DNA of 57,735 bases, counting the filler, from Ionaspis alba (lineage: Eukaryota), in assembly GCA_964255285.1 (NCBI GenBank). It is 4 parts of 4 records of this genome, joined end to end, with 100 filler letters (N's around TTAATTAATTAA, not from the genome) between each part and the next. Parts side by side here need not be neighbours in the genome. Positions count along the whole stretch, not along the records: positions 1 to 14,397 come from CAXUUL010000422.1; 3 more parts are not named here. The stretch is one strand, 5' to 3'. The position numbers and the translations under genes are program-made. The notes under the pieces are model-generated. The model was not told the DNA's origin. It saw only the letters and a list, made by a program, of their open reading frames with translations, and did no database searches. Within the stretch, counting starts at the first letter, position 1. Every line of letters starts with the position of its first letter. Shown in pieces: positions 1-57,735 of this stretch.

Positions 1-527
1 ACCAGCGACTTCCGGCTCACGCTCAGATTCGCCGTTCACCTTCTCCACCAGTCGAGCTGGTCTCGATCTCCAATCTCGACTCCCAATTTTGACAACCGCA
101 GTCCTAGATCAAAGATTTACAGAGTACGAATCGACTACGAAACGTTCCTGCAGCTACTAGAGTGCTAGAAACATTCCAATCATCGAAGTCACCTCCGCCG
201 ATGGTGATGCTGAGATGCGGAACTGTTTTCGAGTGTTTACCCAATCACAACGTGTGAGGATCTGATTATTCCAAGGGACAACAATAGTGTTGACATGGTC
301 GGCTTCCACCGTGATTATCACCTTGTTGACTGTGAGGAGGAATACATGGTCTCATACATGCAAAGAGATGACTTCAATACTATTCTTTGCTTAAACAGTT
401 TCAGCTGTCGATGATTTTCATGGTGATCCAGTATTTGATAGATAACACGACTCTGGCATGCATTGAATGGACCGTGATCCCAAGATGTGGACGGACCTAT
501 GCTATTCTTCAATGCGCAACTCAATCT

Positions 528-3500
528 TTACATAAGACTACTCCGCCCCCCAATCTCAACGCCGCCCTGCCCACTAGGCATCTCGCCATTCCTCCCAACC
601 ACGAACTCCTTATAAATGTGCTCCAATTTCCTTCTCTCCTCCCGACTAATCGAACTCCTTGTCGTAGCCAGAGAAGCCTCAATATGCTTCCACCTGATAA
701 TAACTTCTACCTCCTTACCCCCAGCTGGCTCCTTCTTGTCCTTGTGGACTGCGTTGTCTTCTCTCCCACCACGTTTAATAGCACGCGCCCTGCGTCTTTC
801 CGCTCTCGCAGCCTCCAACTTTGCGAACAAAGCTGCCCTCTCAGCAACATCTCCAGATCGATTGGCACCTGATGCAGAGCGTGCAGCAGCTTCAGCCCGA
901 TCTTCATCCTCGCCGAAGCGAAACTGGATAAGTTCTCTCGGTCTCGGTGCTGACACGGTATTGTGCCTAGTCTGATATCTGTTCTCGTCTACAGCGCCCG
1001 CGCTGCCCTTGCCATCGCCCAGCACGTCATGAATTGCTTCCAGATGGGCATTGTAAACCACAGCCTGGAGATCAGCACCAGAGTAGCCCTCTGTGCGACG
1101 AGCAATCTCCGAAAGATCGTGGCTTGAGCCAGCTGAAGTAAGCAAGGCCGGATCGAGGTGGAGTTTCGTGCTCAGTGCGCGGAGAATATCCAGGCGGTCG
1201 TCTTTGGTCGGCAAGTCGCAGATAAGTGATTTATCTAGACGGCCTGGACGCAGAAGAGCGGGATCGATGAGGTCGGGCCGAGATGTTGCTGCAAGGACGT
1301 AGACGCCCGACAGCCCTTCAGCACCGTCCATTTGCGTAAGTAGCTGGTTGACCACGCGGTCCGTCACCCCTGTCGAGTCGTGACCGCGCTTGGGAGCAAT
1401 GCTGTCGAACTCGTCAAAGAACAGCACACAAGGTCGAGCGGCCTCCGCACGCTCGAAAAGATCACGAACGCTCTTTTCGCTGGCGCCGATGTATTTGTTC
1501 AGGATCTCAGGACCTTTGACGCTGATGAAGTTGAGACCACACTCGCCGGCTACGGCACTGGCGAGGAGAGTCTTGCCGCAGCCGGGATAGCCGTAGAGGA
1601 GGAGGCCGGAGCGGAGGCGCAGAGGACATTGAGCGAAGATGGGAGCGTAGGTGGTGGGGTATTGGAGGGTTTCGAGCAGGATGCGACGGGTGGAGTGGAG
1701 GCCACCGATGGAGGCGAAGGTGGTGGTTGAGGATTGGAGGGTCACGTTGCGGAGGGAGGCCGGGGTGAAGCCTTTAAGGGCTTGTTGGAAATCGAGTTTG
1801 TTGAGATCGACCATGGGCTGGGTGCGGGATGTTTGGGATTCGTTGACGGTTCGGATTAAAGCTTCGCTTCTGGCCCGGGAGAGTAGGAGCACGAGGTCGC
1901 CGGGCATATAGCCATCGGTCTGCCCCGCAATGTCTAAGAGGTCGAGATCGCGGCTTAGGGCAAACCCTGCATTGCTGTGGGACGAGTTTGGCCGACTGGC
2001 AGCGTCCATCCAGTCCCCGTTAGTGATAATCTGAGCATGTCCACTGATACCATTCGTCAAAGTCTGGGCATCTTTTCGCAGGCTGCTGAGGGAAGCAAGG
2101 ATCTGCCTTCTTGAATCTTTGTCAGGAGCCTTGAGGTCAACGATTTCTCGCACAACATGGCCGCCGACGATTATGGAGTTCAATGCTTCCTTGTTCTGTA
2201 CTGTGGCAAGGAGCACAACACCCGAGTCTAGTCCGCAGTATTGTCGTGCAACTTTAGCAACAAGCTCACTCAGCTGACGACTTCGACCATTCTCACCACC
2301 AACTTGTAGCTCTGTTTCTGCAGGACACAGTTTGTCTAGGTCGTCGAGAATAACTAATGCACTGCCTCCCATGCGAGCTCCCCATGATGCAGTCATAAAA
2401 AGACGATTAAGTGTGTCTTTGATGGTAGTGATGCGGATTTCATCAGTGACGAATTTTCGGCAGGAGAAATAAGATGTATGACAAAAATTATTTTTGCGTA
2501 GAATGTGGCAAAGCAGATGTGTAAGGCACGTTTTGCCAGATCCTAGGCCGCCTGTCAAGAGGACTGAAGACATGTTTCTTAAATGAGAGGTAAGCTGAGA
2601 CACGAGTTTGTCAATTCCCACCATGGACGGCGCTCGATCGGGCAGAACATCAGTCTCTACTGCTGTAGCCTTTCGAAGTTCAAAGGGGTTTGGGATCTCG
2701 GATTGGACCTCAATACTCAAGGACCTCTCGTCGCCGATCAACCAACGGGGACTCTGGTTGTCGCTCGCACCAGGAGATGCTGATGGTTCAAAGCGGACAA
2801 TGCACCCGTTCCAAGAGTCCGAGGTTTCTTCACTAGGAATTTTCGCGAGGACGAGACCATCAGTCAATGGTCCATTCAGTATGCCTAGTGCGCCGTCTTT
2901 CTGACCAAAAAGTCCCATGATCTTGCTTGCAGCAGCCTCACGACTTGCTTTTGTCTCTCCTCCAAATCTGAGCCCCTCGGATTGGCGAGAGCTTGATACA
3001 GCGAATGGAAAGACTTTTAAGACTTTGAGGGAGCTTGTTGGTGTTTGCGGTGGGGCGGCTTCAATACGGACGACACCACCCACCATGTCAACGGCTCCGA
3101 GTCCTGCACATAATGAGGAGCTTAGTACGGCATGTCGATCATCCGGAGCATTATCCCAGAGCCCAATCCTCGCGATAATCTTTGTTGCGTGTTTCCCGAC
3201 TTCGCCACTTTCTTGGTCTCGGATTCTCTGCTGCTGTTGTGGATCAAGGGGTGCCTGTAGACAAGCTGGTTGAAACATAAAAACGCAAGCCCATTCAATG
3301 CCACGCAGATTCTTGCTCGCAAGTGCCTCTCGATTTACCCACACCTTCAGGCCGTCGTCAATTGAATCCTGTTCTTCGGTTGGGAACCACTCATCACAGA
3401 TCCGGCGACTAAGGCCACGAAGGAAGATCGGTCGACGAGCTGGTTCATCATCTCGAAGACTTCGCTGACGACCAACGCTCTTGCCACCAGTACTTTTTTG

Positions 3501-4282
3501 GCCAGTGCTTGCAATGCTTCGATTATCCGTACGACCATTTCGCGATGGACGTGGCCGAACTTTTGGTGCAACAATGACTTCAGCATCTGGAGCAAGCTTT
3601 GCAAATGGCACGGACGATGCTAAAGGTGGTAAAAGAGAGCTGATAATAATGTTTGCAGTAGAGGTAGGAGATAAATGCAAAGTCAAAGGATGTGTTTGTC
3701 GTGCCTGAGCAGATGCTGATCCAGTAAATGAAGGATTTGGTAGTGCTCTTATCTGAGAAAGAAGGTTCAATTCCAGGAAGGTCGCATGTAATTCTATGAT
3801 CTCCCAGTCACCCGGCGTCAGGGGTTCGATATTGACTGTATGGGCAAGGGGAGGATCAAGGTGCAGCAACACTCCAAGCCTTTGACCTGGAGACAAGCCA
3901 ATCATGCGTCCGAATGTGGCGTCCAGCTCTACGACGCCGGCCTCTTGATCTCTGGTTGGCCCGGACCTGTTACCACCTTTACCGATAGAAGATTGAGGCT
4001 TTTTCTGACTGGGCATGCCGCTCCATCCCACATAAATTGATTGTTGAAGATTCGCAGCGGCTGCTCTCTTGACAGTGGGACTCGGCAGATACTGAAGTTC
4101 AACCACGACGTTTTGAGCAGCCTATATCATGTAAATTCAAGTCCATAACAAGCCAATACAAAAGAACTCACTGTATTTGCATTTACCAAAACTGTGACCA
4201 TAGATTGTGGAAGATTGACCAAGCAATTTCTCAGCTGGACCAATCCGACTTCTGCTGGAGTGGCCGTTTGTTTTGGCGTCAT
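528..4282 (-). CDS. PEX1: Peroxisomal biogenesis AAA ATPase Pex1 (2 exons, intron 4122-4171)
   Basis: Exon 1 read by hand: MTPKQTATPAEVGLVQLRNCLVNLPQSMVTVLVNANT, then a GTGAGT..TAG intron, joining AAQNVVVELQY of the 1192-aa ORF. Pex1 N-domain (EPLTPGDWEIIELHA) and two AAA modules (GGLGSGKT; GYPGCGKT, FFDEFD, DPALLRPGRLD). Confidence 0.96.
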
Positions 4283-4434
4283 GATTGTGGAAACAGAACG
4301 ATACACTCATTTTCGAAATCTCGAATGAAACAAGGCTCAGTCCATGAACCTTCATCTGTAAAGGACAGATTGCTCGAGATCTACACCCTATGAGTTGGTG
4401 TCTGCTCACCATAGGCATATGCTTCTCGACTTTG

Positions 4435-4440
4435 CCGAGG
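4435..4440. promoter_or_regulatory. Candidate FarA/FarB (Ctf1)-type CCGAGG site upstream of PEX1
   Basis: CCGAGG about 150 nt upstream of the PEX1 ATG; this is the known core motif of fatty-acid/peroxisome regulons in Aspergillus. A hexamer alone is weak evidence. Confidence 0.35.
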
Positions 4441-4913
4441 TAAGGGGCCCAGGACGCTACCAAAATGCCAAGGATATCTTTTGTCTGACTTCGTCCTTTC
4501 GCGCTCTCCGGAACCTATACTCGAGCCAATATCATCCTCTATTTCAGAGACCGCGTTTACGATGTCACCTGTACTTCGCGTCTCGGACAGCGCCTGTTGA
4601 AAAGCTTCGATTGAACTTTCGATTGAAGACCACAAAGGAGACCAGTATTTTTAGCTCATTCGCAGCGCTCATGCTAGATTCATTGTCTCCACCGTCGCAG
4701 CAGAATTCCCTTTGTTATGAAGGCCCATTGTCTTAGTTGTCTTATTGTGTAACCATCAAAGGCCATATAAAAAATACCATTGTCGTTGCAAACATATAAG
4801 AAATCTCAAATTCCCTAGCGATGTGGATATATAACTACCGATTTTCACTTCACCAGCGAGTCTTCAGCATCAGCTCTTGGACGCTAAGCTAAACATAAAA
4901 CAACTATCCAAAT

Positions 4914-5072
4914 ATGGCTCCTCATTCTTGGATCTGTTGTTGGTGCGAGCAACATAACTTTCCGGGGGTGATATATTGTACCCGGTGCCGACACTCCCCA
5001 AAAAACTGTTCACGATGCTGGTTTTGGGGAATAGGAAAGCTAGGCTGGATTCGGGGTTGGAAAAAGAGTTGA
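4914..5072 (+). CDS. Small Cys-rich putative zinc-ribbon protein (52 aa)
   Basis: Hand translation MAPHSWICCWCEQHNFPGVIYCTRCRHSPKNCSRCWFWGIGKLGWIRGWKKS*; W-x-CC-x-C..N..CxxC-x-H..CxxC pattern; A at -3 of the ATG; TATA-like TATAAAA/TATAAG about 120-150 nt upstream. Confidence 0.6.
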   Translation: MAPHSWICCWCEQHNFPGVIYCTRCRHSPKNCSRCWFWGIGKLGWIRGWKKS

Positions 5073-5430
5073 ATTGGTGTAGCTTGGGTGGCTCTAGCTC
5101 CTGCAACACTCTTTAAATATAGAGGAGGTGATCTTAGGCATAGGTTCAATCTTGGAGATTTGCACATACAAAAACCGTTACCAACAAATGAATGTGACAG
5201 ATATCATGACTTTGACTGATGGAATACCTTGTGGCTCAATCATAATGAATAATAGGGTATGGGAGACTATTGATCAGCGAAGCCACGAGAGTCTGCTTGC
5301 TATCTAGCAACATCCGGCGGCCCTTGCATAACCCACCTCGGCGAGGATGCCATCTTCATCCCGGTCACCGACCAAAAGCCATTCTATTTTTATTCTTCAG
5401 AAAACTCCACCCAGCCAATGCATTGGACCA

Positions 5431-6440
5431 TCAAATTATCTTCTCTGCCTCCTCGACCAACTTCTCAACCCTGAAACCCTGATCCCCTTGACTAAATTGC
5501 TCCAACAACCTCTTCCTCTCCCCAAACTCCCCCCCATAAAATTTCTGCAAGCACATAACCAACCACCTGCCCTCCTCAACACTAACGCCTCTCCCTTCAA
5601 CCACATTCCCCTGCAACAGCACAACGCCCTTGTCTTGCGCCAAATCCAAATGATGCGTAATCGTCGTATGCGGCTGACTAAACTCTCCTCTCAGTTTATA
5701 TTCCGCCAGGTGCGTGAACAGCACCGTCGTAGTCGTGGATGTGGGAAACGTCCATTGCAGGAAGTGGATTTCTGCGCCAGCGTTCTCTCGCGGAAGGGGG
5801 AGGATGAATTGGGGGTGCCGCCGTGCAGTGGCTTCGATGTTGGTGTATACTGTGGAGGGGATGGTCGCGCACAGGGATTGCGGACTATTGGCATGGCGGA
5901 GCCGCCAGATGTATTCGATTTCTTTTGCGGGGAGGGCGAGGGTTTTGGGAATGTCGATGTAGGAGGAGAGCGTCTTGATGCCAGGGGGTGTGGCGAGCTT
6001 CGAGTCTGGTGATGGAGGGGGCGTGATCGGATGTTCTGTTGGTATCCGCGGAGCTGGTGGTGGAGGTGGAAAAGGGGATGTTGATGATGGCTGGGCTGGA
6101 GATGGTATTGGTAGAGGAGTGGAGGCTACCTTCCTCAGATCTTGGATCTTGGCTTTATAGACCTCTTTCAACTCGTTGATATCTTTGACACCGGCTCTGT
6201 ACTCCTATCAGACTTATGTGTAGAAAGAAGGAATTCCTGTCGGTGATCACCACTTGATGCATACTCTTTTGCTTTTTTATCTAGTTTCTCTTTGTACTTT
6301 TCAATGACTCTATCCGATTCTCGATGGGTCGCCAGAAAACGGACATCGTGAACTTGCGCCCATCTTCGCTGCGACCCGCGCAGATAGGGAGCGCTTTCTC
6401 CAATAATATGACGGAGGGCGGGCGCTCGAATCACTGCCAT
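5431..6440 (-). CDS. ATP11: Mitochondrial F1 ATP synthase assembly factor Atp11 (2 exons, intron ~6197-6264)
   Basis: Presequence-like N-terminus (MAVIRAPALR..QRRWAQVHDVRFLATH); ATP11 motifs IKTLSSYID, HPQFILPLPR, EIHFLQW, VLFTHLAEYKLRGEFSQPH. Confidence 0.93.
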
Positions 6441-6500
6441 AGAGGATGGTATGAAGGAGATTTGGTTGTTTTTGCAGGGATGAAAGCAATGGATATTTGA

Positions 6501-6506
6501 CCTCGG
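6501..6506. promoter_or_regulatory. Candidate FarA/FarB-type CCTCGG site in the ATP11 / CoA-ligase divergent promoter
   Basis: CCTCGG about 220 nt upstream of the ATG of a PTS1-bearing acyl-CoA ligase. Confidence 0.35.
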
Positions 6507-6728
6507 CAACATCGGCATTGTCCTACAACGGCCTTGAATATTCCGTCTTCTTCCCCACACTACGTAATTTACTTCTAGATAAGAAGCAATGGCGGGAAGG
6601 AATGTGTTCTTTGAGATCCATTGGAACACCTCTCCTTTACTTGTATATAGGCATTGTGAAACATTCTTACTTGATACCATTGGTTGCTAACTCTTGCATT
6701 TTCTGCGGTTGACAATTTTCAGATCATC

Positions 6729-8497
6729 ATGCCTACTGAATCTGCCTACCCCAGCTTCGACCTACCGAGCGTTGACATCTGGGGACTTCTTTTTGAGCGT
6801 AAAGACCGCCCATATCCAGACGATAAAGGTTTTCCACACTCGAAAAACTTTATAGTGAAGCCATTAGACTGATTCGATCTCCAGTAATCTACCGCGACGC
6901 CGAAACCCTTCGCTCCTACACCTACGAGCAAGTAAAATCTACTGCTACTGCATTCGGGAAGGGCCTGAAATCAACCTGGGAATGGAAGAAAGGCGATGTT
7001 CTTGGCTTCTTCTCACCAAATTGCGTGGATTACCCAGCTGCGATATGGGGGTGTATGTGGGCGGGCGGGATCGTTTCTCCTGCGAATCCTGGGTACACTG
7101 TCCATGAGTTAGCGTTCCAATTGAGAGACTCAGGAGCCAAAGCACTGTGTACACAGAAAGCATTTTTAAAGGTTGCAGTGGAGGCGGCGAAGCAGGTAGG
7201 GATACCGGAGAACAGGATTATCTTGATAGGGGATGAAAGGGATGAGAACGCAAGGTTCAAGCACTTTACGTCCGTGATAAATACTGCTGGGACGTCGAGA
7301 TATCGAAGGACGAAGGCGGACCCGAAGAAGGATCTTGCATTTCTGGTGTACTCTTCTGGAACAACTGGACATCCCAAAGGCGTCATGTTGAGCCACGAGA
7401 ATATCGTTTCAAACATCTTGATGATTAGTGCGGGAGAAGGTCGCAATCTGTCTTGGAAGGGTGGTTCTGAAGACAAGGGCGACAATATCTTAACCTTCCT
7501 CCCCTTCTTTCATATCTATGGTAGTGCCTCTGCGACCAGTCATTAAGCTCAGGCTTATCATCTTACAGGTCTTACATGTTGCGTTCACCAAGCCTTCTAC
7601 AGCGGTTGGACCCTCACAATCATGGCTAAATTCGACATCGAAAGATTCTGCGCCCATATCCAAGACCACAAGATAACCTTCGCCTACGTCGTCCCACCTG
7701 TCGTCCTTCTGCTAGGCAAGCATCCTGTCGTAGAAAAGTACGACCTTAGCACGCTAAGGATGCTCAATTCTGGCGCTGCACCACTGACCCGCGAGCTCGT
7801 TGATGCCACCTATGCTCGCCTGAAAGTCCCCATAAAGCAGGGTTATGGGCTCAGCGAGACAAGTCCAACGACTCACACCCAACCTTGGGAGTTATGGCAT
7901 TCTACCATCGGTGCTGTTGGTCGTCTTCTTCCGAACATGACAGCCAAGTACATGTCCGCGGAAGAAGAAGAGTTACCGGCTGGTGAGACAGGCGAGCTGT
8001 GGATAAAAGGCCCTAACATCTTCAAAGGCTATTTGAACAACCCCGAAGGCACGAAAAACGCCCTGACGGACGACGGGTATTTCAAGACCGGAGACGTAGG
8101 GCACCAAGACAAGGATGGCAACTTCTACATCACGGATCGTGTCAAGGAGCTCATCAAATACAAAGGCTTTCAGGTACCTCCAGCTGAGCTAGAAGGCCTT
8201 CTGATAAGCCATCCTATGATCGATGATGTAGCGGTCATAGGTGTATACGACGAGGCACAAGCGACGGAAGTGCCAAGAGCGTACGTTCTGCCGGCGAAGG
8301 GAGTCGAGGCAGGTAAGAAGACGGAGGACCATATCGTGGATTGGTTGCGAACAAAGGTTGCGAATCATAAGCGTTTGAGAGGTGGAGTGCGATTTGTAAA
8401 TGAGGTGCCGAAGAGTGCAAGTGGGAAGATATTGCGGCGGATACTGAAGCTGAAGGCAGAGGAGGAAGCGAAGAAAGGTGGAAAGGCAAAGCTTTGA
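6729..8497 (+). CDS. Peroxisomal 4-coumarate/phenylacetate-CoA ligase-like AMP-binding enzyme (3 exons; introns 6829-6884, 7521-7568)
   Basis: ANL motifs YSSGTTGHPKGV, QGYGLSET, FKTGD, DRVKELIKYKGFQVPPAELE, PKSASGKILRR; C-terminal -AKL is a PTS1 signal. Confidence 0.92.
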
Positions 8498-9162
8498 TTG
8501 CGATATAATTGTGATGCAACAGCCACAATTTGAGAACCGGCCCATAGAGCCCGTTGACATTCTGCTGAATAGAATGTGAGCCTTTTAACGATTCCCACCG
8601 ATCAGGCTTCTCGTGCTTATAATATACCACACCAGGCTGGTTCAGAGCCACGAGTTCGTAAATGAATTGGCTGCCCTTGTCACAGCAGCTCTTTGAATCC
8701 AGGTCTCATAAGCCATCTCAAAGAGCTCGCCAAATTCCTCCCCCAAGGATATAGCTCCGCTTCATCCCTAGTCAAAATACCACGTCTCCGGCGAATCGGC
8801 TCTCTTAACTGCAAAGCTGTAAGTATGTACGGCGTAAATGAAGAGCGTATGGCCCGTTCCAAGTGGCTGAAGTAGGCCACGAGACCACTTACCTAGCGAT
8901 TCTCCGAGAAAGGAAGATACCCATCGTCCGACCAGAGGATTTTCACAATTCTTATCATAGCTAGCTCAATCATCTGTTGCACCGCTAGTAGCGGAAGTGG
9001 AGCACTTGGGACAACTGTTCCAACATTCGTGCTGCCATGTTATGGCTTCGCCATCGGCCAGTAAAGCTTGATAATATGGTGCTGACAGCCGACGGTCCTG
9101 GTCTGCTTTGACTTCTTGAATTATCTTCTGGGCCGAAACTGGCGATACTGGTTTCAAGGATA

Positions 9163-12100
9163 TCAACGACGGTACGTTGTGCGGTCTATACGGATTGCTG
9201 GCACCAGGTCTTCAGATGCGGAAGGAGTTGAGTCCTTCCTCGAGTCTCTTTTCCGCCGAAGTCGATTTCGCATAATGGAGGACGTCGTGGGATTTAGATG
9301 AGTCAAGGAGATTGGAAGTCGAGGCGATCGCTCTGAAATGACAATAGGCCGTCGTCTTTCTGCCGTCTCGTCATCTAGACGAGCTCGTGTCGTTGCGATC
9401 TCAGCTAGGCGCTCTTGTCGCTCCCGGCCCTGAAGCCTCCTCACCTCTGATAGCTCAATGTCGCGTGGACGGAGATACTCCGCGTTCCGCTCTACTCGGA
9501 AGGGACTATTACGCAGAGATTGCGGGATTTTACCGCGTGACTGAGGTAGCGAGGTGGTGGAGTTTGCTTTACTTGAAGCAGACACTGACGTAGAGGATAG
9601 TACGGTGGGGCGGTCCGTACTGGAAGGACCAAGTGGCGATGGGCCAACTGGTGAGTGAATGACTGGGATAACTGGCTGTGGTATAAGACCGGGTGGGGCT
9701 TCCTGTAGATTGCCAGGATCTGGCTTGCCTTCCGACATTTCTGGGACCGAACTCTGCAATATGAGGCTTCGCTCTCGTTCGCTTGATGTCGATACAGGTT
9801 CGACTACTTGGGTTGGACCAGCCTTCATTTTCGATTCTTGGGAGAGGTAGGACCGGGATTTCGTAGCGAGCTTATGAGCAATGAGCTTCTCCGCCAGTCC
9901 TTCTAAGGACCGCTGAACATCCGGTTGCCTCAGATACTTGGTAGTTGCTTTTCTTATCCGCAACATCGTATCTTGCGAGGAACTGCTTCCTACCCTCTTC
10001 AAATCGTAGGAAACAATGTCCTCCAGACCAGATTGTACACTAAGACGGAGGTAAGATGAGCCCGGCTGAGACGAGTACTTTGCCTGAGCAATCTTGTGTA
10101 CTTGCTCACTATTGAAGAGCTCTTTCTCCGTTTTGTTCAGACCTTTCAAATATCCGGGGAGAATCTTAAGAGTCGAATTAACCTTCCTGTCCACGCCTGA
10201 CTGACTGTAATGTTGGCGAATCTTGTTCAGCGCTGCTTCATCCTTGATGTTTACACCAGCTCCGATGCTGACGACAAGACCAGCTGGATGCTTAGACATG
10301 GTCGCTGCTTCTCTTATGGCGAGCAACGTGGGATTGAAACCGGCCAAATCTCCCGAGACCAACCGTGTGCCTCGTATCTTCACAGAATCAAAATAATACG
10401 GGGTTGCTGTCGTTGCGCGAGCGACCTCCCCAATACTAGCATCGTCCACAACCGTTGACGGACCCCGCTTTCTGTCACTATTCTTGATTTGATAAGTCCG
10501 AAATGGATGATTTACCAGGCGTTCTGCATCGACCCGACATGCCATGACAAGACTGTAAAAATTCAGTTCCAATCCTTCAAGAAAGTGATCAGATACATTA
10601 CTTACGTTTTACAGCCGTCAACGGCATCAGCACGAAACCTAACATTATACTCGGCCATCACTTCATTGATTGCGGTCTCGAATCTATGATGGCTGTACTT
10701 CGCTCGTTGAACGACGCTGGAGCGAAAAGACATAGCTCGAGGTTTCTGGAAGACCTCGAGTGCGAGTCTTTCAAATTGAGCAATGCAGGAGTCAATTCCC
10801 ATGCCGAGGCGACCAAGCATGATAGCTATAAGGCTGCAAAATACGTTAATGGACTGTCAATCAGACGAAGGGAGGTGAGATTACCCTCCGGTCCCAGTTC
10901 CAGCTATGATGTCGAAATAAGTACAAGGGCGTTGTTGTGCCGTCGTCCAGTCAGAAGCAATTTGACTTGAATTCGGGTCTGCGCTTCCATCTAGTGTTGA
11001 ACGATGAATGACACGCATCAAGTGCTTGAGGATAAGTAATGACGAGAAGCTACGGATCCCGCCGCCGTCTGCGTGGTTTTTAGCAATGTAGAGCATTTGA
11101 GATGGAAGAGAGTACAGACCAAGGGACAGTAGACATGGGCCTGTTGACGTAACTCCCGCGCTGTACGGAGGACGAAAGAGACGGGGCAACGAAGGAGCGG
11201 GAGGTGGCAATGCGAATAGTTGCGGTCGGTCTGAAGATGGAGAGCCGGGCGTTTGTGTGACTTCCTGGATAGGAGGTTCGTCTGCCGTACCTCTCTCAAC
11301 GGTTACCTCTTGTTTCTCCTTACCGAGTAGGACCTCCGATGCTGGCTGTTTTGAGGACAGATCTTCCACCGACGTACGCGGCGTACCCTTGCTTGCATCT
11401 TTCGCGGTGAAGGACTTACCTGATACTATCTTTGATGGCTCCGTTTCGTTCACCGGTTGAGGAATATTGAATTTACCGGGGACGATTCCTTGCTCAGTTG
11501 CGTCCGCCAATTGAGGAATATTGAATCTGCCAGGAACAACTTCTGGCTCAAGCTGGTTTGCCTTTTTTCCACGCCACAAGTCTAATGTTGTCTCTAGTGT
11601 ATCGGTGACAGGAGTAGCCTCAACACGCGTCAACGCGATCTGTTGGCGTAGACCACTGAAAGGGCCCTTCTGGAATAATGCTGCTCGCTCCATCTGAATG
11701 CTTTCGGTCAGATCGATCAAAAGGCTTATCAGGTCAGCCAAGGCAGCATTCTGCTTTTGGGCCCTCGAGCACGCCTGGTCGAAACTTGAAGTCCATTGTG
11801 CAAGGCTCCTAGGGAAGAAATGATCAGTAGACAGTCCGAAGACAATTGACAACCACCTAGCATTTTTACCGTTTGCTCATCTTTTGAATACTTGCTCGTG
11901 TTAAAGTGTCCATTGACTCCAAGGTTTCACCGAATCCTTGAAGTCGTGCCTCCAGGTCGTCCAAGATGCTTTTCAAGTGCTCATGCAGGATATTATCGCT
12001 GCTATTATAGGCCAACAGGTCCTCAAAGACACCATCTTCCTTGCCGATATCAGAGGTCCATATCTCCAGCCGGAACAGTTGATCATCTAGACCTCGCGCT

Positions 12101-12264
12101 ACAGAGTTCAATTGATCTTGAGCTCGAGCCGAGAGTGAAGCTGTTGAACGTGCTATTGCTTGACCGATCCTGTCCCGATAGCAAAGGGTACAGCGCTGGA
12201 GCTTCCCTTCGACGCTCAGAGCTTCGCTAGGTGGATCAGTGGTCGCTCCGATCTCATGCGCCAT
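9163..12264 (-). CDS. Patatin-like phospholipase-domain protein with helical (HeLo-like) N-terminus; catalytic Ser and Asp absent (5 exons)
   Basis: Spliced by hand (introns 11809-11869, ~11069-11119, ~10834-10884, ~10553-10605): LLSLDGGGIRSFSSL, FDIIAGTGTGGLIAIMLGRL, EVARATTATPYYF, LVSGDLAGFNP, VVSIGAG, YLRLSVQSGLEDI follow the patatin motif order. The 3' end is uncertain. Confidence 0.85.
11430..11550 (-). repeat. 54-nt (18-aa) coding tandem repeat, 2 copies plus a partial third
   Basis: GGAATATTGAAT at 11461 and 11515; protein EVVPGRFNIPQLADATEQ / GIVPGKFNIPQPVNETEP / SKIVSGK. Confidence 0.8.
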
Positions 12265-12568
12265 TTCGCATGTAGTATACTCAAGTTAAGGCGCTGCGAA
12301 CCAAGTCGACAATATCATCATATATAATGATGGTGCTCCCCAGACGTTGCCATCATGGACCACAAGATTCATGAATTAGGACGGAGCCGCGCAAGGCTGC
12401 CAGCTGACACCACGAGTGATCGATGTGGCTTGAGGCTGAAAGATGCGCGAGGCTGAAGGATCTCCCAAGTCTTTCTCGTGATAAGGCACTCTCCCAACTT
12501 GGAGTGGAATAATGACCTGGAAAGTTTGCAGTCGATTCAACCCGTTGAAGTAATCCTTCAATCTTGAT

Positions 12569-14392
12569 ATGGCGGAAGCTTTGGCGATATTTGGAGCCAT
12601 ATCTGCGACAATTGGCCTCCTGAACCTTGCTCGATTAGGTTTCATCGGCCTTGTCAAGGACTGTGAGAACTACCAGGAAGTCGGCAAGAAAATCACGATC
12701 ATTCAACGTCAAATCAATGGCTTTCAAGTGCGTCTCAAGGCATGGAGGGGCCTTTGGGTTTGCGATGGTCGAGTTGACGAGGAACTACTGGAAGGATTTT
12801 GGGGAAAAGAAGGCTGGCAAACGATCGCACATCAATTGGCAGCAATTGACCTTCGATGTCTCGACATAGCAACCATACTAAAGCCCTTTGCAGTGGAGAC
12901 TGATCTCGACGCGCTTTCACAAAATGACCGAATCGATGCATTGGCCCGCGTGGAAATGCATGCTCGTACTCAAAGTCAGGAGCACGGAAAATTGCAGAAG
13001 CGTAATCACATTCCCGACTTCGTCAAACGAGCCCTGGCAGGGAAGCCGCAAGAAGAAACGAAAGAGCAAAAGCTGATAGAGCTACGGGCACTCGCGCAAC
13101 ATGCTCAGAGTAGCACAAGCACTAAGAAGAAACTGAAACTCGTGCTTCGTACTGGCGAAAAATTGGAAGACCAATTACGGACTTTGCGCAGTGACTGGAT
13201 TGATCTTGAGAGCTCTGTGGAGACTTTCTGGACACAGAACCACTCTCGGAACTGGAAGACTTGCACGTACTCGGAACGAGAAACTCTGGCCTTGACGACC
13301 TTATACGGATATGTACTGAAGGAAGCCGTCCGAAACCGCATCGCCATAAGGACTCTGCACGAATGTTGTTCGAGAGCAACAACTACCGTGAGGCTTGAGA
13401 TTGATTTACTAAAAGCTACAGATACAGGAGAAGGGCGTCGTGTGCGGTTTCCCCTGCTCATGCCAGGGTCTGACAGGAAGCTCTTTCTTCTTGTCGTTGA
13501 GCCTCTGGGAAACGCTGCTCCTGCCGGCGTCGTCGAGTTTTACGAACAGTTTCGAGATGCACTGGGTCATACGGAAAGAAACGGGAATTGTTATCTCAGC
13601 ACATCATATCCAGGAGAATGCAATGGGGTAGACGCACAGCACCCCAGCCCTACTACATCATTGTACTTCTCACTCAGCAAGCTCAACGACAATTCATTCA
13701 ACACGAATAAGAGATTCAAGGATCTCACATATAAATTGAAGTACATGTCTGATGTGGAGCGTTTCGAGCTGGCATACAGGGTCGTTGAAAGCGGACTCCT
13801 ACTCTTGGGTACTTCATGGATGTCACGATTCAACAGCGCGTCCCTCTTCCGACTCAAGGCACCGGATCAGCCACCAAGATACGTTCTTCGTGTTATGAAG
13901 AATTTTCCGGACAGCGTGCTTGACAGCATCACGCAAGAGAGGGCATTGATTGAGCCTAACATTTTCAGCATGGGTATCATGCTCGTGGAAATCGCTCTCT
14001 GCACGCAGGTAGTCGACATTGAGAAACTTGGAGCAGAGCTATGCTTGGTACATGGTGAAATCTCCGGTCAAGATCGGTCTACACGGCAACGCATTGTACA
14101 TCTTGTCAGAAGCAAAATGGGTGATGATTATTCCTTAGCTGTTCAATACTGCCTGCAGGATCCCACGCATATGAACCCCGGAGCTTCGATCAGCGCTTGG
14201 CGAGATGCCACAATGTCTGACGAAGAAAAGTATGCCACAGTAATGAACGAGTTCTATAGTGAAGCACTGGTCAGGTGAGTCGTTCCGTAATCTGTGGACA
14301 ACCACCGAATTCAATATACTCATCGCGGTGGCAGACTCGCTCATGCACGCTCTCTGTGCGGCAATCGCCAACGTGCTCCTTGCGCACCTTGA
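12569..14392 (+). CDS. HeLo-like N-terminal domain plus degenerate kinase-like C-terminal domain (2 exons; intron ~14275-14333)
   Basis: Hydrophobic N-helix MAEALAIFGAISATIGLLNL then QVRLKAWRGLW (HeLo/HELL-like). C-terminal RFELAYRVVESGLLLLGTSW, IFSMGIMLVEIAL, MGDDYSLAVQYCL resemble a kinase C-lobe; no HRD/DFG. GTGAGT donor and short last exon LAHARSLCGNRQRAPCAP*. Confidence 0.75.
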
Positions 14393-14397
14393 TTAGG

Positions 14398-14497
14398 NNN
14401 NNNNNNNNNNNNNNNNNNNNNNNNNNNNNNNNNNNNNNNNNTTAATTAATTAANNNNNNNNNNNNNNNNNNNNNNNNNNNNNNNNNNNNNNNNNNNN
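14398..14497. other. Artificial contig-join linker (N-TTAATTAATTAA-N)
   Basis: Six-frame stop spacer at 14442-14453 inside a 100-nt N block. Confidence 0.97.
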
Positions 14498-15936
14498 CCT
14501 GCTCCCAAGGTCCCCTCAACGCACAAACCAGCAAACCAAAAGCCACAAAACCTACACTAGTACTCCCACTCGCGACCCACCCTCCCCTCGCATAGACATG
14601 ATTTCCAACCGCCGTCCCAACCAACTGCCCACAAAACACACTCGCCATATACGCCGTATTCACTCTATTCCTCGCCTTAGGCGCAATCGCATAAATCGCA
14701 CTCCTGTTCGCAATCTGGCTCGTCTGCAATCCCAAATCAACCGCGAAAGCTTGGATTACTGGCCCAGCAACTGTATGCGTGCCAGTGTAAGTGCCAATGA
14801 CAATACCCACTAGGCAGAAGCACAGACCCAGAATGACGCTGAAGAGAGGCACGAAGCGATCGATGACGAGGCGGGAGTAGGGCGGGCCAAGGAACATGCT
14901 CGCGATGCCAATGAGCGCGAAGAGGCCGATAATAAGGGGAGGATAATTGTATGGCGGCGTGGCGAGCAGGAATGTGAGGGTTGTCCAGTATGTCATGAAA
15001 GGGGCTGAGGCGCTGAAACCGACGAGGCACGCCTGCGCCAGGACGGGCTCGGTGAAGAGGATGCGGGGGATGGAGATGAGGATTTGGGGGTAGCTGAGGC
15101 CGGTGGGATTCGTGGAGGGGTAGTCGGGCATGCAGAGCCAGAGTAGCAGCAGTATGAGGTATTGCAGTCCGAAGGAGAGCCAGTAGATGGTTCGCCACGA
15201 GGTATATTGTGTAAGAATGCCGGACAGAACACGAGCAAGGAGCATACCGAGGAGGACACCGGATACGACGATAGAGAGCGATGTGGCGCGCCGGTTTGGA
15301 GGCGCGAGGTCCCCAACGAGGGGTAGCATCAGCTGTGGGGTTACTGTTGTCACGGAGGTGAGGAGGGAGAGGAGACAGAAGGCGGGGAAGGAGTTGGTGA
15401 GGCAGAGGCCGATCCTGGGTTGCGGTTAGCCGTCTGGATTGGCGCATTCGAAATTGTTATAGAGCGACGACTTGGAGACTGTATACATACCAGACTGTGG
15501 CCGTAAACCAGACCAAGACCAGGACAAACACCCTCCTCTTAAATAGATCACCAAGCGGACAGAGGAAGACCAATCCAATGGCATACCCTGCCTGCATCAT
15601 TGTCGGTATTAACGAGGCCCGCTCATAGCTGACATCAAAGTCGTCCGCCAGTTTATTTAAGATCGGGTGGTTATAGTAGAGGTTTGCAACTGTGAAGCAG
15701 GCAGCGAAGCCGAAGAGGAAGTTCAGGCTCATGGAAAACCGTGGTGGATTCGCTGGATCCCAGCGACATCGCCGAGGCGTGTAGGTGAGGATCGTGTAGA
15801 TTCTCTGCCATGGCGACGGCGTGTAATCAAGATCTGTAGACTTTGGGCAAGCACTGGTATCTGTAACATTGTCGATGGTGTGGGAAGGGCAGAAAGGGCG
15901 TTGAGTTTCGGGGTTAACTGGATTCGCTGCTGTCAT
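14498..15936 (-). CDS. Major facilitator superfamily transporter (YnfM/YdeR-like), 3' end cut by contig edge
   Basis: FTVANLYYNHPIL, QAGYAIGLVFLCPLGDLFKRR, TTVTPQLMLPLVGDLA, ARNRVNTAYM; multiple TM segments; intron ~15416-15489. True start may lie near 16018 if GTATGT at ~15952 is a donor. Confidence 0.88.
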
Positions 15937-15982
15937 GGTCGTAGAACATACGGCCGTGAGCACGCGGATGACACCGAGATTG

Positions 15983-16192
15983 GAGAGGCATAGTCTCCAT
16001 CTCTATGCGTTTGGACATCTTCTCGGAGTAGAAGATCNNNNNNNNNNNNNNNNNNNNNNNNNNNNNNNNNNNNNNNNNNNNNNNNNNNNNNNNNNNNNNN
16101 NNNNNNNNNNNNNNNNNNNNNNNNNNNNNNNNNNNNNGAGAGGCATAGTCTCCATCTCTATGCGTTTGGACATCTTCTCGGAGTAGAAGATC
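15983..16192. other. 100-N scaffold gap with identical 55-nt flanks (unmerged overlap)
   Basis: 15983-16037 is identical to 16138-16192. Confidence 0.93.
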
Positions 16193-16777
16193 TACTAGAC
16201 GTGCCCGGTTGTAGATTATGACGGAATAGGTAGTTGAGAAGTTTTGCAGATGCCGAGAAACCCGTCCACTTTGCCTCTTGGACTCGCTTCCCAAAACCCT
16301 AGCTTCTCTGACGGTACGGATTGTATAGAGCTCGATTCTTCGGATGGACGATTCAGATATCGAGACATGAGGCTCTGTTGCCAATTCAAGCATATCATGA
16401 TCTACTCGTCAATTAAATTGCGCAGCAGTACTTAATGCTTTTGGTTAAGCACCCTAAAGAATAATTACACAAACCTAGCCGCCAAAATAAAGGGATAAAA
16501 ACTGTATGTCGAGCAACAATCTATGTCCAAATCCTTCATCATAGCTCATAGTTCTCGTAAATAGGTAATCCAAATACAAGAAGCGGGAAGGAGTTGGGTA
16601 TCATATCACAACAACGCAGCGCTGGCTCAAAAAAAAAAAATAAAGGCACAAAACGCTCAGCCGTCCACCGACTTTTGTCATAAATCTGCCATAAGAATCG
16701 TGACTCATAACCATGATATTCTGTTATTCGTATCTGTATATGTTGTATCTGTCGGTATGGCGTAGAGGACGCCAGGA

Positions 16778-18966
16778 TTATATTCGCCCCTCAGCGACAT
16801 CTTCGATCATTTTCATGAAATCTTTCGCGTCTGCAAGCCTTTTCGTCAGCAGGCAACTTCTCCATGATAATTGAGTGCGAGACAAAATCTCAATAGTTGG
16901 GCAGGATATAGAAGGGCGTCGTACCCCTTGAAGACGTGAAGACTAATTCATGTTGTCCTTGCGGTCCCAAACAGGGCTCATAGTCCTCCGAAAAGATGAA
17001 GCGACCCAATGTAGTGAAGTGAACTTTTCGAGGTTCATAGAGGCTCATCCAGCGAATCGAAGCGACTTCGTAGGTTATGAAGGCGGTCCAGATGGGGGCA
17101 CTATGCAAATCGTGATGTTAGACACATCTAAACAGAGCTTTGCTTACAGATGTCAGCGAATACGTACTTCTTCATCTCGCCTCCTCTAGCAGATGCTTGT
17201 AGGCGCACGCCGGTCGAGTCTTCATCCTTCAAGATGTGAAGGGCGTGCTCGTAAGTGTCGTCGATGATAGGTCTATTGGATGATGTTAGACAAATCTGCG
17301 TGGCGGATACCACAGATGAAGGGAGAGACGGAGCAATACATACGCACTAAAAAGTAACTTTTCCCCTTTGAGAGCGTAATCTTCGAGCCGGCGGATGGGA
17401 TTGGCTTGGTCTTGTGCTTTGAGCGCAAGGAATGTGCAGAAGAAAAGTATGAGTCCTATACGACAGCTGTCAGAGAACTGATCAGATACACATCGTACTG
17501 TTCGGACTAACGCTCATAGCTCGTAAAGCGCAGATTTGCCCACAAGGTCAGCGAACTGCGACGCTCCTGTCGGCATATCTGAAGACAAGACTGGCTGCGG
17601 ACAACTCGCAACTGGGTTATAGGATAGCATGATTGTAGACGCTGTCGACTTCGATCCCATTTGCATAGCATGCGCGCACGGTTGTCAGTTTCACGAAAAT
17701 ATATCCGCACTTCCATAGCGTCCATAGGCCTGTCCGGTCAGCCATATCTATAATATCGATTGTGTCAAGCCACTTACAGCCTGAGAATTTCGTCGTAGTC
17801 TTTCTTGACCAGGTTGCTTGCGCCTGGCATGTGCTCTCCTACACAGGTAGACCTAGCCACGATCAGCGTCGAAACGGGCAAGATGAGTCGATCGGATAAG
17901 ACGTACTCTGTACCCGTGGTCTTGAAGACTGTTGTCGGACGACTCTGATCGAACGCAGTGACTGCCCAATGCGTGCTTTCGAAGGAGCCATGAGTGGAAG
18001 TATGGGTTGAGCTAGTAGAAGTTGTCGCGGTTGGAGACAGTGGCGGCTCGGGGCCATATGGCGGACGTCGAGGGACATATCCTGGGGAGGACGGACGGCG
18101 GGGCATGAAGCCGGGTGATGGGGGTCTTCGCGGAAGAGGTCGTCTCCGTGGCGGATCGGGCGCTAGGACTTGTCCATTTAGTCGATCACCGAGCGGTCTA
18201 ACACGTTCCCAAGACGGGACTCGCGGTGCTTGACAATTATTAGTATCCAGGAAATGAAGAATGTGTCAACGCAAAACGTGAGGAAGATAAGAAGATGCTG
18301 TAACATGATCCAAAAAAGCTGGCTAATGATGGAGAATCAAGCTGAAAAGATTTTGTAGACGCTCTAGGTAGTGTGGAGGCTACTGACTTCCAATTGATAA
18401 GGCTGCAAGATCAGCCTGTAGCCTGTCGTCCTGGTATTGAAGCAGTACTTCGATCTTGTACTCAAGATCTTGAAAGTCACGGCTGGGACTGTATCTGAAG
18501 AGTTTTTAGCAAGAACAGGAATCTTCCATTAGCTCGAGGGTACCCACCCTTCAACCATATCAACTAGATCCGACAAGAATCGTTGATAGTAATCTAATCG
18601 TGTCACGAGAGCGTTGTTACTCTCGTTAAAGAAATGATCCTCAATATCTCGCCAGACTCCGTTATAGGCTTCGGTCTTGGTACGGTAGGACGGATTGCTC
18701 AATCCGCCAAATAACCTATGTATATCGCGAAAGGTATACTCCAGACTCCGAAGAGCGATTCGTTTGTATTCCTCGACCTCGTCAACACCAACTGCATTTC
18801 TCGGGTTGCTCTCGGCATCTCTGAGAGTGAGTAGGGCTGAGCTGACGGTAAGAAGCTTTGCTGCTAGTGCGGCGATCTCGCCCTCAGCGTTCACAACGGG
18901 CTCCTGGAATTCTAGGAAAGCGGCGGCGAGGTCTTGCGCATCCTCTGAATTGGCGGTGAGAGCCAT
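16778..18966 (-). CDS. Multi-exon hypothetical protein (helical N-domain, Pro-rich linker, beta-rich C-terminal domains)
   Basis: Chain of minus-strand ORF pieces linked by GT..CTRAC..YAG introns: MALTANSEDAQDLAAAFLEF.., HWAVTAFD, EVRIYFRETDNRARM, LWANLRFTSYER, HALHILKDEDSTGVRLQAS, PIWTAFIT, last exon DAKDFMKMIEDVAEGRI*. Confidence 0.8.
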
Positions 18967-20342
18967 GATGGGGGATGAACAGCAAGGAGATTCTCTCCGC
19001 TCCGGCTGCGACAGCGACGTCTTCTTCGTTGATGCGTTTCCAATATCCCTGGTATTCACTCATGGCCTTGAGAAGTGGGGGGTGGATAGTTGCGGTCGCT
19101 CTGACTGCGCGGGCAGAGCCATGCCCGCTTCACGCTATAAGAAAGCTTTCTGATTGTGCGGCTCTTTCGAGTGTAGAAGTGCGTTGACGTGTCTGCGCTC
19201 AGCTAATCACAATCTCTGAGATGCAGTTAGAAAGGCTGGTACGAAGTAGCGCTGGCATCGTGGCCGTTATTGCATAAGCACCCCGACCCACGATCCAGTA
19301 GATCAAGAGGGCAAGACCGCCTTTTGAGAAAATGTACCGGTAGCAACATGAAGCCAACGCGCCGAAGCCGATCGGCCACTGGTTCGCTCGGTCGAGAAGA
19401 GAGTTGGGTCTTCATGCACGAGGTGAGGGAGGAGACCAATTGAGATCGTGCGGGCGGGGGGAAAGGCGGGATTAGCTGATCGATTAGACACGGACCGGTG
19501 GACTCGATGCTTTGCAGGAGATAAAATCACCTTACAGGACATGCGCCAGCTAAGCCCATTGTCTAAAGAACAATCATATAGGGCCTTTCGGAGGCTGATG
19601 GGATTTGATGTACTGATCTGGAAATTCTGGTGATGGGCTCTGATGTTGACTTTGAGGTGCTTACTAAAACATTCATTCCGGTCGGTTCGTGAATTGATTG
19701 ATAGAGGAAAGTTTTTGTATGAAGATAGCTGCTGGGATTGCATTCAGCTCCACCGGGTACCTCTGATCATCCTTCAAACTTGTCATGCAGTTGGAGGTCT
19801 GCAAAATCACATGAACGATGCAGCGCGGTCTCATTTGTGTATTCATCATCCCACGCGCCCAGAGTCGGGCAACGTCTCTTAGTATGCCGTGTAACCGGCG
19901 GCAGAACCGAGTACGATTGATTCACCACGCAAGATTGGACGATGAAGATACGCCAGCAAGATTGATTGGAGGCTAGTGTACAAAAACATCGCCATAGCTA
20001 GTCGAACCTGTGCCTCGACGCCATCTTGTAGAGATACAGGACCTAGCAATTTCCCACACCTAGATTGGTTGGAAAGCTTTGCTTGGATCCGGCGAAAGCA
20101 AGGCCCATGAAAATGATGTCGACCACGAGCTAAAATCCACTCTCCCTCATCCTGCGACCTTGGTTGCAAGCAGTACATGATGAGTCAATTATCCGATATT
20201 CCAGGAGCATACGAGCAAGAAAAAGACGAGAGGTCAGGAAAGGAAGTAGAGGTAGAGTGGAGACCTGCAGACGACTATTGACCTTCCGAAGAGTTCTTCG
20301 GATGATCATGGGTTGGAGATAGTCGGTAAGGATTCTGCCAAC

Positions 20343-20846
20343 CTATTCCTCATCCTCGTCGTCATCGGCGCGAGCCTGTGGTCATCATCAGCGATTATTC
20401 TCGTGTAGAATGTGAGTGCGCAAGCTTGGACGTACAGCATAGTTGGCCTTCTCGGTCTCGTAACGTTCCTTGTCATTCTTGGACTTGAGCTCGTATGGTT
20501 CGCGTTGTTTGGCGCTGAGTTTCTTCCAGCGCTCACCCAGCTCCCTTCCGACTTCACCTGTAACGCGTCGAGGAATCAGCCGTTGACCCAGATAACGTGG
20601 CGGGGCAGTGTGCTCATACCGAATTTGATGCCTGGGTTATCCTCTCTGACTTTGTCACGCTGATCGTTTGCGAAGAACATGTAAGCAGACAAATTGCGCT
20701 TGGGCGCGTCAGGATCTAATCCTCACATCAGTTAGTAAATGCCTGCGACGTTCGAGAGATGGACGAGGAGACATGCCCTTCTTCTTCTTGCCAGCGGGCT
20801 CAGCCTTGGTCTTGGTCTTGCGGGAGGTGGTCTTTTCCTTAGGCAT
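20343..20846 (-). CDS. NHP6: HMG-box non-histone chromosomal protein Nhp6 (4 coding exons; probable 5'-UTR intron ~20857-21089)
   Basis: Spliced: [106 protein letters not shown]. Confidence 0.95.
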
Positions 20847-22408
20847 TTTGACTACTGGTTGAAGGTTCTCCATGTCAGTTGACGCGTCGACGGTGGAAGG
20901 AGAAGCATGCGAAACAAGTGAAATAGAGATACTGAGGTACAGAAGATGTGATGTGATCCTCTCGCATGACAACGCGTGTGAAAAGGTGGATTAGTGAAGG
21001 GCGCTGTTGCGGTCGCAATCAGGCGCGACGAGACGCAAACGCATTGCGATCATGGTGGAAGCAAAGACAAGCAAGACAGATAGCTTACCTGGTGGGATGC
21101 CCGAGTTTGGTCAGTTGTTGATTTTGGTGGTGGTGGGGAACTGGTCGCGCGTTAGAGGACCAGGTCAAGAACAACCAGACGAGGAAATTGAGGGAAAGCT
21201 GGATGATGAAGTCGGAATGAGAGGATCACAAGCCAGTTCAACTGAGAATCGCACGAATGCGACAGTTGAAAAGACATGATAGGATGGAATGGGAAGATGT
21301 GAAGCTGGAGAGTGAATTGCGAATGTTAGTGATTAGACGTACTCTGGGTTGAGGGTTGTTTCGGTCCTTAAGAGCTGTGAGCGGGTATGTGGTACTGCGG
21401 TGAGAGAGATGGTAGTAGTAGTAGGAGAGGGCAAAAGCGCAGAGGGAGGATTTTGGCTGAGAGCAAGAAATAAGGTGGGCGAAGCGGCCCCTTCCTCATA
21501 GAATCATGCGAAGAGAGGGGCCGCGCCGTGCTAGGGGCAGAAGGCACTACGGCACCGGCGAATCATCACAACACAGCATGGCAGCATTCCAACGCGCATC
21601 TCATCACTAGGGCCAGTGATGCTCATCACAATAAATCAACTGAATACTACCTGCAGATTCTCCTGCAATACTCATCCGTGCTAACCTCTACCGACCTTCT
21701 CCTTGGCCAAATTCAAAGTTAAGGTGCACAGTACGCAGGCAGCAGTCTCGCGGCCACCAACAAACCTGTTGTCGCTATCCTAGTGACACTGACCTGCTGC
21801 AGTAAGCAGTCGACGTGCCCGGCTACCTTATACTCTTTCTTCCTTCCTCTGCACCTATGGGAAGCGTCCAAAGTGGAAACAGACCATGTCCTCTTTCTCT
21901 GTATTCAGCACCGTCACGCCTGCGAAAGAGCGTTGGTCGCAGGCCAACAAGCAATTAAGCTATACATGCATCGGCGATGATAAGTGCGCGGAATAAGTGA
22001 CCGGCCACCCTTGTTCCTTCCCTCGTCCTCTGCAGAGATGGCTAAAGCTGCAACTTAGGGCTAAGCACTTTTGCCCACTGTTCATGCCTCATCGTGCAAT
22101 ATGTATGTGTATCTTGGAATAGGACCATGACCCACCCTAAATGGCCAGCAAACCCAGCTACATACCGCGACCTTTCAGGTGACCAGAACGGTGGTTAATA
22201 TGCCTGCCTAAGCCAATGGAACTGCAAAGCCTAGTGGCTTGTTGTTTCTTGGTCAGCGCATCTAGGCAGAACGGGCTTTCATCGATGAAGTGCTTCCAGT
22301 CTCCCCAGGTAAATATCGAGCCGTTGTTCCATATGTTATGGACAAGGCTACATCAACGCGCCTCTAAGTCCTCGCTGCCTGGGAAGACTCGCAGTAGAGC
22401 CTTTCCGG

Positions 22409-22618
22409 ATATTTTCTGTCAACCAGGTGCTGTTCCAGTTGTTGAGGTATCTCTCAATGAACCNNNNNNNNNNNNNNNNNNNNNNNNNNNNNNNNNNNNN
22501 NNNNNNNNNNNNNNNNNNNNNNNNNNNNNNNNNNNNNNNNNNNNNNNNNNNNNNNNNNNNNNNATATTTTCTGTCAACCAGGTGCTGTTCCAGTTGTTGA
22601 GGTATCTCTCAATGAACC
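22409..22618. other. 100-N scaffold gap with identical 55-nt flanks (unmerged overlap)
   Basis: 22409-22463 is identical to 22564-22618. Confidence 0.93.
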
Positions 22619-22648
22619 ATGTCAGAAGCATCCAGGTTATCATACCAT

Positions 22649-23517
22649 TCAGTCTTCGTCATCCAACACCAAATCTCGAAGCTCATCGTTTCGCGCCCAG
22701 TCAAGTCCACTTCCCACGACAATAGCTCCCACAAGGCTTTTCAGGATCCTCCATCTTCGTTTTGCTTCCTTGAGATCTACTTGTAAGGTTTTCATTTCGG
22801 CTCGTAGCTCGACATCATCGATGTCATCTATATTTTGTGCCTTCAGTTGGCTTGTCAAAGATAACAAGGTTGTCGTAAGCTCTCGGTTTCTTCGCGTAGA
22901 ACTTATGTTATCGGTTTGTGCCGTTGTCACTGCATTAAGCGTAGACTGCAACTCGGCGGACAGATTTGCCTGTGCTATTGAAAGAACGTCTCGTCGGTCT
23001 ATGAGTGGACGCAGATTCCTATATCTGGTTCAGCAACTTAGTCGTCTAATCCAACACACAAAGTGTACGACCTTTCGACTGAGGTAGCATTAGGACCGGA
23101 ATGAATAGCTTTGAGTATAGGATCAACCATGAGTACATTTTCCATAATGCTAGTAGAAAGTAGATATGTAGATCTTGCTTCCAGATATTCCTTTTCGGCA
23201 GCTTGGATCTGTAATTCCACGTCGTCAGAGGGCATCTCAGTATCGATATCTGATACTGCAGTGAGTCGAGATTCTTGAGACATCCTAATCTACGTCTTAC
23301 CACTGGAAAGCGAGGTCTGTGCCTCGAGGACAGCTCGTTCAAGTCGCAGCTCGCTCAGCTGATCGTAGAGGTCCAGAATTTTGTGTTCAGTCTCAGTGAA
23401 TGACACATCGTCGCGTGGTTCTCCCAGCTTCACAAAGTCCGCGAATGCATCAACAGGATCCTGGACTTCGACAATATCACTATTCGGCTTCGACACGCTG
23501 CTCACAGTGGTAACCAT
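22649..23517 (-). CDS. Centromere protein H (CENP-H/Mcm16/Fta3-like), spliced
   Basis: ILDLYDQLSELRLERAVL, ENVLMVDPILKAIH and C-terminal RRWRILKSLVGAIVVGSGLDWARNDELRDLVLD typical of CENP-H. Alternative ATG at 23535. Confidence 0.85.
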
Positions 23518-23752
23518 ATTTGATATGCGGTGCATTTGCTGGTAACAACTGCGCGGAACCTTGCAGTCTGTAACTTTCCACCAATCAGACTGACCTTTGC
23601 TGCACTAGTCCCAGTGCAGCGGAACCTATCATCAGCCCTATTGGACCACAGTCACCGGCGCCTGCAATTGCTGTGTCCACGGTTATTCGACTTCCAGATC
23701 ATTCTTCGGTGAGGAGCGAAGAGGAGGAAGCTGTGAAAAGCGTTGTTAGGGG

Positions 23753-26700
23753 ATGTCTCTACATATATACTTGGCTCACAACGGTGTTTGTTTGATCCCA
23801 GACGTGGTTTCCTTCTCTTCGTAAACATCCTGAGTCTACAGACCATCTTTAGGAGAATTTACTGACCCTGAGAAGATTAGAGGATCTCAAAATATGGATC
23901 GCGCGAAAGAGTGCTATCAAGACCAGTCGCCAGATTCTTATGACCGCTCGTGGCAAGCAGGTCAAGCTACAAACTCTACTGACAGAGGTACTCGATCTAT
24001 TCATGGGCGCATCGATTTTGACGCTCGCTAATGAGCTTCTAGAAGGAGATCTTTGTGTATGATCGCGAGCTCCTCGGTGCATCGCCTGATGGAATCCCTA
24101 ACCAAGCTACACCTACCGTCGCGGTCCCATCGCCGTTTATTCCTTCAGACCCACCCAATGCGGTAACAGACGAAGGGAGCCTGGAGGCATGGCAGAAGCT
24201 GTTCAGAAGTCGCCGGGCGTGGGCTATAGATCTCTTCAACCGATGTAACGATATGGGGAAACAGATATTAAAGCACGATGCAGAAGCTGCGATTATTCGG
24301 CGGGCAACGGCCATTGCAGTCGAAAACATAAAGCAACATGTGGGGTCTCTTCATCAGAAGCACGACGAAACTATGAGCTGGGCCGATGATGCCTTAAAAG
24401 ACCACAACTCCCTTCTGAAGAATTGCGAAGCCTCCCTGAGGAAACTGTCCATGATCAAAGCCAAGCCCGAGCTTAGACAATTCATGATTCAAAGCGGCAA
24501 AGGGCCAGGAGAGAAAAACACTAAGGAAGACCTATTTACGTTACAGAGTCTAGTCGATGTTTCAGAAGTACGATCAGGCACAACGACTGCCAGAGGAGTA
24601 TCGCAACGACTGAAGAAGGACGTCTCTTCATTGAATGCTGCGTATGACGATATCATAAAGCAGAGCACCGACATGATTGATAATTTCAGCCGTACTTTTA
24701 CTGCACCGGTGAAGGATATATCGGAGACCACAGCGACTCTGATTGAAGAGACCGAAGCAATTGTAAGAAAAATTGGCTCCGATTACGAAAACTGCCTCAG
24801 CCTTCCTAATAACCAAAAATCAATCGCTGCAATTTCTAAGACCGCACTCCTCCATACAAGGAATTTTTTGCCATCTCTCGTGGACACAGTCGGAGAAACT
24901 GACCAGCTGTTGCGCCAAACGGTAGATCGCAAAGTTGAGGTTATTGATTTTGCGATTTCTTATATGAAGCAAATCTCTAAAATTGAATCAGCGCTAGCGG
25001 ACATACAACCGCAGTTACAGGCCCTGGATGTTGGGGACGAGGCGGGAACGGCGTTTGACACTGTTAACTTTATTGATACCTTACCATTAGTTTATGGATC
25101 ACTTCTTATCGAGCTTGTTCGACGGAGAGAATGGGGCGAAAAGATGACAGGAGATTCATCGACACTTGCTGAAGAGATGGCCGTCTACAAAGAAGAAGAG
25201 GAACGTAGGCGAAAGAAGTGGTTAAAATCCATAGCCGACTTCATCAAACCCGAGGCCCTGAGCAGCAAGGCTATGGGTATTGAGGTCAACCTGAAGCCAC
25301 AGGGGCAGACCTTGCCGCACATCTCACGAGATGAGATCACTGACTATATTACTGACCTTCAAAACGTTGGCGGATTTGGGGAAGTACTAAGAGATATCAT
25401 TGACATGAGAACAAATCTTGATGCTCCATCCAAGCAACAGATTCGACGAAATAATGCTTTCAAGAACGGAAGTATTCACGACGCGACATTCGGCAGGAAT
25501 TCTCTTCTACTTCGTGGTGATGATGACCTACTGCGTTCTCTCCAAACTGATAAGACTAAGCTTGAAGATCGGCTCAAGGGTTCCGAGAGTCGCGTTAGGA
25601 AACTCGAGGACTTGTTGCACAGGCAAAGCCAGATTTCCAGACCAAGCAGTGGAAACGCGCTTGGTCCTGGCAGTGGTCAAGGTCTACAGCGTCATACCAC
25701 TTCTCCCATACTAAACCACGCGTCGTCTTCGCCCAAAGCGCAGGACAATCTATCGCGTCGATCATCAGTGTCGTCACGAAGGTTTTCCGGTAATTACGGT
25801 GTGGAAGAAAAGGCTCTTGCGCAGAGAATCGTCAGATTAGAGGCGGATCTTAGCACTGAGAAGGCAAAATCGGCACAACTGCAAGAATCGAGGTCAGCGC
25901 AAACCAAGCTTCAAGACGAGCTGAAGCAGCAAGTCGAGGAGGCAGCGACCACCAAGAAAGATTTGATGGACAACCTTAAGGCTCAACAGCATGAGTTTGA
26001 TGCCGAACGACGTATGTTCAAGAAAGAAAAGGAGACATTAGAAGGAGAATTTGATGACGCAGCAAATAATCATGACCATGCGAGGGCTGTACTCGAAGAA
26101 AGGAACCGCGAACTCGACGAGGAACTGGATAAGGTCAAGAAAGAAGCTGCCGAAGAAGTACAAAGGGCTCAAGGACAGATCGATTTCTTGAAGAACGACT
26201 ACACTATGCAAAGGGAGAAGGCTAACAAGCTTGAGCGCCAAGTCCAGCAACAAGAACAAGAGAAGTCAGGTCTCGAAACCAGAATATCAACTCTGCAAGC
26301 AGTCATCCAAGATCGAGACGATATTCAGACAGATTACCATCGAGCTCTTCGGGCATCTCACATCCATCTCTCCCCAGAGGAGATTGTACCAGATAGATTT
26401 GACCTCCTCGTTGAAGCTGTTGAAGTGCTCGCAGAGAGGTCTGCGAATCATGTGAGAGAGCTGCAGCAAGCACTCGAAACTTTGCGCACAGATAACGCGT
26501 TGTTAGAAAGCCGAAGCCATAAGGAAGATGAGGAGATGTCTAATCTCAAGGACCGAATCGCCCATGAAGAAATGGAAGGATTTTCTGTGCGCGAGGAGTT
26601 GGCGGAGCATAGAGCTCGTTACAACTCTCTGCAGACAGAGCTCGATGACGAGCGTAGAGAGCTACAAGATCTCCGATCTAGGATAGCATCGGGTGACACC

Positions 26701-28038
26701 GGATCTGAACTACTCAAGGCCAGGATTATGGAGGAGGAGAACAAAGCCCATCATCTGACAACAGAGCTGGCGTCTTCGAATGCGAGAGGCGAGCTTCTGG
26801 AAACAACTTTGGAAGAAAAGACGAGACTCATCGAGTCTATGCAGATTTTACAGACTACCACAGATTCCCGAAATGAGATGAGGGCCAGACGTGCTCAAGA
26901 ATTATCCACTCGTCTCTTCTCCCAAGCGGACCGTCTGACTCGACTGCTCGAACAAGTAGGGTTTACAGTCACCAAGGGCGAAGATGGCATGACAGTTCAG
27001 CGAACACCAAAGACTACCAGCGCCAGCACGCTCCTCATCGATCAATCCCAGTCTATGGGCCGCAGCCTTTCCTCTCCTTTACCGACCAAAACCGAAGAGC
27101 AACCCTCTCCAAAGCATCTTCATTGGGCCCTCTCCCCCACCATTGACGCCGAAACACAATCCTACGACGCCTTCATCCGCTCCATCCAGTCTTTCGACAT
27201 CTCCACTTTCACCGAAGCCATCACCAAGCGCGTCAAGGAGACCGACCACACAGCGCGTAAATGGCAGCGCGAAGCCAAAGCCTACCGCGACAAAGCCCAC
27301 CGGTTCGCCCTCGAGGCTCACGAGAAGATCGCCTACCGCTCCTTCAAGGATGGCGATCTAGCCCTCTTCCTGCCCACTCGCAACCAAGCCACCCGTCCTT
27401 GGGCGGCCTTCAACGTCGGCGCTCCGCACTACTTCCTCCGCGAACAGGACTCACATCGGCTGCAATCACGCGACTGGTTACTCGCGCGGATCTCGAGAGT
27501 CGAGGAGCGCGTCGTCGATCTCAGTAAATCGATCAATGGAATGCGGCCGCCGAGCTCGCAGAGCCAGCGACGCAACTCGCTCACCTCCACCAGTGATGGT
27601 GGTGCGTCCGTCGATGATGAGAATCCGTTTGAACTGTCAGATGGCTTGAGATGGTATTTGCTTGATGCGGCGGAGGAGAAACCTGGGGCGCCGTCTACGC
27701 CGGGACTGGGAAAGAGCACGGTGGCGAGCGCGAATGTGGCGGCTAGTGGGAGCATTGGAAGGAAGAGGCCAGATGAGGGCAGTGCGGTCTCAAGAACGCT
27801 AGCGAAGAGTTTGGATTCGAGAAGGGGCAGTGCGGGTTCTAGGAAAAGTCTCGTCGGGGCTGCAGCCACTCCCGCCGTGACTGCAGGCTCGATACTTGAG
27901 GATGCGACGAAGGGGACTGGAGTCGATGGATCTAGACCGGGGGTTGAGGACGGTAGGGTTCAAGATGATGGGAAGCCGGTGAAGAGCACCGGCCCTTTTG
28001 AGGATGAAGTACGCCAGGATCTGCTGTGGGGTCCGTGA
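23753..28038 (+). CDS. ATG11: Autophagy-related protein Atg11 (3 exons)
   Basis: Exons MSLHIYLAHNG.., ..RQILMTARGKQVKLQTLLTE, then the 1327-aa coiled-coil ORF with the Atg11 claw motifs KIAYRSFKDGDLALFLPTRNQATRPWAAFNVGAPHYFL and DDENPFELSDGLRWYLLDA. Confidence 0.95.
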
Positions 28039-28876
28039 GGTTGAGCTGTGGCTGACGGGTGCAGGGGGTTCATCGAGGTGCTTCTCCAGTACCTTCAAGA
28101 GGCGCTTCTCCCAACAAGGATATGGCTGCCACTGGATCTCGAATTGACGCCATCGCTGCCTCATCGACCTATGAAAAGGCATCCCCGACCAAGTCTTCGA
28201 GGTCCTTGTCGCCAAGGAAGTCACCGGAGAAGGGTAGATCGAGGGCGTGGGACTCGTTGTGGTCTGTCGAGTATAACGTTGAAGGTGGAGGGAAGAAGTG
28301 AGAGATTCATCTGGAGAAAGTATTGTGTCTAGTAGATGTGATTTGCAATTTGTGTTAAGCGAACGAGAGCGCGTATACCCTTTATATGGTGCGTGTAGAT
28401 TATTGTACTAAAGCAAATAATTTCATCGTTGAATTCAAGCCATCTTGGTTTATACTTCTGTTAACGCTCGTGACGTCTTATACCCGAGGATTCAATGCTT
28501 TAGCCCAAAGCTCAAGCGAGCGTTAATGGCGACTTGTGCCTAACAATATCAAGCCCAACATTTCGTAGGGTTTTGCCAGATCTGACTAGCCGGACACTTT
28601 AGCATCACGTGCATACTCGCCAAGCATCGCCTCATCATTCGCCATGTCTTGGCCTTGGCGCTCGCCTCTTCTACCAATCTTCATCGTTCACCTACCGTCC
28701 AAATTCCCTATTACTGCATCCCATACGCGCCCATTGCCACCGTTTGATTCAACAACGGGTATAAGATCGTCCAGAGCTATCATTATGTGCAAAAGCCAAG
28801 CCGGAGAAAATGCTTGGCCATACATCCTAGTGGTTGGGCACATGGACAGCCGGCTGCGCAACCCTACTATGCCAAG

Positions 28877-28976
28877 NNNNNNNNNNNNNNNNNNNNNNNN
28901 NNNNNNNNNNNNNNNNNNNNTTAATTAATTAANNNNNNNNNNNNNNNNNNNNNNNNNNNNNNNNNNNNNNNNNNNN
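28877..28976. other. Artificial contig-join linker (N-TTAATTAATTAA-N)
   Basis: Spacer at 28921-28932. Confidence 0.97.
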
Positions 28977-29309
28977 ATGGTTAGTGGCAACTATTCCTAC
29001 ATTGGGTGCTATAACTTCCCAGGCCCCGGCCCTGAACCTATCACGGCTTTGCTGAATGGGAACCCTACGAATGCCACCATTGAAAGTTGTGCGGCCTTCT
29101 GTACCGGTTATACCTATTTCGGTACTTATTACTATGGTAAATGCGATTGCGGCAACCAGATTGATATCCGTGCATATCTCATGGCTGGTACAAATTGTAC
29201 GTCGAAATGCGATGGCAATAAAACGGAGACCTGCGGTGCCGACAAGGCTTACAGTGTCTATCAACTGACAGCTAACATTACATCGGGTAATGGTACATTC
29301 ATGTTGTAA
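28977..29309 (+). CDS. C-terminal fragment of a WSC-domain protein (5' end lost at contig edge)
   Basis: YSYIGCY..TIESCAAFCTGYTYFGTYYYGKCDCGN..CTSKCDGNKTETCGA..SVY matches the 8-Cys WSC pattern. Confidence 0.85.
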   Translation: MVSGNYSYIGCYNFPGPGPEPITALLNGNPTNATIESCAAFCTGYTYFGTYYYGKCDCGNQIDIRAYLMAGTNCTSKCDGNKTETCGADKAYSVYQLTANITSGNGTFML

Positions 29310-30013
29310 TGTAGTCTCTGAAGTGGTCGTTGTGGTTTTTCAGGAATTGGAAGAGGCAATGGAGATGGACAGGAAAATGGTGAATACAGTCGAGGGGTCA
29401 AACGGAGAAGATGGATAGTGGAGGCTAGAGATGCCAGTACTGATGGTGGAAGATTCTACTTCACGTTTGCCATCATTGATGTTACGAGCTCTATGTGGCT
29501 GATGTTCAGTCCTGTCTTGGGATGTTAGATAGATTTGAACCCAGATTCAATGGTTTGAGTCATCCCTCCTGACCTCCTGAGTTGAACAGCGCCCATATAG
29601 TCAAGGTACCTCTGGGCCAAACAGGAGTTCATCATAATTGCAACATGAATGACCATGTTAGTCAGATCACGGCGTCCTATTTTGCACCGTATTTCTAACC
29701 TCAAATAATACACTAAAGCATCCGCGGACTCGACTACTAGGGCTGATTCTTAATACTTCAATGCCTGCATAAACAGTCGAGGCGAACGGCAACAAATTTC
29801 TGGCGATTAGTGGCCTGTTAGGGGCTGGTTCCCCGATTTATACGACCATAACAGGCGGCTAAGGCGCCCGTGCCCGGCACCCCCCCTACCCTTTGGGGGA
29901 TTGGATCTGCCAACTATTGTGGTTCGGCAACCATTTGTTGACTCACGCCTCGAGTGGATCGCAAGCAGCTTTAGCAGCTTATTAAGTTGTTCAGGACTAT
30001 CTCAAGCTCCTTC

Positions 30014-33000
30014 ATGGCCTTGACGTCGGTAAGTACAAGCTGTAGCAGATCTCACAATCATCGCGGCTAACGGGCTTTAGTGGAAAGTTTTCAACTTCTT
30101 TGAAGTCACCCAGTTGAAGCCTCCGGACAGTTCCCTCTTCGAGGTAGATTCTACACCTCAAATCGTAATCCGCTTCAATAGGCTGACACAAAAAGTCCAC
30201 CTCCCTCACCAGCATTTGTACTGGCTCTGCCAATTTATTTCTTGGTACTAATAGCGGTCATGTCCACATTTTATCCCAAACCCTCAAACTCGTTCGCAGC
30301 TTCCAGGCCTACGATGCCGGCTCGATCACGCACATGAAACAGGTGGATGGGACGGCACTACTGGTTACAATCGCCGAGGATCTTTCCAACGAACCGATAT
30401 TGAAAGTATGGGCATTGGACAAGCTTGAAAAGAAGAACGGGGTGCCGAAATGTTTGAGTAGTGTGGGGGTGCAGAATGGAAGGAGGCAGTTTCCGGTACG
30501 TACAGTCATCCAGTGTGATGGAGATAAGGTCTAAGAGGTGATGGTATAGATATCAGCATTTGCTGCTTTGGATGATCTATCGCAAATAGCGGTCGGATTT
30601 GCCAATGGGGCTGTTACTGTGGTAAGGGGTGACTTGATCCATGATCGTGGAGCAAAGCAGCGGACTGTTTTTGAGTCCGAGGAACCGATCACTGGGGTCG
30701 AGTTTCTCGTCGGCGGGCAAGCTACAATTTTGTATCTCTCCACGACCGGTAGAATCCTGACGCTCACAATAGCAGGAAGAGGCCAGGGACAACCGGCCAA
30801 ACCTCTGGAAGATACAGGTTGTGGGGTTGGATGCATGACTATCGATGAAAGCAATGGGGAAATTGTTGTGGTTCGCGATGATGCTATCTACTACTACGGT
30901 GCAAATGGACGAGGGCCGTCCTATGCATATGAGGGACCGAAACAGCTTGTTAAGACGTTTAGACACTATGTGGCATTGGTGTCGCCGCCGCAAGCGCCCG
31001 TCACCAGCAGGTTGAACCCTCTGAGGATGTTTGGTGGTGGCGCTACAGATGATATATTTAGTACCTCGACTTTCGCGATACTGGACACGGACTTGAATTA
31101 TGTTGCGCATACAGAATCACTAGCCTCCACGATTCAAGCGGTCTTTGTCGAGTGGGAAGATATGTTTCTGCTTACAACCGATGGGAAGGTCCGTCAATTC
31201 ATCTTTGCTAATGACTGTGTATACTGACCTTCCAGCTCTTTCGATACCACGAAAAGTCCATCCAGGAAAAGCTTGAGATATTGTACCAACGAGATTTATA
31301 CGTCATGGCTATAAATTTTGCTCAGAAAGCGAATCTAGATGTTACGCAGAAGAACGTCATCCTGAGAAAGTACGGTGATTATCTATACCAGAAAGGGGAC
31401 TTCGACACGGCTATGCAGCAATATCTCAAGGCTATCGACAATACAGAGCCGTCTCAAGTCATTCGCAAGGTAGTCCAACTACACTATGATTTCGCTCTAG
31501 CTGATTATTCATGTATAGTTCCTTGATACCCAACGTATACACAACCTAATCGAGTATCTCGAGGAACTGCATGAGCATGATAAAGCTACTGTTGACCATA
31601 CGACACTATTACTTAATTGTTATGCAAAGCTCAAAGACACCGAGAAGCTTGAAACATTCATAAAGTCCGACAATAACTTTGATTTCGAGACCGCTATCAC
31701 AATGTGCCGCCAAGGCGGGTACCACGACCAGGCAGTCTATCTCGCCAAGAAACATGGCGAGCATGATCTAGTAGTCGACGTCCTTATCGAAGACTCGAAG
31801 AGTTATGATGAAGCTCTCCGTTACATTTGGACGCTTTCTCCAGATCTCGCATATCCAAACATAATGAAGTACGCTCGTGTACTTCTCGAACATTGCCCCA
31901 AAGGCGCTACTAAGATGTTCATCGATTATTATACTGGAGGGTATCGACCCAAGAAAGATTTACCAATTCCAGTCCCTGCCGAAGCTCAAGGCGGGGCAGT
32001 AAGTGCTTTGCCTAGCCTCACCTCTTTCATCCCGCTAGCATACAGGCAAACACAGAATTTGATTTCTCCAGCTACGCCTGGACCTCAATCAGCGGATATG
32101 AGTGCTGCTGAAACTGAGGAAGCTGAAATCGCAGAACCTCCTCTCGAATATCATATTCCCAAACCTAGGACAGCGTTCTCGGTGTTTGTGGATCACCCGG
32201 AGGAATTTATCGTATTTCTTGAATCGTGTCTGAAGCAGGAGCACCTCGAAGAAGGAGACAAGACTGATCTATATACTGCTCTTTTTGAGATGTATCTGGA
32301 AACGGCAAGCCGTCTGAAAGGAGCAGAAAAAGATGAGTGGGAAGCCAAGGCGAAAGGTCTGATTGATAACCAGGAGGTCAGACATATTCCTTACGCGAGG
32401 AAAAGCGCATTACTGAAACTGGCAGGTCCCGATCGACGCATCTAATGTCCTTCTTCTTTCCCATCTATCCGACTTCCAGGACGGTACAATTCTCGTTCGA
32501 GAGCAGCAAGGCCTTCGATTCGACATCTTCCGCTCATACACTTCCGCGAACGACACTGCAGGAGCTATAAAGGCCCTGCGGAAATATGGGCCCTCAGAAC
32601 CTCAGCTCTACCCTGCTGCTCTTGCTTACTTCACCTCGACGCCACGCATCCTCCAGGAAGCAGGCCCGGAGTTGGACGCGGTGCTGAAGAAGATTGACGA
32701 GGATGGCCTGATGGCGCCATTACAAGTCATCCAGACACTGAGTACGAATGCGGTAGCCACAATGGGAATGGTAAAGAAGTATCTAGGTGATACTATTGAG
32801 CGTGAGCGGAAAGAGATATCAAATGTAAACTGCCTCTTCCTATGTACGGAATGAGAAACCATTCCGCTAATCCTTCGAATCACCTAGAATCGACGTCTCG
32901 CAGAATCTTACCGTAGCGAGACCGAGGCTAAGCGCACAGAACTCACCACCCTCGGTACACAACCCGTAGTCTTTCAGTCACGACGGTGTTCCGCCTGTGG

Positions 33001-33265
33001 AGGATCCCTGGACTTGCCTACTGTACATTTCCTCTGCAAACATTCGTTCCACCAACGCTGTCTCAACCAAGGGGCTAGGGACGAGAAGCTTGAGTGTCCA
33101 GTGTGTGCGAAGCAAAACGCGACGATTCGGGCCATCCGCAAGGCCCAGACAGAGGCGTCAGAGCGGCACGAGATGTTTCGGGAGGCATTGGGGAGGGGAG
33201 GATGGGCGGTTGTCGGGGAGTTCTTCGGAAGAGGAGTCATGGGTGGTGGTGCGGGCGTGGAGTAG
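30014..33265 (+). CDS. VPS11: Vacuolar protein sorting Vps11/Pep5 (HOPS/CORVET), about 8 exons
   Basis: MALTS|WKVFNFF start; LVTIAEDLSNEPILKVW; KYGDYLYQKGDFDTAMQQY; DHTTLLLNCYAKLKD; C-terminal RING-H2 CSACGGSLDLPTVHFLCKHSFHQRC..ECPVC. Confidence 0.95.
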
Positions 33266-33594
33266 TCGGAGAAGGCATTGGGAATGTTGCTTCATTTGCG
33301 AAAGATACCCGTGGGCTGAAACTCCAATTCGTCCTACCCAGCTCTGTAGTAGTTCCCTTCTGACGACTATCGCCTCCTTCCAATGGTCTTGAAATGTAGC
33401 ACAGTTGTTCTCTATCCCCATGTGGACGGCCCCACGCGCACTTTCACTCGTCGATTCTTATCTTGCTCGGGTCCAAGACATGCCAAGCCCTCTTTTTGCC
33501 TTACGAACATCGCGACTCGACAACACGTCTTCACGCGTCCAGCTCCAGAATCTGCAAACCCGAGCAGCATAACTCGACGTCATCCTCTCAGAGC

Positions 33595-35889
33595 ATGCCG
33601 ATCCGCCGCATTGTTCAGGACTCCGATGATGAAGACTCTTTGTCCGTTGGCAACATCTCGCCTGAGAAATTGGCCTCAGGTTGTGGAACTGTGCCAAATG
33701 TATTCAATGTTGATTCCGTGGCGGGGAATGGCGATACAGCGGAACCTGGTGAGAATGCGAGAGGGACGGCAAAAGTCACGGAGAGGAATGAGAGCACAGG
33801 TTCAACTGAGCGACTAAGCAGAGAGATCAATTCCGCACACGAAACCCTATTGGATCCGTCCCCAGATCCCATCTCCGCCGCTTCCCATGCCGATGTGAGA
33901 CTTACCCCTTACGCATCTGATCGTGCTTGGGAGGGCGAGCATACAACCTCTTCCCGAAAGATCACGAGCAGTACGAATCACCTTAGTGGCTCCTACCCCT
34001 CTTTCGCCTCTGCCACGCCTTCCAAACCCAAACGGCGGCATTCCGATAGAAAACCTACAAAAACTTATGGGAACAAGACTACAGTCGAAGTTTTTGGGGC
34101 TGTGGAGGAGGGCTGGAATGAGGATGGGGTGGAGCACTCTCCGAAATCGAGCGCTAGTGCTATTATACATCAGAACGGGGGAAGGAGGACAATTTCCTCG
34201 TCATCGGAGGCACGGCATGAGCTTGGGAAGGAGGGTCAGAATACCTTACCAGCGAGAGCAGAAGAGGCAAAAAGGCTGCAGAGAAGGGCCACTACGCACG
34301 GTATCTCATTTTTGACTACGAGTGGGACTTCTGATGCTGTTGTTGGTAACGAACGAGGTGGAACAAGACCTATATCAGAGGGAATGCGCATGGAGATTGC
34401 TGAAGTAGAGGAAGACGTCAAGACGGGCTTGCTGGAATTTCCCGCTGCGACTTGCACTATGAAGGAGTTGGAATTGCAGCATTTTGGCTCGAGCACGGAG
34501 CCTTTAACGTCAGAAGATGGGGGGAAATGGAAGGAACGAGCACCGACGGATCGTTGTGAGGATAAATTCAAAGCTTCGGATTCTATGATGACAAGTTGGC
34601 AGTCAGATGGGCTTAGTGGTGAAGGACCTGATCGCCTTTCCGATAAGGTTTCCCGTCAAAACAGTCGCCATGATCCTCTTGAAGGAGGCTCCAAGGACAA
34701 AGAGTCGAGTTATTCAGAGATTCAGGTCACACCACTATCTAAGAACAGCAGTTCTGAGATACTCACGAACAAACAGAATCCAGAACGCCCCGTCCAAGAT
34801 GCATCACAGGATGACTCATCGCTCTTACCTTCTAGGCTGGCTGATTCCAGCTCGCCAATTCGGGCCGTCTCCTCCAAGAAAAAGAAAAAGTTCGAAGACC
34901 TTCCATCAGATGGTCCTGAATCTGATGACTTCGCTGTGGGACTACCACCAGAGCAGTATAAGCCTCGCCCCAGCCGGTCGAGGGCGCATCGTGCGGTCGA
35001 CGACTTGAGCATCGAGATTGACTATTCGAAACGACCGGAAACTGTTGCGAAGAACAGGGCGAAGAGAAGAAAGACAGCTGGTGATGTTTTGGTGGATGAG
35101 GAGGATCGAGAAATCAAGCCCATGCTTGAAACCAACGAAGATCGATCAGAGACTAACGAGCCCGCCAAAGCAGCCGAAACTGTGGATTTGGAGACTACGA
35201 ACATGAAAGAAGACACCAACAATAAGGTCGCTCTGCAACCGCAAAATCAACCACTCCAAGCCTCCTTGTCTACCACTGGACCTCCAGAAACCGTCCCGAA
35301 GAAAAAAAGAGGACGTCCCAAGAAGCAAATTATGGAGCCCAATCCTTGCGAGGCCACCCCCAATGTGCTACCAGATCTCAATGAGTCATATATAGCTCCA
35401 TCCGTTCTTCCACAGCCTCCCACACCCGCGAAGATCAACTCTAAGAAGCGCAAACGGAGCAAAACCGAACCCGCGATCCCAAGCAGCCCCATCGTCGTAG
35501 ATTCAGATTCAGATTCAGAAAGAGATCCTGATACATCGCCACGATGTTCGAAGACCAAGCTGTCGCACCCACAGACTCCTACTGATGCGTCTGTCTCTGT
35601 GCCGCTAAGTGAGAAGAGCGATGCAAATGTCGTCAAGCAATCTAAATTAACCTCGGCGAAGGAAGAGTCGGATGTCCTTGGCGGAGACGATTGCAAGGGA
35701 CAGAAATTGTGGGGAGCAAGTCCAGCGGCGATTGGAGAAGGGGAGAGGTCCACGGCGACTCCACTGAAGAAGGAAAGCAAGGGGCCAGACAGACCCAGTC
35801 CATTATTGCACAAGGGGGGGAGATGTCATCGCGTTGGATTAAGTCGGAAAGCCCCTGTTCAGTCACTTCTGAAGATTGTGCGGAAATAG
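33595..35889 (+). CDS. Largely disordered AT-hook protein
   Basis: Long ORF from MPIRRIVQDSDDED; AT-hook KKKRGRPKK; short motifs GLPPEQYKPRPSRSR and terminal RVGLSRKAPVQSLLKIVRK; NLS-like basic clusters. Confidence 0.8.
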   Translation: MPIRRIVQDSDDEDSLSVGNISPEKLASGCGTVPNVFNVDSVAGNGDTAEPGENARGTAKVTERNESTGSTERLSREINSAHETLLDPSPDPISAASHADVRLTPYASDRAWEGEHTTSSRKITSSTNHLSGSYPSFASATPSKPKRRHSDRKPTKTYGNKTTVEVFGAVEEGWNEDGVEHSPKSSASAIIHQNGGRRTISSSSEARHELGKEGQNTLPARAEEAKRLQRRATTHGISFLTTSGTSDAVVGNERGGTRPISEGMRMEIAEVEEDVKTGLLEFPAATCTMKELELQHFGSSTEPLTSEDGGKWKERAPTDRCEDKFKASDSMMTSWQSDGLSGEGPDRLSDKVSRQNSRHDPLEGGSKDKESSYSEIQVTPLSKNSSSEILTNKQNPERPVQDASQDDSSLLPSRLADSSSPIRAVSSKKKKKFEDLPSDGPESDDFAVGLPPEQYKPRPSRSRAHRAVDDLSIEIDYSKRPETVAKNRAKRRKTAGDVLVDEEDREIKPMLETNEDRSETNEPAKAAETVDLETTNMKEDTNNKVALQPQNQPLQASLSTTGPPETVPKKKRGRPKKQIMEPNPCEATPNVLPDLNESYIAPSVLPQPPTPAKINSKKRKRSKTEPAIPSSPIVVDSDSDSERDPDTSPRCSKTKLSHPQTPTDASVSVPLSEKSDANVVKQSKLTSAKEESDVLGGDDCKGQKLWGASPAAIGEGERSTATPLKKESKGPDRPSPLLHKGGRCHRVGLSRKAPVQSLLKIVRK

Positions 35890-38483
35890 TCTCCGTCGGA
35901 GACTGAACGTTGTTGATGACGCTCTTCACATTTGAGTTGCATGATTGTACCGCGAGGAGAAGAATCTACGAGCAATAATGACGGGTATGGCTTGGGACGT
36001 GGGAGGGAACAGGGAGGGCGGCGCTTTGGCTGGTTATACCCCTTTTGCTTGATCTGAGGTCTTGGACGTGGTGCAATTGATGGTAGTAATCGTGACTATC
36101 GACTCAGTGATGTGCTGATGCTAGATGATTAAGTGGAGGTAGCTGTATTTAGCGACTGTCTTGGAGAATACCTGTGGTAAGGGCAGCTTAGTGAGGCAAA
36201 TCATTCGATGTTTTGAAGTGCTATGACAATCAATGCTATAGCCGCCACCAATCAGTGACAGATGATGCAACGAAACCATACGGGCCTTTTTATACGTGTC
36301 TCATAAACCAATGAGTCAACAGCGCTGGAATCAAGATGACTTCACTGCGCAGTCTGCCGAAGCAACATCTGATCTCAGCTCGTCTGTGCTGTACCAGTAG
36401 CACATCTACCGTGGATAGATCTCTTTTCCGCACCGATCCTCTCGCTCTATGGGCGCAAAGAACTGAGACATTATTATATGACGACATAGACAAGCTGTTT
36501 GCATTCGTATCCGTGGGCGTCAACATTCGTTTGTATTGCTGCTGTAATAATGTACCTGCCTAGAGTATCTACCGAGAGGCTCTGCGTATATATGTCGATC
36601 ACACTCGGCATAAGCGACCCGGCAGACTCGTCCTCCGCAGCCAGCCACAATGCCAATCCACCGGAGGTTCAACGATGCGCGAGGGCGGCCACGAGGGCGG
36701 CGGCGGTCTCGACTTGGCAGGGGCAGTTGGTGGTGGCTGCAAATATATGCAGCTGGCTGGTGTGTGCAACCATTCTCTGTCTGAGCGCAGCCAGTTTCTG
36801 CAAGACGGTTGGAAAAGGCGTTGTTGTTGTGCAACAACCAAATGATCATGATCTACATCATGTATCGATGGAAGACGATAGAGGAACAAAGGTTGTCTAC
36901 GAATACGTGCATCCATTCTGGTACATACATATACCGGAACGATGCGGCTCCGGGGAATGCTTTAAGGTTGCTGGATGCCGAAAGTATCAGCATCCTTCGA
37001 GATGCACAGCGTCTGCTCTATCTGCGCTTATAGAGTTTGCCAGCTTCAAACACCGGCTTAAACGAATACTCATATGGTTTTGAAGTCCGTGGTTGAACAA
37101 CCACTGATAATAGCAGGAGGCAGTCTTCGGGGATCCGACGAGTCAGTAGTGGTGCACGGTCAATACGCTGATCCACGTAATCGGAAGGCTTTTGCGTGTT
37201 GCGCACTCTCGATCGATCTCTCCCTCCCCTATCTTTGCCGGTCATCAATTTCCGCACGTCCAAGCAGGATCTCCAGGATCTCCTATTAGTCGTGGGAATC
37301 ATCCTTCCTCGAACCGCGAACAGACTAGACCCGAGCAGAAAACATCCCATTCGTGGCACGCGCACTTAGCGCTTACCATCAATGAGCTTGTTTCTCAACC
37401 ATCACACACTAAGAATGCCACTATCCTCAGCCAAACGCTCTATTTCAAAAATACTCCGGACTCTGCCTGGTGGCCAACGCCATGGGCTCGCGATACCTTT
37501 GGGTCGAATCTCCACTCAATCGGGCAGTGGGCCTTAGAGGCGAGCTGAATGATTGTTCGAGGACAGGCTGGAACGGAAACCATGGCACATCGAAGAACCC
37601 GCCGATCCGATTCTCAGACTGCTTTACACAATCTTGCCAGTGAACCGGAGAATCAATCAGTCTCTGTTGATAATGATTATTGAGTGAATATCACGTTTTG
37701 CACATCGTTCATCAACCTCGTGTGCTTCGTGCCCTGCATGCTTGCTTTTTAGGCATGTAACATCATGGGATTTTAGTGTGGAGAAGAACGGCCGAATCCG
37801 GCAATTTTTTGTTGTTCCTAGCCCCTGAACAGGATTTACAGGCGCAAGGGCCCGATGATCAGCTGGAAGAAAAGTGTGGGGTGGCTGTTGCCGCGGATCC
37901 AGTCTAGTACCATCTCGTATCATCGCTGAGCCTTATGACAGGGAATTTCCTTGATAGGCTCCCTCCTATCCATTGAGAAGATCATGTCCAGGTCCGCCGC
38001 GACATCCGGCTCAACTGCGACGCGTACGAAAGAGCTCGGCGACCTCTAGCTACCGTTGGTAGGAGCCAAGCGGATGAGCCCCATTTCCCTTTTCGTCAAC
38101 CCATCTTGCCGCTAATCCAACCTCTAGTCCTGGCTTATACCCAAACATGGCAAGCTCTTCTAAGGGGCTGGAAACGGGTCCTTCAAACCTCGCTATCTAG
38201 CCCAAGATCCTGTCGGCTGGACCTCCAGACATGGAGGCGGCCGCCAGCTCTACAGCAGGAACGCCATGCAAATAAATATCTAGCGGCATCTATGAGCTGT
38301 GGCTCGGAGTTTCTTTTTTCTGATGGGCTGATACGAAATGCTTGATATAATCTACTGGAGGGCCCCAAGTACTCTTTGCCTACTTCTTGTTTCTTTTGAT
38401 TGCTCATAATTGTACCAACTGGCAAGAACTTAGGTAGTACGGCGACTTGCCGAAAGGGCAGAGTTGAATTTACCACTTTCGTT

Positions 38484-41400
38484 ATGCGTTTCCTTCCTTC
38501 GGTGCTCGCCGCCTTCGCGGTGGTCTGCATTCCCAGAGTAGCTGCTGTTGCACCGACGGACAGCTACCGAGATGCCGATGCAGCACAATCTGGATACCTG
38601 CCTAATCATAACATGGACCCTGCTGTGGTCGATAGTTCTCAATTTGGTCAGCTGTGGAAGGTGCCTTTCAATGCCCAAGAACAGGTGAGCATGCTTCCTG
38701 TTCTTTTTCATGAACTTGTCCGACCCTGTCTCACGGCTTCTCGAGCTCGGAAAGGGGGAATAATAAAGACCTTGGAAGTTGTACTGTGCAGCTGCTTGCA
38801 TGGTTTATACGTTGTTCTGACAGATGTTTATGCCCGTATCCCGGGAATGGGTTTGCTGATACAACCCTGGTCGGTGCATTAGTTTTTCGCAAAACCTCTG
38901 ATCTACACACCTTCGACTGGAGGGCCTCAATTGCTTTTTCTAGCTTCAGCACAGAATTGGATTCGAATCTTGAACGCAAAGACTGGCGAAGTGCTAAACA
39001 GCCGACAAGTCCATACCCCGTTTCTCCAATCCGACATTGGTTGTACTGACATCGCCAACTACATTGGTATTATCGGAACTCCTGTGATCGACCCCGCCAC
39101 GGACACTGCATATTTCTTCTCCAAGACTTATATTCCCAATTACCGAGCAGCTGGGAATACCGGCACTTACAACGGTGTCTACTATTTCCATGGAGTCAAC
39201 ATCAACACTCTTCAAGATCTCACTGGATTTCCCATCCTCGTCGATGGCTCTGTGGCAGACAACGACCCACGTAAGTACTTCGTTGGTGGCACCATTCTGC
39301 AACGGCCCTCCTTAGTTCAGATTGGCTCTGTTGTTTACGGGGCCTTTGGTGGACACTGCGATCTATTCAACTATACTGGTCTTGTTCTTGGAATCGATGT
39401 TAACGCGAAGAAAATCGTCTCCAACTTCGTGACCGAATCAGGACCTCTGGTTCCTCAAACGAATGTATGGAATCAGAACGGTGGTGGTGGCGAGGGTGGT
39501 ATCTGGATGTCTGGAATGGGTCTCTCGAGTGATGGTAACCGCCTCTTCTTCGTCTCTGGAAATGGTCAAGGTCACGAGAATAGTGGTGTTCCTGCACCTG
39601 GTACCTCCGGCTGTAAGACATTGGGTGAAGCTTGCGTACGTCTACAGTCCGTTCTCGATACCCCAAGATCGACTGACCCCCTTCTAGGTCAACCTCCAGG
39701 TCGGCGATGGCGGCAAGCTCGCACTTACAGATTACTTCCAGCCATACGACTATCAGAACATGGACGGAGGCGATCAAGATTTTGGATCCGGTGGCGTAGC
39801 CCTCTTGGATCCGACCGTCTTCAATGGAGCTGGAGTCTCGAAGATGGCGGTCACAGCTGGGAAGAATGGCAAGATCTACATCTTGAATGCAAACAACCTA
39901 GGTGGCTACAAGCTGGGTCCAGGACAGACAGATGGTATAATACAAACCATTACAACCAACAAGGCTGTCTTCGGAGGCTGCGGATCTTACCCTCTCGAAG
40001 GCGGCTACATCTATTCAACACCTGTCGGTTATCCGACCTACGTCTATAAGCTGGGATTTAGTTCTGGAGGTGTCCCCATATTCTCTCAGGTCGGCCAGAC
40101 GACAGAGTCTTCAGCGGGACGAGTTGGCAATGGTATCCCGACTATCACAACTAATCAAGGTAAAGCCGGTACTGGGATCCTATGGCTCACAGATCCGGAT
40201 GCCGGCCTTAGAGCTTGGTATGCCGTGCCTGGCTCAGATGGACTACTAAAGCGTATCAACCTCCCACAAGTCAATGGTCTTAACAAGTTCCAGCGCCCGG
40301 CCTTTGGTGACAGTCGTCTATACGTGAGCGACCCTAATGGTGTGGTCTATTGTTTAGGCTCTCCTGTCAACCTGCCACTCAACTGCACATCTCCTGTCAA
40401 TTTTGGTGATGTCGCCCTCGGAAATTCAGCGAACCAAACAATCACGTGCAAGGCTAATATTGCTATTACCTCGATTGATGGTGCTTCAGTTGGAGACCTG
40501 CACTTCGTTGTCGACAACTCTACGTTGCCCAAAGGGCCGATTGCCGCCGGTACAATCTTCAATTTCCCAGTCACATGGGACTTGCGAAACACGAGTCTCA
40601 AGAGTACCGCAAATGCCACATATGGAAACATCTCCCCTGGTGTCAAAAGTACCGCGTTAACCTTGTACACCACCAATGCCGTAAATGGCTATTCGACTGT
40701 GTTCCCCATTAGTTTAACAGGAAATGAGGTATCGAAGCAAGCCTTCCTCACCGTGGCCCCAATTACCGTCGATTACGGTGGAGTCGTCATTACGAATGCA
40801 AGCAATGTTCCGACCATTAGCAAACCTTTTGTCATCTCCAACTCTGGTTTAAGTCCATTGACAATCACCGGTTATGCGTATCAGAATGATACTAGCGGCC
40901 CATACACCAATGTCACGACAAACTCGGCTGGTGTCTACGATCTTGGCGAAGGCTTCACCTCCTCGAATCTACCACCCGTCGGTACCGTGATAAATAACGG
41001 GACATCGATATCCGTCGACTCAGTGTTCAACCCTATCAATGGTGTGGGCAGCTACGCGTCCTACTTGTACACTTGGAGTGACGGAGGATTCTCGGAGAAC
41101 ACCTTCGAAGGCTCCGCGTCAACATCTCCCAAAGCGAATTTCTCCATCAGCACCAGTGAAGGTGGCTGGCTACCAGCTGGAAATCTCATCATGGATTTCG
41201 GTCAGGTGGCCCCAGGTTCGACTTCTTCCCGTCAGATCAGGATCTGTAATGAAGGGGGCTCCGTTCTCTCCATCTCGAAGAGCAAGCCGCCGAATGGTGT
41301 ATTCCACATTGACGATCCCGCTCAGCTGCACGAGGAACAACAGATTCCAGTTGGCCAGTGTGCATATGGTACTGTTCTGTACAATCCTCTGAAAGAAGAG

Positions 41401-43307
41401 TACAACCATGCGGATGTTTACGATAACAATACGTGGACTCTGAATACCGACGACCTGACGTTTGACGTACACGTTGTTCAGATACTAGGCACCGTCGTTT
41501 CACACAAAGTCGGTCCAACAAACTCAACTCAACAGGCAGTATATACGTACCTCGGCTGCTATCAAGACAATACTGCTGGCAAGCTCCTCGCCAACCAACC
41601 GTACGCAGGTCCACTCATGACCAACGACTACTGTCAGAACATATGCTACAAGAATGGCTACATATTCACCGGAGGAGAGTATCAACAAGAGTGTATGTCG
41701 CCTTATTGTTGACGCAATATTCTATCAATGCTCATGTGTTTAGGCTACTGCGGTAACAAACCACCGTCCTCGACATTTCTCGACGCCAGCGATGTCCACT
41801 GCACATTTTCCTGCGTGGGCGATCCTAATGATGCTTGCGGTGGTGACGGCGGCTACATATCCGTTTTCTACGATGCCACCAGATATACACCCGGAAACAA
41901 TACTGTCGCAGCTCCTACCGGCGGTCCTATCACTGTTCAAAGCGCTGCTAACTACAACTCCATTGGCTGTTACTCCGAGGCGACAACCGGAAGAGCATTG
42001 ACAGGAAAGGCACCTGCGGCACCTACCAATGGCTTCACCGTCGAAGCTTGTGTTGCCGCTTGTCAAGGATACACATATGCAGGTATGGAATACAGTAACG
42101 AGTGCTACTGCGGAAATACGTTGGCCGCGGGTTCGGTTGCGCAAACCAGCACTGATCCTGCTACCAACGGGTGTTCGATGTTGTGCACGGGCAACTCTTC
42201 GGAATACTGCGGAGGGCCCAACCGATTGAACATGTACCAGCTGAACACCACTGCCCCAACGTCGACAACATCTGCCGGCGCCTCTGCTACAGCTTCAGCA
42301 ACTCCCACTTCTACTCCGACGGGGCCTATCACGGTGGGCAACTTCACCGGATGGAACTACCTGGGATGCTACTCCGAAGTTCCCAATGGCCGTGCGTTGA
42401 CCGGTCTCGCTAACCCTCCGGCGGCTTCCCCCAACACAGTGGAATCTTGTGGAAAGGCTTGCGCCAGCTACGCCTTTTTCGGCGTGGAATATTCTGGCGA
42501 GTGTTACTGTGGCCAAAATATCAACGCGGGGTCCAGCCCGGTCACTGGCTCTACACCTGATCAAACTGGCTGTAATATGTTGTGTAGTGGTAACTCGACG
42601 GAGTATTGTGGTGGTCCAAATCGACTAAATTTGTACGCATCAAATGGCACCACTCCGACCACCACTCCGACTACCACTCCCACAGGCCCGATCACCGTCA
42701 CGAATCTTACTGGATACTCTTACCTCGGATGTTACAGCGAGGCCACCAACAGTCGCGCTCTCGTGGATCTCCAGAACCCATATCCTGGCGCCAACAACAC
42801 AGTCGAACGTTGCGCTACAGCGTGCTCCAACTATGCTTATTTCGGAGTGGAATATTCCGCTGAATGTTTCTGCGGCAATGTCATTCAAAACGGCTCTGCG
42901 CTGGTGGCGGGCAATTCGCCGGATGTCACGAAATGCAATATGGCCTGCTCTGCTAACTCTACTGAGCTCTGTGGTGGACCTAATCGCCTGAACATGTACC
43001 AGAAACTCGCGGTCACTACTAGTTCGACGTCGACGTCCGCGGCGCCTTCCACAACTGCATCATCTCTACCCAGCTCTGCAAATTCAACCTTGACCAGTGG
43101 CTCCACCACGACTGCCAACACAACCGTTATCAGTTCTACAACAGCCACCAATGCAACCATTAGTGGTTCTACGACGGCCACCACCACAGCCGCCATTGGA
43201 TCTACGACAGTCATTAGCACTACCACCAGCAGTTCTACGGCGACCGCCAATTCAACAGTCAGTGGTTCTACGACAACCACCAACACAGCCACCAGTGGTT
43301 CTACGAC
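38484..43307 (+). CDS. Large secreted protein: PQQ-like beta-propeller, Ig-like domains, 4 WSC domains and Ser/Thr stalk; 3' end cut by contig edge
   Basis: Signal peptide MRFLPSVLAAFAVVCIPRVAA; introns 38685-38882, ~39636-39688, ~41693-41743; propeller motifs GGIWMSGMGLSSDG, DQDFGSGGVALL, AGKNGKIYILN; WSC repeats (three ending CGGPNRLN(M/L)Y). Confidence 0.88.
43095..43307 (+). repeat. 33-nt (11-aa) degenerate Ser/Thr coding tandem repeat
   Basis: SGSTTTANTTV / ISSTTATNATI / SGSTTATTTAA / IGSTTVISTTT / SSSTATANSTV / SGSTTTTNTAT / SGST; AGTGGTTCTACGAC recurs; the contig breaks inside it. Confidence 0.85.
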
Positions 43308-43407
43308 NNNNNNNNNNNNNNNNNNNNNNNNNNNNNNNNNNNNNNNNNNNNTTAATTAATTAANNNNNNNNNNNNNNNNNNNNNNNNNNNNNNNNNNNNN
43401 NNNNNNN
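43308..43407. other. Artificial contig-join linker (N-TTAATTAATTAA-N)
   Basis: Spacer at 43352-43363. Confidence 0.97.
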
Positions 43408-44022
43408 CCTTCACACCTCCCTCCCCCCAATCCAGCTCCTCCAAAGCTCCCTCACCACCGCTCCAACGCATCGGCATCCTCTCCTCCAGCCTCCTCAGCC
43501 CGGAAGCAGCGGCACACCTCACTGCAGCGACGCTAGCAAAGCTAGAACCACCTTACGATGGCGTTTTCAGGATCCTACTGGCAGCGGACAACGCGACGAT
43601 TCTGAACGTCGCTTACGTAGTCGCCCCTACCGAGCATTCGTCCACGGACTCGGGGAGTGACAAGGACGGGCTGAGGGATGGGGATAAGAGGGGAGAGGAA
43701 AGTTGGCCGACTTTCGAGATCATGCGGCCGGCGGAGCCGCCGCGGGTCGTGATGAACAGGCCGGTTGTGCTGAATGAGGAGGGCAGGGTGGAAGGGGAGG
43801 TGGTGCAGAAGACGTTGCTTCAGAAGTGAGTTTTTCCGGTTCGATTTCACTGTTCTCTTGGGATGGAAAGTGGGGGAAGGCCGGGTGGAAGCATAGAATG
43901 CCTGGAGAGCTGTGAGGATAAGTGGTTGAAATGCTTGGGGGCTGACATGCGGGCTCTCTAGGTATTGGTGGGTTCTACTTGGCGTTGCGGTTTTGGCCAT
44001 GGCTGGTGGTGGGGATAAGTGA
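43408..44022 (+). CDS. EMC10: 3' part of ER membrane protein complex subunit 10-like gene (intron 43826-43961); absent from the ORF track
   Basis: Hand translation ..FEIMRPAEPPRVVMNRPVVLNEEGRVEGEVVQKTLLQK|YWWVLLGVAVLAMAGGGDK*; the K(T/S)xLQKYWW plus TM tail is characteristic of EMC10. Confidence 0.8.
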
Positions 44023-44566
44023 TAGTTATCTGGCTTTGATGGGATGCAGAGGATGTGATGGTGTGGGGATGAAGATAGGAGCTCCGGAGTGGACTTGGAG
44101 GTTAGAGGGCATTGGCCTGTATTTGACAGAGGATGCAGGTATGGATAGACGGTGTGGAACAGGTTTCGGACTGGAAAAAGGATTTTGATACCTCGAAAGC
44201 TTCCGCAAAGGGTTATAGTGAAGACTGTAGCTGGCTCTAGAAGCTGTATGGAAGAATGGGTCTGGCTTGGCCGAAGGTTAAACGATCAGTACAGACCCAA
44301 TGTATCTAATATCAATAACCTTTACTTAAGCACTGTTCTTTTCAGATTGGTGAAAGTTTGTACAGCTCCTGATCAATTCTCGAGCAAAACTCTATGTCAA
44401 GCCAGTTAAAGGTACAAGAAATATTGAAGTAAAACAATTCGCATGTCGCTAAGCACGCAAGCCACCAAGAAGAAATCTAAAGCTTCCTCGAGGGCCATCC
44501 GCCTTCTAAACGCCATATCAAACACACACAAAAAAAGACACTCTAATCACTCCCTATCCCTGCCTC

Positions 44567-47500
44567 TCAAACAGCCTGCGAGACCTTCGGCGTCTCCTCC
44601 TTACTGCCCGCCTCCTCATACTTCTCCCACTGCGCCAACACAGCACCAATCCTGGGACTATTCGTCAACTTATACACCTCCTCGAAATACTCCTTGGTGA
44701 TCTGGAACGGCTTGGCCGTGACATTGGGGATGTATTTCCCAATCAACTTGCTCGGATCAATGGTCGTCTTGTTGATCTTCTTGAGCAAGAAACTGCGGAA
44801 GGGCTTGACGCCTGAGCGTAAGAATGTACTGTGGAAGGGTACATCGATGCCCTTGAGTGGGATGGTGGCGAAACCGCGTTGGAGGTCGATGGGGGTGGGC
44901 TTGGCTTCGGTTTGTTTGGCGCATTCGCGGATGATGTCTACGAGACGGGATTTGACGTCTTCGAGAGACAAAGTCTGCATGAGGGCCTGAATGTCGACTT
45001 TCTGGGCTTTGAGGTAGTTGGTGACGTTCGTCAGACAGTCCAAAGCACGGAGCTATGACTCTGATTAGCCTTTGTTCGAAAAGGAATGCGTAGTAAACTT
45101 ACATCGCCAGCGCAAACATATTGCATATTGGCAACATTGTAGTTGACAATCTCCAGCAGCCAGCCTGTGGCTTCTGCGATATTCTCCACGACGTATTGCA
45201 ATGCCTGCTCGTTGAAAGTCTTGGAGATTCTGCTCGGGTTGACAGCACACATTGAGTAATTGGATCGTCCTGCGGCGTCGCGCTCGACAGCGACTTGCAT
45301 GGTCAAACCACGATAGAAGACGACAGACACCAAGCTCTCGATGGGCATAACCTCAGCCAGAGCAGCAAGAGCCGAGTATTCTCCCAACGAGTGACCAGCG
45401 AAACTGCTGTCTCGCTGGACAACGCCCTTGGCACGCATGTCCTCAAAGCTTGCCTTCTCCATCAACGTCAAAGCGGGTTGAGTGAATTGCGTGGCAGAAA
45501 GAAGACCAGTTGGCGATCGGTACGTGTAGGAAGTGGTGTCCTCGTTGACTTCCTTGAAGATCCTCTCGGACTTGACAGATCCATCGGCATTGACCGACTC
45601 GAAGGTCATTGCCATGTAGTTCTGTCTTATAGCTTTACCACGAGGACCTCCAAAGTGGATAGTAAGCTCCTTGGGGTTATTCTTGACGATGTTGGTAATG
45701 GCAAATCCTAATTGTAATATTAGAACCGTCTGCGTCTAGATGAAAGTGATGCGACTTACCATAGTTCTCCATGAAATGGGTATCAGCGCGATCCCAAACC
45801 TCTTTGGCCACGGCACTGCTGTTGTATAGTTCCATACCCATACCCTGCTCCTGAGAACCTTGTCCTGTGAAGACGTAGGCCGACACGGGTTGCTCAACTT
45901 CAGCTTCGGCAAGCAAGACCTTCTCTTCAGTCTCCTGGTTGCTGGCCTCAATCTTGATAATCTTACGACCGGCAACCATACCGATATGCTGAAGTTTCAC
46001 CTCAATGTCGTCGTTGGGAAGAACCATACCAACCAAAGAGCAATGGAATGATCGAACACGACCGATGTTGTTCTCCGCCGCCCAGGTTTCGACCAAGCTT
46101 CGGACAGCTGCACTGGAGTACATGCCGTGAGTGATGGTGCCTGGAAGGTTTGCATAGGCAGAGAAAACGCGGGAAACGTGGATTGGGTTGTAGTCTCCGG
46201 ATACGCGGGCGTATGTTTCGTTTGATGCTGGAGCTTTCAGGACCAGAGCAGTCTTTCCGCTGAGAGGGATGGGGTTCTCGAAGTTGACAGGTTGCTCGAT
46301 CGACGATCCGTGGCGCTGCAAGTAATCAATGACAGGATTGCCATGAGATACACCAGCGTCATAATCGACAGAAGCAACTTGGATGATCTCCTTAGTGGGC
46401 AATTCAAGCAAGACTTGACCAATTGTTTCGACTGAACTGAAGACAGTCTTGTTCTTGAAGCGGACCAAGCTTTGCAGACGGAACGTCAATGTTTGGTTGA
46501 GTAGATCGACGTCAGGCTCGTCCATGCGGAACCATTCTTTGGATTGGAGAACGGCCACATCCTTCGACGATGCAAGATGTACTTGCATGGGCACTTCTTC
46601 CTTTCGCTGGAAGGTGTTCTCAAAGTCGTTGTAGGCTCCTCGGTAGAGGAACTGGCTGGTGACTTCCATGACTGGCTTACCATCACGTTTGATCGTTCCG
46701 CAAACTTCTACCATCTTGCCCGAATCTTGGTTGATGACGGCGTTGATCTGAGCAGTAGTATCGAGCACGTCACCCTTCTTAAGTGGCTCCGCGCCTGGCA
46801 ACATACGGAAGCCGTTCGATAGATGAACCAATTTGAGTAGGTCTCCGTCAATAGCTCGAGGGAAGATTGGTTTGGTGATCGCTTTCCATCCAACGACGAT
46901 AGCGAAGTCCATTGGAGCAAAGATCTCCTTACCGGGTCGCTCGACGAATGCTTCGTTGGTGTTGCCGACGGCGTGAACAAAGTCTGCGATCGCTTGACTT
47001 GTAACGGTGGCTCGGCCACCCTCGAAAGTGCTCGTTGCTGGTGTCTCAAAAGGAACCTTTTCGTCTCCGAACCAAATGCGGAAGTAAAACTCCTTGATTC
47101 GATCATTGCGACCGTCCATCACCTCTTTGATCGGGGCATATCCAGTCTCCGGATGGTAGGTGAACTTCAAGGGGAGTGCAGCAACTTTACCCTCCGCAGT
47201 CCGCTCCTCGAGCATATTTACAACAAGCTCGTTCTTGCCTGTCATCTTGACCTCCACGGTCTGAACCATCTTGCCGGCACTTGAAGCTTCTTTCAACGTG
47301 ATTACTGTCTTCGAAGGCTCCTTGGGGTTTGCTATCTCAACCAGCATACCTTTGCTTGGGGCAAAGATTCTCTTCATAGGGTTCGTCTGGAATCTCTGTC
47401 CCTGGATGAACACTTCTGTGGTGAAGAGAGCATATCTCCACGAGTAGGTCTTGCCAGCCAGGAGATGCACCCAGGCATCTACTTCTGGCAATGGTGCGCT

Positions 47501-50500
47501 AGGTGCAGATGACAACCTGTAGCTGATCTTGTCCTTGTCCTGGGAAATAGTCAAGCCTTCCATATCGAGAGCATCCTCATCGGACTCAAGGAGTAGTTGA
47601 CCGCCAAAATACTCGACAACTGGGATACTGGCATCCTTTCCTCCATAGACGTCTTTGGTCAAACCTTTGATGTGGTCGTTGTGAATGCCATCCAGAATAT
47701 CCTTGATTGGTTCATCGATGGTGTTCGAATACTTTGCCGCAGTCGGACCTTGTAAGATACAAGTCCTACCGACATCCTGATCGACCACGGCTTCCAGATC
47801 TTCCGACTGCCACAATGAATCTTTCTTGAAGAAGAACTCGAAGTTTTCGTCCAAACAGGGAACAAAAGGAACAGGCTTTTGACCACGGCGCTGACAGAGC
47901 AGAAGGAAATGCTGTACGTCCTGGGCATTGATCAACTGTTCTGTGCAGTTTGGATATGCTGCAAGAACCTTGTCGACCACCTCGTATGGTAGGTCTAAAT
48001 CTGAGTAGTTCTGCAACAGAGACGCCTGACCAGATTTTGTCGTGAATCGTTCTTCAATACGTCGGATGAAATCACCGGTAAGGCGTGCAAGCGAAGGGTC
48101 AATCCATCGAGACTCATGCTTGACGAACATGAGGTCAACCATACGACGGAGAACCTCTGCGTAAGTCATATCTTCAAGATCCACGACTTCACCAGCAGAG
48201 TTGCGTCCGAACCAGACTTTCTGGAAGTCATCGTTTAGCTTTTTGATGATGTATTCGCGTTGTTTCTTAAGCTCGGGCACTCGCTTCGCTTTGTCGAGAC
48301 TGAAGATTTTCTGGTCCATTTCGGCCCAGAATTTGACACCCCTTGTTGCGAGTTTGTGAATGGGTTCACCCATTTCGGAGCGTACGGTGATGACGCCTCC
48401 GGCCGGACCTTTGTAGGTCTTCTCCCATTGACTATCGTCAACTCCCTCGGCTTCAGCAATAGCTTTCTTTGCGTTCGTCGACGTCTTGGCCTCCTTGGCG
48501 GTCATCATACGGCTTCCGAAGAGGCAGCCGTCATAAGGCATTGGAGGATATCCGAATCTATTAGACCACGTGCCTGTGAGGTAGGGATATGTGTCCTGAG
48601 ATCCACCGAATCCACTACCAGCAACCAAGATAAGGTTCTCACATCGTCGGAGGCGACCATACATCTGCAGGATAGGCTGATGGAAGTCTTCGAATGAGTG
48701 ATGGCCTCCTCCACGTCCACCAGTCCATTGTAGCATGACTGGGAAATGCGGGTTGGCTTTGGCAATGTTGATGACTTGTTGAATCGCTTCAACGGATCCG
48801 GGTTTGAAAGAGATGTGCTTGATACCTAGGGTTTCAATATACTCGTTGGCAACCTCGATCGAAGGAACCCCGGCACCGATAGTCAATCCGTCAATTGGAA
48901 CACCATCAGCTCGTAGTTGACCGATCAAAGGGATCTGCCATTGCATAGCTCGAGGGTTAACGTAGATAAGATTGACGGTGATACCACGTCCGGCTGGGAT
49001 TGCTTTCTCGATCTTGGTCAGTGCCTCGGTCATAGTCTTAGCATTGTAATATCCTCCTCCAGCAAGCTCGATCTGATAACCGGCATTCATCGTTGCGGCG
49101 ACGAAATCCCAAGGTACGGTGCAAGGGGTCATGCCAGCCACCATCACTGGGGGGACTCCCAGAAGTCTGCTCATCTTCGTATCAACGAAAGTTTGGCCAA
49201 CAGAAGTCTTGACAAGTTTTGGCCCGTGCTCCTTGACCCAATCGACAGCGTACTTCACAGCGTGTTCTTCATCACGGTCAAATAGTTCAGGTTTGTAGCC
49301 GATTTCAGTGCTGGTACCGTCCATTGCACCTCCAAGAATGACTCGTACTCCCGTACCATCTTTATTGCGGTTCGTCAGGACACCTAGACCCGAGATGCCA
49401 CCAGGCCCGAAGTCGATGATATGCGTGGCCTTCGTGAAGACCGTAGCTGTCTCCCAATTTACAGTGTCTTGTGTAATCATTCGGATCAATGCGGGTACGA
49501 CATCCGCACTACCTTGCTCCCTCAGATCCTTTCCAGAGTTTGTGTCGTATACTGCAATTCCTAGACTTTTGGCGGAAATCTTGATATCCTTCAAATCTTC
49601 CTGGCAATTCTTGAATGCTTCTGCTAGATATGGGCTGTGAAATGGGGCAGTGATCGGAAGGAAGCGGTTGACGAAGCGGACTTTCCGTTCTGTAAACGGA
49701 ATCCGAGTTTGGTCGAGTCCAGTTGGTGCTTTGACTTTTCGCAGCCGAAGGTTGAGACCATACAACGAGATCGGAGGTCCAGTGACAACAAAATTGCGGG
49801 CACTATTGACCAGTGATATCGAGATGTGTCTATCTTCTGGGAGATGGTGATTCGTGGTATCGATGTGCTCCTGAACGGCGGCCCTGGAGAGGTCGCGAAT
49901 GGACAACATTGGCGTTGGGGTACCTTCGCCGTTCTCTAGTGAGTCTTGCAGGATCGAAGGAGCTAGAGAGGTTCGAGGATAGGCTTGCTGGCTTCGTGAT
50001 CCAATCCAGAACAAGATGGTGAGGCAGTCCTTGACCGCTTTGTCAAAGGACTCCCATGAATCTGCAGACGCAATCGCAGCGGCTGTCACAATTCCCTGCG
50101 AGTGGCCAGTAGTCCCTCGAAGACATTCTCGGATATCGCCAGGCTTGACTCCGAGCGTTTTACACGTCACGGTGTAGTGGGCAAGTTGGACAAGCCCGAT
50201 CAACGGTAAGCTGACCGGTGCTGAGACGAGGTAGTCGGTGTCTGGTTGAGAATCCTTGTTGTGTAGCCATCGCATGACATCTAAGCCTTTTGAGTAGAGC
50301 TTGACTGCCTGCGGATGTCTAGCCAAAGATTGCAGGAGCTCTGCCGATTCCACGACAAGCTTTTCGACGAAAGAAGGGTAGGTCGTGTAAACTTCTCGGA
50401 GCTCCTCAAAGTACTCCTCGATATTTCCTTGGCCGCCAAAAACAGCATATATCGATGCCTCATCGTCCGCTGCAGCTCTGAAAAGTGCTGATTGATGTGG

Positions 50501-50956
50501 ACGAATTGGCCTGTCTGTTGAAGCTCTCGCAGCAAAGTATGATTGTACCACTATGAGCTTCTTCTGCTCGATACCGGGAAGGGCTGCAGCAATGGCATGT
50601 ACGTCGTTGCCCCGTAGGAAGGCTCGTTCAAATTCGTTGAGGACCAGCTTCAAAACCTCTTCGTATGAGCCTTGGGAATCATCATCTTCATCGACTTCTT
50701 TGGAGACGAAGCCGAGAAATCTAGCCACAAGCTCTGGTGTCGACGAAGGCTCGTCATCTTGTGCTAGCTCGTCTGTTGGTGTTGGGAGGGAGGAGGTAAA
50801 GCGGTCTTTGAGCTGTGATGCTTGGAAGTGAAGGACGGTGGGTATCAGGAGAGAATGCTCTAGAGAGCCATGTGAGAGGACGAGAGGACGCAATGAGGAC
50901 GAGGATCGTGGCGTCGAGACACCTGTCTGAGGGCCGGTACCACCAGCGCCGTGCAT
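44567..50956 (-). CDS. FAS1: Fatty acid synthase beta subunit (3 exons; introns ~45707-45760, ~45052-45101)
   Basis: AT (GHSQG), ER ([15 protein letters not shown]), DH ([16 protein letters not shown]) and MPT ([23 protein letters not shown]) domains. In-frame upstream ATGs exist up to ~51004. Confidence 0.97.
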
Positions 50957-51984
50957 GTTCGAGGAGTTGAGGGGCATGGAGAAATGTGAAAGGTTTGGCT
51001 GCATTCTGTCAGTGTTGTGAGAAGGGTATGGAGACGGTATGAGAAAGACAGTAATGGAAGACGGGGAGAGCTTGCAGTGGAAAAGATTGTTAAAGTCTGA
51101 GGTTTGTACTTACCACGAGAAAGCTTAGGACAGTCGGATACTATGAAGCTCCACAACACTTGGCTAGTGTGGAAAAGCTGGTCAAAGGAAGCAAGAATGC
51201 ATTCAATGGGCGCGAGGAAGTCAAAAGTGCCTATCAGGGACTCGAGTATTGCTCTGTGGTTGGTGGAAGGGTGGGGATTGCGTAAAGATTCGGGATGTTA
51301 AGGATCTGCACGACAGGAACCGAAAAAAAACAGTTGAGCGCAGAAGCTTCAAGCTCTCTCCGCATTTTTCGCCTTAGTCATTTGAACTCGGTATGGGGAA
51401 GGCCCTCCGTCGTCAAATGGTGGTGTGGATTTACATCTGTGTATGACATTGAGGTCTACAGCGCTTGGTGCCATCGTCTTCTACAGAATTATCAGCATAT
51501 ACATGTCGCAATGGATGCCTACAGCAGAGAAATATTCTTGTGCATGGCTGGTGCTCGATGACATGGTAGTTCCTGAGCTTGCAAAACTCGGCAAGAGCCA
51601 CTGGGGCATGGGGGCCGCTAAGGCAAGCCCTACCCAACTTGCATCATAGCGTCCCAACTCTCTTTTTCGGAAAGCTCGAACTGACGGCGGGAGCTTTGAC
51701 TCGCCCAATGTTTCCGTAGCTCCGTTTCTGTCAAAAACTCTCCACCCGAGAAGATCTCTATCAATCAGTCAATCTTCACTCAGTGCTTTGCATTTACCTC
51801 CTCACTCCGACAACCTCTCTCCTCACAGCAATTAACTCACCTTGCCTCTCCCCATCACCAGTCTCTCCTTCAGAAACAAAAAGCTCACATCCTCTCCCTC
51901 ACGTCACTCTAGGCAAACACCCCCTCATACCAGCACTCTCTCTACTCTCAATTCCCCGTCTTCGGACGTTAAAGCACCCTCATA
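50957..51984. promoter_or_regulatory. Bidirectional promoter of FAS1/FAS2
   Basis: About 1 kb between divergent starts; CT-rich leaders on each coding strand; CCAAT at ~51704. Confidence 0.7.
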
Positions 51985-54900
51985 ATGCGTCCCGAAGCAG
52001 AGCAAGAGCTCGCCCATACTCTCCTTGTCGAACTCCTCGCATACCAATTTGCTTCCCCTGTCAGATGGATAGAAACACAAGATGTGGTGCTCGCAGAGCG
52101 GAATACAGAACGAATTGTCGAGATCGGTCCAGCAGACACACTGGGCGGAATGGCAAAGCGGACATTGGCCTCAAAATACGAAGCCTACGATGCTGCCTTG
52201 TCAATCCAACGGCAAATCTTATGCTACAACAAGGACGCCAAAGAGATCTACTATGATGCTGATCCCGTTGAGGAGGAGTCTGCCCCAGCTGCCACTGGAG
52301 GTAGTGCACCAGCACCGGCCACTTCTTCGGCACCTACACAAGCTGCACCTGTTGCAGCAGCCCCACCGCCTCCACCTAGTGCGGGACCTGCTGCTGCTGT
52401 GGCAGACGCTCCCGTTACAGCTGTCGACATTGTTCGATCTCTCATCGCTCAGAAGTTGAAGAAGCCATTGACCGAAATCCCATTGAGCAAGGCCATCAAA
52501 GACTTGGTTGGGGGTTAGTTGTTCAATGTCCTCTACTTTACGAGCTTCACTGACAAGTCAAATTCTACAGGTAAATCAACGCTTCAAAATGAGATTCTCG
52601 GAGACCTTGGCAAGGAATTTGGTTCGACACCCGAGAAGCCAGAAGATACACCTCTAGATGAACTAGGAGCGTCTATGCAAGCTACGTTCAACGGACAACT
52701 TGGAAAACAGTCATCTTCGCTTGTAGCAAGATTAGTATCCTCCAAGATGCCCGGTGGCTTCAACATCACAGCGGTGCGAAAGTATCTCGAATCGAGATGG
52801 GGACTGGCTTCTGGAAGACAAGATGGTGTACTACTACTGGCCCTTACCATGGAGCCGGCGTCACGACTGGGATCCGAAAATGATGCGAAGGCCTTCTTGG
52901 ACGACGTCGCGAACAAGTATGCCTCCACTGCTGGCATCAGCCTTTCCGCTCCAGCCGCGGGCGGAGACGCTGGCGGAGCAGGTGGAGGGATGATGATGGA
53001 CCCAGCAGCCATCGATGCCCTTACCAAGGACCAACGAACCCTTTTCAAGCAACAACTAGAGCTATTTGCTCGGTATCTGAAGATGGATCTTCGTGCTGGC
53101 GACAAGTCCTTTGTTGGCTCGCAAGAGTCACAGAAGGTTCTTCAGGCACAACTGGATCTTTGGAACACAGAACACGGGGAGTTCTATGCTGAGGGCATAA
53201 AACCCGCTTTCAGTCAGCTCAAAGCCCGTGTTTACGACTCTTCATGGAATTGGGCTCGACAAGACGCTCTTTCCATGTACTACGATATCATATTCGGCAG
53301 ACTTAAGGCTGTGGACCGCGAAATTGTCAGTCGTTGCATTCGAATCATGAACCGGTCAAACCCCACCCTACTTGAGTTCATGCAATACCACATCGACAAC
53401 TGCCCTACCGACCGAGGAGAAACTTACAAGTTGGCCCAGCAGCTTGGAGAACAGCTCATCGAAAACTGCAAAGAAGTCCTCAGCGAAGCTCCAGTATACA
53501 AGGACGTTGCCATACCGACCGGCCCACAGACTACAGTCGATGCCCGAGGCAACCTCGAGTACGCAGAAGTGCCTCGAGCTAGCGCACGCAAGCTCGAGCA
53601 CTATGTGCGCGAGATGGCCAACGGTGGAAAGATCTCCGAGTACGGCAACCGTACGAAGGTGCAGAACGACCTCAGCCGGATCTACAAGCTCATCAAGCAG
53701 CAACACAAGCTTTCCAAGACTTCTCAGCTGGAGATCAAGTCTCTGTATGAGAATGTCATTCGGTCTCTTGCCATGAACGAAGGCCAGATAATGCCTTTGG
53801 AAAATGGAAAAGCCATGAACGGTCACGCAAAGCGAGGTGGTCGTAACGGAACCAAGCCTGCGATGAATGGTCAACTCAAACAGGGCAAGGTCGAAACTAT
53901 CCCCTTCTTGCATCTCAAACGAAAAGACGAGCACGGCTGGGAATACAGCAAAAAACTTACAGGTGTCTACCTCGACGGCCTAGAGCAAGCTGCTAAGGAC
54001 GGAGTCACCTTCCAGGGCAAGAATGCACTCATGACCGGAGCTAGTGCCGGATCTATCGGTGCTGATGTCCTCCAAGGACTTATTAGTGGCGGTGCAAAGG
54101 TTGTTGTCACAACAAGCAGATTCTCCAGAGAGGTCACGGAGTACTACCAGGCCATGTATACTCGCTATGGTGCCACCGGCTCCCAATTGGTTGTCGTACC
54201 GTTCAATCAAGGAAGCAAACAAGACGTCGAGGCACTTATCGAGTACATCTACGACACCAAGAAAGGTCTCGGCTGGGATCTTGACTATGTTGTTCCTTTC
54301 GCAGCCATTCCTGAGAATGGTCGTGAGATTGACAGCATCGATTCTAAATCTGAATTGGCTCACCGAATAATGTTGACCAACCTCCTAAGGCTCCTCGGAT
54401 GCATTAAGACACAGAAGCAAGAGCGGGGATACGAGACCCGACCTGCTCAAGTCATGCTACCTCTATCGCCGAACCACGGTACCTTTGGTAACGATGGTCT
54501 TTACTCTGAATCCAAATTAGCCCTGGAAACTCTTTTCAACAGATGGCACTCCGAGAACTGGGGCAACTTCCTCACGATCTGTGGAGCCGTTATTGGATGG
54601 ACTAGAGGCACAGGGCTTATGAGCGGCAACAACATCGTCGCCGAAGGTCTTGAGAGCTATGGTGTCCGTACTTTCTCGCAGCAAGAGATGGCTTTCAACC
54701 TTTTGGGCTTGATGTCTCCAACTATTGTCAACCTTTGCCAGGTCGAACCTGTTTTTGCTGATCTCAACGGAGGTTTCCAGTTCGTTCCTAACGTCAAGGA
54801 GCTTATGACCGACCTTCGTAAGGAGATTATGGAGAAAAGCGAGGTCAGAAAAGCAGTCACTAAAGAGACCGCGATCGAGAACAAGATCGTAAATGGCGAA

Positions 54901-57720
54901 GCTAGTGAGGCATTGTACAAGAAGGTTACGGTTGAACCACGAGCCAACATCAAATTCGCATTCCCGGAACTCCCTGACTGGAAACAAGATGTCGAGCCAT
55001 TGAACTCTAACCTCAAAGGCATGGTCGATCTCGACAAAGTTGTCGTCGTCACTGGCTTTGCCGAGATCGGTCCTTGGGGTAACTCAAGGACAAGATGGGA
55101 GATGGAAGCTTATGGCCAATTCTCTCTCGAAGGCTGCATCGAGATGGCTTGGATGATGGGTCTCATCAAGAATCACAATGGTCCACTGAAGGGCAAGTCA
55201 TACTCCGGTTGGGTCGACGCTGCGAGCGGAGATCCCGTCGACGACAAAGACGTAAAGGCCAAGTACGAGAAGTACATACTCGAGCACTCTGGTATCCGTC
55301 TTATCGAGCCCGAGCTCTTCAAAGGCTACGACCCCAAAAAGAAACAGCTACTCCAAGAAGTCGTTATTGAGGAAGACCTCGACCAATTCGAAGCATCCAA
55401 AGAGACAGCCGAAGAGTTCAAGCGCGAGCATGGTGAGAAGGTGGAAATCTTCGAACTTGCTGAATCCGGAGAATACACAGTCCGTCTGCTGAAGGGCGCC
55501 ACCCTTCTCATTCCGAAGGCTCTGAAGTTCGATCGCTTGGTTGCTGGTCAAGTTCCAACAGGATGGGATGCTAAGAAATACGGTGTTCCCGACGACATCA
55601 TTTCTCAGGTCGACCCCGTCACCCTATACGTCCTTGTCTGCACCGCCGAGTCACTACTTGCGTCAGGTATCACCGATCCTTACGAGTTCTACAAGTACGT
55701 CCATCTATCTGATGTGGGTAACTGTATCGGATCTGGTATTGGTGGTACGCACGCTCTTCGTGGTATGTACAAGGACCGCTTCCTCGACAAACCCCTGCAG
55801 AAGGATATCTTGCAAGAATCGTTTATCAACACCATGAGTGCCTGGGTCAATATGCTACTCCTTTCATCGACTGGACCAATCAAGACACCAGTCGGTGCTT
55901 GTGCCACAGCTGTCGAGTCCATTGACATCGGATACGAGACTATTGTTGAGGGCAAGGCGCGAGTCTGCTTCGTTGGTGGATTCGATGACTTCCAAGAGGA
56001 AGGCTCTTACGAATTCGCCAACATGAAGGCTACGAGCAACGCAGAAGATGAGATTGCCCACGGCAGAACGCCAAAGGAGATGTCTCGACCAACCACCACC
56101 ACCCGAAATGGTTTTATGGAATCTCAAGGTTGCGGTATGCAGGTCATCATGAGTGCCCAACTGGCTCTGGATATGGGTGTTCCGATCTACGGTATCGTTG
56201 GCTTCACTGCGACCGCTACTGATAAGATTGGTCGATCTATCCCTGCTCCTGGGCAAGGTGTCTTGACGACTGCCCGTGAGAACCCTTCGAAATTTCCCTC
56301 TCCTCTACTCGACATCAAATACCGAAAGCGACAGCTTGATCTTCGACGAAACCAGATCAAGCAATGGCAAGAATCGGAGCTCATGTACATGCAAGAAGAA
56401 GTCGCTGCAATGAAGTCTCAAAGCAGCGAGTTCGACGAGTCGGAATACATGCAAGAGCGTGCTCAGCACATCAGCAGAGAAGCCATTCGACAAGAAAAGG
56501 AAGCCATGAATAGTCTTGGCAACAACTTCTGGAAGCAAGACTCTCGCATCGCTCCACTAAGAGGAGCCCTCGCAACTTGGGGTCTGACCATCGACGATCT
56601 CGGCGTCGCCTCCTTCCACGGAACGTCAACAGTCGCCAACGACAAGAACGAATCCAGTGTCATCTGCCAACAAATGCAGCATCTCGGCCGCAAAAAGGGC
56701 AACGCCCTCCTGGGCATCTTCCAAAAATACCTAACCGGCCACCCCAAAGGTGCCGCCGGCGCCTTCATGTTCAACGGCGCCTTACAAGTCCTCAACAGCG
56801 GACTCGTACCCGGCAACTTCAACGCCGACAACGTCGACAAAGTGATGGAGAAATTCGACCACATCGTGTACCCGAACCGGTCGATCCAAACCGACGGCAT
56901 CAAAGCCTTCTCCGTCACCTCCTTCGGCTTCGGCCAAAAAGGCGCCCAGGCAATCGGCATCCATCCCAAATACCTCTTCGCCACCCTCGACCAGGCGCAA
57001 TACCAAACCTACCGGACCAAGGTCCAGGCCCGCCAGAAGCGCGCTTACCGCTTCTTCCACAACGGCCTCATCTCCAACAGCTTGTTCGTCGCCAAAACCC
57101 ACACCCCCTACTCCGACGCCCAGGAATCACAAATCTTCCTCAACCCCAGCGCCCGCGTTTCCATGGACAAAAAGACCTCCGAGCTCACCTACGCCGGTGT
57201 TGGCAAAAAGGCGCCCGCGGACGCGAAAACGGAATCCACGCGCCAGATGGTGGAGTCCCTGGCCAAGGCCACGGCGACGGAGAACTCGAAGATCGGCGTC
57301 GATGTCGAGAGCGTCGATGCGGTTAATATCGCTAACGAGACTTTTGTGGAGAGGAATTTCACGGCCAAGGAGCAGGCGTATTGCCGGAAGGCGGCGAGTC
57401 CGCAGGCGAGCTTTGCGGGGAGGTGGAGTGCGAAGGAGGCGGTTTTTAAGAGTTTGGGGGTCCCGAGTAAGGGTGCGGGAGCGGGTATGAGGGAGATTGA
57501 GGTTTTGAGTGATGAAAAGGGCGCGCCGGTTGTGACTGTGAGTTTTTTTTTAACTCCTTTTTACTTAGTGAGAGATGAGGAGGGATGGGTGGGCTGACTT
57601 TTGTTGTAGTTGTATGGTGATGCTAAGGCTGCGGCGAGTAAGGCGGGTGTGAAGAAGGTGGATGTTAGTATCAGTCATGATGATACGCAGGCGATTGCTA
57701 TTGCTGTGTCGAAGTTTTAG
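51985..57720 (+). CDS. FAS2: Fatty acid synthase alpha subunit (3 exons; introns ~52514-52570, ~57538-57610)
   Basis: [78 protein letters not shown]; last exon [28 protein letters not shown]. Confidence 0.97.
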
Positions 57721-57735
57721 AGATGGGGGGAGAGA

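Follow-up and report, generated by a model that had tools for sequence, protein, structure and literature searches.

We identified two divergently transcribed genes at the end of contig C422 of the 18.3-Mb assembly of the fungus Ionaspis alba. The window, the whole stretch of DNA that was analyzed (57,735 nucleotides), consists of contigs joined by N spacers, and its positions 1-14397 are this one entire contig. On the plus strand, an open reading frame (ORF) at 12569-14278 encodes a protein of 569 amino acids that begins with MAEALAIFGAISATIGLLNLARLGFIGLV and that we call the HeLo-pseudokinase. A spliced model gives two exons and 585 amino acids (12569-14392), with the stop codon at 14392, 5 bases before the end of the contig. 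Exon 1 (12569..14274, plus strand; residues 1-569) runs to a splice donor, GTGAGT, at 14275; a 60-nt GT..AG intron follows (14275..14334, plus strand), and exon 2, predicted from sequence (14335..14392, plus strand), adds a 16-residue tail and the stop. Long homolog ORFs terminate at the intron column in 68 of 94 cases, so the intron is probably conserved. The initial annotation had placed the end of the feature at 14392, which is correct given splicing of this intron, and the motifs that it quoted (MAEALAIFGAISATIGLLNLARLGFIGLV, RFELAYRVVESGLLL, NIFSMGIMLVEIAL, and YSLAVQYCL) are all present in the ORF. Residues 4-269 are modeled as helical, in agreement with the helical N-terminal region that it described.

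The protein belongs to a large and fast-diverging family. A three-sequence profile recovered 349 family representatives at E ≤ 0.001 (150 of them listed), and our alignment of the family (A2) holds 102 sequences, mostly near full length. Because the features of the HeLo-pseudokinase are conserved over the 349 representatives, they are not due to chance, and the gene is a real one. Most relatives share 18-35% identity. Species names could be attached to four homologs among 20 looked up: MMC22_010500 (Lobaria immixta), MMC11_004694 (Xylographa trunciseda), EPUS_07617 (Endocarpon pusillum), and V8E51_014486 (Hyaloscypha variabilis). Three of these four species are lichen-forming, and the fourth is a Hyaloscypha. 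It is very unlikely that we are looking at a decaying, non-functional gene. The extreme loss of motifs described below and several residue-changing variants between haplotypes would suit such decay, but the frames are open in both genes of the locus, one full-length homolog is 74% identical, and the motif losses are common to the whole family.

The N-terminal half of the protein (aa 1-224; 12569..13240, plus strand) is a putative HeLo helical bundle. The A2 profile aligns with HET-s from residue 1 to about residue 172 (2wvo, E 1.1e-5; 2wvn, E 7e-4), and since the match starts at HET-s residue 1, it points to a true HeLo domain that comprises the first helix as well. The AlphaFold model of the protein (pLDDT 86, pTM 0.81) places six helices here, at residues 4-32, 36-63, 71-107, 118-139, 165-182, and 185-224. 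In a fold search with the whole model, this region matched the Sw-5b N-domain (Z 10.9, rmsd 2.7, 120 aligned residues), Rx-CC (Z 8.8), and the MLKL N-domain (Z 8.2), while unrelated helical bundles also reached Z 9-10.5, so that a bundle score below Z 13 may be generic and the fold search alone is insufficient to identify the domain. The HeLo domain of HET-s was absent from the best 50 rows of a wide fold search with the same model.

The first helix (aa 4-23; 12578..12637, plus strand) is hydrophobic and rich in small residues, and it resembles that of HET-s in the profile alignment. Its mean Kyte-Doolittle hydropathy is 1.69 over residues 5-23, with the best N-terminal 19-mers at 1.69-1.71. 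The property is family-wide, with a median best value of 1.53 among 96 long homologs, at least 1.2 in 71 of them and at least 1.6 in 39. A stretch this hydrophobic (about 1.7) could in principle serve as a signal peptide or anchor, making the product a secreted or membrane-tethered protein with an unrelated role, and a cleaved signal peptide was the alternative that the initial annotation had itself named. We consider this highly improbable. Of 94 homologs, 79 have an acidic residue among their first seven and only six have a basic one there, and an acidic start is the opposite of the usual signal-peptide n-region. In the model, moreover, the helix runs uninterrupted into the bundle (residues 4-32), and it aligns with the cytoplasmic HET-s. 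The N-terminal helix thus looks like the first helix of HET-s and unlike a signal peptide. The membrane-targeting helix of the initial annotation appears to stand as a hydrophobic, HET-s-homologous segment, while pore formation by the protein may be expected only by analogy, from the homology of its HeLo domain.

In the predicted structure, the C-terminal half adopts a kinase C-lobe fold, and it lacks the catalytic residues. Residues 382-569 (13712..14274, plus strand) superpose on the C-lobes of 5c01_B (Z 9.4, rmsd 3.4, 141 aligned residues) and 3fzt (Z 9.1, rmsd 3.2, 143 aligned residues). Every row listed by Foldseek was a kinase or pseudokinase, none of them at E ≤ 0.001. An hhalign comparison of the family with three HeLo-kinase-like paralogs from the same genome, which match DUF7580 and have weak kinase matches, gave a probability of 95.9. 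Sequence profiles were less informative: against PDB sequences, the full A2 profile reached kinases only at E 0.09-0.9, and a profile of the C-lobe alone returned one weak, unrelated match (E 0.88). Among 91 A2 homologs scanned, none had a match to a kinase family in Pfam.

We judged motif losses by aligned columns and set aside position-blind counts of motifs anywhere in the 102 rows. In the A2 columns and the profile alignment to the paralogs, the Gly-loop, the VAIK lysine, the HRD aspartate, and DFG are all missing at the aligned positions. The degenerate catalytic loop (aa 417-426; 13817..13846, plus strand) aligns, with a one-residue gap, with the paralog sequence WLHKDLRSDNI, and both this alignment and the column composition indicate that the His, Asp, and Asn positions are gone. 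Relative to the three paralogs, the family also lacks the DFG site and the αF aspartate. The αF-like motif NIFSMGIMLVEIAL (aa 464-477; 13958..13999, plus strand) has the aspartate replaced in the A2 columns, position 464 being Q in 49, H in 33, and N in two of the 102 rows, while G469, L472, and E474 are conserved in at least 90% of them. The activation segment is short of about 25 consensus columns, among them the YxHP motif of the paralogs, and the span from Y438 to G469 has a median of 30 residues (99 rows). The degenerate kinase-like domain without Gly-loop, HRD, or DFG that the initial annotation proposed is borne out by these alignments and by superpositions at rmsd 3.2-3.4 and Z about 9. 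The refuting outcome that it had named for this half, a C-domain of some other fold, was not observed.

Between the two halves, the AlphaFold model places two linker helices (aa 234-269; 13268..13375, plus strand) with conserved R257, L263, and C267. They lie in the position of the MLKL brace, to which they may be analogous. A β-rich, N-lobe-like subdomain follows (aa 274-372; 13388..13684, plus strand), with the predicted element order strand-strand-strand-helix-strand-strand. It has no conserved Gly-loop or lysine in the aligned A2 columns and adds few aligned residues to the kinase superpositions, in which the target ranges begin late. Vertebrate and plant MLKL likewise combine a helical bundle, linker helices, and a kinase fold in one chain, a similarity at the level of layout. 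Our fold search did not set MLKL apart from other kinases: with the whole model, the rat MLKL pseudokinase scored Z 9.0, level with many ordinary kinases, and full-length MLKL (4btf) aligned over residues 9-569 with Z 8.7 but with an rmsd of 16.5. We are confident of an architecture of HeLo bundle, linker helices, and kinase fold. The MLKL-like architecture of the initial annotation holds in its HeLo domain, by profile homology, and in its C-lobe, by structure, whereas the N-lobe-like part can hardly be superposed on kinases. The Foldseek comparison that it suggested gave the expected kinases and pseudokinases, though at the weak E-values stated above, and the HeLo domain of HET-s lay outside the best 50 fold rows.

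A Pfam scan, from which the initial annotation had expected HeLo and fungal kinase-like DUF families, returned no family for the protein itself, which falls below both the HeLo (PF14479) and DUF7580 (PF24476) models. No DUF7580 match was obtained at E ≤ 0.1, and the family search of its own genome likewise missed the gene. Among the 91 A2 sequences scanned, DUF7580 was detected in 24 and HeLo in five at E ≤ 0.01, and in four and one, respectively, above the Pfam cut-off. The protein is similar to HeLo/HELL plus kinase proteins (PF14479 + PF24476) by ESM Atlas, in which its neighbors at 0.97-0.98 are ascomycete clusters of DUF7580 and of HeLo plus DUF7580, with DUF7580 at 0.98. Taken at the level of sequence, the protein is a remote homolog of DUF7580 proteins. 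A tree computed from 48 C-lobe stretches separates the family from the genome's five other HeLo/DUF7580 genes with support of 100/97. Part of this separation comes from the sampling, since the HeLo-pseudokinase was the query with which the family rows were gathered. In the literature outside subscription papers, we found no paper using the term DUF7580, and none, among the matches listed, on this subfamily or on its pairing with a patatin gene.

The combination of a HeLo domain with a pseudokinase in fungi is already in print, as HELL-kinase fusions are noted in a 2025 review (PMC12881547). Aspergillus nidulans SltB (AN6132) consists of a pseudokinase without VAIK, HRD, or DFG joined to an Ssy5-like protease and takes part in cation-stress signaling that reaches SltA, a transcription factor (PMC4557415). 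PskA (AN7985) is a relative of SltB without the protease, and its deletion gave no cation phenotype; pskA is divergently transcribed from ffkA, an arrangement that recurs in Aspergillus (PMC4557415). FfkA is a kinase-ankyrin protein whose deletion is viable (PMC3591445). The PskA of PMC5374493 is another gene, AN4536. Like the HeLo-pseudokinase, PskA and the N-terminal half of SltB are Pezizomycotina pseudokinases lacking VAIK, HRD, and DFG, and we consider SltB and PskA, linked to it by layout, to be probably of the same HeLo plus pseudokinase kind. Within the I. alba genome, the paralog on C196 has the SltB layout and the gene pair on C394 has the pskA/ffkA layout, both being homologous to the HeLo-pseudokinase family. 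Compared with PskA and SltB, the HeLo-pseudokinase has decayed further, with neither HxxIxxxN nor YxHP, and has no protease. The word HeLo appears nowhere in the accessible text of PMC4557415, and a literature search on a link between SltB and HeLo or MLKL gave no paper with SltB among its best 15 matches. The HeLo-pseudokinase is thus a strongly decayed variant of a known, almost unstudied fungal class, and its unusual partner gene makes it directly testable.

This relationship bears on what the protein does. We think it somewhat more likely than not, by homology, that the HeLo-pseudokinase is an executioner. A rather unlikely alternative is that it is a non-lethal signaling or scaffold protein like SltB, with the HeLo bundle as an interaction or membrane-docking module and the kinase remnant as a scaffold, acting with or without the neighboring gene. 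SltB signals to SltA and is the only such relative for which a phenotype has been reported (PMC4557415), and the C196 paralog, which has the same layout, begins without a hydrophobic helix; the subfamily described here, however, retains a hydrophobic, HET-s-like first helix. SltB is universally conserved (PMC4557415), whereas the HeLo-pseudokinase family diverges quickly, with most relatives in the identity range given above. Deletions of pskA and ffkA are viable and gave no phenotype in the tests reported (PMC4557415, PMC3591445), but a conditional executioner would likewise give viable, silent deletions. As for the "pseudokinase-gated pore former" of the initial annotation, gating in the manner of MLKL is at odds with an activation segment that is largely deleted, and the pore former is an extrapolation from HeLo homology to a class in which SltB is a signaling protein.

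Head-to-head with the HeLo-pseudokinase gene lies a second gene (9163..12264, minus strand), modeled with five exons (12264-11870, 11808-11120, 11068-10885, 10833-10606, and 10552-9163), four GT..AG introns, one stop, and an open frame of 961 amino acids. The 304-bp interval between the two start codons (12265..12568, unstranded) is probably a shared promoter. The product of this second gene has a helical N-domain, a low-complexity linker, a patatin-like domain, and a tail. Exon 1 (11870..12264, minus strand) is predicted as a three-helix bundle in a single-sequence model (pLDDT 69) and carries an RLEIW..IG motif. The Pfam Patatin model matched the partner's ORFs at E 2.7e-4 and 0.08, under the cut-off. 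At the nucleophile elbow (10887..10901, minus strand), the patatin domain reads GTGTG, with the catalytic Ser changed to Gly; in three further patatins from this genome the elbow is GTSTG. The site of the catalytic Asp (10345..10356, minus strand) reads SGDL where the others have DG, as aligned by eye on the following NP. Without the GxSxG serine and the DG aspartate, the partner is apparently a dead lipase. A new finding is the pairing itself: a HeLo-pseudokinase gene stands head-to-head, across 304 bp, with an intact gene for a helical bundle and a Ser-less patatin. The initial annotation had overlooked this neighbor.

Homolog searches recovered only the partner itself among 28 candidates and nothing among 4052 longer candidates, and exon 1 had no homolog in those searches. 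The folds that it matched in a structure search were generic helical bundles, at best with Z 9.3, and the HeLo profile of the HeLo-pseudokinase family scores the partner at just 6 bits. We found no zinc-finger match in a Pfam scan of three partner ORFs, and a search with the zinc-finger region of other partner genes did not return C422. A Pfam scan of the contig, which ends 5 bases past the HeLo-pseudokinase stop, found no NLR. A second patatin with GTGTG is present in the genome, on C351, and is the best match to partner exon 3 (43%), while the patatin nearest to exon 5 is on C189 (42% over 66 aa). The two exons thus point to different patatins as their nearest relatives.

We also observed divergent neighbors beside other members of the class. 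By family searches, the genome has at least five further HeLo/DUF7580 genes; the number is a minimum, as the same searches miss the HeLo-pseudokinase of C422. Three of the five have a non-housekeeping partner, head-to-head within about 0.2-0.55 kb: the C401 paralog faces a zinc-finger gene at 338 bp, the C710 paralog faces a zinc-finger gene with an SH3 domain at its end at 207 bp, and the C394 paralog has a kinase-ankyrin gene opposite it, about 0.55 kb away. In the same orientation, the C579 paralog faces a housekeeping NFACT gene, and the C196 paralog has no recognizable gene in the 4 kb upstream. The genome has three matches to the zinc-finger region, two of which face a DUF7580 gene; a zinc-finger gene on C11 has no HeLo neighbor within 4 kb upstream. 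Exon 1 of the patatin partner resembles the first exon of the C710 partner, with 7 of 10 residues identical and RLEIW..IG common to both. The score is modest, being reached by 286 of 20,000 shuffles (p about 0.014) and exceeded by five of 527 background ORFs, three of which are HeLo/DUF7580 genes or the C401 partner. For the exon-2 helix, similarity was absent (2248 and 1206 of 3000 shuffles scored as high). A three-way alignment that included the first exon of the C401 partner was misaligned and was dropped. Metagenome loci contained relatives in three of 41 candidates, with at most 320 bases upstream, too short to show a partner.

Functional coupling of the HeLo-pseudokinase to its head-to-head neighbor has, in our estimation, slightly less than an even chance. 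It is unlikely that the executioner is independent of this neighbor, with its trigger coming from an unlinked or downstream kinase, NLR, or protease and the adjacency of the patatin gene reflecting ordinary gene packing. A contig that stops 5 bases past the gene leaves room for a downstream partner, the exon-1 homology is weak, and the link to a patatin gene rests on one genome. The NFACT neighbor of the C579 paralog shows that the same orientation can arise with a housekeeping gene, but three of the five paralogs face non-housekeeping partners, the pskA/ffkA arrangement recurs in Aspergillus (PMC4557415), and the neighbor on C422 is unusual in being fused to a patatin that lacks its Ser. The partner of pskA is a kinase gene, whereas that of the HeLo-pseudokinase gene encodes a helical bundle and a patatin.

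Our preferred model, to which we give somewhat less than even weight as a whole, is that the HeLo-pseudokinase is an autoinhibited, cytoplasmic HeLo plus DUF7580 executioner, from a strongly decayed subfamily of an SltB/PskA-like class, controlled by the head-to-head gene. At rest, the kinase-fold remnant and the linker helices would keep the HeLo bundle closed. RIPK3 phosphorylates the activation segment of MLKL (PMC12881547). In MLKL the activation loop is thus the target of an upstream kinase, whereas that segment is largely missing from the HeLo-pseudokinase, which makes a binding-driven switch likelier, and an MLKL-type phospho-switch appears unlikely from the alignments. As the remnant cannot catalyze and has, by alignment, lost most of its activation segment, it would most likely be a protein-binding latch. 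The head-to-head gene would most likely encode the controller, a protein whose helical N-domain would dock on the executioner and whose dead patatin would serve as a bait or sensor for a ligand, a foreign protein, or an incompatible allele. Upon triggering, the N-terminal helix might be freed, oligomerize, and permeabilize the membrane, as its homology to HET-S would suggest. The pair is, plausibly, a candidate two-gene switch for cell death or self-defense.

Several known systems share parts of this design. The HET-S/HET-s proteins of Podospora have a homologous HeLo domain, including the first helix, and het-s and nwd2 are divergently transcribed neighbors (PMC3321046). Where HET-S/HET-s has a prion-forming domain, the HeLo-pseudokinase appears to have a kinase remnant with a folded C-lobe and the 16-residue tail. 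In the wheat pair R3NLR/R3AK, a helper MLKL executes death for a paired sensor NLR (bioRxiv 10.64898/2026.08.07.743466), whereas the partner on C422 is neither an NLR nor a kinase. A further example is the Podospora het-v locus, in which a het-Va methyltransferase and a het-Vb MLKL/HeLo-TUDOR protein form a two-gene, NLR-free allorecognition locus (PMC9262711). Both het-v and the proposed pair would combine two genes, no NLR, and a HeLo/MLKL-type executioner; the control domains differ, being TUDOR and SET in het-v and a kinase remnant and a dead patatin on C422. Head-to-head pairs of NLRs are rare in Sordariales, at 13 of 225 two-NLR clusters (PMC12258605). The 2025 review counts among the open questions what triggers necroptosis-like death in fungi, as well as the wider set of HeLo/4HB proteins (PMC12881547).

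If back-to-back neighbors do switch HeLo-pseudokinases, fungi would have sensor/helper pairs built without NLRs, each pair would name both an executioner and a candidate trigger open to a two-plasmid test, and the Aspergillus SltB/PskA pseudokinases would join the HeLo/MLKL field. If they do not, the gene would add a further divergent protein to a large, unstudied family. A bolder extension, which we regard as doubtful, is that such loci represent an undescribed ascomycete class of NLR-free, amyloid-free immune or allorecognition pairs, each made of a HeLo-pseudokinase and a head-to-head sensor. The sensor's constant helical N-bundle would latch onto the executioner, whose kinase remnant would be a latch needing neither ATP nor phosphorylation, and the sensor's exchangeable C-terminal part would act as an integrated decoy, with the C422 locus as a polymorphic member. 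On C422 this part would be a dead patatin, copied from a lipase-like protein of the host, and at other loci zinc fingers and SH3.

Variation at the locus offers only a hint in this direction. One sequencing run (X1), which may be the window's own source, carries two haplotypes, and the pattern of differences fits an allorecognition-type locus. There are seven haplotype breaks between contigs, five in 11102-14397 and two in 5001-11101; the 3.3 kb over the 5′ parts of both genes thus hold five of the seven (clustering p 0.056), and a 4.9-kb piece over the patatin part is unbroken in this run. A count of 14 of 15 variants was set aside as a test, since variants within one bubble are not independent. 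All five variants listed in partner exon 1 change a residue, while among those assigned to exon 2, two change a residue, one is silent, and a fourth lies in the intron. The HeLo-pseudokinase gene differs between the haplotypes by two changed and two silent codons.

In the organism's own assembly (G000), a HeLo-type pseudokinase gene lies head-to-head with a gene encoding a kinase and ankyrin repeats that looks intact (contig C394, L008:782-6259). The layout is the same as that of pskA/ffkA in A. nidulans, and the C394 genes are a candidate RIPK3/MLKL-like pair.

Genes of the kinase-like DUF7580 family also have divergently transcribed zinc-finger partners at two loci. On contig C710 (both genes within L006:1836-6184), the partner, 207 bp away, encodes a helical bundle, C2H2 fingers and, at its end, an SH3 domain (E 2.7e-10), possibly an integrated decoy. 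On contig C401 (both genes within L005:5739-9741), the partner is a C2H2 zinc-finger gene 338 bp away. HeLo, DUF7580 and protease-like regions share a single open frame of 1201 aa on contig C196 (L007:365-3970, minus strand), an arrangement matching, by layout alone, that of A. nidulans SltB as described in PMC4557415. The stand-alone patatin on contig C351 (L032:1607-3436, minus strand) likewise has GTGTG where the catalytic serine motif is expected.

Sequencing run X1, which may be the window's own source, carries two haplotypes across window 11102-14038. Differences of more than one base between them concentrate where the pair's 5' portions lie; window 6196-11101 is unbroken in this run.

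Two other genes on the pair's contig, encoding a PEX1-like AAA ATPase (528-4016, minus strand) and an AMP-binding enzyme (7055-8497, plus strand), look like ordinary genes. Because the window consists of several joined contigs, genes flanking its N spacers (14398-14497, 16038-16137, 22464-22563, 28877-28976 and 43308-43407) are not true neighbours, and the MFS transporter after 14497 is no true neighbour of the genes before that spacer. Ig-like domains and five WSC domains are encoded by one or more genes at 39760-43359 that extend into a spacer. At 45031-57597, the genes for the beta and alpha chains of fatty acid synthase are divergent, the usual arrangement in fungi.
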